Of a DNA stretch of 64,000 nucleotides, positions 1 to 64,000 are shown one piece after another. Origin of the DNA: Phycisphaeraceae bacterium (GTDB taxonomy: Bacteria; Planctomycetota; Phycisphaerae; Phycisphaerales; Phycisphaeraceae); assembly GCA_963674705.1 (NCBI GenBank), contig OY771506.1:512001-576000 (forward strand), written 5' to 3'. The notes below the pieces were generated by a model, which did no database searches, was not told the DNA's origin, and saw only the letters and a list, made by a program, of their open reading frames with translations. The first letter of the stretch is position 1; each line of letters starts with the position of its first letter. The position numbers and the translations under genes were made by a program.

Positions 1-563
1 CGCCTAACGATCCCCGCGCCTACGAAGCGGTCTACCGTTACCTGGGTGAACACCCGGATGCGCCCGGGATTATCATCGATGTCAGGTTCAACGGCGGAGG
101 CGGCGAAGACCTGGCGCAAGACCTCGCGGGCTGCTTTATCAGTGAACCTGTCGTCTATGCTAAAAATGTTTACCGCGATCCGAATTCGGAAACAGGCTAC
201 ACCGATGTGCTTGAACGCACACTTTACCCCAACACGGGTCGGCCGCATTACGATGGTAAGATTGCTGTACTCAGCGGTAATGTCGTGATGAGTAGCTGCG
301 AAGCGTTTATCCTGATGATGAAACAGGCACCTAATGCCAGCATCATCGGCGAACCCACCCGCGGCAGCTCCGGCAACCCAAGAAGCTACGACCTGGGCAA
401 CGGCGTCACGGTCTACTTGCCATCCTGGAAGGCCATGCGGCCCGACGGCACAGTATTCGAAGGCGAAGGCATCCAACCCGACTTGCTTGTCGAAACACAA
501 CTAAACGATTTTCAAAATGCCGACCCGGTCCTTGAAGCCGCACTAAAACACCTACGCAAATAA
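1..563 (+). CDS. S41 family peptidase (5'-partial)
   Basis: Frame is open from position 3 and continuous with ORF 207-563. It reads IIIDVRFNGGGG...MSSCEAF...IIGEPTRG...FEGEGIQPDL, typical of S41 C-terminal processing peptidases. Confidence 0.85.
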   Translation, partial: PNDPRAYEAVYRYLGEHPDAPGIIIDVRFNGGGGEDLAQDLAGCFISEPVVYAKNVYRDPNSETGYTDVLERTLYPNTGRPHYDGKIAVLSGNVVMSSCEAFILMMKQAPNASIIGEPTRGSSGNPRSYDLGNGVTVYLPSWKAMRPDGTVFEGEGIQPDLLVETQLNDFQNADPVLEAALKHLRK

Positions 564-603
564 AGGGTCTTACCCCACACCCTAAACCCTACACCCTATC
601 TCA

Positions 604-891
604 ATGCACCGACTCACCGCACACTTCACCGGCCGCGTCCAAGGCGTCGGCTTCCGATACACGACGACGAATGTCGCGCGCAATTACGCGGTGGCGGGTT
701 ATGTCATGAATCTGCCCGACGGCCGAGTGCAACTTGTTGCCGAGGGCGACAAGAAAGAACTGAACGCACTACTCGCAGCGGTCAAGCAGGCCATGGGACG
801 CAACATCACGGACACGAAGTCGGATATCACCGAGGCAAACGGTGAGTTTGGTGATCCGAATGATCCGAAATCATTTAACGTGCGCTATTGA
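604..891 (+). CDS. acyP: Acylphosphatase
   Basis: GRVQGVGFR and GYVMNLPDGRV signature motifs, 95 aa. Confidence 0.93.
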   Translation: MHRLTAHFTGRVQGVGFRYTTTNVARNYAVAGYVMNLPDGRVQLVAEGDKKELNALLAAVKQAMGRNITDTKSDITEANGEFGDPNDPKSFNVRY

Positions 892-916
892 AAGCAAACC
901 ACCGTTCACCATTTAT

Positions 917-3457
917 CTATTGTTTGCCGTACCTGTTCGCCACCTGCATCACCGAGCGTGCAGTCAAACCCTTCATCGTTAATTCAACATCCGAGTTGAT
1001 TATAAACGTCCGGACATCGCCGGGTAATAGTGTTACAGCCTGGTCGTCGATTGTCGCCTTGGGATCGAGTCGGTCGGGATAAAGGATGATGTCGCGTAAT
1101 AGTGTTTTGGCTCTGATAGTCAGGTGGTACGTTCCGCCATCACGTTCGAGTTCCGCTTCATATTCGGGGGCGGGATAGCTGATATCTTTGTCCCGCTGGA
1201 AGAACCAGAACGCACGTTTGTCGCCTAGTTCAGCGATAAGCATTGCATCTTTCTTTGCGAGCATGGTATCCGGGATATCAAAACGATAGGAGCTACGCGG
1301 CTCGATCGATACGGATTGTGCATGTCGGCCGAGTTCCTGACCTTCGATTGTCAATAACCTCACGACACATTCACCGGCCCACAGCTTATCGCAATCGTTG
1401 TGCATACAGGCAACCAAGGGCTTGACAGCGCTGACATTTTCAACAGCTTCCGGGGGCATGATGGTCAGCAAGCGATCGGCGAAGAAACGCCGGGTGGCGT
1501 ACCAGAGCGGCTTGGCTCGACCGTCGCCGTCGATCGCCGCCCAACTCGCGACGGGCCAGCAGTCATTTAATTGCCAGTACAACGCGCCGCTGTTGCGAGG
1601 CGACTGCGAGCGGAACCAACTGCAGCCGAGATCGAGCGCGCGTACCTGATTCAACTGCGCGAGATACCACCAGTTATCGAATTCATTCGCATCGACGTTG
1701 AAGCTGGCGGCGATCAGTCGGTCGGCCCGATCCTGACCGCCTGATTGTTTGTTGTGATGATGGATGGTTTCGGAATCCCATCGGCGTTCGTTTTCGGGGA
1801 CACTGCGAGCAAGTGTAGGCCAGGTCGGCGGGCCGTGGAACCCGAATTCGGAAGCGAAGAGCGGGCGATGCAGCAGGTAATTCATGTAATCCCCGTGCCC
1901 GTTCCAGACATCCCAGTGGTGGTTGTTGCCGACCTCTTCGCCATTAGGGTCGAGATCGGTCGAACCGGAGTACGGGCTGTTCGCCCAGTAGGGACGTGTC
2001 GGATCGATCTCGTGAATCAACTGCGGGAACATTTCAAGCCAGTAGCCCAGCCCCCAGCCTCGCGACTTGTCTTTCGCCGCCTTTTCCCATGCGGGCCCCC
2101 ACTTATACGCGGCCCAGATGCATTCGTTGCCGCCGTTCCACAACACCAGGCTCGGGTGTGACGAGAGGCGCGCAGCATGATAGCGCACTTCCTTTTCGAT
2201 CTCGCTTCGGATTGGATCGACTTCGGGGTAGAGCGCGCATGCGGTGAGAAGGTCCTGCCAGACAAGGATGCCCAGTTCATCGCAGACGTTGTAGAAGTCG
2301 TCCGATTCATACAGCCCGCCGCCCCAGACGCGCAGCATGTTCATATTCGCATCGCGCGCCTGCGTGATACGCTTACGGTAGCGGTCCGGCGTTACACGGT
2401 GCGGGAAACAATCGTCGGGGATCCAGTTTGCGCCTTTGCAGTAGACGCGCCGGCCGTTGATCTTGAAGTGGAATGTCGGTACGTTTGATTCGGCATCCTG
2501 CGTGACAAGCTCGACCGTGCGCAGGCCGATCCGCTTCTGGATGTGGTCAATCTTGTTGCCATTGGCATCAAGAAGCGTGATGCTCAATATGTATAACGGT
2601 TGTTTGCCATATCCGACGGGCCACCATAAGTCAGGACTATCAACCTTGATGGATGCGGTTGCCGTTTTGCCGGTCGTAGCATCTAACTGTGCGGAAGCGA
2701 CTTTTTCACCGCTCGGACCCGTCAATTCATATGCAATCTTGATCGCTTGCCCGCTGTCAGAACCCGCGGCCGCAAGCACATGCAGTGATATCTCGGCGGC
2801 GTTTTTGTCGGCGCTGATTACCAATGGGCGAACGGACTCAATCCGAGCAGTGCCCCACGCTTGAAGATAGATCGGCTGCCAGATGCCAGCGGTGATCAAC
2901 ACGGGGCCCCAGTCCCAGCCGAAGTTGCACGCGAGCTTGCGGATCATGTTGTAAGGCAACTGCGGATCGACACTCGCTCCGGCGTGCGGTAGCGCACCGA
3001 TCGTTTCACGCATCTGCTGCATGTACTGAACAGGCGGATCGAATGTGATGCTTAAGATGTTTCCCGTTTCTCGAAGCGATTGTTTAGTGGTGAACCGATG
3101 CGGGATGAACATGTTCGCGGATTCGCCGATCGGCTGACCGTTCAGTTCAATCCTGGCGACGGTGTCGAGCCCTTCACAGACAAGGTCGATGCATTCGCCG
3201 GCACATACATCAGAAGGCGCATCGAAAGTCGTCGAGTAACACCACTGCACATCGCGGATCCAGAGCTGATCGCGTTCGTTTAATCCGATGTACGGATCGG
3301 GTAGCAGGCCGGCCGCCATCAGGTCGGTATGCACGCAGCCCGGCACGGTCGCGGCAATGCCCTGACCGGCCAGGGCTTGCTTCAGGTCAGCCGGCACAGC
3401 ATCCAGCCCCCCCACCGCTGTCAAACGCCAATTCTTGTTCAATGCGTATTGCTTCAT
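917..3457 (-). CDS. GH2 family glycoside hydrolase, beta-mannosidase-like
   Basis: FGWDWGP, KGANWIP, NMLRVWGGG, WNGGNE (acid/base), FASEFG (nucleophile) and YWQLNDCWP motifs. Start placed at ATG 3457 (MKQY). Confidence 0.9.
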   Translation of the reverse strand: MKQYALNKNWRLTAVGGLDAVPADLKQALAGQGIAATVPGCVHTDLMAAGLLPDPYIGLNERDQLWIRDVQWCYSTTFDAPSDVCAGECIDLVCEGLDTVARIELNGQPIGESANMFIPHRFTTKQSLRETGNILSITFDPPVQYMQQMRETIGALPHAGASVDPQLPYNMIRKLACNFGWDWGPVLITAGIWQPIYLQAWGTARIESVRPLVISADKNAAEISLHVLAAAGSDSGQAIKIAYELTGPSGEKVASAQLDATTGKTATASIKVDSPDLWWPVGYGKQPLYILSITLLDANGNKIDHIQKRIGLRTVELVTQDAESNVPTFHFKINGRRVYCKGANWIPDDCFPHRVTPDRYRKRITQARDANMNMLRVWGGGLYESDDFYNVCDELGILVWQDLLTACALYPEVDPIRSEIEKEVRYHAARLSSHPSLVLWNGGNECIWAAYKWGPAWEKAAKDKSRGWGLGYWLEMFPQLIHEIDPTRPYWANSPYSGSTDLDPNGEEVGNNHHWDVWNGHGDYMNYLLHRPLFASEFGFHGPPTWPTLARSVPENERRWDSETIHHHNKQSGGQDRADRLIAASFNVDANEFDNWWYLAQLNQVRALDLGCSWFRSQSPRNSGALYWQLNDCWPVASWAAIDGDGRAKPLWYATRRFFADRLLTIMPPEAVENVSAVKPLVACMHNDCDKLWAGECVVRLLTIEGQELGRHAQSVSIEPRSSYRFDIPDTMLAKKDAMLIAELGDKRAFWFFQRDKDISYPAPEYEAELERDGGTYHLTIRAKTLLRDIILYPDRLDPKATIDDQAVTLLPGDVRTFIINSDVELTMKGLTARSVMQVANRYGKQ

Positions 3458-3656
3458 GTGTTCTAACTCAATTAAAAAAATGTCCCTCTTGCGAGCGAAC
3501 AATATACAGATAAATCTCTATCACAAAATAAGTCACCCAGACACCGGCTCGGTCCCGGGCAATCTGAGGCCGACACAAGATTTAACGGGTGCACTATCTT
3601 GCACGGTAGTGCAATATGTATTCAGCAGAGCTTGTTTTCTCGCAGCCTAAGAGCAG

Positions 3657-5093
3657 TTACCCGGCGTGCTTACCCTTCAGCGCCATCCCGAAGTAATCAC
3701 GGGCGTTGTTGAAGCAGATGTCTTCAACCATCGCGCCGATGTGATCGTAATCCGCAGGGAGACGGCCCGACTCGATGTCTGCGCCGAGTAAGTCGCAGAG
3801 CACGCGGCGGAAGTATTCGTGCCTGGGATAGGACATGAACGAACGCGAATCGGTCAGCATCCCGACAAATCGACTGAGCAGGCCGATGTTGGACAGCGCA
3901 TTCATCTGCCAGCGCATCGCTTCGTCCTGGTCAAGGAACCACCAGCCCGAGCCGTACTGCATACGTCCGGGTTCCGCTTTCCCGTTGGAGCCCGGCTGCT
4001 GGAAGTTGCCGACCATGGAAGCGAACAGGTAATTGTCCGCGGGGTTCAGGTTGTAAAGAATGGTTTTGGGCAGCGTGCCTCGGTCGGCGAGAGTGCCCAG
4101 GTATTTACTTAAGCCCTCGCCTTGCGGGTAGTCGCCTATCGAATCGTAGCCCGTATCCGGCCCAAGCTCGCGCAGCGCACGCAGGTTGTTGTTGCGCATC
4201 GCGCCAAGATGCAACTGCCTGACCCAGCCCCGGTCCGCATCGAAACCGGCCAGGTGCAGCATCATGTACATCACAAAACGTTCCGCTTCTTCTTTGGCAA
4301 CCTCATCGCCGTGACGGAGCTTGGCGAAGATAGTCTTCGCCTGGGCGTCCGTGCAATTGACTGCAGGCAAGTGCGTCAGCCCGTGGTCCGACAGCCGGCA
4401 GCCCGCGACGTGGAAGTATGTATGTCGTTGTTTGAGCGCGGAAAGAAATCCTTCAAGGTCGTTGCATGCCATGCCCGCCGCGTTGGCGATCCGGTCGACG
4501 TAGATGCTCCATGCATCCGGGTCGGCTGTGGCAAACGCACGGTCCGGGCGAAAGGCCGGATACACCGCGGTGTCTTTGAACTGACCTTCGTCGCGGATTC
4601 TTGCGTGCAACTTCAGGTTGTCCACCGGATCGTCCGTCGTGCAGATCAGCGCAACGTTGAACTTATCGAGTATCGCGGACACGGGCATCTGCTTGAGCTT
4701 CGCGTTGGCTTCATCCCAGATGTCTTTAGCGGTGTCGCCGTTGAGCGGGATATCGATGTCGAAGTAACGCTTCAGCTCGAGGTGGGTCCAGTGATAGAGC
4801 GGATTGCGCAAAGTCTTGGGTACGGTTTGCGCCCATGCGAGGAACTTATCGAAGGGGTCTGCAGTCCCGGTGATGAACTGCTCATCCACACCGTTGGCGC
4901 GCATTGCACGCCATTTGTAGTGGTCGCCCTCAAGCCAGACCTCGGCCAGGTCGGCAAAAACCCGGTTCTCCGCCAGGTCGTCCGGCGGCAGATGGCAGTG
5001 GTAGTCGTAAATAGGTCGGCCTTGTGCGTATTGGTGATACAGCTTGCGGGCCGCGTCCGTAGAAAACAGGAAGTCGTCGTGGAGAAATGGCAT
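3657..5093 (-). CDS. uxaC: Glucuronate isomerase
   Basis: IYDYHCHL, GDHYKWRAMR, CTTDDP, GSGWWFLDQ and GMLTDSRSFMSYPRHEYFRR motifs. Confidence 0.96.
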   Translation of the reverse strand: MPFLHDDFLFSTDAARKLYHQYAQGRPIYDYHCHLPPDDLAENRVFADLAEVWLEGDHYKWRAMRANGVDEQFITGTADPFDKFLAWAQTVPKTLRNPLYHWTHLELKRYFDIDIPLNGDTAKDIWDEANAKLKQMPVSAILDKFNVALICTTDDPVDNLKLHARIRDEGQFKDTAVYPAFRPDRAFATADPDAWSIYVDRIANAAGMACNDLEGFLSALKQRHTYFHVAGCRLSDHGLTHLPAVNCTDAQAKTIFAKLRHGDEVAKEEAERFVMYMMLHLAGFDADRGWVRQLHLGAMRNNNLRALRELGPDTGYDSIGDYPQGEGLSKYLGTLADRGTLPKTILYNLNPADNYLFASMVGNFQQPGSNGKAEPGRMQYGSGWWFLDQDEAMRWQMNALSNIGLLSRFVGMLTDSRSFMSYPRHEYFRRVLCDLLGADIESGRLPADYDHIGAMVEDICFNNARDYFGMALKGKHAG

Positions 5094-5180
5094 GGGTATA
5101 TCCTAAATCATTCATCTAATCACAGCTACAGGAAAAAAGGGATCAGAATGCCTAACTTTTTAAAAAGTCTCCCCGAGGAT

Positions 5181-6545
5181 TCACTCAAAGTGGAATATGG
5201 GTGACGGTGTGTGAGCAGCTTTCATAGCATGACTCATGCGGTCAACAAGAGCTGGATGGTCGGCAGCCACGTCTTGCGCTTCACCAGGGTCAGTAGGCAG
5301 GTGGTAGAGTTCAATCGGGGCGTTACGGTTGGTGCCAACGTTCAAGCGAACAGCTTTCCAATCGCCTATCCGCACCGCCTGCTTCCCCCCCCTTTCATAA
5401 AACTCCCAGTAAAGGTATTCATGCTCTTGCTGTAATTCGTCTCGTCCAAGAAGCGTCGGGGCGATGGAGATGCCATCCAGGCCGGTAGGTGCTTCGGCGC
5501 CAGCCAGGTCTAAGGCGGTGGGGACAAAATCCCAAAACGCGGTCACCAGATCACTCTGCGTTCCAGCCGGAACTGTACCTGGCCACCAGGCGATCTGAGC
5601 GGTGCGGATACCGCCTTCATAAAGATCTCGCTTGCCCCCACGTAGCGGGCCGTTGGAGTTGAAGAACTCCGGGTCTGCCCCTCCCTCGAAGTGCGGGCCG
5701 TTGTCGGATGCGAAAATGACAAGCGTATTCTTATCGATATCCAATTCTTTGAGATGATCCAGGACACGGCCGACGGATTCATCAATAAAGGCAACCATAC
5801 CGGCATAAGCAGCACGTGGTTCGGGTTGGTGGTAATACCCCCCTTTCGTGTTCGGCGTCTCCTCGAACTTGCCCCTGAATGAAGCCATGTACTTATGAGG
5901 CACGGTCAGGTCGGCATGAGGCGGCGTAAGTGAAAGGTGCAGGAAGAACGGGCCTTGCTTGTTATCTGAGATCCATTGGATCGCATCTTCGACAAACAGT
6001 GCATTGGCATAGGTATCGCCAGTCATGCCTTGATTACCGGGCAGCTGGATCTTTTCACCATTCCGGTAAAGCATAGTAGGGTAGTTCCGGTGTGCCGCGC
6101 TGTGTGCGAGGAATCCGAAGTAGTGGTCGAAACCCTTGTCGTTAGGAAGTGTTGCATCCTCGGAGTTACAACCGAGGCCGGACTTGCCGATCATCGCGGT
6201 GTGATAGCCGAGGTTTTTCAGCCTTGATGCGATGGTGATGTCTTCGGGATCGCGTCTGAACTGGACCTTTCCGTTCCCACGCTGCCAGACATGGCCGGTG
6301 TGTTGCCCGGTAAGAAGTGTGGCACGGCTTGGCGCACAGACGGTGCTGCCGGAATAAGCCTGAGTAAAATGCATGCCCTGCTGCGCCATCTGATCCAGGC
6401 GCGGCGTTTGCCAGTGTTGCTGGCCCAGGCATGAAAGATCGTGCTGTCCCAGATCGTCAACGAGAATATAGATGATGTTTGGCTGATCGGCTGCGGCAGC
6501 AACCGTAGTCAGTATCAGGCAGATTAATGAGAATAAAAGGTACAT
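5181..6545 (-). CDS. Secreted arylsulfatase (S1 family)
   Basis: Signal peptide, PNIIYILVDDLG, formylglycine motif CAPSRATLLTG, SDNG and LRGGKRDLYEGGIR. Confidence 0.93.
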   Translation of the reverse strand: MYLLFSLICLILTTVAAAADQPNIIYILVDDLGQHDLSCLGQQHWQTPRLDQMAQQGMHFTQAYSGSTVCAPSRATLLTGQHTGHVWQRGNGKVQFRRDPEDITIASRLKNLGYHTAMIGKSGLGCNSEDATLPNDKGFDHYFGFLAHSAAHRNYPTMLYRNGEKIQLPGNQGMTGDTYANALFVEDAIQWISDNKQGPFFLHLSLTPPHADLTVPHKYMASFRGKFEETPNTKGGYYHQPEPRAAYAGMVAFIDESVGRVLDHLKELDIDKNTLVIFASDNGPHFEGGADPEFFNSNGPLRGGKRDLYEGGIRTAQIAWWPGTVPAGTQSDLVTAFWDFVPTALDLAGAEAPTGLDGISIAPTLLGRDELQQEHEYLYWEFYERGGKQAVRIGDWKAVRLNVGTNRNAPIELYHLPTDPGEAQDVAADHPALVDRMSHAMKAAHTPSPIFHFE

Positions 6546-6876
6546 GACATGAGCTTTCTACTGGATTACCGATGGCTGGATCGTATTGGCAGCATATGGT
6601 AATTCAACCGCTCAGGTGTGCGAGTTCTGCTCATCGTTATCAGGCCTCCCATGAGCGACAATCTCATATCGGTGTCTTCCGGGTGATCTCAGGCATCCTG
6701 ATTTATTAGCAGCCCTTCAATGCTTGATCCGTTTAATACGGCATAAATGCCGGGGTTGCCAGAAATAATATTCAACTGGCCAGGTTTTGGGCCCATTCTA
6801 GGGGACAAAAGACCTTGAGTTCGTTAACATCTGGACTTGCAAAATCTTTCCCTGTGGATCGTTGAGGAGCACTTGG

Positions 6877-8214
6877 ATGAGCAACGACCTTTCTGAATCG
6901 GCCCCGGTCGCTGGGTCGAAGAATTCTGCAGCCGTTCGGCTGAGCGTGATGATGTTTCTTCAGTATGCGGTGTGGGGGGTGTGGCTGCCGCTGTTATCGA
7001 GGTATCTGGGTGCGGGGGTTGAAGACGGCGGGCTTGGGTTCACCGGCGCACAGATCGGGTGGATCCTGGGGCTGGCCGGTTCGATCGGTGCGGTCACCGG
7101 GCCGTTCATTGCCGGGCAGGTCGCCGACCGGTACATGAACGCAGAAAGAGCGTTGGGCTTGCTGCTGTTTCTCGGCGGCATCGTGCAGTACATCCTGTCG
7201 CTGCAAACGTCGTATACCGCGTGGCTTGCTCTGTCGATCGTGTATTCGATTCTTTACATGCCGACTCTTGCACTGACCAACAGTGTCGCATTTGCGAACC
7301 TGGACGATCCGGAGCGGAAGTTCCCGCCGGTGCGTTCGCTGGGCACGATCGGCTGGATCGTCGCATCCGTGGCGTTCCCGTTGATCTGGATGAGTAAGCC
7401 GGATAGCATCACGATGTTGAAGGGATGGCCCTTTATTGGTGGTGATCCAAGCGATAATGCCACAGCCCAGATCGCGGTGGCTCTGCAAGTATCCGGTGTC
7501 GTGTCGATCATCTACGCGATCTACAGCGTCATCGTGCTGCCGAAGACCCCGCCAAAGAAAGATGTGCAGCACCCGCTGGCGTTTGCCGAGGCGTTCAGCC
7601 TGTTCAAGCGTTTGGACTTCACCGTCCTGACGATCGCGGCGTTGCTGATTTCCATGATCCACAACTGCTACTTCATCCGCACGGGGCCGTACCTGGTCGA
7701 GGCGGTCGGCTTCACGGACGACAAGATCGGACCGGTCATGGCGCTGGGTCAGATCAGCGAGATCGTCGTACTGGCTGTGTTGGGGCTGTTTATTAAGAAG
7801 CTGGGGTATAAATGGGTACTGACGCTAGGCGCATTGTCGTTCGCGTTGCGGTACGGCTTGTTCGCGTTTGTGCTCTCGGCCGACGTCCCGAGCAAAGCGA
7901 TCGTACAAGGCGCGATGCTGCTGCACGGCCTGAACTATGGCTTCTTCTTCGCGGGCTCGTTCCTCTTTGTCGAAAAAATCGCCTCGGTGGATATCCGCCA
8001 CTCGGCCCAGACCGTGTTCGGGATCATCATCCTGGGCATGGGCCCGGTGCTGGCCGGCTTCTACAACGGGAAGTTTGACAGATTTAAAGGTGTCCAGGAT
8101 CAGCAGTTATACGACGTATTCTGGTGGACACAGGCGGGTATCGCAGCGTTCGTGATGCTGATGATGCTGATCGCGTTCTGGCCACCCAAGGCAAAAAGTG
8201 ATGTAAGCAATTGA
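6877..8214 (+). CDS. MFS transporter, nucleoside:H+ symporter (NupG/YegT-like) family
   Basis: MMFLQYAVWGVW, GQVADRY, YMPTLALTNS, FPPVRSLGTIGW and GQISE motifs; about 12 hydrophobic segments; GAGGAG RBS before ATG 6877. Confidence 0.88.
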   Translation: MSNDLSESAPVAGSKNSAAVRLSVMMFLQYAVWGVWLPLLSRYLGAGVEDGGLGFTGAQIGWILGLAGSIGAVTGPFIAGQVADRYMNAERALGLLLFLGGIVQYILSLQTSYTAWLALSIVYSILYMPTLALTNSVAFANLDDPERKFPPVRSLGTIGWIVASVAFPLIWMSKPDSITMLKGWPFIGGDPSDNATAQIAVALQVSGVVSIIYAIYSVIVLPKTPPKKDVQHPLAFAEAFSLFKRLDFTVLTIAALLISMIHNCYFIRTGPYLVEAVGFTDDKIGPVMALGQISEIVVLAVLGLFIKKLGYKWVLTLGALSFALRYGLFAFVLSADVPSKAIVQGAMLLHGLNYGFFFAGSFLFVEKIASVDIRHSAQTVFGIIILGMGPVLAGFYNGKFDRFKGVQDQQLYDVFWWTQAGIAAFVMLMMLIAFWPPKAKSDVSN

Positions 8215-8384
8215 TAACAAAAAGCCTAGCGTACACACACCAACCGTGTAACGCATGGATACATAAGACGTATACTGCTGGCTTGGCTACGCACATTGGA
8301 AGGATCAAACACAAAGGCCCATCAATGTTTGAAGATAAAATGTTCGCTGGTTGTTTTGGCTTCCTGAATTGGAGGAATGGATTG

Positions 8385-9098
8385 ATGTTAAGCAAACTGA
8401 TGTTGTGTGCCGTAGTGCTGGTTGGCTGTGCGGGCATGCAAGCCGGGTCTGATGATGCACAGGCTCCGAATACGCTGACCAAGAAAGAAAAGACCGACGG
8501 CTGGGAGCTGTTGTTTGATGGCAAGTCGATGGATAAGTGGCGCGGCTATCAAAAAGAAGACATGCCCGAGGGCTGGGTGATCGAAGGCGACAGCATCGTC
8601 ATGACCGGTGGCGGCGGCGACATCGTCACACGCGAGCAGTTCGACAACTTCGAACTGAAACTGGAATGGAAGATCCAGGAAGGCGGTAACTCCGGCATCT
8701 TCTATCGCGCCAACGAAGACCATCCCCGCATCTATGAAAGCGCCCCCGAGATGCAGGTGCTGGATAACAACAAGCACAACGATGGTAAAAACACGCTGAC
8801 CAGTGCCGGTGCCAATTATGGCCTGATAGCCGCGGTTCGCGATGTGACCCGACCTATCGGCGAATTCAACGAGGTCATGATCCTTGTCAACGGCAATCAC
8901 GTTGAACATCACTTGAACGGCGTCAAGCTGCTCGAATACGAACTGGGCTCCGACGAATGGAAAGAACTGGTCGCTAAATCAAAGTTCAAGGACTGGCCCG
9001 ATTACGGCAAGTTATCAAAGGGCTACATCGGCCTGCAGGACCACGGCGACAAGGTCTGGTACCGCAACATTAAGATCCGTCGTCTGAACGAAAAATAA
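8385..9098 (+). CDS. DUF1080 (3-keto-glycoside hydratase / 3-keto-disaccharide hydrolase family) exported protein
   Basis: GWELLFDGK, NFELKLEWK, GGNSGIFY, PEMQVLD and GYIGLQDHGDKVWYRNIKIR. GGAGG RBS before ATG 8385; signal/lipoprotein-like N-terminus. Confidence 0.9.
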   Translation: MLSKLMLCAVVLVGCAGMQAGSDDAQAPNTLTKKEKTDGWELLFDGKSMDKWRGYQKEDMPEGWVIEGDSIVMTGGGGDIVTREQFDNFELKLEWKIQEGGNSGIFYRANEDHPRIYESAPEMQVLDNNKHNDGKNTLTSAGANYGLIAAVRDVTRPIGEFNEVMILVNGNHVEHHLNGVKLLEYELGSDEWKELVAKSKFKDWPDYGKLSKGYIGLQDHGDKVWYRNIKIRRLNEK

Positions 9099-9136
9099 TC
9101 ACAGAAAAGCAATCACCTAATTTGGGAGTTTATATC

Positions 9137-10495
9137 GTGAGTTCACCTACCCCCCCCGCCGACCCCAAACAACCGTCCGGCCATTCACGCCGTGACTTCA
9201 TCGCACGCACGGCCGCGCTGGCCGGCAGCGCCGTCATTCTGGGCACCGCCGCTTCAAAATCCCAGGCCAAGATCGGCCTGCCCGACAAGGCGAAAATACC
9301 CAAGTCCGGCAAACGCGCCACGCTTGGACCGAATGACCCGATCAAGCTCGGTGTCATCGGTGTCGGCGGCATGGGCAGCGGACACGTGAACGCCTATCTC
9401 AACTTCGCACAAGAGAATCAGGAAAACGTCCAGATTGTCGCGCTGTGCGACGTATGCGAACCCCGATGGAACAACGCGCTGAACGCCTGTAAAGAAAAGC
9501 AGCCCGGCGTCGATGTCAAGACGTATACCAAGCACGAAGAACTGCTGGCACGTGATGATATCCACGGCGTGGTCGTCGCTACCACCGAACACTGGCACGG
9601 CCCGATCAGCATCGACGCGATCGAGGCCGGCAAAGACGTCTACTGCGAAAAGCCGATGACGCTCCGCCTGCCTGAGGCGTTACTGATGCGTGAAGTCTCC
9701 AAGGCCAACCCCGACATCATCGTGCAGGTCGGCACGCAGCAGATGATGCGGCCGAAGTTCACCGCCGCCCGCAAGCTGTTGGAAGAAGGCGCGATCGGTC
9801 AGCCCACGTTCTGCCAGACAAGTTATTGCCGCAACAACAAGGAAGGCGAATGGCTCTACTACGGTATCGACCCGTCATGGGAGCCGGGTGTGAACCTGGA
9901 CTGGGAACGCTGGTGCGGCCCGCTCGGTCACTATGACTGGAACCCGCGCCTGTACGCAAGCTGGCGCCGCTACAAGGACTTCTCCACCGGCATCATCGGC
10001 GACCTGCTGGTCCACGTGATGACCCCCATGATGTACGCGCTGCAGGCCGGCTGGCCGACACGCGTCGTCGCCTCCGGCGGGCACTACGTAGACAAGGCCA
10101 TGGAAAACCACGACCAGGTCAACATCAACGTCGAGTTCGAGAACGGCCCGACCATGGTCGTCGCCGGCTCAACGTCCAACGACATCGGCCTGCAGGAACT
10201 GATCCGCGGCCACAAGGCGGACATCTACCTCAACAGCCGTAACTGCGTGCTCCAGCCCGAGCGCGTTTATGTCGACGATGTCGACGCGCAGGAGATCATG
10301 GCTGAAGACATCGGCAACGATCAGAACGCCCTGCGTCGTGACTGGCTTAACAGCATCCGCACACGTAAGCCCAACCGCAGCCCGGTAGACCTGGCCGCAC
10401 AGGTCATGGTCATCGTAGACTTGGCGACCCGGTCGATGTGGGAAGGTCACGCCTACAAGTTCGACTCGAAGACACTGACCGCCGACAAGATCTGA
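9137..10495 (+). CDS. Tat-exported Gfo/Idh/MocA oxidoreductase
   Basis: SRRDFI Tat motif, GVIGVGGMG, ATTEHWH, KDVYCEKP and VQVGTQ. GTG start inferred from the GGAG RBS. Confidence 0.9.
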   Translation: MSSPTPPADPKQPSGHSRRDFIARTAALAGSAVILGTAASKSQAKIGLPDKAKIPKSGKRATLGPNDPIKLGVIGVGGMGSGHVNAYLNFAQENQENVQIVALCDVCEPRWNNALNACKEKQPGVDVKTYTKHEELLARDDIHGVVVATTEHWHGPISIDAIEAGKDVYCEKPMTLRLPEALLMREVSKANPDIIVQVGTQQMMRPKFTAARKLLEEGAIGQPTFCQTSYCRNNKEGEWLYYGIDPSWEPGVNLDWERWCGPLGHYDWNPRLYASWRRYKDFSTGIIGDLLVHVMTPMMYALQAGWPTRVVASGGHYVDKAMENHDQVNINVEFENGPTMVVAGSTSNDIGLQELIRGHKADIYLNSRNCVLQPERVYVDDVDAQEIMAEDIGNDQNALRRDWLNSIRTRKPNRSPVDLAAQVMVIVDLATRSMWEGHAYKFDSKTLTADKI

Positions 10496-10510
10496 TAAAG
10501 ATAAACCATA

Positions 10511-10546
10511 CGACCCCTTCCCCTGACAGGGCGGGGGTCGCTTTTT
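10511..10546 (+). terminator. Rho-independent terminator / attenuating hairpin
   Basis: CGACCCCTTCCCCT-GAC-AGGGCGGGGGTCG stem followed by CTTTTT, directly after the stop at 10495. Confidence 0.65.
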
Positions 10547-10563
10547 AGGCCTGTAGGAAACCG

Positions 10564-11490
10564 ATGCCGATCACACTTGCCACAAATGCGATGGGCACGC
10601 GCTTCGAGCTGGTGCTCGCCGGCGCTGCCCCGGAGAAACTGCGCCCGGCAGGTGAGGCTGCGCTGCACGAGATCGAAGAATGTCACCACCGGTTCAACCT
10701 GTTCGATCCGGGCAGTTGGCTGAACTCGATCAATCGACGCGCAACAGGTGAGGCTATCGCGTTGGACGACGAAACCTTCGACCTGCTGACGATGTGCCAA
10801 CAGGTTCACGAAGCATCTGAGGGTGCCTTCGACGTGACCGTCGCGCCACTCATGCAAGCATGGGGATTTCACGGCAATATTCATGGTGATGAACAAGCCA
10901 TCCTTGCCGCACAGAAGATGGTCGGGATGCAACACGTTCACCTTGACGCCTCAGCAAAAACCGTTCGCTTCACTCACCCCGGCATCACACTCGACCTCGG
11001 CGGCATCGCAAAAGGCTTTGCGATCGACATAGCGATACAAGTGCTTCGAGATTGCGGCGTACAATGCGCGTTATTGCACGGCGGGACAAGCACCGTCGCC
11101 GCGATCGCAGCGCCACCCGACGAAGATGGCTGGCGCGTTACTTTACGAACCTCGGCCGATAATTCGTCAAATCAACCGGCTCCGGTCGTTTGCCTGAAAG
11201 ACAACGCGATGTCCATCTCCGCCCCGCATGGCCGAACGATCCAATCCGACGGCAAAACTCTCGGCCACGTGCTGGACCCACGCACCCACAGACCCGCAGC
11301 CTGCGGACCGTTCGCCGCAGTCATCGCTGATTCGGCCTGCCTGACTGATGCGTGGTCGACCGCCCTTTTAGTCCTGGGTGAAGCGCCGCAAACAATACCC
11401 GACACAATTCACACGATCCTGCCCGAAACGATCGCTGATACAACATCAAACCATTCAACACCCACTCGGTTGGAGGCTATTTGCAGATGA
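10564..11490 (+). CDS. apbE: FAD:protein FMN transferase (ApbE family), no signal peptide
   Basis: AMGT, GAFDVTVAPL, LDLGGIAKGFAID, GHVLDPRT and TDAWSTA motifs. The N-terminus lacks a hydrophobic signal. Confidence 0.88.
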   Translation: MPITLATNAMGTRFELVLAGAAPEKLRPAGEAALHEIEECHHRFNLFDPGSWLNSINRRATGEAIALDDETFDLLTMCQQVHEASEGAFDVTVAPLMQAWGFHGNIHGDEQAILAAQKMVGMQHVHLDASAKTVRFTHPGITLDLGGIAKGFAIDIAIQVLRDCGVQCALLHGGTSTVAAIAAPPDEDGWRVTLRTSADNSSNQPAPVVCLKDNAMSISAPHGRTIQSDGKTLGHVLDPRTHRPAACGPFAAVIADSACLTDAWSTALLVLGEAPQTIPDTIHTILPETIADTTSNHSTPTRLEAICR

Positions 11491-12725
11491 GTGAGACAGA
11501 CCGACGTACATTCCTGAAACAAGCCGGCACCGCGATGGCGGCTGTATCTATTCTTCCCAGTCTGGCTTTCGCAGCCGATCTTGAACTGAATAAAGAGTTG
11601 CCCGTAGCCATCATCGGTATGGGTCGGCAAGGCCGCGCTATCGCCGGCGAACTTCAGAAGATCAAGGGCGTAAAGATCGTCGGCGTGTGCGATATTGACT
11701 CCGGTCGGCTTCGTTCAGGCGCACGCCGCGTAGCCGGTGTCACGCCATATGAAACGCACAGCAAGCTGCTGGCAGAAGCCAAGGATGTTTCCGCTGTCTT
11801 CATCGCTACGCCGACACACACGCACCGCGCGATTGCTGAAGACGCTATCGCCGCAGGCAAGCATGTTTACTGTGAAGCACCTATCGCTTCGACCGTCGAA
11901 GACTGCCAGGCCATGGCCACCGCCGCCCGCAACGCGTCCACCGTCTGCGTTGCCGGCCTGCTCGGCCGTAGCAACCCGATCTACCAACTGGCACGCACGT
12001 TTTACCGCTCCAACTCCGTGCGTGAACTGATCACGATGCGCGCCCAGGCCAACGAAAAGACCACCTGGCGCAACCCCGCCCCGACCCCGGAACGTGAAAG
12101 GGCCTTGAACTGGCGGCTGGACCCTGAACTTTCCATCGGCCTGGCGGGTGAACTCGGCACGCACCAGTTCGACGTGTTCCACTACTACCGGGATGAATAC
12201 CCCGTATCCGTGACCGGCCTCGGTTCGATCCAATTGCACAAGGACGGACGTAAGGTTGACGACACCATCAACGCACTGATCTCCTACGCCGACGGCACGG
12301 TCCTTGATTACGGCGCTACGCTCGGTAACTCACACGGCGGAACGCACGAAGTGTTCTACGGCTCTAACGCCGCCATCCAGCTCGCCTGGACGCATGGCTG
12401 GATGTTCAAGGAAGCCGACGCCCCGACACAAGGCTGGGAAGTCTACGCCAATCGTCAACGTTTCCACAATGAAGAAGGCATCACCCTCATCGCCGATGCG
12501 ACACAACTCGCCTCACAAGGCAAGCTCGAATCCGGCGTGGGCCTGCCGAATCCTTCTCTGTACTACGGGATCGCTGACTTCCTCAAGAGCGTGACCGAAA
12601 GTGAACCCGTCGTCACGTCCATGGCCGAAGGCGCACGCGCCACGATCGTCGGCATCCTCACCAACCAGGCGATTGTCACCGGCCAGACCGTAAAGATCGA
12701 TCCCGCAATGCTGGCTGGAGAATAA
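11487..12725 (+). CDS. Tat-exported Gfo/Idh/MocA oxidoreductase
   Basis: DRRTFLK Tat motif, IIGMGRQG, IATPTHTH and KHVYCEAP (the usual EKP Lys is Ala). ATGA overlap with apbE. Confidence 0.87.
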   Translation: MSETDRRTFLKQAGTAMAAVSILPSLAFAADLELNKELPVAIIGMGRQGRAIAGELQKIKGVKIVGVCDIDSGRLRSGARRVAGVTPYETHSKLLAEAKDVSAVFIATPTHTHRAIAEDAIAAGKHVYCEAPIASTVEDCQAMATAARNASTVCVAGLLGRSNPIYQLARTFYRSNSVRELITMRAQANEKTTWRNPAPTPERERALNWRLDPELSIGLAGELGTHQFDVFHYYRDEYPVSVTGLGSIQLHKDGRKVDDTINALISYADGTVLDYGATLGNSHGGTHEVFYGSNAAIQLAWTHGWMFKEADAPTQGWEVYANRQRFHNEEGITLIADATQLASQGKLESGVGLPNPSLYYGIADFLKSVTESEPVVTSMAEGARATIVGILTNQAIVTGQTVKIDPAMLAGE

Positions 12726-12728
12726 ACC

Positions 12729-13487
12729 GTGACACAGCCTTCATACCTAAGACCACTGGGCGTCACCGCAAGGCTTGGCCTGACCATTCTCGTGCTGACG
12801 CTGCTCGGTGGACTGACCGTGTCAGGTATTTACATGGCCTGGCATCATGAAAACCGTGACGAGCAGGCCGGCCTGACAATGGATGACATCCGCGGCCACT
12901 ACGCCGGTGTCAACAAACCCTCCCCACTGCTTCAAGCCCTTAAACGCAAGCACCCGGAGGAGCAGCCCGAGGCCTCACGACAGATCCTGATCGACTGGCT
13001 GACGGGCGACCGCATCAGCGAGGACTATGACAGTTTAGACCTCGGCGACCTTGCCCCCGCGGAAATTATCGCAAACGATTGCCTGGACTGTCACAGCCGA
13101 CAAAGCACGGGTGAGGGTACGTATGCCGAGTTGCCGCTGGATTACTTCGACGACATCCGTGACATCGCTTTTTCCAAGGATATCCGTCCGGTCGGAATGG
13201 AAGTGTTGGCCGCATCGACACACACACACGCGATCAGCCTGTCGATGTTGATCCTCGCCTCCAGCGGCCTGCTGTTACTGACCGGCTGGCCCCGGAAGCT
13301 GGTGAACCCCTTGATTCTGCTGACCGCACTGGGACTTGCGTGCGACTTATCCAGTTGGTGGATCGCACGTGTCTACCCGGGCATCGTTCCACTGATCGTC
13401 GCCGGCGGCTTCGTCTTCGCAGCGGGAACCGCACTATCGTTACTGATGGTCATAGGTGATCTTTGGCGCCCCGCAAAAAGCGACTGA
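12729..13487 (+). CDS. Membrane protein with one c-type heme motif
   Basis: N-terminal TM helix, a soluble loop containing CLDCH (CxxCH), then HTH-AISL and three further TM helices. Confidence 0.7.
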   Translation: MTQPSYLRPLGVTARLGLTILVLTLLGGLTVSGIYMAWHHENRDEQAGLTMDDIRGHYAGVNKPSPLLQALKRKHPEEQPEASRQILIDWLTGDRISEDYDSLDLGDLAPAEIIANDCLDCHSRQSTGEGTYAELPLDYFDDIRDIAFSKDIRPVGMEVLAASTHTHAISLSMLILASSGLLLLTGWPRKLVNPLILLTALGLACDLSSWWIARVYPGIVPLIVAGGFVFAAGTALSLLMVIGDLWRPAKSD

Positions 13488-13506
13488 CCATCTAACAAAT
13501 CACCCT

Positions 13507-13547
13507 AAAAAAGAAGCCCACGTTCGACGAACGTGGGCTTTTCATTT
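13507..13547. terminator. Bidirectional rho-independent terminator
   Basis: AAGCCCACGTTCG-A-CGAACGTGGGCTT perfect inverted repeat flanked by A and T runs, between convergent genes. Confidence 0.85.
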
Positions 13548-13568
13548 AACACACAAACTGTACCTGCA

Positions 13569-14507
13569 TCACGCAAGCTCTTTTTTCACCCGCTCCAGCA
13601 GCGCCTTCGTCGCGGCGATACCTTCCATTTCACCAAGACGTGATCCTTCGTACTCAATACCAACCCAGTTGTGATAGCCGGCATCCAGCACGATCTTCAT
13701 CATCTTGAAGTAATCGGTCTTGGTTTCGTTGCCTTTATCATCAAAATCGTGTGTCTTGGCGGACACGGCTTTGGCGTAAGGCATCAGTTCGGTAACGCCT
13801 TTGTATCGATCGTAGACCTTGCCGTCACCAAGGTTGAAGTTGCCGAAGTCGGGCAATGTGCCCACGCGCGGATGGTTGGTCATTTTCATCACACCGGAGA
13901 GCCATTCACCGTTGGATGACAGACCGCCGTGGTTCTCGACGGTGACGTCGATGTCATAGCCATCGGCAAACTCGCATAGACGGCGCAGACCATCAGCGGC
14001 AAGTCGCTGCTGCTCTTGGTATTCACCTTCACTGGCGGCATTAACTCGGATGCAGTGGCAGCCGAGGAACTTCGCCGCTTCAACCCACTTGTAGTGATTC
14101 TCTACGGACTTGATACGTGCCGCTTCGTCGGGGTCGCCGATGCGGCCTTCCCCGTCGCACATGATCAGGACGCTTGTCACACCGAGGTCGGCCGCGCGGG
14201 ACTTCATCTCGCCGAGGTACTTCTCGTCTTTCGCCTTATCCTTGAAGAAGGAGTTGACGTATTCGACACCATCGATGCCGAATTCCTTCTTGGCAACGGA
14301 TGCAAAGTCGAGATTGTCCAGCTTCCCCTCGTAGAGGGCGCGGTGCAACGACCACTGCGCCAACGAAATCTTGAACAGGGCGGCCGTGTCGGGTTCGTCT
14401 TCGGCGTCATCTTCCTTGGCGTGTGCTTCAGGCACAACAAGCGAGGCGCCGGCGATTAACGCAGCGGATGAGCGGATAAAACCACGTCGGGTAATGGATC
14501 GGTTCAC
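13569..14507 (-). CDS. Tat-exported sugar phosphate isomerase/epimerase (xylose-isomerase-like TIM barrel)
   Basis: TRRGFI Tat motif, [23 protein letters not shown] and VGIEYEG. Confidence 0.88.
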
Positions 14508-14564
14508 AGCAATGAGCTCCTATTGCGGTTTTTTTGATGTATCTGCCTTATTCTACCTTCACGA

Positions 14565-15890
14565 TCAGGCTCCGGGTACTGGAACCACCCCCTCCTCCGG
14601 CAGAGTCACGCCGCCGGACTCGAAGTCGGCCGCGGAGGGCGACAAGGCCAGGGCGTACCACTTGCTCTGCTTGTTCTCCGTCAGGTCTTCCCACGTGACC
14701 ATCTGCCCGGTATAAGCGGAGATCCGGCCCATGATCGCGGTCAGGGTGGACTCGGCGACCTGCTTGGCTTCGTTGAGCTTTTCGCCCTTCACGATCGCCG
14801 CCTGCAGGTCGACGTGCTCCTGCACGTAGGGGTTACTCGCTACCTGGACATCAGGCAAAGTGATCGGAGCCTTATCAAAACGAGCGATGCGTTTTTCATC
14901 CCAGACCCGGCCTTCGGTGCCGACGAAGTTGGTGTTGACCTGGTTGTAGCAATCGTTGATCTGCCGACACATCGAATGGATCGAGCAGTTATCCCCGTAA
15001 TTGAACTCGACGCTGAAGTTGTCATACATGTTACCGGTGACGCGGCGCTGCCGGCTGCCGAACCCGACCGCCGACTCGGGATGTCGGCCAATGAACCAGT
15101 TGGCCACGTCGATCTGGTGCACATGCTGCTCGACGATGTGGTCGCCGGAGGTTTCCAGGAAGCTGACCCAGTTGCGGATCATGTAGTCGGACGCCGATTC
15201 ACCGTCGTTGCGTTCCTTGTACCACAGACGATTCTGGCACCAGTAAATCTGACCGCCGAGGATCGTCCCGACCGCGCCATCCTTAATGGCTTGTGCATGT
15301 TTGATGTATCCAGCCTGGTGACGGCGCTGTGTGCCGGCGACGATATTCAATCCCTTGCTCTCAGCAAGTTCACCCAGGCTCATGACCTTCCGGCAACCGG
15401 GCGGGTCGACGGCCACAGGCTTCTCCATAAATACGTGCTTGCCCGCTTCAACAGCCGCCGCCAGATGCACGGGTCTGAAGTTCGGCGGGGTCGCAAGGAT
15501 CACAAGGTCGGCATCCGTCTGCATCAGTTGCTTGTAACCGGTCGGCCCGACAAAACAGTGATCGTCAGATACGCCGTATTCCTTGGCAACACCCTGGGCA
15601 CGATCGGCAAAGTAATCGCAGACCGCGATGCACTTGAGCTGGATGCCGTTGATCTCAGCGGCTTCCATCGCGTTCTTCAATGCGCCTTTACCGCGTCCAC
15701 CGCAACCAACCAGAGCGATCTTCAATGATCCGTCGCCCTGTGCGTACGCACTGGAACCCAGCCAGCCGGGCACCATGGTTAATGCGGCCGCTGCGGCGGT
15801 GCCTTGCAGGAAGGTACGGCGGGTTACGCCTGGTGTATCCGTAGACATGAATCCTGAATTATTCGTACTGTCGACTTGTCTATCGCTCAT
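14565..15890 (-). CDS. Tat-exported Gfo/Idh/MocA oxidoreductase
   Basis: TRRTFLQ Tat motif, LVGCGGRG, LATPPNFRP, KHVFMEKP and GDHIVEQHVH. Confidence 0.9.
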   Translation of the reverse strand: MSDRQVDSTNNSGFMSTDTPGVTRRTFLQGTAAAAALTMVPGWLGSSAYAQGDGSLKIALVGCGGRGKGALKNAMEAAEINGIQLKCIAVCDYFADRAQGVAKEYGVSDDHCFVGPTGYKQLMQTDADLVILATPPNFRPVHLAAAVEAGKHVFMEKPVAVDPPGCRKVMSLGELAESKGLNIVAGTQRRHQAGYIKHAQAIKDGAVGTILGGQIYWCQNRLWYKERNDGESASDYMIRNWVSFLETSGDHIVEQHVHQIDVANWFIGRHPESAVGFGSRQRRVTGNMYDNFSVEFNYGDNCSIHSMCRQINDCYNQVNTNFVGTEGRVWDEKRIARFDKAPITLPDVQVASNPYVQEHVDLQAAIVKGEKLNEAKQVAESTLTAIMGRISAYTGQMVTWEDLTENKQSKWYALALSPSAADFESGGVTLPEEGVVPVPGA

Positions 15891-15917
15891 GTTCCGTTCC
15901 TTTCCTCACAAGTGCGT

Positions 15918-17492
15918 TTAATCGAGGCCTGTATTTTCATTCGGCGGCATCTCGCAAACAACACGGAAGCCGACCCATCTTGCATTTACATACCACCACT
16001 GGCTCTTGGGTTCGTTCGGATAATCGCGGTTCCATTCGTCCTGGTCTTCCACGATCCGCCCGACGATTAGCTCATTCAGCGGCGATTCGAAATGACCGCC
16101 GCGTACGACACGCTCATCGCCGGTGCCCGTGACCCACTCAGCCACGTTGCCGGCTAAATCATAGATGCCCAGGCTGTTCGGTTCACGTTTGCCGATCTGC
16201 GTCGTCGCCCAATCGCCGATATCGTCGTCCCAGGCGTTATCTGTATAGGTCGCAACCCGATCGGCCTGCTCGGTGGAAGCCGGAGGGGAAAGCTCGCCGC
16301 CCCCTGCCGTGACGACCCGCTCCCACTCCGCTTCGGTCGGCAGACGATACGTCCTGCCGGTCTGCTTACTTAGCCACTTGCAGTACAACTCCGCGGATAG
16401 CCGGGACATGCCCAGTGCAGGTCGGCGGTACATCCCGAAGTTGCGGTCGACCGTGCCATAAGGCGAACTCGGCCGCAGCTTCAACGCACGCTCTTCCCCG
16501 ACCTCGGCCTCATCCTCAAGGTCATTGCCCTGCACCCAGGGCATAAACTCGTCCCAGGTCACTTCGTGCTTACCGATATAGAACGCCTGACTGTTGCTGT
16601 CGGGTTCGGCAGGCACCAGCGCCATATCGAACTGGACCTGTGTGGTTGGGATCGTTTCCGTAAATGATTCAGGCCAATCGGTTGTATCGATCGTAGTATC
16701 GGTTGATGTAGTTTCGTTGCCATTGGTTGCAGATGTATTCTCAACAACCGTATCGCTTGATTCCGCAGCATCCAAGGGTACTTCGATCCGCAACCTGACC
16801 GCGACGTTGTCTGCGATGTCTTCATTGGTCAGCAGGAGACCCAATATGCCTTCTTCTTTCAGCTCAACATCAAATGCGTGACGGTCCAGGCTGAATTCGC
16901 TGCTAACGATGAGTAAGTTTTCGGTGTGTTCAATGGTGACCGGAAACTCGATGTGCTTGGTAATGCCGTTGAGTGTGAATTCACCGGAGACAACCGTGGT
17001 ATCCTTTGCAGCTTCATCCGTAGCATCATCGGCAGGCTTATCAATGAACCCGCCTTGGAAAGTTGCCCACGGATGCTGCTCCGGCCGAAAGAATCCCGCG
17101 GTTAACAGCGCCTCGGTAAGTTGATCGTGTTCAGACCAAAGCGAGTCGATCCGAGCTTTGGCATCGAGCCAACGCGGTCGGCTGGTCGACGCATCTATAC
17201 CAAGTGTTCCTTCGATTTCGCTATCGAATTTTCCGCTCCACCCGCCACGCACAACAAGTGTTTTCCCGGCGACGGTCTTGGCACATGAAAAACTGACCGT
17301 GGTGTTCTGCGCAGACAGATCAAGACGTCGGTCCGAATCATCTAAAAGTGTCGCAAAAGTGGGAGCTTTTGTGTCACCGATGTGCGCAGAGGTCATCACA
17401 CGGGCCTCATCGTGCGCATTGGGATATAGCACGTACGCTAAACCGGTAAGACCGATCAACATGACAAAAACAATGACAACTTTCTTCATCAT
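15918..17492 (-). CDS. Membrane-anchored YceI-like + FGE/SUMF1-like fusion protein
   Basis: N-terminal TM anchor; YceI-like part (SGEFTLNGITKHIEFPV, FSLDRHAF); Thr-rich linker; FGE-sulfatase part (YIGKHEVTW, YRLPTEAEWE, PNSLGIYDLAGNVAEW, VVRGG, VGFRVV). Confidence 0.8.
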   Translation of the reverse strand: MMKKVVIVFVMLIGLTGLAYVLYPNAHDEARVMTSAHIGDTKAPTFATLLDDSDRRLDLSAQNTTVSFSCAKTVAGKTLVVRGGWSGKFDSEIEGTLGIDASTSRPRWLDAKARIDSLWSEHDQLTEALLTAGFFRPEQHPWATFQGGFIDKPADDATDEAAKDTTVVSGEFTLNGITKHIEFPVTIEHTENLLIVSSEFSLDRHAFDVELKEEGILGLLLTNEDIADNVAVRLRIEVPLDAAESSDTVVENTSATNGNETTSTDTTIDTTDWPESFTETIPTTQVQFDMALVPAEPDSNSQAFYIGKHEVTWDEFMPWVQGNDLEDEAEVGEERALKLRPSSPYGTVDRNFGMYRRPALGMSRLSAELYCKWLSKQTGRTYRLPTEAEWERVVTAGGGELSPPASTEQADRVATYTDNAWDDDIGDWATTQIGKREPNSLGIYDLAGNVAEWVTGTGDERVVRGGHFESPLNELIVGRIVEDQDEWNRDYPNEPKSQWWYVNARWVGFRVVCEMPPNENTGLD

Positions 17493-17568
17493 AAAACGTC
17501 GAGTGACCGATCCGAGGATGAATATTATTTCTGTTGTTGGGGGCCGAATCGAACATTACCATGTCGGC

Positions 17569-18555
17569 ATGTTCGATCGCTCCCCCGTTATCTACTTTCT
17601 GACGGCAATACTAGTGCTTGCCATGGTGAGCGTCAAAGAATCGCAAGCAGAGGCGCCAGAAATATTTAGTCCGCATTTGATCCGGGTCGAGGTCCGGCAA
17701 TCTCACATGGGGATGCCTGTTTTTCTGCGGGTTTATGCCGAAGATGAGGCGGCCGGACAACGTGCCTGCCAGGCAGCATTTAAGCGGATCGCCGAGTTAA
17801 ATATGGTGCTTTCGGATTACGAGCCGGACTCCGAATTATCTCGCTTATCCGCCGGTTCGGGAACTGGGAAGGTTCCGGTTTCGCCTGAATTATTAACGGT
17901 GCTGGTGCAGGCGAAAAGTATCGCTGAACAAACCGAAGGCCTGCTCGATCCTACTGCCGGGCCGGTGATTCGAGTTTGGCGCAAAGTCCGCACCACAAAA
18001 CAACTACCCGATCAAAACACGATCGCTGAAGCGCTTAAACACGTCGGTTATTCAAATCTGCGATTGGATGAATCCAAACGAGAAGTTGAACTGACGCTTG
18101 ATGATATGCGGCTCGATCTAGGTGCGATTGCCAAGGGACATGTTGGCGATGAAGCGATCAAGTGCTTACGCGAGTTGGGGTATCCGATCGCGATGTTCGA
18201 GGCGGGCGGCGATATGGTGTTCGGCGATCCGCCGCCGGGCGAAGAAGGCTGGCTGGTTAAGCCGGCATATGATGGGCTACCCGAGTTAAGGCTGGCCAAT
18301 ACGGCCGCGGCGATCTCCGGCAATACCGTGCAATTCGTCGAGATCGACGGCAAAAGCTACGGCCACATCATCGACCCGCGCACCGGGTACCCGATCACCA
18401 CGCGGCATGTCTGCCTGGTCGCCGCCGCCAGCGGCCTGTCGGCTGACCCATTAGCGACACTGGGTACGATTATGGATGAAACGGCATATTACAAACTACT
18501 GGAAGTACATTATCCTGACACCCGGGCGTGGATTGTTACACTAGAAGAGAATTGA
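17569..18555 (+). CDS. apbE: FAD:protein FMN transferase (ApbE family), with signal peptide
   Basis: HMG, LSDYEPDSELSRL, GLLDPT, LDLGAIAKG, AGGD, YGHIIDPRTG and ADPLAT. A hydrophobic signal follows ATG 17569; the longer ORF start overlaps the divergent gene. Confidence 0.88.
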   Translation: MFDRSPVIYFLTAILVLAMVSVKESQAEAPEIFSPHLIRVEVRQSHMGMPVFLRVYAEDEAAGQRACQAAFKRIAELNMVLSDYEPDSELSRLSAGSGTGKVPVSPELLTVLVQAKSIAEQTEGLLDPTAGPVIRVWRKVRTTKQLPDQNTIAEALKHVGYSNLRLDESKREVELTLDDMRLDLGAIAKGHVGDEAIKCLRELGYPIAMFEAGGDMVFGDPPPGEEGWLVKPAYDGLPELRLANTAAAISGNTVQFVEIDGKSYGHIIDPRTGYPITTRHVCLVAAASGLSADPLATLGTIMDETAYYKLLEVHYPDTRAWIVTLEEN

Positions 18556-18577
18556 CTTACCACATGGAGCTTGCATC

Positions 18578-19528
18578 ATGATCGATCGTCGCAGTTTCAT
18601 CGCCGCCGGGCTGGCTTCCGCCGCCGGCATCACCGCCGCCGCCACCAATACCGCCCAGGGACAGGACACGAAAGAGGACAAGATGCCCAGCGAGTCATCA
18701 AACAGCGCAACGCCCTTCAAGATGAAGTACGCCCCCCACTTCGGCATGTTCAAGGAGCACGCGGGTGATGACCTGGTCGCACAATTGAAGTTTGCTAAAA
18801 GCGTCGGCTTCCACGCGTGGGAAGACAACGGCATGATGGGCCGCGACGTCGCCACACAGGAAAAGGTCGCTGCGGCCATGAGCGATCTTGGCATGGAGAT
18901 GGGTGTGTTCGTCGCACATGCTGAATGGCGTGAACCGATCTACGTCAAGGGTGGCGCTGATGCTCGCAAGAAGCTTCAGGATCAGATGCGCCAAGCGGTC
19001 GAAGTTGCCAAGCGTGTGAATGCGAAGTGGTGCACGGTCGTACCCGGGCCTTATGTGAACAACATGGAATGGGATTACCAGACAGCAAACGTCGTCGACT
19101 GCCTGCGTGCGATGGCGGAGATCTGCGAGCCTAGCGGTCTTGTCATGGTGCTTGAGCCGTTGAATCCATGGGCGAACCACCCGGGTATGTTCCTGAGCAA
19201 GGTGCCCCAAGCTTATGCGATCTGCGAAGCGGTCAACTCACCAAGCTGCAAGATTCTTGATGACCTGTATCACCAGCAAGTCACCGAGGGGAACCTGATC
19301 CCGAACATTGATATGGCATGGAAGCACATTGCGTATATCCAGCTTGGTGATAACCCCGGCCGAAAGGAACCCTGGACCGGCGAGATCAACTACCGCAACA
19401 TCTTTGCCCACCTCAACAAGAAAGGCTTCGACGGCATCATCGGCATGGAACACGGCCTAAGCCAAGGCGGTAAGGAAGGTGAGCAGAAGCTGATTGATGC
19501 GTATCGCAAGTGCGATGACTTTGCTTGA
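18578..19528 (+). CDS. Tat-exported hydroxypyruvate-isomerase-like TIM barrel protein
   Basis: DRRSFI Tat motif, KYAPHFGMF, VLEPLN, DLYHQQVTEGNLI, DNPGRKEPWTGEINY and GMEH. Confidence 0.88.
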   Translation: MIDRRSFIAAGLASAAGITAAATNTAQGQDTKEDKMPSESSNSATPFKMKYAPHFGMFKEHAGDDLVAQLKFAKSVGFHAWEDNGMMGRDVATQEKVAAAMSDLGMEMGVFVAHAEWREPIYVKGGADARKKLQDQMRQAVEVAKRVNAKWCTVVPGPYVNNMEWDYQTANVVDCLRAMAEICEPSGLVMVLEPLNPWANHPGMFLSKVPQAYAICEAVNSPSCKILDDLYHQQVTEGNLIPNIDMAWKHIAYIQLGDNPGRKEPWTGEINYRNIFAHLNKKGFDGIIGMEHGLSQGGKEGEQKLIDAYRKCDDFA

Positions 19529-19541
19529 TTCACAATTGTGA

Positions 19542-20966
19542 TCAACCCACTGCTTTTATCGGGAACAACCTGCCAATCATGACTACCAGGCCGGACACGC
19601 CAACGGTAGTTAGTGCGCCAGCGACCGCCCAGTGTGTCTGTCCAGTGAAGTTGCCGTAGGCGAAGACAGGCAATCCGATGCCGATCGACATCAGGATGCC
19701 GTAGAACACTGCACGTTCGGGCAATCGTTGCCAGATCAGTGAGAACACGGTCGGCAGGAGCGTCGAGGCGCGGAGTGTGCCGTAGAAGAGGAACAGGTAC
19801 AGCACTTTCAAGCCGGGGGTATTCGCCAGCCCGATCCCGGCAAGCGCCAGTAACACCATACTGATGCGTGCATATCGAACGATCCTGCGGTCGTCGGCGA
19901 TATGGCTTTGCGACAGATCATGTCCGGCCAGGCTTGATATCGCACAGAGATTTGAGTCGAGTGTTGAGACCAGGCCCGACAGCAACATAAAGACGAAGGG
20001 GAACATTACCCATGCCGGGAGGTAGTGGCGGACAGCCAGAACGTTCACCTGTTCGTTGGCTTGTGTTTCCAGACCGCTACCACGTGCGACAAAACCCAGT
20101 ACCGATAGAGATAACGGGACTATCGCAAAGATTAACGCGCCAAGGATGAAAGCCGGGGCAACCCGTTTTTCCTTGATGCCGAACGCACGCTGCCAGAAGG
20201 ATTGATCCCCGAACGGCCCAGCCAGCAGACCAATCGTGACGGGGATGCCGAAGCTGTAAGAGATCCATGCTCCTTTACCTGTAAACAGACTATTGATATC
20301 ACCTTGCGGTCCATTTAATCCATCAAGTAATGATTGAGTGCCCGATTTCATTAATACCCAAGGCACAACGACCGCGCTGACTGCAAGGATCACGATCATC
20401 TGAACAAAGTCCGTCACGACCGAGGCGCGTAGGCCGTTTAATAACGAATAGAGCAGTGCGATACCGGCAAGCGAGAACGTAACCGACCAGAACGGCACGC
20501 CGCACAACAGCGATATCACTTTGCCGCCCGCGAGTAACTGCACCGCGAACGAACAGATCGCCAGGCCGCCGAGTTGGAAGCCATAAAGTATCTGTACGCG
20601 CTTGGAGTATCGGCTGCGCATGTAGTGCGATAGCGTGAAACCTTCGGGCAACAGCCGCCTCATACGCGCGGCGAAGAATGCAAAGATGATCAGACATGCA
20701 ACGTTCGGCACGGTAAACCAGAACAAGCCCACCCAGCCCTGGCTGTATGCACGCTCGCTTGCGATAAACAAGGCCGGCGCCCAGATCCACGTAGCTGCTA
20801 TTGAAAAAGCAGCGCCCCAAACGCCCAGCTTACGGCCCGCAACTAGGAATTGCTCCTTAGACAGAACATCATGTCGGCCCGACCACCATGCGAGTAATAG
20901 CATCAGCCCGCCATACGTCGCGACGATGCCCCAGCCTTGCAGGGTTGTCATTACCGGCTCATTCAC
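19542..20966 (-). CDS. Sodium:solute symporter (SSS) family transporter, DUR3/PutP-like
   Basis: FLVAGR, FSIAATWIWA, GLRASVVTDFVQ, DQSFWQR and STLDS; about 13 TM segments. Confidence 0.85.
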   Translation of the reverse strand: MNEPVMTTLQGWGIVATYGGLMLLLAWWSGRHDVLSKEQFLVAGRKLGVWGAAFSIAATWIWAPALFIASERAYSQGWVGLFWFTVPNVACLIIFAFFAARMRRLLPEGFTLSHYMRSRYSKRVQILYGFQLGGLAICSFAVQLLAGGKVISLLCGVPFWSVTFSLAGIALLYSLLNGLRASVVTDFVQMIVILAVSAVVVPWVLMKSGTQSLLDGLNGPQGDINSLFTGKGAWISYSFGIPVTIGLLAGPFGDQSFWQRAFGIKEKRVAPAFILGALIFAIVPLSLSVLGFVARGSGLETQANEQVNVLAVRHYLPAWVMFPFVFMLLSGLVSTLDSNLCAISSLAGHDLSQSHIADDRRIVRYARISMVLLALAGIGLANTPGLKVLYLFLFYGTLRASTLLPTVFSLIWQRLPERAVFYGILMSIGIGLPVFAYGNFTGQTHWAVAGALTTVGVSGLVVMIGRLFPIKAVG

Positions 20967-20975
20967 TTACGCACC

Positions 20976-22718
20976 TCATATCGCCTCCCCCTCCTCGACC
21001 ATCCGCCGCCATATCTCGAACGTGATTAACATCCATAAACGCAGGCCGTATCGACCCCTACCCTCTTCGGTTTCGTAGCTTAGTAATTGCTTGACACGTT
21101 CGGCATCGAAGATGCCACGATCTTTGATCCGTGTGGGGTGCAATATTTTGCGTGCGTAGCGTTTCATTTCGCCTTGGAACCAGAAGTGTACGGGGACGCG
21201 CATCCCGCTCTTAGGCCGATCGATCACACTCTTTGGTAGTTGATCACGATAAGCACGTTTGAGTACGACTTTCTCGATGCCGCGGTCCAGTTTCAAACGC
21301 GTCGGCATACGGAAGCTTAACGTGATCAAACGGTCATCAAACAGCGGAGACAACGGCGTGATCCCCCACGCCCCGAGCATGCGTTCGACCTTCGGCAGGA
21401 TCAGGTGTGCGCCCTTTAGCCTGATATTCGCTGCGGTCATTTTGTTCACGAACAGCAAAGGTTTCCGGCAATCAAAGAAGGGAGTCATCACACATTCAAG
21501 CGCTTCCGTGCGATCGAATTGAGAGCGAAACTCGGGCGAGAGCATCAGGTCGACTTCTTTGTATGCTCGCCTGTATGAAGCAAGGTAAGCACGTTCGCGG
21601 AATAGCGGATCGCGTTCGATCCCGCCGTACCAATGTTGAAGCAGCATAGGCAAGTTTTTTGGCCCGCCGAAGAGAGGATCGCCACCCTCGCCGTTGAATA
21701 CCCATCGTGACTCCTGTGATACACGCCGGCTCAATTCGAAGTTCGGCATCGTGATCGGGTCGCCGATCGGCTCATCGAGATGCCAGACCATCTGCCTAAG
21801 TCTTGGCAGGAAGTCGCGAGGCTCCATCAGCACCTCTTCATGATCTGTCCCGACTTGCTCAGCAACAGCGCGGGCAAATTCTAATTCGCTTGGATACTTC
21901 TTACCGAAGTGGATCGCGAAACTGCGGATCGGCTTATCCGTGAGGCGTTTGAGTTCGGCCGCGACCACACTCGAATCGATCCCACCGGAGAGGTAAACCG
22001 CAAATGGTTCGTTCACGGGCATGCGATCAGATACTGCTTGTGCGAATGTCTCGTGAAACCGTTTTATCCATGCTTCATCTTCGCTTGGCGGTGGTTGTTC
22101 TTCCGGTTCAGCCGATTCGAAGTGAAAGTAACGATTGAGCCCGACCCGGCCGTCTTCATGTATGGTCAGATAAAACCCGGCGGGTAACTCTTCGATATCG
22201 GCAAGCATTGTTGCTGCACCGGGCACGAAGCTGAAGGTGAGATACTGCGCTACCGCGCTTGGCCTGACCTTGCGCGGGAAGCCGGGCAACAACCAGATGC
22301 CTTTCGGTTCGCAGGCGAACAGGAAGCGCCCGGCATGTTTTGCGTAATAAACCGTCCGTGCTCCCGCGCCGTCACGGACAAGATGAAGCGTTCGACCATC
22401 CTGAATCGCAAGGACGAACGCACCGGATAAGTCTTCAACGAAGCCGATACCCTTTTGTTTGTAAAGGCGTATCAGGTCATGGGCAGGATTGTTTAAAAAC
22501 ACCTGTCCTGCAACACTGATCGTCAAGTCACCATCTTGATGAACGCCACAGACGCAACGCTGGCGATTCGACTCATCAAACAAGTCCATATAGCCAACGT
22601 GCGTATGGTGATGTTGCTGGTTGTAGACAGGATCTAGGCCACGGTGTTGCATGACCGAGGCCATCGCAGACAAGAGGCGGTCATCCGGTGAACCAACGTA
22701 ACCGAAAACGATGCTCAT
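20976..22718 (-). CDS. Asparagine synthase-like ATP-dependent amide ligase lacking the N-terminal catalytic Cys
   Basis: HRG, RDGAGAR, LSGGIDSS (PP-loop), HLDEPIGD, GEGGDPLFGG and RPKSG. The N-terminus is MSIVFG rather than MCGI. Confidence 0.85.
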   Translation of the reverse strand: MSIVFGYVGSPDDRLLSAMASVMQHRGLDPVYNQQHHHTHVGYMDLFDESNRQRCVCGVHQDGDLTISVAGQVFLNNPAHDLIRLYKQKGIGFVEDLSGAFVLAIQDGRTLHLVRDGAGARTVYYAKHAGRFLFACEPKGIWLLPGFPRKVRPSAVAQYLTFSFVPGAATMLADIEELPAGFYLTIHEDGRVGLNRYFHFESAEPEEQPPPSEDEAWIKRFHETFAQAVSDRMPVNEPFAVYLSGGIDSSVVAAELKRLTDKPIRSFAIHFGKKYPSELEFARAVAEQVGTDHEEVLMEPRDFLPRLRQMVWHLDEPIGDPITMPNFELSRRVSQESRWVFNGEGGDPLFGGPKNLPMLLQHWYGGIERDPLFRERAYLASYRRAYKEVDLMLSPEFRSQFDRTEALECVMTPFFDCRKPLLFVNKMTAANIRLKGAHLILPKVERMLGAWGITPLSPLFDDRLITLSFRMPTRLKLDRGIEKVVLKRAYRDQLPKSVIDRPKSGMRVPVHFWFQGEMKRYARKILHPTRIKDRGIFDAERVKQLLSYETEEGRGRYGLRLWMLITFEIWRRMVEEGEAI

Positions 22719-23191
22719 TCGCCCCCGTCCGATGTCGATTCAAGATAATGGAGCATGGCCTTTGCCTCAGGTGCAAGTGAGCCATCAGGGTGTTCCGCCA
22801 ATGATCGGAATCGCGCGACAGCCTCATCCGACTTGCCTTCCCACAGATCGATCATGGCAAGTTTGTACTCGCTCTTGTGGGCCTCGAGAGAGCCGGGATA
22901 TGTTTGGATAACGGATTCGAAAGCGGATCGTGCCGAGACAAGATCATCCATGCCAAGGTAAGCCTTGGCGATGAAAAACTGCGCCCGGCTGGCATCCGCA
23001 TGATTGGGATGCTGCTGCTGGAAGGTCTGCAGTTTCGGGATCGCCTCGGCGTATTTGCCTTGCGTAACTAACAGCCTGGCAGCATCGAACTCACGCGAAG
23101 CCTGACCGCCCCGCGGCTTTGCGCAGGCAGGAATGCTGACCATCATGAGTATCAGCAACAGTATGGATAGATAGTGTTTGTGATCAGCCAT
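22715..23191 (-). CDS. TPR-repeat lipoprotein (BamD/YbgF-like)
   Basis: Hydrophobic signal ending IPAC, followed by TPR repeats (KYAEAIPKL...HPNH, AQFFIAKAY, FESVIQTYPGS). Confidence 0.75.
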   Translation of the reverse strand: MADHKHYLSILLLILMMVSIPACAKPRGGQASREFDAARLLVTQGKYAEAIPKLQTFQQQHPNHADASRAQFFIAKAYLGMDDLVSARSAFESVIQTYPGSLEAHKSEYKLAMIDLWEGKSDEAVARFRSLAEHPDGSLAPEAKAMLHYLESTSDGGE

Positions 23192-24161
23192 ATCCAAAGA
23201 ATCCTGATGAATCTTCTGCCATTGCACGGCGTTCCAACACTTCCTGGATCGCGACCTGTTCCATAATCGCTGGTGTGATCAATCCCGCCAGCGCTGCGGT
23301 TGGGATCATGCTGACCCTGTTGGCATACGACGGTTCTTTACGGTGTACCAATTTGAGCACACCGATATTCTGAGTATCTGATTCGTGCAATCCAAGATCC
23401 ATGATACGATCCATCGGCACGGTAATTGGCAGTTCATCTTGCATCGCACGACCGGATGGTGTCGCATCATGTAACAGGTAAACCGGTAAGTCATCACGTT
23501 CCAGCACCAACTGCTGTGCACGTTCGGTGATATACCACGGGTAGCCGGAGGCCGAGAGTACCAGGGCTTTCATCTCGGCGTGCATGTTGTTCAGGACAAA
23601 CTCATCGACCATCAGATCGTGCTGAACAATCAGGATACATTCCACGCCATAGTCGTAGATGTCGGGCTCCTCGTAATCGGGTGGTGGATCGTTCAGTCTC
23701 GGTTCGGTGATGAGTTTGTCCAGCGGACCGCGCTCGTCGATCCACTTTTTCAAGGCGTAATCCACAACCCTGCGCTTGGGCAAGTTGTATCGCAGGTGCC
23801 CAACGCCGATTAATCCCACCACCAGACTTATAAAGCAACCAAATACAAAACCCCCGATTGGTATTTGGCCGGTTAGAAATGTGATCCATACAAGATATAG
23901 AAGCCCGAGAGTAGCGATAATAATGGCAGCGATGCCGATGACAGGTCGCCTTTTACTTGCCCACAATCGGCAGCATGTGGTAAAGAACTGATCGGCGGTG
24001 AAGTAAGCAGTGTCGCCCCGGCTGGCGCGACGGACACAGGCGAGAAACTTCCCATCGGTCCAGCCGTCATGCGTATCGGGACGAAACAGGAACATGTAGC
24101 CACAGGAGCACAAGTTCCCTGCTTTCTTCTTATGATTCGTACCGCATGACGGACAACGCAT
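23184..24161 (-). CDS. Hypothetical membrane protein: Zn-ribbon, two TM helices, degenerate TOPRIM-like C-terminal domain
   Basis: CPSC...CSC at the N-terminus, two hydrophobic segments, then ILIVQHD...SGYP...PVYLLHDATPSG...DLGL, resembling the TopoVI-A/Spo11-type TOPRIM pattern. Confidence 0.6.
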   Translation of the reverse strand: MRCPSCGTNHKKKAGNLCSCGYMFLFRPDTHDGWTDGKFLACVRRASRGDTAYFTADQFFTTCCRLWASKRRPVIGIAAIIIATLGLLYLVWITFLTGQIPIGGFVFGCFISLVVGLIGVGHLRYNLPKRRVVDYALKKWIDERGPLDKLITEPRLNDPPPDYEEPDIYDYGVECILIVQHDLMVDEFVLNNMHAEMKALVLSASGYPWYITERAQQLVLERDDLPVYLLHDATPSGRAMQDELPITVPMDRIMDLGLHESDTQNIGVLKLVHRKEPSYANRVSMIPTAALAGLITPAIMEQVAIQEVLERRAMAEDSSGFFGYG

Positions 24162-24235
24162 CGTTCACCCCCTTCCCGGATGATGCGGACAGTATACCGG
24201 ACATCAACAGGACGGGAGCCACAGCGAGGTCACGA

Positions 24236-27200
24236 TTATCTGGAAAGCATACGGATCTGCTCAAGGATGCCGGGGTCCTTGATCTGCTTATCTCTTGCTA
24301 ACAATAGCGTCTTGCTGATCACCTCGGCGGTCTTGGGATCGTCATCGGCAAAAGGCAGGAACAGCCGCCCGCGGTGCTGGCCGTGGACGGGCACGATGAA
24401 TAGCGAGCCACCCGGCATAACGTGCGTCACCGCGCTTCCCAGATGCAGAGAGTAGCTGGCATGGTCTCCTTTAATCAGTGCGTGATTGTTCTCGATCCGT
24501 ACGTTCTGCATATCAAGCACAGCTAGCGTCTCGCTCAACAGGTTGCTGCGCATTTCGACCGTCGATGCACTAGCCTCGGGATCCACGCCGCCGCGATGTG
24601 CGACCGAAACGACCAGATCGAGATCACGCATCACCTCGCTGAAAACAAGCGGCGGGATCTGTTCAAGCTCGATCGGCTGCCATTCACCGATGCGGGTGAA
24701 ACGGACATCATCAACTGTCAACCCGTCTATTTCCGCGGGGGTGTAGAAGCCTTCCTCGAATCCAAGCCAAACAGAAAGCTTCAGGTCGTGGAACGTCTTG
24801 CGAACACCTTCTTCGGGTAGCGTTATCCAGCCTCGCTTACCAAGCAGCGCCAATGCCTGACTTGGATTGACCTGCTGGCCGGTATAACGCCTGGATAGTG
24901 TTTTATCGTTGCGCTCGGTATCGGTCAGGATATACAGCTCGCGGAACAGTTGCTTGAACGGCTGAACACGTTCAGCGGAAAAACATTCGTGCTGCCACTT
25001 GGACCAATCACCACGCTGAAGCAGGTCATACGGATGGGCGATGTGAATCGCTTCTGTTTTTTTCACCGGCTCCTGTGAACCGCTATGATCGATCAGCAGT
25101 TTGCCCGCCTTTTGTGGGTAGCCCGCAATCCCTTCGCCGATGAATACCAATCGCTCGAGCATGGGCTTGATCAAAGGGTGTTGCATCAGATCGCCCAGTT
25201 CTTCGCCGGTGAAGCGTTCGCCGCGGCACATCATCTGCTCGAGCGACAAACGCATCCGCGAGACCTGACGCTTAAGAGATGTCTTTCGATCACACAGCGC
25301 TTTGATCTTACGGTCTTTCTTTGCAGCAGCGGGGATCGACTTTTGCGATTTGCCGGCTTTTTCTACAGCAATCTCTGGTTCACCCGCGTCGGTGATAAAC
25401 AAGCTGATCGTAGCCTGCCCCACCGATACAGAAACAGGTCCTTCGGCCAAGTCGCTGACGGCCGAGGCTTCCATCGCCCATTGCAGCCGCAACGGATCAG
25501 GATAGCCGGCCGTCCTTGCAAGATTGGCCTGGCCAATCTCGACAGATCGTTTTTCGCTCGCCTGCCGCATGCTGCCAAACTGTTTACTCGTGCGCAGGAA
25601 TTCCTGCATCAACTCGTATCGTTTGAACAGGTCACTCTTGCGCGCTTTACCTCGCGCAAGTGGAAGCAGGCCGATGGCACGCACCGCGTCCTTGTGGCGT
25701 TTGTCTTTGATGCGTTTGGTCAGTTCGGTCTTGGTAACGTTGCCGAGCATTGCGTCAGCGAAAAGCTGAGCGCGCTTGTGCCCGCCGGCCGAAGACGCGT
25801 TTTTAGCCGCGTCATAAACCTGATCCCATCGTTTCTTTTTCAGCGTGTTATAAGTTTGCTTGAACCACTCCACATCAACAGCACCATCAACCAGGTCCTG
25901 CCCATCCAAGGCGGTACGCTCAGAGATTTCACGGATCCAGGCTTCACGAACCTCCTGCTCGACAGACCACTGATCGTCCTTGGTATGTGCGTGCAGCCAC
26001 CACACCGCTTCCTCAAAGCCGGGCCAGCCTATTGCCAGTTCAATGATGCGGGCCCACTGCGGTGCGAACATCGCTGTTTCGATCCAACGCGACTCTGGGA
26101 TATCTGCTTGCTGAGCGAGTTCTTTGAATTGTTCAGCGGTATCTTCTTCAAGCGGACAGCAACAACGGATCAGATGGCTGAAGCTGGTTTTCTTGTCGTT
26201 GCCTTCATCACCGTAAAAGCTGCTAGAACGCAGGAAGGCTGTTTTGCCGAGGGCTTTGAGTAGCTTCACAAGGTAGTCTATGCCGGGGACACTGCTGATA
26301 TGTCCGGCGGGTTGGGTTGCGGCCGTCGGCTCGTCACCACGAACCAGTTCTACTTCGAGCACACGGTCGCGTACGCGCTCGACCAGTGGTTTGAGCCTTG
26401 GCGATGTTTTAAATATTGCGTGAGGTTTTCGTATTGTCAGTTCTCGCAGGATAGACACGTGCACATGTTTGTGTACATTGCCCGGCTCATCGAACTTCCA
26501 CGCGTCAAGCAGCAGTTCATATACGTCGTGCTCGTTCATAATATCCAAACGTAAGCCGTGCGCCAGCATTGTGGTGTCGACCGTGCTGCGAACCGAATAA
26601 TATGGCGTATGCCACCAGTACCGGTCAGGCTCTTTTATCTTCGCTTGCGCTTCGTCGTATTCAGCCTGTTCTTGTAACTTTTGGGGATCGATAAACGATT
26701 GTCCATCAGTATCGATCGGCCGATCCAGCCAGAGATAAAGACGGATAAGGCGGGCAAGTTGTGTATCGTTCCAGTCATCAGGATGTTGCATGTACTCGTT
26801 CTTCAGGGCATTGAGCCAGTAGAGACGCAATGATTTGTATGAACGCAGCAATGGGATAGGCCGTTCTTGACCGATCGTCGCCAAAGCGGTTTCCGCGATA
26901 TCCAGTTTGAGACCCAACGAATCAGGATGGGTGTGACGTGCTGCAAGCCATCCGATCACATCGGACATCACCGAGTAATACCGGGGCCTTTTCTTTGGAA
27001 GCAACTCTGCATTAAAGCCGGGATTCTGTTTAAACGTGTCATCGTCGGAAGTCAGTGCGCCACACATCACCGCGGCCCGCCACGAGTCCAGGCCATCTTC
27101 ATCACGCAGGTCTGCGGATCGGTTGGCGTACCAATCCTCCCATACCTCCGCGAGCGGAAAATCATCGATGGGCGTATTACTTACATATGCTTTTCGTGGC

Positions 27201-29239
27201 CACAATCTGTTGTCATGCCCTAACAAGTCTTCCTTCTGCACGCCCGACCAATCTTCAACGGCTACCCGTGTCTCACGGTGCTTGTGAATCAGGTCGTCGA
27301 TCGCGTGGTAATAAACTGACGCGGCCTTCGTCATCAATGGGACTTTATGATCCTTTAGCGGCTGCGGCTTATATAGTTGGCTGGCATCCATCAGGCCCAA
27401 CGCATCTTGCAATGTGGGCTTCGTACGCTCCACACCCAGCACCTTATCAAGCAGGCTTTGCTCGCTATCGGTGAGTTGATCGCCGTGCTCTGCGACGTAT
27501 GTCTCGGCACGTTCATAACACTCATCCGGCAGGCGCTTGAGCGGTTGCAATGAACTCATCAACTCGACACCCGCCAACCGCTGCTGCTTATTGCGCGACG
27601 CCAGCAAGCGATCGATGCTGGCCAAGACGCCGGGGTCATCCTGCTTCCGCAAGAGCTTAAGCAAACCCCGGCGCAGGTCTCCCGCTTTACGCGTCAACAA
27701 AGATTCCAGTTGCTCGAAGTCCTCGGTGACTTCATCAACTCTTTCAAGCTGCCCAAGGACTTGCATTCGTACAGAACTGCTTGCGTCACCAATGAGATCA
27801 AGCAACAACGCATGCGTACCGTCCCAAGCCAACTGTTCCTTGGTAAGCCGTCTGATGAAGTTCTCTCGCCCCGCCGGGCTCATCGACGGCACGATCTTCA
27901 AGAATCTCGGCCAGTCATGTTGTTCGGCAAATCGCCAAATAACATCGGTGACCATACCGCGACTGATCGTCAATTCCATCCAAGGCCAAAGGATCGGCTT
28001 GAGTTTGGTCGCTTTGACCGGCAGCCGTCCACTCGCCGCCTCAAGCTTGGAAAAGAGATTGACTCCCTTTGGTTTGGTATTCAGCCAGGTTTGGCATGCT
28101 GAAAAGGCAGCAAATATCAGCCTCGGGTCTTCATCATCCAGCACCGGGATCAGTGCATTGTGCGCCTCTTCCGTTGAGAGCATGATCAGCATCCACGCGG
28201 CAGCGAAGCGCACCTCTGGCTTGCGGTGTTTTAATAGCTTGTTCGCAGCCGGTAAAGCCTGATACGCATCACTGAAGCCGAGAGACCATAAGGCAAAATA
28301 AATATCTTCCGCGTCGTCTGACTTCAATGCCGCTTCGATCGATTCGGGTTTCTGTAAATAACCCAAAACCTTTTCGATGATAGATTTGATATATCCACCC
28401 GAAGCCGAATCCCAATTCAGTGCAAACCAGACATCCGCTGCACGCACGACCGATGCGAAGCGCGTCAGGTTCTGATCAAGAATAAGTTTGAGCATCCGTT
28501 TGAATGCTTCGGGGTGTGCCTGTTTGATCGGCTCCAGGATCGCCTGACGCAATCCCTCCTGACGTTGCGCAGCAAGCAGCAGTTTCTCGAGGTATTCCCA
28601 AGCATCAGGCCTGCCGCACCCCATTAAGGCGACTGTGACATGTTTGCCCATCTGCCCGATATCGTGGTCGCCGTTGGCAGAATCCACAAGTGTTTGAAAA
28701 ACGCGCTGCCCCTGGTCCCCCCCACCATCAATTGCAGCGGCAAGTAATTGACCGATACTTTCCGGCATGTAACAGGGAAGGTAAGGCGTCCACGCAGCAA
28801 GCCACTGTGCATCCTGATCAAATCCATCAAGCATGAGGCAGATCGATTGCAGCCACTTGGCTCGTACATGCAATGAATGTTCTGGATGCGACGGTGCACG
28901 GAACGGCATGGCAAGATACGCAGGCGTGTATGGCTGCTGTTTCAACTGCTGCCAACAACGTTCCATATGCGGCGCGAGTTTGGGGAAGATGTCGGCAAAA
29001 ATAGACAGCCGTTCCTCGGTCGACAACGCATCAAGCCGGTTTGCCTTTTCATCCATGTCCGGCTTGTGTGTGTGTGCCGAAAAAGGCACTAGCGACTTAC
29101 GCGTCTTTAAACCTGCAAGCCTATACATAATCTCGCGCTGAGCCTCGGGCTTCTTGGCCAGACGTGCTTCCACACGCTGCTCCCACTTCGGGTCCCGCAG
29201 CATGTTCAGCTTTTCTTGAGCCTGTTCATTACTCAGCAT
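24236..29239 (-). CDS. Large helical-repeat protein with C-terminal DUF4132-type domain (1667 aa)
   Basis: AAQRQEGLRQAILE near the N-terminus, HEAT-like repeats, and C-terminal RLEQMM-like segment, IAHPYDL, VQPFKQLFRELY and FSEVMRDLDLVVS typical of DUF4132 proteins. Confidence 0.8.
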   Translation of the reverse strand: MLSNEQAQEKLNMLRDPKWEQRVEARLAKKPEAQREIMYRLAGLKTRKSLVPFSAHTHKPDMDEKANRLDALSTEERLSIFADIFPKLAPHMERCWQQLKQQPYTPAYLAMPFRAPSHPEHSLHVRAKWLQSICLMLDGFDQDAQWLAAWTPYLPCYMPESIGQLLAAAIDGGGDQGQRVFQTLVDSANGDHDIGQMGKHVTVALMGCGRPDAWEYLEKLLLAAQRQEGLRQAILEPIKQAHPEAFKRMLKLILDQNLTRFASVVRAADVWFALNWDSASGGYIKSIIEKVLGYLQKPESIEAALKSDDAEDIYFALWSLGFSDAYQALPAANKLLKHRKPEVRFAAAWMLIMLSTEEAHNALIPVLDDEDPRLIFAAFSACQTWLNTKPKGVNLFSKLEAASGRLPVKATKLKPILWPWMELTISRGMVTDVIWRFAEQHDWPRFLKIVPSMSPAGRENFIRRLTKEQLAWDGTHALLLDLIGDASSSVRMQVLGQLERVDEVTEDFEQLESLLTRKAGDLRRGLLKLLRKQDDPGVLASIDRLLASRNKQQRLAGVELMSSLQPLKRLPDECYERAETYVAEHGDQLTDSEQSLLDKVLGVERTKPTLQDALGLMDASQLYKPQPLKDHKVPLMTKAASVYYHAIDDLIHKHRETRVAVEDWSGVQKEDLLGHDNRLWPRKAYVSNTPIDDFPLAEVWEDWYANRSADLRDEDGLDSWRAAVMCGALTSDDDTFKQNPGFNAELLPKKRPRYYSVMSDVIGWLAARHTHPDSLGLKLDIAETALATIGQERPIPLLRSYKSLRLYWLNALKNEYMQHPDDWNDTQLARLIRLYLWLDRPIDTDGQSFIDPQKLQEQAEYDEAQAKIKEPDRYWWHTPYYSVRSTVDTTMLAHGLRLDIMNEHDVYELLLDAWKFDEPGNVHKHVHVSILRELTIRKPHAIFKTSPRLKPLVERVRDRVLEVELVRGDEPTAATQPAGHISSVPGIDYLVKLLKALGKTAFLRSSSFYGDEGNDKKTSFSHLIRCCCPLEEDTAEQFKELAQQADIPESRWIETAMFAPQWARIIELAIGWPGFEEAVWWLHAHTKDDQWSVEQEVREAWIREISERTALDGQDLVDGAVDVEWFKQTYNTLKKKRWDQVYDAAKNASSAGGHKRAQLFADAMLGNVTKTELTKRIKDKRHKDAVRAIGLLPLARGKARKSDLFKRYELMQEFLRTSKQFGSMRQASEKRSVEIGQANLARTAGYPDPLRLQWAMEASAVSDLAEGPVSVSVGQATISLFITDAGEPEIAVEKAGKSQKSIPAAAKKDRKIKALCDRKTSLKRQVSRMRLSLEQMMCRGERFTGEELGDLMQHPLIKPMLERLVFIGEGIAGYPQKAGKLLIDHSGSQEPVKKTEAIHIAHPYDLLQRGDWSKWQHECFSAERVQPFKQLFRELYILTDTERNDKTLSRRYTGQQVNPSQALALLGKRGWITLPEEGVRKTFHDLKLSVWLGFEEGFYTPAEIDGLTVDDVRFTRIGEWQPIELEQIPPLVFSEVMRDLDLVVSVAHRGGVDPEASASTVEMRSNLLSETLAVLDMQNVRIENNHALIKGDHASYSLHLGSAVTHVMPGGSLFIVPVHGQHRGRLFLPFADDDPKTAEVISKTLLLARDKQIKDPGILEQIRMLSR

Positions 29240-29245
29240 GATGTA

Positions 29246-29680
29246 TTAACCACCGGCCAGCATGACCAGTCTGAGAAAGGTAACCCGGCTATCGGGCTTC
29301 ATATGAACCTCCGCGTCGAGGTCCCGGTATTCCTGATCGTCTACAATCACCAAATACAATCCGTCTTCAAACGATACCAGCGCGTTGTCGATTGCTTCAT
29401 CGACTTCGACCTGTTGATCGAGATCGCGACCGCCCGAATCAACCTTGCCTCGCGCTGCCTGCTCCCGGATCGCCCGCTCGGTCAGCACCCGAATAAAGCG
29501 GTTCTCCTCCTGGCGATTACGAAAAGCCTCCACCGTCTCAACCACGACCCGCGTGATCAGGTCGCGCAATGTGAACGGTTCGCCACGCGACAGAACGGGC
29601 GGTATCGGGATAGACCAGTCGTCCAGCAGTCGCTTTCGCCTGCCGATCGCCCGCGCGGAAATAGTAATGGTCCCGACCAT
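29246..29680 (-). CDS. Conserved hypothetical protein, upstream partner of the DUF4132 gene
   Basis: 144-aa ORF 6 bp upstream of the DUF4132 gene; TLRDLITRVV...FEDGLYLVIVD...VTFLRLVMLAGG, ending in a Gly-Gly C-terminus. Confidence 0.75.
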   Translation of the reverse strand: MVGTITISARAIGRRKRLLDDWSIPIPPVLSRGEPFTLRDLITRVVVETVEAFRNRQEENRFIRVLTERAIREQAARGKVDSGGRDLDQQVEVDEAIDNALVSFEDGLYLVIVDDQEYRDLDAEVHMKPDSRVTFLRLVMLAGG

Positions 29681-29828
29681 GAAAACAGATTATACCGCCC
29701 CATCGGACACCGACACCGACCAGCGTCTTTCTAATACAACAAGGCCTTTACATGCGGCCCCACAGTCACCCCGGCAGAGCGTTTGCCCGACTTTTCTCAA
29801 GGCTTTATGATATTAACACTAACTCCCA

Positions 29829-29900
29829 GCGGGCGTAACTCAATGGTAGAGTGTCAGCCTTCCAAGCTGAATGTTGAGGGTTCGAGTCCCTTCGCCCGCT
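29829..29900 (+). tRNA. tRNA-Gly (TCC), CCA not encoded
   Basis: Acceptor stem GCGGGCG/CGCCCGC; anticodon arm TCAGC-CT-TCC-AA-GCTGA (anticodon 29861-29863); T arm GAGGG-TTCGAGT-CCCTT; discriminator T at 29900. Confidence 0.97.
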
Positions 29901-29904
29901 TTCC
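29857..29904 (+). repeat. attL core (48 bp)
   Basis: GCCTTCCAAGCTGAATGTTGAGGGTTCGAGTCCCTTCGCCCGCTTTCC, identical to 63087-63134. Confidence 0.95.
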
Positions 29905-30114
29905 TGAATCTGTATGACGAACAACGCCTTGTGCTGCCAACCGGCGACACGAGGCGTCTTTGTTTCGCCCACGTCGCAAGTTACGATCAAGCCGTACAAT
30001 CCAGGCCAACGCCACCCGGTCGCCCACACGTGCCAACGTGTGCCACCGTCGGCCTACCGTCCGTGCAAGGATTCGTACAAGCGCCCGAAACCACGTGCAA
30101 GGTTTCGTGCAAGG
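29905..30114 (+). repeat. Conserved att arm (~210 bp), imperfect copy at 63135-63343
   Basis: Aligns by eye with scattered substitutions; contains TGCAAGGATTCGTACAAGC (30064-30082) and GTGCAAGGTTTCGTGCAAGG (30095-30114). Confidence 0.9.
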
Positions 30115-30123
30115 ACTGCTTGG

Positions 30124-31332
30124 TCAGATCAACTGCGAGAGGAACGTCTGGGCGGGCACTACGGTCGGTCCCTGCGGCTTGGCGAAGCAATCCGCATCGA
30201 CGTAATCCAAGTCGATGACCACCTGGAACGCAAAGGGCGCTTTGACCTGTTCCTGGTACGTTCGCAGGGCTGGGCTTAACGAAGTTTCGCTGTGTTTGAC
30301 CTCGACCAGGAACCACGGCTTGCCGTCACGAATCACGGCGAAATCGACCTCCCGTTTTTCCTTGTCACGCAGGTACGCCAACTGGAACTTGCCAAGCCCC
30401 AAGTCATTCCAGCCATCAACCGCCTTGAGCAGGTGGCAGCCGACAAATGTCTCGGCTCGACTGCCCTCTTCTTCGATTTCCGCCCAGTCACGCAAGAACC
30501 ACTTCGGTTCCTTGCGAAGCGAACGGGTGACGTTCTTGAACCACGGCTTGATCAGGAATCCGTGATGAAGGCTGCTGAGCGTTTCGACCCAACGTCGAAC
30601 CGTGTCCACTGATACCTGCACATCCTTGGCCAGATTGCTGAACGTGATCTGCGAGCCAGATCGGCTAGCAAGCATCCGAGCCAGCACGCTGATCTGGTCA
30701 ATCTGCTGAACCTGTGTCAGGTCACGAAGGTCTTCGCGCAGCAGTTGTTGGATGCGAAGCGTCTGCCATCGGCGACTGAAACGTGGATCGCGTTTGAGAT
30801 ACGGCTCTGGATATCCGCCATGCTGCCAGAGGGAGTCTAAGTCGGTTGCCTTGGGCTTCTTCGGCAAGCGGACAATCCGCTTGGGATCAGGAAGATCACG
30901 GTGGACGATCTCAGCCACCGAGAATGGGTGCATGTGGTAGAGGAAGTATCGACCCATCAAGCTGTCGCCGACGCGGCGGTATATGTCGAGTCGGCTTGAG
31001 CCGGTGACCAGCACGTGTACCCGGTCGGCATAGCTGTCATAAAAGCCCTTGAGGAACTGCTTCCATCGCATGTACTTGTGCAGTTCATCGAACAGTGCGA
31101 CCGGCAGCTTGTCCCGAAGACGGTCAAGGCCCAACTGCTTAGCCACGGCAGCAGGCCCGGCGAGTATGGCGGCCTGATCGTCCGTATTGTCCCAGTTGGC
31201 GTAGCTGTCGGCATGGTTACGGCAGGTGGTGGTCTTGCCGACCTGCCGAGGTCCACTCACCAAAGCCATCTGCCGGTGCTGCGTCAAGTGCTCCGCGAGG
31301 AAGCGGTCGTAGATGCGTGCGACGGGTTTCAT
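30124..31332 (-). CDS. AAA+ ATPase with DUF4143 / C-terminal PD-(D/E)xK-like domain
   Basis: Walker A GPRQVGKTT, LFDELHK, VTGSS, SLMGR, GGYPEP and YLRDKEKREVDF...VEVK. Alternative start at 31341. Confidence 0.9.
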   Translation of the reverse strand: MKPVARIYDRFLAEHLTQHRQMALVSGPRQVGKTTTCRNHADSYANWDNTDDQAAILAGPAAVAKQLGLDRLRDKLPVALFDELHKYMRWKQFLKGFYDSYADRVHVLVTGSSRLDIYRRVGDSLMGRYFLYHMHPFSVAEIVHRDLPDPKRIVRLPKKPKATDLDSLWQHGGYPEPYLKRDPRFSRRWQTLRIQQLLREDLRDLTQVQQIDQISVLARMLASRSGSQITFSNLAKDVQVSVDTVRRWVETLSSLHHGFLIKPWFKNVTRSLRKEPKWFLRDWAEIEEEGSRAETFVGCHLLKAVDGWNDLGLGKFQLAYLRDKEKREVDFAVIRDGKPWFLVEVKHSETSLSPALRTYQEQVKAPFAFQVVIDLDYVDADCFAKPQGPTVVPAQTFLSQLI

Positions 31333-31335
31333 GCT

Positions 31336-31397
31336 GACCATTTTCGATAGTATCGTAAAATAGTCAAGACCAATTTACGATGGCCACGAAAATAGTC
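31336..31397. promoter_or_regulatory. Tandem pair of 30-bp imperfect palindromes upstream of the ATPase gene
   Basis: GACCATTTTCGATAGTATCGTAAAATAGTC (31336-31365) and GACCAATTTACGATGGCCACGAAAATAGTC (31368-31397). Confidence 0.55.
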
Positions 31398-31413
31398 GGA
31401 CCAAGATGAGGCC

Positions 31414-32886
31414 TCAGCCCGCCACGGAATGGGCCTTATCGGTCCCATTACCTGCAGGTGTACCAAAGGCAGGCAACGCCTCAACTGCCCCGGCCACATC
31501 GAGCAGTGCCGGGTCGGTATACACATTCATCGTGAGTTCGAGACTGCTGTGCCGCATCGCGGCCATGGCGACGCGCGGGGCGACACCTGCCCGGGCGAGA
31601 TGGGTGCCGAACGTGTGGCGAAGGGCGTGCAGATCAACCACCCGGTCGCGTTCGTCTCGCTTGGGGATGCTCGCGGCAGCAAGGTCGCGATCGAACACAC
31701 GGATCTTGTCCTTGGGCATTGGGAACAGATGTGTCTCGTGCCGAAGTGTCCTACCGGCGCGTGCGTGGAGGTTGTTTATGTATGTCCGTAACACTTCGAC
31801 CAGGTCCGCTCGTAACGGGATCATCGCACCGCGACCTGCCTTCTCGTCTTTGGCAAGTAGTTCCAGATACGGGTACTCCCCATCGAGATGGGTCTGGCCC
31901 ACAGTGATACTGGCCAGTTCGTTCTTGCGCAAGCCGGTGCAGATCATCATGCGATACATCAGCGCCCGTTGCCGACCGACGAACATCAAGGTGTCGATGC
32001 GGTCGGGCTGGTCAGCGAGCAGGTCCAGCCCACGCTGGTATGCCGCATCGAGCGTGTCGAACGTCAGTTCCGCCTTGGTCCATGTGCTGCGTCCCGACTT
32101 CTCCCCATCCGACTTGGCCACGCTCTCGCGCCCCAGTTCAGCAATCGGGCGCAGTTCTGCCGCTCGCAGGAGGCTCGTGATCTCATCTTCGGTAAGCGCC
32201 CGCCGGTTTCGCCGACGGTCACCGTGTTCATCCGCCTTGTGCAGGCGTGCCAACGGGTTGAAACTCAGCCGCCCGGATTCGACGCACCAGTTACAGAACG
32301 CGACGATCGCTGCACGGTGCGTGTTGCGCGTACGACCAGCCATCCCCTCAACTTCACGCTGGTTCATCCACGTCTCCATCGCCTCGCGGGAGATGTCCGC
32401 TACGCGCTTGAACCCGCACTCGGCGACGACTCTTTCGAGTTGGTGTTTCACGTTTCGTCGATGATGGGCCGACACCCGCTTGCCCCGCACCGTCTTGGCC
32501 TTGAGGTGTTCCATGTAGGCGGCGATATGCCGGGCAATGGGCTGGTCGGCGAAGTCAGCCTGCCGCTCTTGCTCAGCGGTGAGGATACCCGACTTCACAT
32601 GCTCGACCCGCCGCAGCAGGTCAGCCAGTACCTGCCGGGCGGCCTGTTCATCTCGGCACCCGGTCGATTCGATCCGCTCGATACCCTCAGCGTCCCGATA
32701 CCGGGCGAACCACGTCGGGCTCTCTCGGATGATCTTGGTTTGCCCATGCTGGCCAGTGGTGATCTGGTCGTAGTGCTTGCGACCACGCCGGTCGATCCAC
32801 ATCGCCACGCGATGGCCCCGCCGCTCGACGATCTCGCACTGCCTGGGCAGGTGCTGGGTGTACGTCTTTCTGAAGATGTTCGCCAT
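31414..32886 (-). CDS. Tyrosine recombinase/integrase
   Basis: Catalytic residues TGLRKNEL (R), LHALRHTF (HxxR), MRHSS (H) and TMNVYT (Y); N-terminal WFARYRD arm-binding-like segment. Confidence 0.95.
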   Translation of the reverse strand: MANIFRKTYTQHLPRQCEIVERRGHRVAMWIDRRGRKHYDQITTGQHGQTKIIRESPTWFARYRDAEGIERIESTGCRDEQAARQVLADLLRRVEHVKSGILTAEQERQADFADQPIARHIAAYMEHLKAKTVRGKRVSAHHRRNVKHQLERVVAECGFKRVADISREAMETWMNQREVEGMAGRTRNTHRAAIVAFCNWCVESGRLSFNPLARLHKADEHGDRRRNRRALTEDEITSLLRAAELRPIAELGRESVAKSDGEKSGRSTWTKAELTFDTLDAAYQRGLDLLADQPDRIDTLMFVGRQRALMYRMMICTGLRKNELASITVGQTHLDGEYPYLELLAKDEKAGRGAMIPLRADLVEVLRTYINNLHARAGRTLRHETHLFPMPKDKIRVFDRDLAAASIPKRDERDRVVDLHALRHTFGTHLARAGVAPRVAMAAMRHSSLELTMNVYTDPALLDVAGAVEALPAFGTPAGNGTDKAHSVAG

Positions 32887-32954
32887 ATCCGAATCCCTTC
32901 AAGCCGGGCCATACGCCCGGTGTTGGTCGTCCTTGACACACTCAGCGGTCAGTC

Positions 32955-33069
32955 GCCCCTGAAAGCAAGGGCAACACGGCCCCTCGCGAAAAGGGGCCAC
33001 AGGTCCGCAGGTTCAAAAGGTTCAGAAGGTCGGCCCACTGGGCTTTTGGACCTTTTGAACCCCTGAACC
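32955..33069. other. Candidate replication origin: two hairpins plus converging GGTTCA/GGTCCA iterons
   Basis: GGTTCAAAAGGTTCAGAAG (33010-33028) faces CTTTTGGACCTTTTGAACC-CCTGAACC (33043-33069); hairpin GGCCCCT-N7-AGGGGCC at 32978-32998; lies directly downstream of the primase stop. Confidence 0.55.
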
Positions 33070-33080
33070 ATGGCGGCCGA

Positions 33081-35405
33081 TCACGGCGTCGGGGCCGCCA
33101 CCTTGGGGTTGATGTGATGGACCACCTTGGCGCGGCCCGGCGTGTTGAGCGTCTCGGTTCGCAGCCAGCTCAGTTCGATCAGTTCATCCACGGCAAGCTG
33201 GACCTGTTCGGCATCGGCCAGGAGCGACCAGTGGTGGCCGTGGTACACATCACGGATGGTGAAGCCGGTGGTCACATCGCCCTGTTCTATGCGCTGGGCC
33301 AGCGCCCGGGCATGCGCCGTGGCCGGGTGGATGCCGCGCGAGTAGATGCGCCGGGCATGCGACTCGAGGTAGTCGGCCCATCCGATCGCCCGCGTCACGG
33401 CATCGAGCGTTACCGGGTCACCGTCGGACTCAGCCAGGTGGATAATCAGCGCCAACGCCGGCACAAGTTTGCGGTACTTGGTCAGGTGACTCTCCACAGC
33501 AGGATGTTCCGCACCGCTTCGGAGGTGGTTCTCGCGGTCCACCATCCATGCATAGAACCGGTCCTGCGCCTCAGCATCGAATCGAAGGAACGGCATGGTG
33601 TTGCTATCGAACGCACCGGGCAGTTCGCCGATGGATGAGGCGGGCAGTTCATCGAAGCGCTGGTACACCTCGTAGGCCGAATTCTTCGCATCAGAATCAG
33701 GCCAGCGGTCAACGACCTGCCATGCACCGGGGTCATCAGGCCAGACCGCCATCTGGAACCGCTGCATCAGGCCATCGTCACCGGTGCCGCCACGCAGGGC
33801 TTCACCGAGATAGGTGCCAAGTGGACCGGGCTGGATGGTCCCGAGGATGCTCAGGCAGAACCCATCGATGCGAACGTTGCCGCGCCCGATCCGGTCAGAC
33901 TCGCACGATCCGTCGCCGGTCCAACCTTCGAGATAGAACGCACGAGCACCCTCCTGGCCCGGGCGCTCCAACGACTTGAGCAGGCCGATCAGTTCGTCGC
34001 GTTCGATGATGACGCCGTTGGGGTTGGCAGCCAGAATCTCACCTAGCGCTTCGACCGTAGCATCGTTAACGGTGTAGCGTTTCCGCTTCGGCTCCTCGGG
34101 CCGGGTCATCGATGCCAGTTCATCCTGCAAATCCTGCGTGTCCTCACCGGCCTTCATGGCGGCGGCGATGTTGTTGCGGATGACCTTGGTCTGGATGCCC
34201 TGAAGGTCAGACGCGGCAAGATACTCAGCCATGGCGGCTTCGTACTCGGCCAGCGCGTCGGCGGTCATGCGTCGGATCGGTAGTAACGTCTCCTTCATCG
34301 GCGGGCTTTTCATCAGGCTCGGCCGACCAATGAGCACACCCCACAGATTCGGGTACACCGTCCAGTTGTCTCGCTGCTTGGGGCGCATTGCGATCTTGCG
34401 ACCCAAGATGCCCGACAGCGCCACCATTGATGCCACCGCCGGGAAGTCCGGCGGACACTGCATGCGATCGGCGATGTCCACGATCCAAGGTCGAAGCGTC
34501 GAGGGCAGCAACACCGGGTCGAACGGCTTGACCGGCGGCAGGTCATCGGGGATTGGCTGCGGGTCGGGCCAGGCATTGGTATAACCGAGATACCGCTCAG
34601 GCCAGCATTCAATATCCGCCTGGCGGGCGCTATCGGGGTCATAGCGGCTGACGCTATCGGCGATGCGTTCGACCTCTTTCACATCGAGCGGCGGTTGGCA
34701 CCTGGACTCGTTTCGCGCAAGCAACGCAGCCTTGATCTCGGCGGCATTCATGCCGACCTGACGAAGGTGGCCACCCAGACGCATCAATGTGTTATTGCGA
34801 TGCCCCTCGGGAATCACATCACCCTCAGCGACTGGCGCAGCACCCAAATGCTTCGGCTCTGCACGGGCTCCCGCACCGATTGCTGTGAGCAACCAGGCGG
34901 GCGCGTCGGGAAAATCACACTCGCCCGGCTCCTGCTCCAGCAACCAGTTGTAGGTGTTGCCCGACTCGTGATTACTCGGCGGCAGGATGACGTATCCGCC
35001 ATCACCCTTGATGTCGATGCCCGAAGCGACCTGTCCCGTCGAGCATTTCACCCGCTGCCCAGGCCATTTGAAATAGATGTGTCGGCCACCACCGCCTGTT
35101 TGACATTCAACCGTGTGGGGCAAGGGCCCGTGTTCGGCTTCGAGTTCATCGAGGAAGATGTCGCCACCGTGGCGTGGATCGATGTCCATCACGAACAAAC
35201 CCGCTTCTATGCCGGTTCGCAGCGCGATCGCGGCATCGGGCCACCGCGACCACCACAGCAGCATCTGCTGACGATTGGTGGTGGCAGCGTAAAACCCCTT
35301 TTCCACCAGCGGCTGGTGCCCAGTGGGATGGCACGGAAACACCGGCCACCCCATCTCGGCGTACCGAACCGCAGCATCGATCAACTCTTTCTGACGATCG
35401 CTCAT
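33081..35405 (-). CDS. Bifunctional Prim-Pol + PriCT + DUF3987 (YfjI-like helicase) replication protein
   Basis: GWPVFPC, FVMDIDPRHGG, TGGGGRHIYF, IDIKGDGGYVILPPS, EGHRNNTL, NLWGVLIGRPSLMKSP, ERDEL and DDGLMQRF. Start at ATG 35405, overlapping the alpA stop. Confidence 0.9.
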   Translation of the reverse strand: MSDRQKELIDAAVRYAEMGWPVFPCHPTGHQPLVEKGFYAATTNRQQMLLWWSRWPDAAIALRTGIEAGLFVMDIDPRHGGDIFLDELEAEHGPLPHTVECQTGGGGRHIYFKWPGQRVKCSTGQVASGIDIKGDGGYVILPPSNHESGNTYNWLLEQEPGECDFPDAPAWLLTAIGAGARAEPKHLGAAPVAEGDVIPEGHRNNTLMRLGGHLRQVGMNAAEIKAALLARNESRCQPPLDVKEVERIADSVSRYDPDSARQADIECWPERYLGYTNAWPDPQPIPDDLPPVKPFDPVLLPSTLRPWIVDIADRMQCPPDFPAVASMVALSGILGRKIAMRPKQRDNWTVYPNLWGVLIGRPSLMKSPPMKETLLPIRRMTADALAEYEAAMAEYLAASDLQGIQTKVIRNNIAAAMKAGEDTQDLQDELASMTRPEEPKRKRYTVNDATVEALGEILAANPNGVIIERDELIGLLKSLERPGQEGARAFYLEGWTGDGSCESDRIGRGNVRIDGFCLSILGTIQPGPLGTYLGEALRGGTGDDGLMQRFQMAVWPDDPGAWQVVDRWPDSDAKNSAYEVYQRFDELPASSIGELPGAFDSNTMPFLRFDAEAQDRFYAWMVDRENHLRSGAEHPAVESHLTKYRKLVPALALIIHLAESDGDPVTLDAVTRAIGWADYLESHARRIYSRGIHPATAHARALAQRIEQGDVTTGFTIRDVYHGHHWSLLADAEQVQLAVDELIELSWLRTETLNTPGRAKVVHHINPKVAAPTP

Positions 35406-35629
35406 CGGCGGCCTCCCTTCACGGCCGGGCAACCATCGGCGATCCACTGTTCAATCTCACTTCGTTTCCAACGCACCAGCGTCCCCAGCCGCACCGGGCG
35501 CGGCATGCGACCGGAATCGTTGAGCCGGTACACCGTTCGCTCCGAGCAATTCAGCAAACGGGCGACATCCTTGATGGTCATTAAAGCGGTGGTGGTTACC
35601 AGGGGATGCATAGAGGTGGTATCAGTCAC
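35402..35629 (-). CDS. alpA: AlpA-family excisionase/regulator
   Basis: LMTIKDVARLLNCSERTVYRL...GRMPRPVRLG.LVRWKRSEIEQWI. Confidence 0.9.
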   Translation of the reverse strand: MTDTTSMHPLVTTTALMTIKDVARLLNCSERTVYRLNDSGRMPRPVRLGTLVRWKRSEIEQWIADGCPAVKGGRR

Positions 35630-35840
35630 GAGCTACCCCCTTATCCATCTGCCCGACGGTGTAGCCGTGGCGTCGCAGAGCAGCACTGATCATGTCGAGG
35701 TGGTCCTCGGAGATCAGCCGACGCCCGCCGATGATCGGGCATAGGTCGTCGCGTAACTCCCGTCGGTGGAACAGGTCAGGGATGTCGCGTGGCCGAGCGC
35801 CGAGTCGTCGGGCTGTCTCTGAAACGGACAGGTACTGCAT
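35622..35840 (-). CDS. Small HTH (excisionase-like) protein
   Basis: MQYLSVSETARRLG...IIGGRRLI; GGAGG RBS upstream; coupled to alpA. Confidence 0.7.
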   Translation of the reverse strand: MQYLSVSETARRLGARPRDIPDLFHRRELRDDLCPIIGGRRLISEDHLDMISAALRRHGYTVGQMDKGVARD

Positions 35841-36002
35841 AGCGGAACGCCTCCGTGCAAGTGTTCGTTGGTGACCGCCACCGCGACGGCCATCTACTTG
35901 CAATAGGGGCGATTTTGCGACCCGAATCAGGGAATAGAGCGACTTTCTCTAGGGAATCTGAGGGAATTGTCAGTGGTGCCCGGAAGGAAGATCGAATGGT
36001 CA

Positions 36003-37061
36003 TTAATTGCCGAAACGTGACACCAAGGTGTACGAAGGTTCGTCGCGGGGGCCTTCCTTGATGATGATAACGTGGTCGTCGAGGTCGTTCTCGCGCAGAT
36101 GCTTGCGGAGTTTGGACAAGGCCTTGGCAATACGCTTCATCGATTTGTCGAACTGATCTTTGCCATGCTCGTTGCGATATGTCTCTATCCCATCAACTGC
36201 TCGCTGCACCTCGCCCAACGTATGCGACACACCTGGTTTATTGGCCAGCAACATGAACAGGTTGCGAATCTGCGAGCCCTCCGGTCCGAGGTAGAGCCGC
36301 TTGCCCACCCAACGCACGACTCGCGAATCCAACGGGTCAGGCTCAGGCGCGCCAAGCGGTTCTTCAGTCGATTCGTCCGGATCGGTCACCCTCGATGAGG
36401 CACCACCTTCGCCAGCTGGTGGCGTAGCTGACGATGGTGTGTCGGAACCGGCTTCGATACTCGCCAGCAGGCGCAGATGCTCGACAAGTTCATTCGCGAG
36501 CCGCTGTATCTCCGCCTTGGCCCGGGCTTTCGCGCCATGTTCCTCAAATAACGCGCGGTCGATGGCCTCGGCAAACTGCTTGGGCGTTTCGGGCGAGCGG
36601 TCGTTGAGGGTCAGCGACCATACCCGCTGGATACCCTGGCACAAGCGTCCGAGTTGGATCGCATCAGGATCATCGTCGGCGAATACCCGGCGGTACCGGG
36701 CCGTGACCCCCTCGATCCGCACACGGCACTGGTCTTCCATCGCATCCAGACGCTGCTCATATGCTTCAGCCGCATCAAACAACGCTTTCGCTCGAAGCGT
36801 CAGGTCTTCGGCCCGACTTGACTGGCCCCGAGCCGCGAGCAATGTTTCTGCTGTTCGCAGCGCCCAGTCGCTGGACTTCCGCAATGATGCAGCCCACTCA
36901 TTGGAGCCGATCTCCTCGAGTATCGGATCGGTGTATGTGGTGTCCGTGCCCAACATGTTGGCCCAGCCCTCGATCTCATCGGCCAGGTGTTCGTAAACCG
37001 TGTCGAGCGCCGGCGTTTGATGTTGATGGTCCGAATCAGTCACACTCACGACTCCCGCCAC
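36003..37061 (-). CDS. Hypothetical regulator with C-terminal OmpR/PhoB-like winged helix
   Basis: C-terminus QIRNLFMLLANKPGVSHTLGEV...IAKALSKLRKHL...YTL resembles Trans_reg_C; helical N-terminal part unrecognised; true start may be GTG near 37049. Confidence 0.6.
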   Translation of the reverse strand: MAGVVSVTDSDHQHQTPALDTVYEHLADEIEGWANMLGTDTTYTDPILEEIGSNEWAASLRKSSDWALRTAETLLAARGQSSRAEDLTLRAKALFDAAEAYEQRLDAMEDQCRVRIEGVTARYRRVFADDDPDAIQLGRLCQGIQRVWSLTLNDRSPETPKQFAEAIDRALFEEHGAKARAKAEIQRLANELVEHLRLLASIEAGSDTPSSATPPAGEGGASSRVTDPDESTEEPLGAPEPDPLDSRVVRWVGKRLYLGPEGSQIRNLFMLLANKPGVSHTLGEVQRAVDGIETYRNEHGKDQFDKSMKRIAKALSKLRKHLRENDLDDHVIIIKEGPRDEPSYTLVSRFGN

Positions 37062-37705
37062 TCAGCCAGCATGTCGTTGACCTCGTCGAGGTCGAACACT
37101 TCGGGATCGAAATCGTCACCCAGCCATTCAACCAGATCATCGTGTTCTTCGTGATCGGGATCATCCACCGCCTCAAGCAGATGGTAGTACCCATAGATGC
37201 CGCCGCAATCCTCAGGCGGACAGGCCAGCTTTCCTGCCAGGCACACGGGATACTCGACGCCCGGCTTGGGCTCTTCGATCTTCTGCACCTCGACAATGTG
37301 TTCCCACCCATCGCCGAAGTCGTACTCGTAGATCAGTTTGCTTTTGACCTTCGGACACACCTCGGCCAGCGTGACCATATCTTCATCTTCACCATCCATA
37401 TCCTCAATAAAATCACCAAATGGTGTGGTCGTCATCACAAATACCCGCTCTCCACGCATGCGAGCAATGAACACATCACTCATGATGTCGTCCTGACTCA
37501 TTTGCTTGACTTCATCGCGGCTCGGTTTGAGTGACTTATCACGTAGTACAAACTGGTGCAGGTGGCTGTTCGTCCACCCCATGGCGATCTGAATCACCTC
37601 GTGCAACTGTCCGAGCCTGATATCCGAGAGCACCACCACCCGCCGCCATATTGGTGGCTTGCTGTCGCGGAGCATGATGCGAAGTGTGTATATCTTCTGA
37701 CTCAT
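37046..37705 (-). CDS. Plasmid pRiA4b ORF-3 family (IS1096 passenger TnpR-like) protein
   Basis: PPIWRRV, LHEVIQIAMGWTNSHLHQF, YEYDFGDGWEH and ACPPEDCGGIYGY. Start placed at ATG 37705 (MSQK). Confidence 0.9.
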   Translation of the reverse strand: MSQKIYTLRIMLRDSKPPIWRRVVVLSDIRLGQLHEVIQIAMGWTNSHLHQFVLRDKSLKPSRDEVKQMSQDDIMSDVFIARMRGERVFVMTTTPFGDFIEDMDGEDEDMVTLAEVCPKVKSKLIYEYDFGDGWEHIVEVQKIEEPKPGVEYPVCLAGKLACPPEDCGGIYGYYHLLEAVDDPDHEEHDDLVEWLGDDFDPEVFDLDEVNDMLAEWRES

Positions 37706-37989
37706 ACGGGTTACCTCACATTTAGTAGCTGTAATGCCTCGCGATTTCATCGACGGGGACGTTGTCGGGCACGTACTTCAATGATGCCGCCTATTCCTCA
37801 TCCGTGAGCGGGCCAGTAAATCCTCGCCGGGTGGCTTCATCGATTGGCACGATACATCATCCAGCCACAGCAAGCATTGGATTGTTGCGCTCGCGTCCTG
37901 TTTGTCGTTCTTATGTGATCGATGAGGTATTATTCAACCTGTTTGACAAAAGTGGGTTATCCTTTGCTGTTATTGTTGTCACGTCTGCT

Positions 37990-38133
37990 TTCACCGAGTC
38001 ATCACCCGATGATCTGCCGATGGAACCGCTAGTGGCGGCCGATCTTGGTGCTCGGAATTTCACCGCATCGAACGGGGTAGTAAAGAGTGGACTTGCTGAT
38101 CTTGAGATAGTCCGCTAGCTCGTCAATCGTCAT
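37990..38133 (-). pseudogene. Excisionase-type HTH (HTH_17) pseudogene, not in the ORF track
   Basis: Manual translation: MTIDELADYLKISKSTLYYPVRCGEIPSTKIGRH*RFHRQIIG**LGE. TAG at 38031-38029 replaces the conserved Trp of GRHWRF. Confidence 0.75.
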
Positions 38134-38437
38134 CACATTACCTAGGTATGATCGTCATTCTGTCCTGGTGCGGAGAAGAGGGGTGTAGGGCTGATTGAGC
38201 ACGCCGTCGCCCCCATCCGCATGCGTTGGCCCGCGAGACTTGCCTATTTGACAGCTATTGCCGACTGTGGTCAATCGCAGGTCATGGTTGGCGGTGACAA
38301 CTGGGTGCAAGGGCGCTCGCGGCGGGGTGCGGCATGGTTCCTTCCTGGCGCGATTCTCAGTGATGCCAGCGGAACCAGTCGCGGTGTTAGACACAGTTTG
38401 TTTTGAGCGTGTCGTTTTCCATAACGAGCCGTCGTAC

Positions 38438-38670
38438 AGGGTTCATCCCGCCATACTTCGTCCGCCAGCGGTAGTACGTCTGCTCGCTGATGCTCAACTG
38501 CTTGCAGACCTCCGGCACCTTCAGCCCTTGCCCAGTTCAATATCCGCCCAGCGGAGCTTGGTCACGATCTGCTCGGCTCTGTGTCACTTCTTCATCAAAG
38601 AATCCTTCCCGGCCAAAGGCCCGCTGGATTTTCTCATAAAAACTTGGATCGGGTTTTCAGGAGGGAGGCA
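38438..38670 (-). mobile_element. IS3-family remnant (left end plus broken orfA)
   Basis: Minus strand begins TGCCTCCCTCCTGAAAACCCGATCC (TG end). From 38595 it reads MKK*HRAEQIVTKLRWADIELGKG /frameshift/ KVPEVCKQLSISEQTYYRWRTKYGGMNP; orfB is absent. Confidence 0.85.
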
Positions 38671-38752
38671 ATATTGATTCGCCGATTACTCGGCTCCACG
38701 CGCTCCCACTGAATGTCTTACCGTTCACGTTTGTTAGTCGTCGACAGGGCGA

Positions 38753-39250
38753 TTATCGATGCGTGTTCATTGCTTCTGGCGTCGACCAGAACCCCCAGCC
38801 CGCGGCATCTTTCATGTAGGTGTTGAATGAACGAGAGGCTCTGCCCAGTGCGCGCTGCACGCAGTCGGCGACATATGCGTTGACAGCGGTCGCGGCCAGC
38901 TCGAACAGATACCGGAGCAGCTTGGCGAAGTCATCAGGAACGCCGGCGTCGATAAGCCCCTCGTTGTACTGGCCGATCGTGATCGGGGGGGGACTCGATC
39001 TGACGGCTGGTTGCTTCGCTAAGCTTGCCGGCCACATCGGCGAAACGAAGAAGATCGGGGCCGGTGACCTCGTAGACTTCACCATCGTGGCGAGAATCTG
39101 TCAGTGCGGCGATGGCAACATCCGCGATGACATCAATATCGATAAGTGGTTCAAGGGCATCTCGGTTGGGCAATGTGATCTTGCCTGCATTGACCATCTC
39201 GACAAATTCGCCTTCGCTGAAGTTCTGATTGAACCAATCTGCCGACTTGC
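38753..39250 (-). pseudogene. NmrA-like NAD(P)-binding protein, 5'-truncated and frameshifted
   Basis: WFNQNFSEG...IADVAIAALTDSRHDGEVYEVTGP in one frame continues as ...VQRALGRASRSF in another. The switch lies at the G8 run 38985-38992; the Rossmann N-terminus is missing. Confidence 0.75.
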
Positions 39251-39481
39251 GCTTCGAGATAAACAAAGTTCCTTACAGGCACCTCGTAGAAAGGCAGATC
39301 CAGATAATGACAACATTTACTCAGCCACCTCATCGCTAGCCTTTATAGGCCCGGCTTCATGGGACATTATTGACCATCCCCGGGGTAACGCCAAATGCGG
39401 CCGATACAGTAGTGATGCTCAAGCGGTATTGGTCAAGGCCAATCTAGAATAGAATTTGAAAAATAATGGGGTGCCCTGGAT

Positions 39482-40249
39482 TTACCGTCCCATCCACCCG
39501 CCATCGACGGTCAGGACTTCGCCGTGGACGTAGTTTGAAGCATTGGACGCGAGGAAGACGACCGGCCCTTTGAAGTCGGCCTGCTCACCCCAGCGGCCTG
39601 CGGGGATGCGGGTAAGCATCTGCTCGCTACGAGCCGTATCACTACGCAGAGCCTGGGTATTGTCGGTAGCGATATACCCCGGTGCGATTGCGTTGACATT
39701 CACGCCTTTGCTGGCCCATTCATTCGCTAGGCCTTTGACTAACGTTGCGATCCCGCCTTTGCTTGCGGTGTAGCCCGGCACCGTGATACCGCCTTGGAAG
39801 CTCAATAGCGAGGCGGTGAAAATGATCTTGCCGTAGCCCTGTTCCAGCATCTGCCGGCCCATCTCGCGGCTGAGGACAAATTGCGCGCTGAGATTAACTT
39901 CAATCACCTCATCCCACCAATCGTCGGGGTGTTCGGCGGCAGGCTTGCGCTTGATAGTGCCCGCGTTGTTGACGAGGATATCGATGCGTAGGTGTTCTGT
40001 GGTCACGTGGGTAATGAAAGCGTACGGCGCGGAGCGGTCGCCAAAGTCGCATTGATAGCCACGGAATCGCTTGCCCCTGGCCTGGACCGCTTTCTCAATC
40101 TCGCTGCCTTTGGATTCCAGCGACGCGCTGACGCCGATGATGTCGGCTCCGGCCTCGGCCATCGCGAATCCGATACCACGTTTGCAGCCGGTCACGAGTG
40201 CGACCCTTACCGTCAGGTCGAAGCTTTCCAGCGCGGTCATATCAATCAC
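39482..40249 (-). CDS. kduD: 2-deoxy-D-gluconate 3-dehydrogenase (SDR)
   Basis: TGCKRGIG, NNAG, ASLLSFQGGITVPGYTASK, NEWASKGVNVNAIAPGYIATDNT; overlaps kduI. Confidence 0.88.
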   Translation of the reverse strand: MIDMTALESFDLTVRVALVTGCKRGIGFAMAEAGADIIGVSASLESKGSEIEKAVQARGKRFRGYQCDFGDRSAPYAFITHVTTEHLRIDILVNNAGTIKRKPAAEHPDDWWDEVIEVNLSAQFVLSREMGRQMLEQGYGKIIFTASLLSFQGGITVPGYTASKGGIATLVKGLANEWASKGVNVNAIAPGYIATDNTQALRSDTARSEQMLTRIPAGRWGEQADFKGPVVFLASNASNYVHGEVLTVDGGWMGR

Positions 40250-41076
40250 CCTAATTCAGGAATCGTGACGGCGTCCATGTCAGCAAAGCGTTGGTTTTCG
40301 CCACCCATACCCCAAAGAAACCGGTAGTTGGACGTGCCGCAGCCACAGTGGATCGACCAGGGTGGGGAGAGTACGGCCTGCGCCTCGGACAGCCACAGCC
40401 CGCGTGTCTCAGTGGGCTCGCCCATCAGATGAAGCACGCGATGGTCCTGGGTAATATCGAAGTACAGGTACACTTCGCTGCGGCGGTTATGGGTATGTGG
40501 CGGCATGGTGTTCCACACACTCCCGGTCGCCAGTTCGGTGTAACCCATCACGAGTTGGCAGCTCTTGATTCCGTCTTCGTGGATGTATTGGAAGATAGTG
40601 CGTTTATTGGCGGCGTCATCGGACCCGAGGTCTACACGGTTGGCTTGTTCGCGTGTGACGTGAGTGGTGGCGTACTCGGTATGCGCAGGGTAGCTCAGCA
40701 AGATGTACTTCGCGGGTGACCCGGCGGACGTGCTTTCCAAGACGACCTCCTGGCTGCCCCGGCCGACGTAAAGTACGTCCAGATTGGCCATGTCATGTCG
40801 GATCCCGTCAACTATCACCGAGCCCGCACCACCGATGTTCATCACGCCAAGTTCGCGACGTTGGCAGAAGTAATCGGCTCGCAGGGCGTCGTCGGCAGTC
40901 AATAGGATCGGTGCGTCGGTGGGTACGGCGGAGCCTACTACCGCTCGATCCACATCGGTATATGTCAGCGACAGCTCGCCGGAGCAGAACAGGTTCTCGA
41001 TCAGAAACGATTCACGTAGCTCGGCGTTGGTCATCCGGCGATAACTTTGCGCGTCCGCAGTGCGTTGCATTCTCAT
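40246..41076 (-). CDS. kduI: 5-dehydro-4-deoxy-D-glucuronate isomerase
   Basis: RRELGVMNIGG, SCQLVMGYTEL, SVWNTMPPHTHNRRSEVYLYF and WGMGGENQ. Confidence 0.95.
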   Translation of the reverse strand: MRMQRTADAQSYRRMTNAELRESFLIENLFCSGELSLTYTDVDRAVVGSAVPTDAPILLTADDALRADYFCQRRELGVMNIGGAGSVIVDGIRHDMANLDVLYVGRGSQEVVLESTSAGSPAKYILLSYPAHTEYATTHVTREQANRVDLGSDDAANKRTIFQYIHEDGIKSCQLVMGYTELATGSVWNTMPPHTHNRRSEVYLYFDITQDHRVLHLMGEPTETRGLWLSEAQAVLSPPWSIHCGCGTSNYRFLWGMGGENQRFADMDAVTIPELG

Positions 41077-41103
41077 TTATGTAAGCTCCTCGGATATCTA
41101 AAT

Positions 41104-43710
41104 TCAGTCCGCATGGTCCAGACGGATCGGATTCGAATAACGTGATGACATCTTACCTAGATAATCGAACCACGCGGTTGCGTCAGGGAAGTCTCCGCTT
41201 TTAGACCAGCCCGCCCCAGCGTAGTAGACAAACGGCTTGCCAATCTGGATCTCCGTCACCACCAGCGTATGCGTATTGGTCTCATCGTGCGCGTTTGCAC
41301 CAACGCCCGATGTGCGTGTCTGGGTGTGTGCCGTGACCTTGAAGTCGTTGTGAGGCAGAATGGCACCGATGCCGGTATGTACGTACTCACCGTTGCGGGG
41401 TTCCCAGTAGCCGACCCAGCCATCGCCCGATTCCGCCTTTCCCCCTCCTTTACGGTTCACGAGCCCCACAGCGATCGGCAGGGCACCGGCCTTGCCTTCA
41501 AACTTGAATACAGATTCGATCCGACTGAGATTGCGTCCGCGGTCGAGACTGATCCGTTTCGTCTCACTTATTTCGCCCAAAGGTGTGTCCCATGGAGCGA
41601 AGTCCAACTCGAAAAGGACACGGATCGGCCCGTTGGCGAGTACGCGCGCGGTCGTGTAGTGGCCGGATGTCCACAGCTTACCATCGGCGTACACACCCAG
41701 GCCTCCAGCGCCACGGCTCTTGCCGACCTTGTAGCTGTCAGCGCCTTCACCGTGGTCGGTGTGGTAATCCTCGCTGGCGTACCACTTGTCAATGATCGGG
41801 TAACGAACGGACTTCGTCCATACATCGATGCCGCTGCCTGCATCGTTGGCGGATTCCAACGCAGGGCCGTACGTACGGTAGGCTATGCGGTCACTCTCCC
41901 AAGCGAAGTCGTCTACACGCTCGGGGACCGGCCGCCCAAAGACACGGGATGTCGAAACGGGCAGCTCATGATCAACCTTATAGATACGGAAGGACTTGGC
42001 TTGCTTGGCTTGGAAGTGAGTCTGTATGAGCAGTTGATCCGGTTTGCCGTCTGCATCGTTATCCATTACCTGGGTCAGCAGCAACTCACCGGTGAGCTCG
42101 TCCAGAACAGCCACATTCTTCGGGGTCAACTCATCCAGTTTGCTGGTGATACTTGCCCAGTCGAATTCAATCGTCTCGTTCAGCCGCAGTACCTCCAGAT
42201 CATTTCGGCCGACAAGCCGGATGGATGGTGCACCCTCGAGCAGTGTCATCTTGTGGACTTCGGCCGCGGCGAGGAGCAGGCCACCGATGCCGTAGGGCAT
42301 GGTGGCTTCGGGATCGAAGTCGTTGGGATGCTCACCGATGGGCTGGGTGCGTGTAAGTTTGCCATTTGGCTTGGTGACGCCGACCAGCGCCCGCCAGCCC
42401 CTGTCAACGACGGGACGATAGACTTCGGCATCGAGCAGACCATGGTTTATTCCCCACGCCAGGCCGTAGACGAAGAACGCCGTGCCGCTGGTTTCAGACT
42501 TCTTCCAGCGCACGGGATCAAGCAGGCCCATGGGCCAGAATCCGGCGTCACCCTGGATCGTTCGAATTTTCTCGGCCATCTGCTTATAAAGCGTCAAGTA
42601 CCGCGCGCGGTTGGGGTGATCGATCGGTAGATCCTCAAGCATCCGTGTCAGGCCCGCGAACACCCAGCCGTTGCCACGCGCCCAGAAGACACGTTCGCCG
42701 TTCGGCTCGGTCTTCTCGAAGAAGCTGCTGTCCCGCTGGTACAGGTGCCGTTTCGTATCGTACAGGTAATCCGTGGTTTTCCACCAAAGGCTGTCGGCGA
42801 AGTCAAGGTAGCGCCGGTCGCCTGTGGCGGTGTAGAGCCGGGCTAGCGTCGGCGGCCCCATGAAGAGGGCATCGCACCAGGCCAACTCTCTTGTCTCGAT
42901 CTTATTTTTCCATTCGAGTGATTCGTCCCAGGTCTCGGTCATGATCCGATCGAAACGTTCACGTGTCGGCGCGAGCATCGCGAGCCGCTGGTCATGCAGG
43001 TATACCGCGGCATAGGGCCAACCGATCGCCCAGTCGTCTGCGTGCCGGGGGCGACCGCCGAGTTTCCAACCGTTCCTTACGCAAACCCGGTGCACCTCAT
43101 CAAGCATGTCCTGATCGTGCATCTGCTCTGCAAACTTGATTAATCCGGTCAGGTAAGTCGCCCAGACCCACTCACGGTAATTTTTGCTCCAATACTTGTA
43201 GTACCTGCCGTACTCGGGCGTGTTCTCGAAGTGGTCGAGCTGCCACTGTGCGGCCCGATGCCCCACATCGGCGACACACGAGGGGGTCAGATCGTCGCAT
43301 AACGGAGGCGGCGACGGGTCTGGGGCGATCGTCGGTTGTTTGGCGGTCTGCTGTCCCTGTGCCGCCAGGATATCCGGGCCTGCTGTCTTAGTGACTCTGC
43401 CAACGTCCCGGTTATTCCAGCCAACGAACGTCGTGATCGGCCCCCGCGGCCCGAGCAGCGCGGTGGTGTTGTCTTCCTGTGAGAAGGACACTGTACTCAT
43501 CGACCGCATCGTGCCATCGGGATGCTCTGTATCAACGACCAAACGCTCATCCTGATACCAGTGCCATACCTCGTTTGGAGCGGCGACGGTATTGGTCAGC
43601 GTGAACAGGATACCGCTGTTGATCATATCAGCGCCAAGAACGTAGTCTGTGGCTGATGGAGCGATAGTACATAGAACGAGAATACTCAATCTGTAGATCG
43701 GGCAGAACAT
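41104..43710 (-). CDS. GH105/GH88 unsaturated glucuronyl hydrolase fused to a DUF4861-like domain
   Basis: HADD, WCDALFMGPP, FWARGNGW, ETSGTAFF and YGIGGLLLA, then DDFAWESDRIAYRTYGP, SGIDVWTK and YYAGAGWSK. The N-terminal ~130 aa appear chimeric. Confidence 0.87.
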   Translation of the reverse strand: MFCPIYRLSILVLCTIAPSATDYVLGADMINSGILFTLTNTVAAPNEVWHWYQDERLVVDTEHPDGTMRSMSTVSFSQEDNTTALLGPRGPITTFVGWNNRDVGRVTKTAGPDILAAQGQQTAKQPTIAPDPSPPPLCDDLTPSCVADVGHRAAQWQLDHFENTPEYGRYYKYWSKNYREWVWATYLTGLIKFAEQMHDQDMLDEVHRVCVRNGWKLGGRPRHADDWAIGWPYAAVYLHDQRLAMLAPTRERFDRIMTETWDESLEWKNKIETRELAWCDALFMGPPTLARLYTATGDRRYLDFADSLWWKTTDYLYDTKRHLYQRDSSFFEKTEPNGERVFWARGNGWVFAGLTRMLEDLPIDHPNRARYLTLYKQMAEKIRTIQGDAGFWPMGLLDPVRWKKSETSGTAFFVYGLAWGINHGLLDAEVYRPVVDRGWRALVGVTKPNGKLTRTQPIGEHPNDFDPEATMPYGIGGLLLAAAEVHKMTLLEGAPSIRLVGRNDLEVLRLNETIEFDWASITSKLDELTPKNVAVLDELTGELLLTQVMDNDADGKPDQLLIQTHFQAKQAKSFRIYKVDHELPVSTSRVFGRPVPERVDDFAWESDRIAYRTYGPALESANDAGSGIDVWTKSVRYPIIDKWYASEDYHTDHGEGADSYKVGKSRGAGGLGVYADGKLWTSGHYTTARVLANGPIRVLFELDFAPWDTPLGEISETKRISLDRGRNLSRIESVFKFEGKAGALPIAVGLVNRKGGGKAESGDGWVGYWEPRNGEYVHTGIGAILPHNDFKVTAHTQTRTSGVGANAHDETNTHTLVVTEIQIGKPFVYYAGAGWSKSGDFPDATAWFDYLGKMSSRYSNPIRLDHAD

Positions 43711-44026
43711 ACAATAAATCCTCCAGCAACAGAATATTAAAATGTATTAGCGTGTGTGCTTTTCCCGAATATTGTGGATGACGCAATGAAAATGGCGGCG
43801 TCCTTTGGGTGTGTTCAAACATGCCCATTCCCCTATACAAAGGAGAACGCCACCATTGAAGTGGTCCATTGTGCACCGATCTGGTCGTTTCTGCTGTAAA
43901 CAAGGCGCGCAGCAGGCCTATTTTTTTCAATTCTCGCGATATCATGGTTGTATTCGCTTATCTGAACAACAACAGAATTGTGAAAGCCGTTTTTAATTAA
44001 AGCCGTGTCTCCAAGATAAATTAGCA

Positions 44027-44170
44027 ATGACGGACCAAAGCCTACTAGCCGGGTATGTGCATGCCCGTGACCATAAGGCGTTCGAGTTAATCGTGACGCG
44101 CTACCAAGGTATGGTCTACGCCGTCTGCCAGCGTCCTCTGAATAACTGCGCAGATATCGATGATGTACAC
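44027..44170 (+). pseudogene. Truncated ECF sigma factor (region 2 start only)
   Basis: MTDQSLLAGYVHARDHKAFELIVTRYQGMVYAVCQRPLNNCADIDDV resembles planctomycete ECF N-termini, then similarity stops and region 4 is absent. Confidence 0.65.
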
Positions 44171-44495
44171 GGACGATCGCCAAACACCCAATACGGGCTG
44201 GCTTTCAAGCTGGCCGAAGCACAGTACAAGGGATATTACTCGAGGATAACTGTGTCAAACATCCAAACCAACGACACCCATCGCAGCGCGGTTGCTGCGC
44301 AGTGACTGAGTGATGGCTGAACTTCGATGTCCATGATCAGTTCGTATTCTGCCAGATTCTCGATCACAATCCGCTGGGCCACTAGAACTGGTTTCAAAAC
44401 GGTATCTGTTAGGTGAGAGATCGCGGATAATTACACAGGATTAGACATTGTTAGAGATTCTGAAACAGCTTCTACACACAGCGCAGGAATTACTT

Positions 44496-45662
44496 CTAAA
44501 GAGTGTCCAGCAATTGACCCTTATGGACACACTCCATAATCATTGCTTCGATATCTTTAATTACACTGTATTCATTATCCTGCAGGTCTCCCGCCGGAGT
44601 GAGTGTGCCAGAATCGATATCTATCACAGAAGTATTTTGGGAAGCTAGTTCGCAAGCCATAACATGTTGACGTACATTAGCAAGTGATGCGGGTTCATAA
44701 CTTTCGACTTTCCCTTGAATAAGACCGACCAGAGTCGGAGCGATCAGGTAATGTGACTGATTATTACATGGTATACGTTCACAATCACCATCATGCTCAA
44801 TAATTATATTCCTATTATCCGTCACATTGATATGGCCCCGTTCGGTGTATACCCTCACGGTGGGTGTGACTTCGGTACGGCTTGCGTGAGTCAGATGAAC
44901 GTCAACTTCTATGCCTGATGTCGTGGTGATCCGCATACTGATCGTATCATAATTCTCAATATTCGCTGCTCGGTAGAGATAAGATTGTACGTGCTTTACT
45001 TCTGCGGCTGCCCCCGGCGTTGAGCCGCTCAGAAACAATGCTAGCATGATATAATGGGACATTGCATTGCAGGCAGGACTGTCGTTGACGATACGCTGAC
45101 CGATACGCTTGCGCCCCGCCCAATCGTTGCGTAAATAGTACTGACTACTCCTGGGCCAGCAACCATAAACAACGGCCCGCTTAATTTTTCCCAGTCGTCC
45201 ACTTGCCAAGGTATTATTTGCATCCAGTATCACTGGATCAAACAAGTGGTGAAAGGCGACAAGAACGGGTAATCCCGTTTTCTTCTGAACCGATATCATT
45301 GCGTCTACATCCTGCACGCATCCCGCTGCCGGCTTCTCACATATTACGGCTATCCCCCTTTCCAAAGCTGCAATCGTATATTCCCGATGCAAGTGAATGG
45401 GTAACGGCAACCACACCGCGTCCAGATCCATAGCAAACAACTCATCCGCACTGCGAACAATCTTAATGTCAACTTCACGATACTTGTTGATCAGCGTAGA
45501 ACATTCTTGGGGTGAAGGATCACAAGCGGCAACAAACTGGATACCGTCGACCTCTTTGATGTGTTGCTCTGCTAACCGACTATATACCGCACCGCCATAA
45601 CCGCGTATACCTATTGTTCCAAATCGTAGCGCCTGGCCTGATTTTCTTGTGGTTAAAGACAT
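44496..45662 (-). CDS. Cytoplasmic Gfo/Idh/MocA oxidoreductase
   Basis: IGIRGYG, LPIHLH, ICEKPAA and WPRSSQYYLRNDWAG; no Tat signal. Confidence 0.85.
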   Translation of the reverse strand: MSLTTRKSGQALRFGTIGIRGYGGAVYSRLAEQHIKEVDGIQFVAACDPSPQECSTLINKYREVDIKIVRSADELFAMDLDAVWLPLPIHLHREYTIAALERGIAVICEKPAAGCVQDVDAMISVQKKTGLPVLVAFHHLFDPVILDANNTLASGRLGKIKRAVVYGCWPRSSQYYLRNDWAGRKRIGQRIVNDSPACNAMSHYIMLALFLSGSTPGAAAEVKHVQSYLYRAANIENYDTISMRITTTSGIEVDVHLTHASRTEVTPTVRVYTERGHINVTDNRNIIIEHDGDCERIPCNNQSHYLIAPTLVGLIQGKVESYEPASLANVRQHVMACELASQNTSVIDIDSGTLTPAGDLQDNEYSVIKDIEAMIMECVHKGQLLDTL

Positions 45663-45801
45663 ACTGAACTATTCAGCTATCGCTAGAGAAAATCCAAAGC
45701 AATGAATTCTACCATGAGTATTCATGCTTTCATAAGCCGCGTTTGAATCAAAACTGTTCCGGCTCCCATTGGTTAGTGAGTTATCGGTTAAGAATAATTA
45801 A

Positions 45802-47967
45802 TTATGTGCGTCTACGTAAGATCGCCGTGCTACAAACACCAAGTATCACCGCGCTGGCGGGCTCGGGAATCGTTGGGATACTTCCGGAAGGTGGGGTGCC
45901 CATGTTCCACTGATTCAAAATGATGTCCAGATCGTCCAGGCCGACGAACCCATCACGGTTTATATCGCCTTGCAGCCTCGGCATCACTTCTGCAAAGCCA
46001 ATGCCGTCATACCAGATTCGTCCTGAATCAGCAGTGCTGTCATCATCAATAAATACGCTAATCGATTCACCTTGAGCAAGATCAATCCTGCCAAGATAGG
46101 CGCGATAGAGCGAGCGGTTGGCCTCATCAAGCAGTAACGTCGTATCAAATTGTGTCTCATCGGCTTGCTGAGAACCGCGCCGACGATAAACCATAAGATT
46201 GTCTTCAGACAATCCGGCTAGGATGCGCCAGTCAGCATCCATCGCACTCCAGAAGTAAGCGAACACATCATACGTGCCCTCGCTCAGGTCTGTCACTGTT
46301 GTTTCGAGTGTAGGCACACTCTCGCTGTCGTTCTCATCCGCTGTGAAGACGTTTGAGCCATTGGCGAAGCCGGTGCGGAGATGCCAGTTGTTGTCCGCGG
46401 CTCCTTGGCTTGAACCGGTCGTGGGATTGAATGCGAGCCCGTCAGCGCGTGTGGTGTTGCTCAGATCCGCATCGAGGTATTCAACCCAACAGAGCTGTTC
46501 TGTGTCACGGATGACCACCCCGGTCACGGCGGTATCGAAGTACTGTGATGAACTCATATCACCACGCCACCAGATCAATGCTGTTTCCTCTTCATTCCAA
46601 GCCGGCACAATGGGGCGTAGGTTGTCATAAGATGAGTTCTCCGTGATGGGCGTCCATGCCCATGTTGCGCCCTTGTTATACGTTATCCCCTTGTATATCT
46701 CATGGTGTGCGAGGTTAGTGTTGGTATTGGGATCGATCTCGGTAGAAATGTAGACGACATTGGGATTATTGGGGTCCAGCGCGCCGAGACCTGTGTAATC
46801 GGTCTCGTTACCACCGAACAAAGAAGCACCGGCACGGGCGATCTCATGGGTACTCCAAGTCTGTGTGTTTGGATCAAAGCGGGCGAACCATACATTGTGA
46901 TTGTTAGACCCGACTGTGTGGCTGCTGAAGGCCCCGTCTCGTGCCTTAAACAGCATACTGATCGACCCATCCGGGTACGACTGGATGTCGCTGTTCCATG
47001 CCCGGGAGTTCTCGGTCGTACCTGCTTGGAATACCTTTGTGAAGTCGTCTGTGGACGTGACGTTGCTGGCGTTAAATGAAGTTGCGGCGTCGAAAATGTC
47101 GCCATCAATCACGTTGCCGGCCGAATCGTACATTTTCCCGCCTTGGATATAGGCATGGTAGATACTGGTGTTGTAGTCGCGCGGGTGATATTCGGTGGCG
47201 ATGATATCGATACGGTCCACACCGTTGGATACGTACTTGTAGTACCCATTGACGTAGCTGCTGACCGGCGGGGTTGCGTTCTGCTTAGTCAGCTGGCCGC
47301 CGTAGTTCCACGACGCGCCATTGTCATCGGAATACATGATGTGCGGGCTTTGCTGCGTGCGAGCGATGTTATAGAGCCGGCCATTACCGTCGCCATCTGT
47401 GTCTTCCGCCGAGAGTTGGAAGACGTTTGAGTAGGTTGTGCCACCCGAGCCCGGGGCATTAGCGGGGATCACGTCCCACCAGTGATACTCCGATTGGGCG
47501 TTCCAAGTCTGCGTCGAAGCGTCGAGAGTGCGATAGAAACTACGATCATCCTCAACGCTAAACACATTGTTATGACCAGCATAGAAGGCTAATACATCGC
47601 CGTCTTCTTTAACTAAAAGCCCTGGGACATTATGGTCGTCGCCCCCCCCGTATGACTCGATATCACCTAACACCGAAGCGTTGCGCAGCCCTGTATTAAG
47701 ATCGAATCGAGTTACCCGGACGTGCCCATCTACAGCCTCACCGCCGTAACCACCACGGTTAGCAATAGAGCCAATTAAAATCTGATTGTTTGCCGTGTCG
47801 ACTACCGCACGTTCGTCCTGATACCAACTCCATGCTCCATTTTCGGAGAATTGGATCAGGTTGCCATGGACATAGTCAACAGATGTCTGTGCGGAAGCAG
47901 AGTGGGAATATACGATCCCTATCAGGAGGGTGAGCATTGCACTACGTTGTACTAATGAATACTTCAT
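45802..47967 (-). CDS. Secreted BNR-4 repeat beta-propeller protein with dockerin-like repeat and PEP-CTERM tail
   Basis: Signal peptide, NGAWSWYQDERA, DDHN, TYSN, YSDDNGASW (BNR), EYHPR, NLRP, GDINRDGFVGLDDL and IPEPAS + TM + RRR. Confidence 0.8.
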   Translation of the reverse strand: MKYSLVQRSAMLTLLIGIVYSHSASAQTSVDYVHGNLIQFSENGAWSWYQDERAVVDTANNQILIGSIANRGGYGGEAVDGHVRVTRFDLNTGLRNASVLGDIESYGGGDDHNVPGLLVKEDGDVLAFYAGHNNVFSVEDDRSFYRTLDASTQTWNAQSEYHWWDVIPANAPGSGGTTYSNVFQLSAEDTDGDGNGRLYNIARTQQSPHIMYSDDNGASWNYGGQLTKQNATPPVSSYVNGYYKYVSNGVDRIDIIATEYHPRDYNTSIYHAYIQGGKMYDSAGNVIDGDIFDAATSFNASNVTSTDDFTKVFQAGTTENSRAWNSDIQSYPDGSISMLFKARDGAFSSHTVGSNNHNVWFARFDPNTQTWSTHEIARAGASLFGGNETDYTGLGALDPNNPNVVYISTEIDPNTNTNLAHHEIYKGITYNKGATWAWTPITENSSYDNLRPIVPAWNEEETALIWWRGDMSSSQYFDTAVTGVVIRDTEQLCWVEYLDADLSNTTRADGLAFNPTTGSSQGAADNNWHLRTGFANGSNVFTADENDSESVPTLETTVTDLSEGTYDVFAYFWSAMDADWRILAGLSEDNLMVYRRRGSQQADETQFDTTLLLDEANRSLYRAYLGRIDLAQGESISVFIDDDSTADSGRIWYDGIGFAEVMPRLQGDINRDGFVGLDDLDIILNQWNMGTPPSGSIPTIPEPASAVILGVCSTAILRRRT

Positions 47968-48023
47968 TGATATTTATTTCTCCATATTTCCTGGAGATAT
48001 CCCAAAGGTTTTAGAAAGAGAGA

Positions 48024-48872
48024 CTACTTTGCGGGAGAGTCGTTGAACATTTCCAGAGTGATGGACTTCCAGTCGAGTTCAACAGCTTCGGCGTGGCCGT
48101 CAAAGAACGCTAATGTAGTTCTGCCACGGTGACGGTCGTCATCGGCAGCAATCAGCCGGCTGCCGGGGCGCGGGCGTCCATTAAAGTACTCGAAGTTCAG
48201 ATGATTCTTGGTGTAAACACCAGAGACAGCAAGTTGCCAGTTCTTAAGGGTATAGCCGCTTTGTGCTATTAGGTCAGTGATGTTCATTTCGGCAAAGAGA
48301 TATGTGCCACTGGTGCGGGTGACCATATCGACAGATTCAACAGCAGACCATCTGCCCCCATAGCTTCCACGATATGTTGTTTCGAGATATAGATTGTGTT
48401 CTTTGAATCCTTGGAACCATAGGGAGTTGACAGCATAGCCCAGCGAATAAGTCCGGTCGTCCACAGATGGGCAGTGGAACAGGTCATCGTGCTTGTCCAT
48501 CCAGTCAGAAACATCGGTTGATCCGGGATTGACGATATCGCCTTGCGGTTTATCCAGGCCGAGATATTCCGCCAACGCGTAGAAGGTAAATCCCAAACCA
48601 TTGTCTGTATTACCGGGCCCGAAGTCTTTGAATATGTTGTCTCGGTAGCCGCCGCGCACCATATAATCTCTGTTGTCGGCAGCGAAGGAACACTCGGCCT
48701 GCCCGAAGCTGCGTTGATTCGCCAAGCACTGAACTTGCTTCGCGGTGGCACGGGCGGCTCCAAGCGCCGGCAAGAGGATGCCGATCAGCAAGGCGATGAT
48801 TGAAATCACCACAAGCAATTCAATAAGTGTAAATCCTTTTATCTGTAATGGTTTAATATGCATTGCATACAT
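48024..48872 (-). CDS. Prepilin-type N-terminal cleavage/methylation protein with H-X9-DG C-terminus (DUF1559-like)
   Basis: GFTLIELLVVISIIALLIGILLPALGAAR, CLAN, FHCPS and RHRGRTTLAFFDGH. Confidence 0.92.
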   Translation of the reverse strand: MYAMHIKPLQIKGFTLIELLVVISIIALLIGILLPALGAARATAKQVQCLANQRSFGQAECSFAADNRDYMVRGGYRDNIFKDFGPGNTDNGLGFTFYALAEYLGLDKPQGDIVNPGSTDVSDWMDKHDDLFHCPSVDDRTYSLGYAVNSLWFQGFKEHNLYLETTYRGSYGGRWSAVESVDMVTRTSGTYLFAEMNITDLIAQSGYTLKNWQLAVSGVYTKNHLNFEYFNGRPRPGSRLIAADDDRHRGRTTLAFFDGHAEAVELDWKSITLEMFNDSPAK

Positions 48873-48973
48873 CCTGTAGTGGGAGAGTGCTTACTGGGTG
48901 TGGCTACCAGATGTCTGTGCGCTGTAAATGCCCGCCGTGGGCGAGCGAACCCACGGCAGACGAGGATTGAGGG

Positions 48974-49849
48974 TTACTTCCGACTGCGGAGGATGGCGAT
49001 TCCACTCACGCCAAGCAGCGCCAGACTGGCTGGCTCTGGGATGGAAGGCGAGCCTGCGGGTGTTGGAGGCGTACCCATATTCCACTCATTCAGAACGATG
49101 TCCAAGTCGTCCAGGCCGACAAATCCGTCATTGTTGATGTCGCCTAGTAGTACCGGCGGCGGCGGGACATAGGTGTCGATGTCGCCCGTGATATTGTCGA
49201 TCCAGATGTTGGTTTCAGAACCACCGGTTCGTGTGGTGTCGATCTGCAAAGTCACGCTGCGTGCGCCTGATGGGATCTGTCCATAAACACTTTCTTCGAG
49301 CCAGCCGGTAAATTCATAACCATTGTCAGCATCCAGAGCGACGCTGTACCCCGTACCCAGTTCCGCACCAGAGCCATCGGTGGATGCGAAAAAGTGTGTA
49401 GAGAAGGACCCCGTGTCACGCTGGTCGTCACTGGCATATATGAAGCTCAAATCAAGAGCCTGATCGCCGTTATCGATTAATGCGGCAAACGAGGAAATGT
49501 CTACTGTTTGAACCAAGATGCCATCGGTTGGCTGGTCTATGGCACCAGCTGATGTACGTGCGGTGGTGAGAATGTAGTCACCCAGCCCAGGTGCCGGTGC
49601 GGTTGCAGCTTCGTCGAGAGTCGGATTACCACTTTCATCAATGATACCCGTATAGAAGCCCGGGGGTAGACCACCCGCGTCGGCGACGCTCAGGTCTGTC
49701 CATCCACTGGGCGGCGCAACGTCATCCGCACCGTCGAGCTCGAAGTCACCGTTGATGATGTTGATAGGCGCTGCGATTGCGGGGGCAGCCAACAACATCG
49801 AAAACACCCCACTTGCCAAGAGTGCTGGGTATGAATGCGTGCGTAACAT
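48974..49849 (-). CDS. Secreted PEP-CTERM protein with dockerin-like repeat
   Basis: Signal peptide, INGDFE...WIDNI beta-sandwich-like domain, GDINNDGFVGLDDL and IPEPASLALL. Confidence 0.85.
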   Translation of the reverse strand: MLRTHSYPALLASGVFSMLLAAPAIAAPINIINGDFELDGADDVAPPSGWTDLSVADAGGLPPGFYTGIIDESGNPTLDEAATAPAPGLGDYILTTARTSAGAIDQPTDGILVQTVDISSFAALIDNGDQALDLSFIYASDDQRDTGSFSTHFFASTDGSGAELGTGYSVALDADNGYEFTGWLEESVYGQIPSGARSVTLQIDTTRTGGSETNIWIDNITGDIDTYVPPPPVLLGDINNDGFVGLDDLDIVLNEWNMGTPPTPAGSPSIPEPASLALLGVSGIAILRSRK

Positions 49850-50012
49850 GAATAAGCCTCCATTTTTGTGAAGAAAGTGAAAACAAAATGAGTCGAAAAC
49901 TTAAAGACCTGATACATACTGAGAATGTGCTCAATAACTCATACGTGAGTCTGATCGCCACAGGAGGTGTCCTCCACACCACCTGCAAATTCAATCATAG
50001 ATAGCACCCGGC

Positions 50013-50058
50013 TTCGCACAAGAGTTCATGTGCGAACCGAAAGGTGGTGAAATGCGAA
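50013..50058 (-). promoter_or_regulatory. Putative XylR-type operator, copy 1
   Basis: TTCGCACA-N8-TGTGCGAA (50013-50036) plus a third TGCGAA box at 50053-50058; TATGAT lies 13 nt downstream on the minus strand. Confidence 0.7.
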
Positions 50059-50201
50059 GTGGTTTGCCGCAGAGTTGAACCTATTAGCTATCACGTGGAT
50101 ATCACCATCCATGCCTGCATCGCTGCTATATTCTGCCACCGGATCATCGCTTGCCAAAGTGACGTAGCTTGATATGACGATGTACTATTGCAAAATGAAA
50201 T

Positions 50202-50231
50202 AACGTGTGCATGTTTTCACACACACACGTT
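50202..50231 (-). terminator. Possible terminator hairpin
   Basis: AACGTGTG...CACACGTT inverted repeat just after the stop at 50246, followed by a T-rich stretch on the minus strand. Confidence 0.45.
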
Positions 50232-50245
50232 CGGTGTTGGGAGGG

Positions 50246-50983
50246 TTACGCCTGATTCCGACGGGTAAGCAGTGTTGCGCCGCCAAGACCTAACAAGGCC
50301 AAGCTTGCAGGCTCGGGGATGGTATTGATGTCGCCGGTAATGTTGTCGATCCAGACATTGGTTTCCGAACCGCCTGTCCGAGTTGTATCGATCTGAAGTG
50401 TGACGCTACGCGCACCAATGGGTACCAATCCGCCTGCGGTCTCTTCAAACCATCCGGTAAAAGCGTAGCCGTTATCTGCATCCAGGTTAACAAGATATCC
50501 AGCACCCAGTTCTGCTCCGGAGCCGTCAGTCGACCCGAAGAAGTGTAGCGAGAAAACGCCTGTGTCACGGCCGTCATTGCTTGAGTAGATGAAGTCAACA
50601 TTCAGGACCTGGTCACCGGCATCGATCGCGGCGCCGAATGCGGAAAGGTCCACTGTTTGAGTTAGCTGAGCATCGACCGGCTGACTTCCCACGCCCGCTG
50701 AAGTACGCGCGGTTGTCAGGATGTAGCTACCAAGCCCCGGGGCCGGGGCCAGTGCTCCCTCTGCGGCAGTCGGATTACCACTCTCATCGAGGACGCCAGT
50801 CCAGAATGAAGCGGAAGCGCTGTTATCTGTCCAGCCAGATGGTGGCGCCACGTTGTCTGCCGCGTCGGCCTCGAAGTCACCGTTAACGATGCCAATTGAA
50901 GCACCTTGTACAGGGTTGGCTGATAGCGTGGCGGCAAGAACGACAGAACTAATAAACGATGGCCGTTGAAGATACTTTCTCAT
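50246..50983 (-). CDS. Secreted PEP-CTERM protein, paralog of 48974-49849
   Basis: Shares NGDFE, VAPPSGWTD, YILTTARTSAG and ARSVTLQIDTTRTGGSETN with the neighbouring gene; IPEPAS tail; GGAGGG RBS before ATG 50983. Confidence 0.85.
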   Translation of the reverse strand: MRKYLQRPSFISSVVLAATLSANPVQGASIGIVNGDFEADAADNVAPPSGWTDNSASASFWTGVLDESGNPTAAEGALAPAPGLGSYILTTARTSAGVGSQPVDAQLTQTVDLSAFGAAIDAGDQVLNVDFIYSSNDGRDTGVFSLHFFGSTDGSGAELGAGYLVNLDADNGYAFTGWFEETAGGLVPIGARSVTLQIDTTRTGGSETNVWIDNITGDINTIPEPASLALLGLGGATLLTRRNQA

Positions 50984-51131
50984 GTTTCCCTCCATATCGT
51001 GAAAAGTAATAACTGAAGACAGGTAATCAACTGAACATACGCGGCTGTGGTCTGCACTGAGAACGCGCGACACAAATTACACTCGGTGGAGCAATACACA
51101 CCTTGTAGTAAGAATGTAAAACAAAAGCGGT

Positions 51132-51177
51132 TTCGCACAAGGGCCCATTTGCGAACATGGCAGCCCCTAAAGACGAA
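51132..51177 (-). promoter_or_regulatory. Putative XylR-type operator, copy 2
   Basis: TTCGCACA-N8-TTTGCGAA (51132-51155) plus a partial box GACGAA at 51172-51177; TACATT lies 13 nt downstream on the minus strand. Confidence 0.65.
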
Positions 51178-51233
51178 GTGCCGGAAGGCTCTGTACCGAT
51201 ATCAGTGTTAGAGTGTGATAAGCCTGAATCCGG

Positions 51234-52409
51234 TTATTTGGGATTCTGATCAGTATCCGCCAGAAGTTGTTTGCGGTAGGCGCTGGGCGTCTGGTCAGTA
51301 AACTTCACAAATATTTTGCGTAAATGTCCGCTGTCACGTAAGCCGCATGACTTAGCAATTTGGTGAATTGAAGTGTTCTTGTTGCCCAACATCTGCCGGG
51401 CGTGTTCGACCTTCAGCGCACAAATAAATTCATAGGGTGTTTGGTGGGTAGCTGCTTTTACACACTGTTCTAGCCGGCGTCTAGTAATACCCAGGTATCG
51501 AGCGAGTTCCTCGGCCCCGAAGGCTTCGTGTATATGTTCTCTGACGAATCGATACGCTCTTGTAACGTGTGGGTTGCTGAAAATTCCGATATCTGTTGAT
51601 TCTCCACAGACGATCTCGCCCGGTTGGACAACCGTATCAATCGGTATATCCATGCCGTTCATTAAAGCGTCAAGTACCTCTGCTGCCTTGTACCCGATCT
51701 GCGTACGATTGCATGGGATGCTTGTGAGAGTGGGCGAAGCGAATCTACACATCACTTCGTTGTTATCCACACCGACGATTGCGACTTCATCGGGTACTTT
51801 GAAGCCTAATTCCATGCAGGTATCAGCAACAATGCGTGCTCGTGCGTCGTTGGCTGCAAAGAGGCCCAAGGGCTTTGGCATCCGCCTGAGCCAGTTGCGT
51901 AATTCATCACTAACATCACACAGGATAAACTTATCCTGCAGGTTGGTGTCAGACATCAGCACTTCACAGACATGGGGAGCGATCACCTCGGAGAATCCAC
52001 GTAGGCGCTCTTCGGCATAGGGGGTGTCAATGATGCCATAGAACGCAAAATGCTCGAACCCACATGAGCGCAGATGCTCACCAGCGTACAATCCAATCTT
52101 CCAGTGATCCGCCCGCACGTAATGGATGCCTGCCTGTGGCGGTGCAATGCTCATCGAGACCAGAGGCATCCGAAGACGACGCGCCTGTTTGAGATCATCT
52201 TGCGATAAAATAACGCCAATCGCCCCCTCACCCTTCCAGTTCTGTAGAGATTTGAAGCTGATATTTGTGGCTTCAGTATTGACGATGAGGGACCAATTGG
52301 TGTGTGTACGTACATACTCTTTGATGCCCTGTAGGGTCCGATGCAGGTGTGCCAGACCGGCGGGGAACGCCAAGGCAACACGAGGATTTGTATGCTTAGG
52401 TGAACGCAT
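51234..52409 (-). CDS. XylR-type transcriptional regulator (periplasmic-binding-protein-like domain + AraC HTH)
   Basis: PKPLGLFAANDARA, VPDEVAIVGVDN and STD, with C-terminal AraC HTH (IAKSCG...F...TPSAYR). Confidence 0.92.
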   Translation of the reverse strand: MRSPKHTNPRVALAFPAGLAHLHRTLQGIKEYVRTHTNWSLIVNTEATNISFKSLQNWKGEGAIGVILSQDDLKQARRLRMPLVSMSIAPPQAGIHYVRADHWKIGLYAGEHLRSCGFEHFAFYGIIDTPYAEERLRGFSEVIAPHVCEVLMSDTNLQDKFILCDVSDELRNWLRRMPKPLGLFAANDARARIVADTCMELGFKVPDEVAIVGVDNNEVMCRFASPTLTSIPCNRTQIGYKAAEVLDALMNGMDIPIDTVVQPGEIVCGESTDIGIFSNPHVTRAYRFVREHIHEAFGAEELARYLGITRRRLEQCVKAATHQTPYEFICALKVEHARQMLGNKNTSIHQIAKSCGLRDSGHLRKIFVKFTDQTPSAYRKQLLADTDQNPK

Positions 52410-52488
52410 GCAAATGTGCTCTATTGATTGATTATGACATCAGTGAGCCGGTCTTTGTTGCCTCAAAGTGAATTGGCCTCTTGGCCGT

Positions 52489-52534
52489 TTCGCAATTTAC
52501 ACCATCCCTGTTCGCACATAGCTACTAAAGCGAA
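52489..52534 (+). promoter_or_regulatory. Putative XylR-type operator, copy 3
   Basis: TTCGCA (52489) then TTCGCACA-N8-AAAGCGAA (52511-52534); TACCAT 14 nt downstream, ahead of the SDR-uxuA operon. Confidence 0.7.
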
Positions 52535-52614
52535 GCGACTTTATCAACTACCATGTCATTCGACAAGCAGAACTCCGTGCATTGAAGATTTTTTGTGTGA
52601 TAGATCGTAGTCCC

Positions 52615-53463
52615 ATGAACTTTAAAGCTGAAACTGATAGCCGGAAAAGATCGCTGGCATCCATTTTGCCTTCTCCGATCATCGCGGATGTGCCAGATTC
52701 TGGCGCAGTCGATCCGTTCCGACTTGAGAACCAAGTTGCCGTGGTGACAGGTGGTGGTACAGGACTTGGGTACGCGATCGCAGAATCGATCACCAATCTG
52801 GGGGGGCAAGTTGCTATTGTCGGTCGGCGTGAAGACGTGTTATACAACGCTTCCGATAGGCTAGGTAAGTCGGCGGTGTCAATAGTTGCCGATGTAACCA
52901 CCGGGGATGCGCAACAATCATTGTATGAACAGGTTGCGGAACACTTTGGCCCCCCAACGATCCTCGTGAATAATGCGGGCATCCACCTGAAACGCCCGGC
53001 TACTGAGACCCGCAACTGCGAGTTTTCTGAAGTATTGGAAACACATGCCACTGCGGCTTTTGCTTTGTCACGTGAGTTCGGTCGGCATATGGCAGCAGCG
53101 GGTTCGGGTTCTATCCTGTTCATCGCATCAATGGCTGCAGTGTTTGGCATACCGCAAGTGACCGCCTACTCAGCGGCCAAGTCTGCTCAACTGGGACTTG
53201 TCCGATCGTTGGCAGTAGAGCTTTCTCCACATGGTGTTCGCGTCAATGCTATCGCACCAGGGTGGATCGAAACCCCCATGTCTCGAAAAGCATTTGAAGG
53301 CGATCCCGATCGAAAGAGGCGCATTATTGACCGTACGCCTATGCGACGTCTTGGTTGCCCTGAAGAGGTCGGGCGTGTGGCGGCATTTCTCTGTTCTCCG
53401 GCCGCCAGTTTCATTTCCGGGGCTGTCCTTCATGTCGATGGTGGCGTCAGTATTGGATTCTAG
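52615..53463 (+). CDS. SDR oxidoreductase (gluconate 5-dehydrogenase / mannonate oxidoreductase-like)
   Basis: TGGGTGLG, NNAG, YSAAK and NAIAPGW; directly upstream of uxuA; start uncertain. Confidence 0.85.
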   Translation: MNFKAETDSRKRSLASILPSPIIADVPDSGAVDPFRLENQVAVVTGGGTGLGYAIAESITNLGGQVAIVGRREDVLYNASDRLGKSAVSIVADVTTGDAQQSLYEQVAEHFGPPTILVNNAGIHLKRPATETRNCEFSEVLETHATAAFALSREFGRHMAAAGSGSILFIASMAAVFGIPQVTAYSAAKSAQLGLVRSLAVELSPHGVRVNAIAPGWIETPMSRKAFEGDPDRKRRIIDRTPMRRLGCPEEVGRVAAFLCSPAASFISGAVLHVDGGVSIGF

Positions 53464-53495
53464 GCCCAATTCACTCCTTGGAGTTAGTTGACATC

Positions 53496-54554
53496 ATGAA
53501 AGTCGGCCTTGGCCTTTACCGCCGAATGCTCAACGACAGTAACTTCCAGTTTGCGCGTCAAGCGGGTTGCACACATATTGTTGCGCATCTAGTGGACTAC
53601 TTCCGTGAAGGGCGTGTACACAGCAGCGGCAGCAACCAGAATTGGGGCCACGCCGGTGATCCGAACCATCTCTGGACGCTAGAAGAGCTTGGCGATCTGA
53701 AACGCACAATCAACAAACACGGCCTTGAGTTGGCGGCCGTAGAAAACTTTGATCCGGCTCATTGGTATGACGTCTTGCTTGCAGGGCCAAGGCGAAGTCA
53801 GCAGCTTGAAGGGCTCAAGACCCTCATCCACCGGCTGGGGCAGGTCGGTATCCCCGTGATGGGTTATAACTTCAGCATCGCGGGTGTGTGGGCGCATCAG
53901 GAACTGCCTTGTGCGCGCGGCGGGGCGATGGCAGTTGGTTTTGATAATCCTGACAAGCAACCAGCCATCCCAAACGGAGATGTCTGGAACATGACATACG
54001 ATCCGAATGCTCCGGCAGGTAATATCGGTGCGGTAAGTGCAGAACAGCTATGGGAACGCCTGGGCGTATTCCTTGAAACGATCGTTCCCGTCGCAGAGCA
54101 AGCGGGTGTACGTCTTGCGGCACACCCGGATGACCCGCCCATGCCGACGCTGCGCAATACCGCACGGCTTGTGCACCAACCCGGACTGTACGATCGGCTC
54201 CTTGATATCGTACCAAGCCACGCAAACGCCTTGGAGTTCTGTATCGGGTCACTTGCTGAAATGACTGAAGGCGATGTCTATGAAGCGACCACGCATTACA
54301 CGAAACGCAACGCGATCGCTTACGTGCACCTGCGAAATGTAAGAGGTAAGGTCCCCAGTTATCGTGAAGTTTTTATCGATGAAGGTGACGTCGACATACT
54401 CCATATTCTCAAGTTGCTTCACGACAGCAATTACGACGGGGTGATCATCCCCGATCATACACCACAGATGGCCTGCGATGCACCTTGGCATGCGGGTATG
54501 GCCCATGCGATCGGTTATATTCGTGCCGGCATCCAGGCGGTGCAAGGCTCATAG
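53496..54554 (+). CDS. uxuA: Mannonate dehydratase
   Basis: MGYNFS, ARGGA, LAAHPDDPP, FCIGS, VHLRNV, FIDEGDVD, IPDHTP and HAIGYI. Confidence 0.9.
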   Translation: MKVGLGLYRRMLNDSNFQFARQAGCTHIVAHLVDYFREGRVHSSGSNQNWGHAGDPNHLWTLEELGDLKRTINKHGLELAAVENFDPAHWYDVLLAGPRRSQQLEGLKTLIHRLGQVGIPVMGYNFSIAGVWAHQELPCARGGAMAVGFDNPDKQPAIPNGDVWNMTYDPNAPAGNIGAVSAEQLWERLGVFLETIVPVAEQAGVRLAAHPDDPPMPTLRNTARLVHQPGLYDRLLDIVPSHANALEFCIGSLAEMTEGDVYEATTHYTKRNAIAYVHLRNVRGKVPSYREVFIDEGDVDILHILKLLHDSNYDGVIIPDHTPQMACDAPWHAGMAHAIGYIRAGIQAVQGS

Positions 54555-54575
54555 TTCTGGATCAAGGATTACTTC

Positions 54576-57500
54576 ATGCGATTGATATTGACAGCCTTTT
54601 GCTTACTACTGCTCGCGGTCACCACCACGAGCAGCCATGCTCTAGAAATTTCAAATTCTGCCCATTCCAGCGCATTTCCACTCGTTGACAAGGATGTAGC
54701 CGCCACGTTATTGGTAGATCCAGACGAACCGGATGTTGTTAAAGAAGTCGCGGCGATAGCATTTGCTCAGGATGTACAACGCGTAACTGGCATCAAGCCT
54801 CAACTTCAACTTGTCAACGCCTGGAACATCAGCCGACCAACTGTCATCATCGGAACGCTCGGGCACAGCGACCTCATCAAGAAATTCGTCGATGAAGGTG
54901 CATTGGATGTTTCCGACCTGCAAGGGCAATGGGAATCATTCAAGCTGGCACAGATCCACAGCGACGATACCCCTGGGGCTGACGTGCTCGTCATCGTCGG
55001 CAGTGATCGACGCGGCACCGCCTACGGCGTCTTCGAACTCAGCCGTGCGATCGGTGTCTCGCCCTGGTATTGGTGGGCGGATGTACCGGTAAAACAGCAC
55101 GAGCAACTACATATAACCACCGATGGGCATCGCATCGGACCGCCGACCGTCAAGTACCGCGGCATCTTCCTGAACGATGAAGACTGGGGCCTGCAGCCCT
55201 GGGCCGCCAAGACGTATGAACCTGAAACAGGTGACATCGGTCCCAAAACCTACGCCGCCATTTTCGAACTCTTGTTGCGCTTGAAAGCGAACTATATCTG
55301 GCCCGCCATGCACCCTTCCACAAGGGCGTTCAATTACTACTCCGACAACAAAATTGTCGCCGACCGCTACGCCATCATCATGGGGTCCAGTCATGCCGAA
55401 CCGATGTTGCGTAATAACGTGGATGAATGGGCGCGGGATGGCTCAGGTGATTGGAACTACGTCACCAACCGCGAGGCTGTGCTGAAGTACTGGGATGAAC
55501 GGGTCAGGCAGAACGGACAATACGAGAATATCTACACCATCGGCATGCGCGGCATTCATGACAGCAGCATGGTGGGCGGCGGCAGCATACAGGATAGAGT
55601 CAATCGGATGCATGATATCTTCGCCCAACAGCGGAAGATGCTGCAACGCCACATCGGCAAGCCCGCCGAACAGATCCCGCAGGTGTTCGTGCCCTACAAG
55701 GAAGTACTCGCGATTTACAATGCGGGGCTTGAGGTCCCCCAGGATGTCATCATGGGTTGGGTCGATGATAACTTCGGCTACATCCGCAAGCTTTCCAATG
55801 CCGAGGAGCGCAAGCGTTCCGGCGGCGCGGGTGTGTATTATCACATTTCGTACTGGGGGCAGCCCCACGATTACCTATGGATCGAATCCACCCCACCCGG
55901 GCTTATCTGGGAGGAGATGACAAAAGCACGAGAGTATGGTGCCGACCGGCTCTGGGTTAACAATGTTGGTGACATCAAGCCTTGCGAACTGGGTATGGAC
56001 TGGTTCTTGCGCCTGGCATGGGATACCGACCGATACGGCCCCACCGATGCGCATCGCGGTCTCGTCGATTTCTTCCGAGAGAGCTTTGGTGATGAGCACG
56101 CCGAAGCGATGGCCGATGTTATGACCGAGTACTACCAACTTAACCACCCCCGCAAACCCGAGTTCATGGGCTGGAGCACTGTGTACCCGACGACGGGTGT
56201 GCGGGATAGCGATTTATCACACTGGGCGCACGGCGACGAGGCTCAGCGACGAGTTGATGCCTTCGACGCGTTGCAGGCGCGTGCCGAAGCCATCGGCGAG
56301 CAATTACCTGAGATTTACCACGATGCCTACTTCGAGTTGGTCATCTACCCCGTGCAAGGTGCGGCGGACATGAACCGTAAACATATCTACGCCGAAAAGA
56401 GCCGGTTCCTGGCACAACACAACTGGCCCGCCGCCAACGAATATGCACAGTTATCACATGAAGCCAACGAACGTATTAAGCAGAGCACACGCCGGTACAA
56501 CGAAGAGCTTGCTGGTGGGAAGTGGCGTGGGATGATGTCGATGGACCCGCGTGGCTTAGCCGTGTTCCAGATGCCGCCTGTAGGCACGGTGAAAACGACC
56601 AGTACACCGGGTTTGGCTGTCCGTGTGGAAGGCAAGAGCATCCCCGCAGTGGCAACTAATTCCGAGCCATCTACTTCCGATAGGGTGCCCCAGCCGGTGC
56701 GCCTCGACGCCGGGAAAGCCAAAATCAACGGCAAGTTGGAACGTGTTGATACACCCAAAGGACCGGCCATCACCTTGGCCGATGACGGAACCGACCGTGT
56801 ACAGCAGGCCAATGGGCCCTCTCGTGCCGCGTTCAACTTCAAAGTCGCCACCGCTGGCAAGTACACGCTCAGGCTTGAAGTCATGCACCTCAACGACAAC
56901 GCCGATTCCTGGCACATTGCGATCGATCACAACGAGCCGATTACCTGGAACGACAACCAAACCGGAGAGGCATGGCAATGGTTCGACGTCACCGAAGCCA
57001 CCATGTCGGCAGGCAGCCACCAAGTGACCGTGATCGCACGCGAGGACGGGGCACAGTTGCGAGCCATCGCGCTGGTACCCGCAAATACCCCTGCCGCCCT
57101 GGCCGATCTGGCGCTGACCGACCAGCCTAACCAGTTACCTGTACTCAACCGCTACACCCAACGAGAAGCTTTCATTGATCTCTACAACACCGGTAACGGA
57201 TCGGCCCGTTGGAAAGCCGAAGCAAGCGAATCGTGGGTAGAGTTAACCCAGAGCGAAGGCGATGTCGAAACACATCAACGCATCCGCGTGGCGGTAGACT
57301 TCGGCCGGGCACCTAGACAGGACCACCTTACCGCCACGATTGTATTGCATGGCCCCAATTCGCACTACCGGTTAAAGTTGCCCATCGAGAATCCTGATGT
57401 CGACATCATGCCGGGCACGTTCATCCGTGAAAACAACGTGGTGTCCATTGATGCCGAACATTTTCAAGACAACGTACCAGGCGCTGGTAACATTACATGG

Positions 57501-57968
57501 CGCATCATCGATGGTGTGGGCTACTCGGGGGTCTGTGTGGGCTTGTTCCCCCGTTTGGTGCCCGAAGAAGTCAAACTCGTGGCTGGCACGAATGCGCCGA
57601 CGATTACCTACCCCCTTTATCTGTCCGAAGGCGGTTCAGCCACGGTTACCCTGCAGGCCTTGCCTACACACGAGATCACTGAGGACCATAGCCTGGTCTG
57701 CGCGATATCGATCGACGATGGCCAACCACAGATGCTATCCTTCAAGCATGGCAACCATGAGCGTGACGGTGTGTGGAAACACAATATCCTGCGCAATGCC
57801 ATGACAGCGTCAACGACTGTACTTATACCCAAAGGTACGCATACTCTGACAATCTATGGCATTGACCCCAGCATCGTCTTGGATCGTATTTCGATTACAT
57901 TTGGTAACGCTGCGCCAGCCTATCAAGGACCGCGCGAAACTCGTGTATCAACACCGACTCAATCCTGA
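54576..57968 (+). CDS. Secreted GH115 alpha-glucuronidase
   Basis: GSDRRGTAYG, GVSPWYWWAD, VKYRGIFLNDE, LLLRLKANYIWPAMH, MGSSHAEP, GMRGIHD, DDNFGY and NVGDIKP. Confidence 0.93.
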   Translation: MRLILTAFCLLLLAVTTTSSHALEISNSAHSSAFPLVDKDVAATLLVDPDEPDVVKEVAAIAFAQDVQRVTGIKPQLQLVNAWNISRPTVIIGTLGHSDLIKKFVDEGALDVSDLQGQWESFKLAQIHSDDTPGADVLVIVGSDRRGTAYGVFELSRAIGVSPWYWWADVPVKQHEQLHITTDGHRIGPPTVKYRGIFLNDEDWGLQPWAAKTYEPETGDIGPKTYAAIFELLLRLKANYIWPAMHPSTRAFNYYSDNKIVADRYAIIMGSSHAEPMLRNNVDEWARDGSGDWNYVTNREAVLKYWDERVRQNGQYENIYTIGMRGIHDSSMVGGGSIQDRVNRMHDIFAQQRKMLQRHIGKPAEQIPQVFVPYKEVLAIYNAGLEVPQDVIMGWVDDNFGYIRKLSNAEERKRSGGAGVYYHISYWGQPHDYLWIESTPPGLIWEEMTKAREYGADRLWVNNVGDIKPCELGMDWFLRLAWDTDRYGPTDAHRGLVDFFRESFGDEHAEAMADVMTEYYQLNHPRKPEFMGWSTVYPTTGVRDSDLSHWAHGDEAQRRVDAFDALQARAEAIGEQLPEIYHDAYFELVIYPVQGAADMNRKHIYAEKSRFLAQHNWPAANEYAQLSHEANERIKQSTRRYNEELAGGKWRGMMSMDPRGLAVFQMPPVGTVKTTSTPGLAVRVEGKSIPAVATNSEPSTSDRVPQPVRLDAGKAKINGKLERVDTPKGPAITLADDGTDRVQQANGPSRAAFNFKVATAGKYTLRLEVMHLNDNADSWHIAIDHNEPITWNDNQTGEAWQWFDVTEATMSAGSHQVTVIAREDGAQLRAIALVPANTPAALADLALTDQPNQLPVLNRYTQREAFIDLYNTGNGSARWKAEASESWVELTQSEGDVETHQRIRVAVDFGRAPRQDHLTATIVLHGPNSHYRLKLPIENPDVDIMPGTFIRENNVVSIDAEHFQDNVPGAGNITWRIIDGVGYSGVCVGLFPRLVPEEVKLVAGTNAPTITYPLYLSEGGSATVTLQALPTHEITEDHSLVCAISIDDGQPQMLSFKHGNHERDGVWKHNILRNAMTASTTVLIPKGTHTLTIYGIDPSIVLDRISITFGNAAPAYQGPRETRVSTPTQS

Positions 57969-57987
57969 GATTACACCGAGAACCGTC

Positions 57988-58998
57988 ATGGATAAAAAGT
58001 CGGTCTCATTCCTGTTCGTTGGTTTACTGTGTGGAACATTGGCAGCGTCGATTGGGTTTGCCTTCGGTCTATCACGTAGCGGTCAATCTGAGCACCACAC
58101 CGTGTTACGCTTGGCACACGCGCTTCCCGAAACACATCCGGTTCACGCAGGCATCCTGCATATGAAGGAACGCCTCACAGAATTATCTGGCGGATCGGTC
58201 GAGTTAAAAATTATCCCGAATGGCTTGCTCGGAAACGAGACCGCCTGCCTCGAGCAGGTCCAGAAGGGAACACTGGATATTACCAAGATCTCCACCGCAC
58301 CAATGGAGGCCTTCGTCCCAGCGATGCAGGTGTTCGGCCTACCCTACATTTTCCGTGATCACGACCACTACTGGAGAACATTAGACGGCCGGATCGGACA
58401 GGAACTCCTCTTAGCCGGCCAAGACAAGGGCCTGCGCGGCCTCTGCTACTTTGACGCCGGCACACGCAACTTCTACACCACAACCAAGCCCGTCCTGTCC
58501 CCAGACGATTTAGTTGGTATGAAAATCCGTGTCCAACGGAGCGACGTCGCGATGCAGATGATCAGTACACTTGGCGGCTCGCCAACACCGATCCCGTGGA
58601 ATGAGTTGTATACCGCACTTCAACAGGGCATGGTCGATGGCGCAGAGAATAACCCACCTAGCTACATTCAAAGCCACCATTATGAGGTCGCCAAGCACTT
58701 CGTTTTTAACAAACACACCCGCGTGCCGGACATCCTGGTGATCAACGCCGAGAGGTACGAGGCCTTACCGACCGAGGTTCAGACATGGCTTACCCAGGCC
58801 GCACAGGAAGCCAGTGTATTCCAACGAAATCTCTGGAAGACAAAGTCCAAGGAGGCCATCGAATTCGCAGAAAGTCAGGGCGTTGCAATCTACACGCCGG
58901 ACTTGGACCCATTCATCGAGAAGGTCACCCCGATGTATGACGCGATAGAAAACGAATCCGTGAAGATCACACTCGAGCGCATACGAGGTGTCGAATAG
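57988..58998 (+). CDS. dctP: TRAP transporter substrate-binding protein
   Basis: LRLAH, DAGTRNFY, GMKIRVQ and ELYTALQQGMVDGAENN. Start at ATG 57988. Confidence 0.92.
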   Translation: MDKKSVSFLFVGLLCGTLAASIGFAFGLSRSGQSEHHTVLRLAHALPETHPVHAGILHMKERLTELSGGSVELKIIPNGLLGNETACLEQVQKGTLDITKISTAPMEAFVPAMQVFGLPYIFRDHDHYWRTLDGRIGQELLLAGQDKGLRGLCYFDAGTRNFYTTTKPVLSPDDLVGMKIRVQRSDVAMQMISTLGGSPTPIPWNELYTALQQGMVDGAENNPPSYIQSHHYEVAKHFVFNKHTRVPDILVINAERYEALPTEVQTWLTQAAQEASVFQRNLWKTKSKEAIEFAESQGVAIYTPDLDPFIEKVTPMYDAIENESVKITLERIRGVE

Positions 58999-59520
58999 AT
59001 GTTGACCTTACTGACCATAATCACCCGCATTCTTACCCGGATACTGGAATGCGTTGTGATCCTGGCGGTGGCGATGCTCGCGATTGACGTCCTCTGGGGT
59101 GTTTTTTCCCGCTATGTGCTTGGTAATCAGAGCACGTGGACCGAACCGTTGGCGACCACATTGCTGGTTTGGGTATCGCTGCTGGGTGGGGCTCTGGCCT
59201 ACGGAGATCGCTCGCACCTGGGCGTTGACTACTTCGTCAACCTGCTTGACCCGGATGCACGAAGGTTAAACCGGGTCCTGGTTCAACTGTTTGTGATTGG
59301 TTTCTCGCTGCTGGTCATGGTTTGGGGCGGCTGGTGCCTGGTGGCTGAACGTCTCGCTTCGGGACAGATCGTACAAGGTTTGTTTGGTCTGCCTCGCGGT
59401 TACGTTTACCTCGCAGTGCCGATCAGCGGTGTGTTCATCACTATCTACGCTGTCGCCCAACTCAGCCAGGCCTTGAAAGGCGAAAAAACTACCTTCGATC
59501 AAGATTTGCAGGAAGTGTAA
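58999..59520 (+). CDS. dctQ: TRAP transporter small permease
   Basis: VFSRYV, WTE and HLGVD; four TM segments. Confidence 0.9.
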   Translation: MLTLLTIITRILTRILECVVILAVAMLAIDVLWGVFSRYVLGNQSTWTEPLATTLLVWVSLLGGALAYGDRSHLGVDYFVNLLDPDARRLNRVLVQLFVIGFSLLVMVWGGWCLVAERLASGQIVQGLFGLPRGYVYLAVPISGVFITIYAVAQLSQALKGEKTTFDQDLQEV

Positions 59521-59523
59521 GCC

Positions 59524-60897
59524 GTGGAAGTCGAAGCAGTCCTCCTGATCGTCGTGTTCGTCACGTGTCTGTTAATGGACGTGCCGATTGCTTTTGCGAT
59601 CGCAGTTGCAACATTCACTGCGATTCTGGCGCTAGGCGAAGTTTCTACTGAACAACAGGTCGCTTGGAAGATGGCCGAAGGCATCGAGAGCTTCCCGCTG
59701 CTGGCGATCCCGTTCTTTATCCTCGCCGGTAACCTGATGGGTGAGGGCGGCATGGCTAAACGTTTGATGAACCTGGCCAGCTCGCTACTGGGCTGGTTGC
59801 CAGGTGGATTAGCCTATGTCAACACACTCACCTGTATGCTCTTCGGGTCGATCTCCGGTTCCGCTGCCGCGGCGATTTCCTCGATCGGCGGGTTCATGAT
59901 CCCCGAGATGAAGCAGCGGGGATACCACAAAGACTTCTCCACCGCACTGACCACCACCGCTGCGACCACCGGCCTGCTGATCCCACCGTCAAATATCATG
60001 ATCGTCTATGCGGCAGTTGCAGAGAGCACTTCCGTCGCAGCAATATTTATGGCCGGCGTGCTACCCGGTATCGTAGTCGGACTGTTGATTATGGCCGTGT
60101 GCTTGATTTTAAGCATCACAGCTAAGTACGGGGCTGGTGATTGGCCAGGCATAAAACAACTACTCAGAGACGTTGTGTGGGCTACTCCAAGCCTTCTACT
60201 GATATTGATTGTCATTGGCGGGATACTCGGCGGGATATTCAGTGCCACCGAGGCCGCAGCTATTGCCGTCATCTACGCGTTCTTTATCCCGGCTATGCAC
60301 TGGGGATTAGAATGCATTTCCCAAGCGCTTCATGACAAGACGTTGTATGAGATCAGCATAATCGACGACGCCGTCGTCCGATCTCGAGCATGGCTCATAA
60401 AAATGCCGGATATCCTACTTAAAACCGGCAAAACCAATGCCATCGTCATGTTGCTGATCGGTGCAAGCCAAGCGATGGGCTGGTTCCTCAACTTCGAGCA
60501 GATCCCTCAACAGATTAGTACCAGATTGTTAGCTATATCCGACAATCCGATCGTGATCCTGCTGATCATCAACCTGGTACTGCTAGTAGTCGGAACATTC
60601 TTGGACATGACACCAGCAGTGTTGATCTTTACACCCATCTTTCTGCCCGTGGTGGTTAAACTTGGCATGCATCCTGTGCACTTCGGAATTGTGATGATCG
60701 CCAATTTATGCATCGGGCTATGTACACCGCCGGTTGGAACATGCCTGTTCCTCGGATGTTCGGTAGGAAATACAACAATCGCACGTGTCTCACGTTCTAT
60801 GCTTCCTTTCTATTTAGCAATGTTAATTGCACTACTATTGATCACTTTCATCCCATCACTGGCAATGTGGCTACCGGCCTTGTTGGAGCAGATCTAA
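59524..60897 (+). CDS. dctM: TRAP transporter large permease
   Basis: LLAIPFFILAGNLM, FGSISGSA, IPPS, ATEAAA and CTPPVG. Confidence 0.93.
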   Translation: MEVEAVLLIVVFVTCLLMDVPIAFAIAVATFTAILALGEVSTEQQVAWKMAEGIESFPLLAIPFFILAGNLMGEGGMAKRLMNLASSLLGWLPGGLAYVNTLTCMLFGSISGSAAAAISSIGGFMIPEMKQRGYHKDFSTALTTTAATTGLLIPPSNIMIVYAAVAESTSVAAIFMAGVLPGIVVGLLIMAVCLILSITAKYGAGDWPGIKQLLRDVVWATPSLLLILIVIGGILGGIFSATEAAAIAVIYAFFIPAMHWGLECISQALHDKTLYEISIIDDAVVRSRAWLIKMPDILLKTGKTNAIVMLLIGASQAMGWFLNFEQIPQQISTRLLAISDNPIVILLIINLVLLVVGTFLDMTPAVLIFTPIFLPVVVKLGMHPVHFGIVMIANLCIGLCTPPVGTCLFLGCSVGNTTIARVSRSMLPFYLAMLIALLLITFIPSLAMWLPALLEQI

Positions 60898-61041
60898 ATG
60901 TAGGCCAAGAATGTCTCTGTGTCTGGAATGGCCATATTGTCTCGTATTTTCACGTAAATACTGATTTATAACATCTCAATCCTATCACTACTGTCAGCCA
61001 TTGAAATCAGGTAATCGATTCGCAAGATCCCAGTCAGGATC

Positions 61042-61308
61042 ATGAAGCGGGACGGACAGGTTCTCGACGAAGATGGCGTGTACAGGAAGTTCATGGGCAG
61101 CCACGTCAAGAGCTTCGACATGACCGATCCCGGCCGACTTCGCTTTTTCGACATCTTTGCCAATCGCCTCAACACCCGACGGGCCATCCGCGAGATTGTG
61201 ATCCCGGAGATTAATTTGCTTAGAGATGAGGTTGGTGACCTGCGAGAGCTGGTCCAGCGGCTCGTCGAACTTTTTCAAAAGAAAAATGGTGACTTGGATG
61301 ATCAGTGA
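61042..61308 (+). CDS. Hypothetical protein (possibly the 3' remnant of a longer gene)
   Basis: 88-aa ORF with a coiled-coil-like C-terminus, convergent with and overlapping the fic stop; no recognised motif. Confidence 0.35.
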   Translation: MKRDGQVLDEDGVYRKFMGSHVKSFDMTDPGRLRFFDIFANRLNTRRAIREIVIPEINLLRDEVGDLRELVQRLVELFQKKNGDLDDQ

Positions 61309-62822
61309 AGAGGTTCGACGCCATACGCACCACTCACAGCCTGTTCCAGTCCCGACACCTCTTCGTCGGTAAGCATGTCGAAGTGGCTACGGCGCTTACC
61401 CCCCGACAGTCGGCCGTGATTCTGAAGACAAAGATGGATAAACAGATCGATCTGGCGATCTGGCATATCCACAATGTCCTGGATCGCGGCCTTGGCGCGA
61501 TCGTAGCTGATGAGGAAGTTCAGCTCGTCGGTCAGTTCAGCGTCGATGGTTTTCTCGATGAACGCAAACAGTGCCTCCACCTGTGGCGTCATGTCGATGA
61601 AGCGATACCAGGTGACCGTCTCATTGTGGACAGTCATCTGACCCGCTTCGTCCAGCGTGTATTCCACAAGAGGCAAGAGCGGCCGGGAGAATGCTTCCAG
61701 CGATGCGTCATAGTCCAGTGGGTTTTTCAGCATCGCAGCCGAGACGGGGAACATCAGCCCTTCGGGCGTGTAGCCAGATCGAGCGAGTATGTTGTGGATG
61801 AGGAATCGGTGGATGCGACCGTTGCCATCTTCGAATGGGTGCATGAACACGAACCCGTAGGCAATAAGGGCCGCGTGAACGACTGGGTGGACACCTACGT
61901 TGTCCATCCGATCATGCGTTTCGAGCAACCCAGCCATCAAGACGTGAATGTCATTCGGCTTCGGGCAGACGTAGTGAACGCGCTCGGATTGGTAGGATAC
62001 CGTTTCGCCAACGTAGTTCTGGCTGGTTCGGTAATCGGCATCGGCGAAGCGAGGGTCGACGGTGCGGTTCTGCAGATCAATCAGACGATGTTTCTCACAG
62101 AAGTCCTCGGTCTCAGCCAATTGCAGTAACGAGACGAAACGCTCGGCACGGCTCGCATCGGGCTTGATGTTCTCGATCTCGAAAGACGACTTCGTTTCTT
62201 TCGTGTAAAGGTAACTCAATGCACGCTTGAGTAGCTCCGGCGGGTAGTCACCGAGTATTGCCTGGCATCGCTTTTTGAGGTCGGCGTTCAACCAGTGGTT
62301 GACGGCTTCGGTCCGCCGAACGATCGGACAGAATTCAGTGCTGCCGAGGAGGTTGTCGTTGACCGCATGTCGACCGCTCTTGGTTGGTGTCTTCGCCGTG
62401 ATGTATTGCTCGGATTCCAGCAGGTCGATGTACCGACAGCCCTTGATGTCATCGATGGGCAACTTGGTGTTGGTCATCCACTCGTAGAGATACCAGATGC
62501 GTCGCGCGTACTTGCCGTTCGGCTTGGACTGGATGTAGGCAGCAATTTGCGCCGCATCGGTGGCGTCGAAGACCGCCGAGAGTATGGCCAAATTCACGCC
62601 GTCGTACTTGAGGGCGAATTCCAGATGATCTCCCAAGCCGTCCCCGGGCCAGTACGTTGCGGGATAGACTTCACGGACCGTGGTCGGGTTCGAATCAATC
62701 CGGCGGCCCGTCGCGACATACGACTCGTGCCAGTTTGGCATCGCCTGGAGACCGAGCATGGCAGCGAGGGCGGCGTAGCCCGCTGGCCGTTCTTCACGCG
62801 ATGTGGTTATGTTCGTAACCAT
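61302..62822 (-). CDS. Fic family protein
   Basis: Canonical HPFEDGNGRIHR motif; ETKSSFEIE; 506 aa. Confidence 0.93.
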   Translation of the reverse strand: MVTNITTSREERPAGYAALAAMLGLQAMPNWHESYVATGRRIDSNPTTVREVYPATYWPGDGLGDHLEFALKYDGVNLAILSAVFDATDAAQIAAYIQSKPNGKYARRIWYLYEWMTNTKLPIDDIKGCRYIDLLESEQYITAKTPTKSGRHAVNDNLLGSTEFCPIVRRTEAVNHWLNADLKKRCQAILGDYPPELLKRALSYLYTKETKSSFEIENIKPDASRAERFVSLLQLAETEDFCEKHRLIDLQNRTVDPRFADADYRTSQNYVGETVSYQSERVHYVCPKPNDIHVLMAGLLETHDRMDNVGVHPVVHAALIAYGFVFMHPFEDGNGRIHRFLIHNILARSGYTPEGLMFPVSAAMLKNPLDYDASLEAFSRPLLPLVEYTLDEAGQMTVHNETVTWYRFIDMTPQVEALFAFIEKTIDAELTDELNFLISYDRAKAAIQDIVDMPDRQIDLFIHLCLQNHGRLSGGKRRSHFDMLTDEEVSGLEQAVSGAYGVEPLH

Positions 62823-62835
62823 GGCTTTCCCGTTG

Positions 62836-62996
62836 AAAACGTTCGTCCGGGGAGATTATCGTCCGCTATGGGGGCCTTGGCAAGAAAAACGTTCGCGCAG
62901 AACTCGTAATGTCCGCAGAATCGGTCTTCCTGTGCGAAAATATCCGCACGGATACTAAAACGTTCGTTTTATGGGTGGTACCCATGAAAACGTTCG
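62836..62996. repeat. Four copies of AAAACGTTCG upstream of fic
   Basis: Exact 10-mers at 62836, 62886, 62957 and 62987; hairpin ATGGGT-GGT-ACCCAT at 62971-62985. Confidence 0.75.
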
Positions 62997-63009
62997 GGCC
63001 GCCACCACC

Positions 63010-63028
63010 TGCAAGGATTCGTACAAGC
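63010..63028 (+). repeat. Putative integrase arm-type site
   Basis: TGCAAGGATTCGTACAAGC, identical to 30064-30082 and 63293-63311. Confidence 0.75.
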
Positions 63029-63086
63029 CCCCGGAAGTAATGCCATAAGTCACTATATGAAAGAATCTTAGAACCGTGGGCGTTTG

Positions 63087-63134
63087 GCCTTCCAAGCTGA
63101 ATGTTGAGGGTTCGAGTCCCTTCGCCCGCTTTCC
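63087..63134 (+). repeat. attR core (48 bp; displaced 3' half of tRNA-Gly)
   Basis: Identical to 29857-29904; the upstream sequence lacks the tRNA 5' half. Confidence 0.95.
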
Positions 63135-64000
63135 CTAACCGACCTGACGATCAACGCCTTGTGCTGCCAAACGGCGACACGAGGCGTCTTTGTTTCGCCC
63201 ACGTCGCGAGTTACGGCCAGGCCGCACCACCAGGCCAACGCCACCCGGTCGCCAACACACGCCAACATGTGCCACCGTCGGCCTACCATCCTTGCAAGGA
63301 TTCGTACAAGCGCCCGAAACCACGTGCAAGGTTTTGTGCAAGGCCCCGCAACACCAACGCTGGCCGTATACCTAAGCCATTTAGCGCATGATGCGCACAG
63401 ACAGGCGGATTGGGCATAATACTTCAGAAGGCCCGAAGTTTTCTCTACTCCCATTGTGGCTGAGCGTTAGCGTAGTCACGCCCTTGTGGTGCGACGGTTT
63501 TGAGCGCATACTTGCGTTGTTCCAACCATATATAGAGACCCATTTTCTAGGGGCACTGATTTCAGAACGGGGCCGCCATGAGCACACAGCCACACCGTGT
63601 CTTCACCATTGGTTTTGCCGGCAAGTCGGCGGAACAGTTCTTCACGATCCTCAAAGACGCAGGTGTTCAACGCGTGCTTGATGTGCGGCTATACAACAGC
63701 TCGCAACTTGCCGGTTACACCAAGAACAGCGACCTGCCGTTCTTCCTGCGAACCATCGTTGGCGCGGGATACATCCATCTGCCCGCATTTGCACCGACCA
63801 AGCAGCTTCTGAATGGCTATAAGAAGGGTGAGTACTCTTGGCCCGAATACGAACGAGAATACGCAGCCATCCTTGAACACCGCCAACCCCACCGTGACCT
63901 GAACCCGGAACAGCTCGATAGCGGCTGCCTGCTCTGCGCCGAACCGAACGCTGATCAGTGTCATCGGCGATTAGCTGCCGAATACCTGCAACGGGTTTGG
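63135..64000. mobile_element. Probable left end of a second, related element integrated in tandem
   Basis: 63135-63343 is homologous to the first element's left arm (29905-30114), including the arm motifs, and is followed by a different first gene. Confidence 0.65.
63578..64000 (+). CDS. DUF488 family protein (3'-partial, not in the ORF track)
   Basis: Manual translation: MSTQPHRVFTIGFAGKSAEQFFTILKDAGVQRVLDVRLYNSSQLAGY...CLLCAEPNADQCHRRLAAEYL; open to the window end. Confidence 0.88.
   Translation, partial: MSTQPHRVFTIGFAGKSAEQFFTILKDAGVQRVLDVRLYNSSQLAGYTKNSDLPFFLRTIVGAGYIHLPAFAPTKQLLNGYKKGEYSWPEYEREYAAILEHRQPHRDLNPEQLDSGCLLCAEPNADQCHRRLAAEYLQRVW

Follow-up and report, generated by a model that had tools for sequence, protein, structure and literature searches.

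Why should a locus that appears to be built for periplasmic sugar chemistry also carry two flavin transferases (ApbE), a membrane protein with a CxxCH motif and a YceI-FGE fusion? The question is raised by one cluster in the window, the 64,000-nucleotide stretch of a Phycisphaeraceae genome analysed here. We propose, with a probability of about 0.55, that exported NAD-type dehydrogenases oxidise periplasmic sugars or glycosides and that the two ApbEs attach FMN to two undescribed carriers, which pass electrons to the membrane. The first-pass annotation had listed ten clustered genes and the YceI-FGE fusion; all eleven (11/11, span 6877..19528) were found, and they are given here with the candidate modification sites and a hairpin.

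6877..8214, + strand: MFS permease, nucleoside:H+ symporter-like (PF03825, E 3e-87)
8385..9098, + strand: DUF1080 protein with an N-terminal leader (PF06439, E 2e-51)
9137..10495, + strand: Gfo1, Tat Gfo/Idh/MocA dehydrogenase, EKP and D-x-x-x-H intact (conservation over 66 sequences)
10564..11490, + strand: ApbE1, flavin transferase without export signal (PF02424, E 6e-55)
11487..12725, + strand: Gfo2, Tat Gfo protein lacking the EKP lysine, insertion at about residues 300-355 strongly conserved; candidate ApbE1 substrate
12483..12503, + strand: Gfo2 residues 333-339, ending at invariant Thr339 ([DN]-A-T); candidate non-canonical flavinylation site
12729..13487, + strand: four-helix membrane protein (four hydrophobic segments), periplasmic CxxCH at 13080-13094; predicted heme protein
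13514..13540, no strand: hairpin of 12 pairs between the convergent CxxCH and TIM1 genes, a likely terminator, the overall count of such sites being not above shuffles
13569..14507, - strand: TIM1, putative Tat xylose-isomerase-like TIM barrel (PF01261)
14565..15890, - strand: Gfo3, Tat Gfo dehydrogenase of module B, EKP intact (GFO_IDH_MocA match)
15918..17492, - strand: membrane anchor, YceI domain and FGE-fold domain (PF04264, PF03781); candidate ApbE2 substrate and electron carrier
16467..16487, - strand: YceI-FGE residues 336-342, ending R-P-Ser342; candidate flavinylation site, degenerate in this protein
17569..18555, + strand: ApbE2, flavin transferase with an N-terminal hydrophobic leader (PF02424, E 5e-59), divergent from the FGE-type gene
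18578..19528, + strand: TIM2, Tat TIM barrel resembling hydroxypyruvate isomerases and keto-sugar epimerases (structure and family matches)

The domains were matched in Pfam as Nuc_H_symport (the MFS permease), 3keto-disac_hyd (DUF1080), GFO_IDH_MocA three times, AP_endonuc_2 twice, ApbE twice and YceI plus FGE-sulfatase, and twin-arginine motifs were present in 3/3 Gfo and 2/2 TIM proteins. The locus is not a single operon but three transcription blocks, a forward one from the MFS gene to the CxxCH gene, a reverse one with YceI-FGE, Gfo3 and TIM1, and a forward one with ApbE2 and TIM2. It is made of two modules: module A consists of Gfo1, the signal-less ApbE1, Gfo2 and the membrane CxxCH protein, and module B of the exported ApbE2, the FGE-fold protein, Gfo3 and a TIM barrel. 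The earlier inventory was correct as far as it went, but it had overlooked this layout together with the missing signal of ApbE1, the altered catalytic site of Gfo2 and the candidate flavinylation sites.

We then asked whether these genes travel together. We used the CxxCH gene as the anchor of 80 loci and scored each gene only where the flank sufficed: Gfo2 lay upstream in 73/74, ApbE1 was present in 69/71, Gfo1 in 64/67, TIM1 in 59/74 and the MFS gene upstream in 46/54, and just 2/64 had an FGE-type gene in the 10 kb downstream. In 8/20 wider regions, modules A and B occupied one 19-kb cluster, the FGE-type gene lying some 15 kb upstream; they are separate in close relatives, an FGE-type match is absent from 17/49 module-A genomes, and the CxxCH gene is missing at 4/18 Gfo2 loci. 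ApbE adjoined the FGE-type gene as ApbE2 in 30/30 loci and a Gfo3-like gene did so in 25/30; among well-flanked metagenome FGE loci ApbE was found in only 26/41. All 41 genomes with the FGE type and all 18 with Gfo2 have ApbE, against 122/151 overall, a comparison in which kin are not independent. The genes do travel together, their clustering is not by chance, and the cluster is conserved across planctomycetes.

The annotation's expectation that apbE, cytochrome and FGE-like genes would accompany the Gfo set in other genomes was thereby borne out. It failed for YceI, which occurs in 0/80 metagenome loci, is mostly confined to one fused clade and is optional. This optional YceI, the three transcription directions and the separation of the modules in close relatives might suggest that the sugar locus has simply picked up ApbE, FGE-like, YceI and cytochrome genes that have no functional connection to it. 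We consider this very improbable: the co-occurrence already largely refutes it, and the conserved order, the in-frame fusions, the Gfo-ApbE-Gfo order also found in Bacteroidota and a clean negative control all speak against it.

What, then, would the two ApbEs modify? Only two ApbE genes were found in the genome, a single contig at 96.6% completeness, and both lie in this locus, with PF02424 scores of 187 and 200 bits against a cut-off of 25.6. None of the known target classes FMN_bind, NqrB/RnfD, DUF2271 and Flavodoxin_4 was found in it; a further class, DUF3570, was searched with a control that stayed silent. FMN_bind is absent from 42/49 module-A genomes, and both FMN_bind and DUF2271 from 18 of the 47 phylum-sample genomes having either module. 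The core [ST]GA[ST] of the canonical ApbE motif, D-x-x-[ST]-G-A-[ST], occurs in none of the Gfo1, Gfo2, Gfo3, CxxCH, TIM, YceI-FGE, ApbE, MFS or DUF1080 proteins. The seven-residue canonical motif occurs 14 times in the 3.06 million six-frame residues of the genome, and an unrecognised ApbE target elsewhere is therefore possible. According to the sections of PMC12052999 available to us, changes at the G and A positions of the motif about halved flavinylation in one enzyme.

In module B, the candidate is a loop of the FGE-fold domain. Over 120 sequences its last position is Ser/Thr in 120/120, preceded by Pro in 120/120 and Arg in 117/120; the locus protein itself lacks the Asp at -6 and the Ser/Thr at -3. 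For 40 of the 45 phylum-sample places, position -1 is Pro and position 0 is Ser/Thr in all 40, and 37 have Asp at -6 and 32 have Ser/Thr at -3. Among the 77 metagenome loci scored out of 80, Ser/Thr stood at 0 in 77/77, and the exact D-x-x-[ST]-G-A-T was found in 7/77 at the same alignment column, the others being mostly D-x-x-[ST]-R-P-[ST], with G-P and R-A intermediates. In a tree made without the motif columns, the canonical forms nest among the R-P forms. As a control, 30 other FGE-family domains showed the motif in 0/30 and an ApbE or Gfo gene within 1.5 kb in 0/30. ApbE2 has motifs equivalent to the Ser-His-Asp triad, and its clade is weakly supported (0.43).

The Pfam name, and a sulfatase gene just upstream on the other strand, might instead make the FGE-like protein a maturation factor for sulfatases or some other enzyme, with no part in carrying electrons. 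FGE enzymes have a catalytic cysteine pair after RGG. No such pair exists in the YceI-FGE protein or in the consensus of 91 sequences; moreover, the subfamily forms a separate clade of 117 containing 0/30 of the other FGE domains, and its neighbours are Gfo and ApbE, so that we find a maturation role hardly credible. The fusion (model pLDDT 93.4) does match FGE folds, and we favour a role as electron carrier: Ser342 of the anchored domain would receive its flavin from ApbE2 in the periplasm, and the domain would then accept electrons from Gfo3 and deliver them here to a YceI-bound quinone, and in relatives to NapC/NirT or a c-type cytochrome. A link of the exported redox steps to membrane electron transfer, suggested in the first-pass annotation, gained independent support from gene fusions. 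Parabacteroides distasonis (NZ_OY725790) joins the FGE-type domain to a tetraheme domain of the NapC/NirT type (PF03264, E 4e-22), followed by genes for a Tat Gfo and a TIM barrel, with no ApbE annotated within the 17-kb region. N-terminal CxxCH domains occur on the FGE-type protein in 9/80 metagenome and 2 genome loci.

In module A, the proposed carrier is Gfo2. A hydrophobic leader was found in 0/67 ApbE1 orthologues, and ApbE1 is predicted to be cytoplasmic because it has no export signal; its Ser219 is conserved among orthologues, the His and Asp motifs of the Ser-His-Asp catalytic residues are present, and it belongs to its own clade of 30 plus 1 (support 0.93). It lies directly upstream of, or is fused to, Gfo2 in 15/18 genomes, with a single ORF in 2/18, from different families. 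Thr339 of Gfo2 is Thr in 74/74 close and 18/18 phylum-wide sequences. A-T is all that this site and the canonical motif have in common. In a Spirosoma Gfo encoded next to apbE, the canonical motif lies in the same insertion, in columns that MAFFT did not align with the Gfo2 site.

A flavin relay limited to module B would leave ApbE1 to act elsewhere, on free flavin turnover or another protein; Gfo2 would then be a partner with a structural, non-catalytic role, and the CxxCH protein would serve as a separate acceptor or sensor. In its favour, the FGE site takes the canonical form in some relatives, whereas the Gfo2 site is weak, and neither motif was found in two Gfo2-like proteins of Persicobacter that are encoded next to a leaderless ApbE. 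We nevertheless judge this restricted relay distinctly unlikely, given the position of ApbE1 against Gfo2, the invariance of Thr339 down to 35% identity and the canonical-type motif in the same insertion of other Gfo proteins. In the two-module relay that we prefer, ApbE1 would flavinylate Thr339 in the cytoplasm before Tat export, and Gfo2, without the catalytic lysine, would pair with the catalytic Gfo1 and reduce the heme or hemes of the CxxCH protein. A leaderless ApbE with a Tat-exported candidate, and an exported ApbE with an anchored one, are compartments that fit a flavin relay.

The CxxCH protein gave no match in the local Pfam copy; its relatives carry PF27139 (Aq_1264_TM). The motif sits between helices 1 and 2 (model pLDDT 85.5), C118, C121, H122, H75 and H165 are invariant in 34 sequences, and the conserved histidines are His39, His75, His165 and His167. 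Fold comparison returned generic helical bundles only (best Z 8.7). Three Cytochrom_C_asm matches in the genome represent c-type cytochrome maturation genes.

The remaining genes concern the sugar itself, for which a 3-keto-glycoside route had been proposed. Part of this stood: DUF1080 keeps 7/8 BT2157 active-site residues (Asn134, Glu164, Gln166, Tyr190, Lys245, Gln273 and His275, in an alignment read by eye), the loop of the eighth, Glu103, being missing, and it is likely a 3-keto-glycoside lyase/hydratase. Gfo1 has AL3 as its closest solved relative (8tdf, E 1e-20); of the site residues, Gln, Arg, Asp and His match, Trp is offset and Tyr falls outside the alignment. Gfo1 is likely the catalytic subunit of module A. 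On the other side, no Gfo reached the NCBIfam glycoside 3-dehydrogenase cut-offs (best 112 against 750 bits for BT_2158_fam, and 52 against 650 for BT_2159_fam), and neither TIM1 nor TIM2 matched any chain named as a 3-keto-beta-glycoside lyase of AL1/BT2156 type at E <=0.001. The closest structure to TIM1 is 4ovx (E 2e-118), named merely TIM barrel domain protein, with weak matches to C-glycoside DgpC-type chains; TIM2 matches Hyi-like proteins and 3-keto-glucoside 4-epimerase. In the proposed scheme, keto-sugars would be the substrates of DUF1080 and the TIM barrels, and the MFS permease likely imports the product.

With DUF1080 intact, and with NAD recycled on 3-keto-glucose in the published route, the pathway may be self-contained, bound NADH being recycled on the keto-sugar and the flavin and heme parts merely resetting over-reduced or over-oxidised NAD, possibly in the reducing direction from quinol. 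Since quinol oxidation is the usual role of NapC/NirT proteins, the P. distasonis fusion fits electron flow towards the dehydrogenase. Yet an occasional reset would hardly seem to require a cytochrome and two ApbEs of its own, all kept in tight order in many families, and the B. thetaiotaomicron route works in vitro with four enzymes alone, so we hold this reading to be unlikely, if worth keeping in mind. In the relay that we favour, the flavins would re-oxidise NADH trapped on the dehydrogenases, into quinone or cytochrome; the characterised dehydrogenase AL3/BT3 stalls when reduced, and its authors suggest cytochromes as a possible oxidant (10.1101/2024.03.25.586180).

More broadly, and at rather less than even odds, FGE-fold domains and Gfo/Idh/MocA proteins may be two undescribed classes of ApbE substrate, read by dedicated ApbEs at D-x-x-[ST]-R-P-[ST] and [DN]-A-T, with one of these enzymes working in the cytoplasm on a protein still to be exported by Tat, and would make respiratory enzymes of NAD-locked periplasmic sugar dehydrogenases in Planctomycetota and Bacteroidota. 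The membrane ends would then be interchangeable: an Aq_1264-type cytochrome, NapC/NirT, c-type cytochromes or a YceI-bound quinone. Our literature search found no published description of a flavin-wired Gfo/ApbE/FGE cluster.

Among the systems that the locus resembles, LacABC and ThuAB are flavoprotein dehydrogenases of a different family. These glucoside 3-dehydrogenases likewise oxidise sugars in the periplasm beside DUF1080 and are described, in the parts of the papers available to us, as cytochrome c-dependent (PMC9007349, PMC8121099), whereas in the present locus a covalent FMN relay would link NAD-binding Gfo proteins to the membrane. BT2156-BT2159 and AL1-AL4 (PMC8121099; 10.1101/2024.03.25.586180) share Tat Gfo proteins, DUF1080 with a kept active site, TIM barrels and the periplasmic location; unlike them, the locus has three Gfo proteins, all with Tat motifs and none near the NCBIfam cut-offs, TIM barrels that miss the named lyases, and in addition two ApbEs, an FGE-fold protein and a membrane cytochrome. 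The FGE fold is shared with PvdO, PorK/GldK and SUMF1 (TM-score about 0.65 to PvdO and TvP1), but at about 20% identity, without the catalytic cysteines and with a conserved Ser/Thr loop missing in 30/30 controls. Cbp2D/Cbp2E, also of carbohydrate metabolism, have ubiquinone-binding YceI/X158 domains attached to a module with a presumed redox role, as far as the accessible text of PMC8981238 goes; here the YceI domain has a membrane anchor and an FGE-fold fusion partner, and its quinone binding is putative. A signal-less ApbE is described for Klebsiella, and ApbE fused to its target for trypanosomatid fumarate reductases (PMC12052999, in part), but the target proposed here is a Gfo protein afterwards exported by Tat. 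Finally, ApbE-flavinylated extracytosolic electron transfer comprises, in the portions of PMC8238504 and PMC11334425 at hand, the classes FMN_bind, NqrB/RnfD, DUF2271, DUF3570, Flavodoxin_4 and FMN_red, and the locus shares with it an apbE beside a likely target and a membrane electron-transfer protein, and an Asp-x-x-Ser/Thr-x-x-Ser/Thr site; in contrast, the candidates here, an FGE-fold domain and a Gfo protein, fall outside the classes named in those portions, R-P mostly replaces G-A, and one ApbE is predicted to be cytoplasmic, acting before Tat export.

The cluster at 6877..19528 is a real and conserved system made of known kinds of parts, and all eleven genes claimed for it by the first-pass annotation were present in the window (11/11). 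They form three blocks. The first, on the plus strand, holds an MFS permease, DUF1080 (a 3keto-disac_hyd protein), the Gfo/Idh/MocA dehydrogenase Gfo1, the flavin transferase ApbE1, Gfo2 and a membrane CxxCH protein; the second, on the minus strand, a YceI-FGE fusion, Gfo3 and the TIM barrel TIM1; and the third, again on the plus strand, ApbE2 and TIM2. Gfo1, ApbE1, Gfo2 and the CxxCH gene are here called module A, and ApbE2, the FGE-type gene, Gfo3 and a TIM barrel module B. Twin-arginine (Tat) motifs were found in all of Gfo1, Gfo2, Gfo3, TIM1 and TIM2, and hydrophobic N-termini in DUF1080, ApbE2 and YceI-FGE; ApbE1 has none. A scan for promoters and terminators gave no excess over chance (5 vs 6.8 and 15 vs 11.6). 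The source genome is a single contig of 5.54 Mb, 96.6% complete, and the closest relatives of its genes carry the label Phycisphaeraceae. The cluster is flanked in the window by the following genes:

917-6545, minus strand, immediately upstream: GH2 glycosidase, glucuronate isomerase UxaC and sulfatase, not seen among the conserved neighbours
19542-29680, minus strand, downstream: sodium:solute symporter, asparagine-synthase-like protein, TPR protein and a 1667-aa protein, which appear unconnected with the cluster

Both ApbE genes of the window's genome lie within the cluster. FMN_bind, NqrB/RnfD, DUF2271 and Flavodoxin_4 had no match in this genome (FMN_red was outside the set searched), and neither had DUF3570, in a search whose control was also silent. 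FMN_bind was missing from 42/49 module-A genomes, for which completeness is not given; among 47 genomes of the phylum sample with either module, 21 lacked FMN_bind and 18 lacked both FMN_bind and DUF2271. The canonical ApbE motif, D-x-x-[ST]-G-A-[ST] according to PMC12052999, occurs in no cluster protein of the window. PMC8238504 reports that ApbEs remain orphan in 4% of genomes. We favour, with a probability of about 0.55, a reading in which two FMN relays re-oxidise the dehydrogenase-bound NADH, whose electrons they would pass into the membrane.

The conservation of module A was followed at the best 80 of 154 genome loci, retrieved with an alignment of 34 CxxCH proteins (that of the window and 33 of at least 120 matches); neighbours were counted only at loci with enough flank. 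Upstream of the CxxCH gene lay Gfo2 in 73/74 loci, ApbE1 in 69/71, Gfo1 in 64/67 and MFS in 46/54, and TIM1 was convergent with it in 59/74. DUF1080 had a match in 38/80 loci, mainly to distant paralogues. With Gfo2 as an independent anchor, a phylum-wide sample of 151 genomes yielded 18 that have the gene, 15 with ApbE1 immediately 5' of Gfo2 or fused to it and 14 with the CxxCH gene 3' of it. The ApbE1 orthologues form a clade of their own (30 plus 1, support 0.93), and a hydrophobic leader was found in 0/67. Two Persicobacter plasmids have the module-A order DUF1080-Gfo-ApbE-Gfo, with a leaderless ApbE. In two genomes of different families ApbE1 and Gfo2 make a single ORF with an internal Tat motif:

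L147:463-2634 (genome G002): ApbE1-Gfo2 fusion, Tat motif mid-protein, CxxCH gene absent from the locus
L148:970-3600 (genome G136): ApbE1-Gfo2 fusion, Tat motif mid-protein, CxxCH gene absent from the locus

The phylum sample of 151 genomes gave FGE-type domains in 41, and an FGE-type gene was present in 32/49 module-A genomes; the 30 such loci returned from the latter had ApbE2 adjoining in every case and a Gfo3-like gene in 25. Among metagenome FGE loci, 41/80 had at least 2 kb on each side, and these carried Gfo in 35/41 and ApbE in 26/41. Both modules co-occurred in 11 of the 18 genomes that have Gfo2. In one set of 20 wider regions, counted by eye, the FGE-type gene had ApbE nearby in 15 and Gfo in 19. 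The near-absence of linkage between the modules within a 10-kb flank (2/64) was a product of that flank and was overturned by a second set of 20 wider regions. Eight of this second set held both modules in one cluster of ~19 kb with TIM2, DUF1080 and MFS, these being the first eight, picked because the FGE match was near module A; the window thus carries a rearranged version of a cluster that recurs. Most of the nearest homologues have YceI fused and one genome has it as a separate neighbouring gene, and it is absent from 80/80 metagenome FGE loci. Co-occurrence of apbE, cytochrome, FGE-like and YceI genes with the Gfo set was the check proposed in the first-pass annotation: apbE, the CxxCH cytochrome and the FGE-type gene do travel with it, and YceI does not. 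When the unlabelled neighbours at the 80 metagenome loci were clustered, most groups were off-frame artefacts and no additional conserved gene emerged. The FGE alignment, used as a search profile, matched for the most part long FGE proteins with multiple repeats. Adjoining the FGE-type gene, ORFs at L115:10080 and L117:10387 matched both ApbE2 and DUF1080 and are possibly ApbE-DUF1080 fusions.

We then asked which residues might receive the flavin. The FGE-type domain of the window is predicted to have the FGE-family fold (model pLDDT 93.4), and it lacks the FGE catalytic cysteines. It carries a loop in which 120 close homologues have Pro in 120, Ser/Thr in 120 and Arg in 117. Of 45 places in the phylum sample 40 were retrieved; over its seven successive positions the loop has in these Asp in 37, Ala/Gly in 36, any residue, Ser/Thr in 32, Arg in 33, Pro in 40 and Ser/Thr in 40. 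The last position was Ser/Thr in all 77 of the 80 metagenome loci that were scored, and in seven of them the motif at this column is exactly the canonical one; G-P, R-A and S-A occurred as intermediates. In a tree built without the motif columns, 117 FGE-type sequences all stood apart from 30 controls (support 0.94), with the canonical-motif forms as one clade nested among those with Arg-Pro in place of Gly-Ala. The controls, 30 FGE-family domains returned by a search of 26 genomes, had the motif in no case and neither ApbE nor Gfo within 1.5 kb. The motif alone is not diagnostic, because it occurs 14 times in the 3.06 million six-frame residues of the window's genome; the argument for the site rests on its fixed position together with the neighbouring apbE. 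In the window's own loop, which is degenerate, R-P-Ser342 alone is kept. If the site is true, the ApbE motif would extend beyond G-A, and FGE-type proteins, mislabelled as sulfatase-modifying factors, would gain a function.

For Gfo2 the case for flavinylation, read from alignments, is weaker than for the FGE domain. All 18 phylum sequences have E-x-P without the lysine, and an insertion better conserved than the remaining protein ends in [DN]-A-T with Thr339, the candidate residue, invariant. The corresponding insertion holds the canonical motif in a Spirosoma Gfo adjoining apbE, and a near-canonical one occurs in a Chondrinema Gfo whose 13-kb region lacks apbE; neither is column-aligned with Thr339. 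Two Persicobacter Gfo2 homologues have neither the canonical motif nor the Gfo2 form, and when the surroundings of 40 further ApbE genes from the phylum were inspected, five had a Gfo-like neighbour, none with the canonical motif. A relay by module B only, one of the two main rival readings, would leave this site out, and we consider it quite improbable. Separately, planctomycete Gfo proteins near ApbE1-like genes (L310, L312, L316) have non-canonical Ser/Thr-rich insertions at the same place.

Evidence on the path to the membrane comes from what is fused to the FGE-type domain. Parabacteroides distasonis has a NapC/NirT tetraheme domain (E 4e-22) N-terminal to it:

L323:7353-8930 (NZ_OY725790.1, a gut commensal): NapC/NirT-FGE fusion

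Next, on the 3' side, come a Tat Gfo with 43% identity to Gfo3 and then a TIM barrel; the region has no annotated apbE. CxxCH motifs stand N-terminal to the FGE domain in 9/80 metagenome loci and at two loci from genomes; the single one scanned was identified as PSCyt1. The window protein has a membrane anchor and YceI there, a domain with a ubiquinone-8-bound structure according to PMC8981238. That this position is taken by three different redox partners suggests the FGE-type domain as a putative electron carrier.

The CxxCH protein is a member of PF27139 (Aq_1264_TM) with four predicted helices. The loop following helix 1 holds the invariant CxxCH, and conserved histidines lie close to the termini of helices 1 and 2. 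A fold search returned generic four-helix bundles only, which says nothing for or against. Some PF27139 relatives carry extra fused cytochrome c domains; the automatic annotation 'elongation factor-1 alpha' on relatives looks like a misnomer. The finding offers this membrane cytochrome family a first functional context. Elsewhere in the genome lie possible downstream electron acceptors, namely a run of multiheme ORFs with 10-13 CxxCH each adjoining cytochrome c assembly genes (4459000-4481100) and a 22-CxxCH ORF (1538658-1542032).

How the trapped NAD of periplasmic Gfo dehydrogenases is re-oxidised in vivo is a question posed in 10.1101/2024.03.25.586180 and PMC8121099. The former describes a dehydrogenase that stalls reduced, its authors favouring recycling on 3-keto-glucose and naming cytochromes as a further possibility. 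A reset function for the dehydrogenase, possibly with electron flow reversed, is the other main rival and seems unlikely to us. Under the two-relay reading, with Ser342, Thr339 and the cognate ApbE-target pairs named, the re-oxidation of trapped NAD and the targets of orphan ApbEs both become directly testable. The system is apparently unpublished: in the literature searched, mostly outside subscription journals, we found no prior description of ApbE with FGE-like or Gfo substrates, of aq_1264 or of the gene combination, and the main text of PMC8238504 does not mention GFO, YceI or sulfatase, although its large supplementary tables may list such neighbours.

As to the sugar chemistry, one Spirosoma locus has an N-acetylglucosamine context and one Persicobacter locus GH92 genes. 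A link of the cluster with N-acetylglucosamine use is one possibility, for which the literature searched held no paper. DUF1080 keeps 7/8 of the BT2157 site residues, the nearest solved relative of Gfo1 is the glycoside 3-dehydrogenase AL3 (with a score far under the family cut-off), TIM1 has a close match in 4ovx, a structure of an uncharacterised protein, and for TIM2 the similarity is to Hyi and keto-sugar epimerases. From these resemblances the cluster appears to work like the 3-keto-glycoside route, of which it is at most a possible member.
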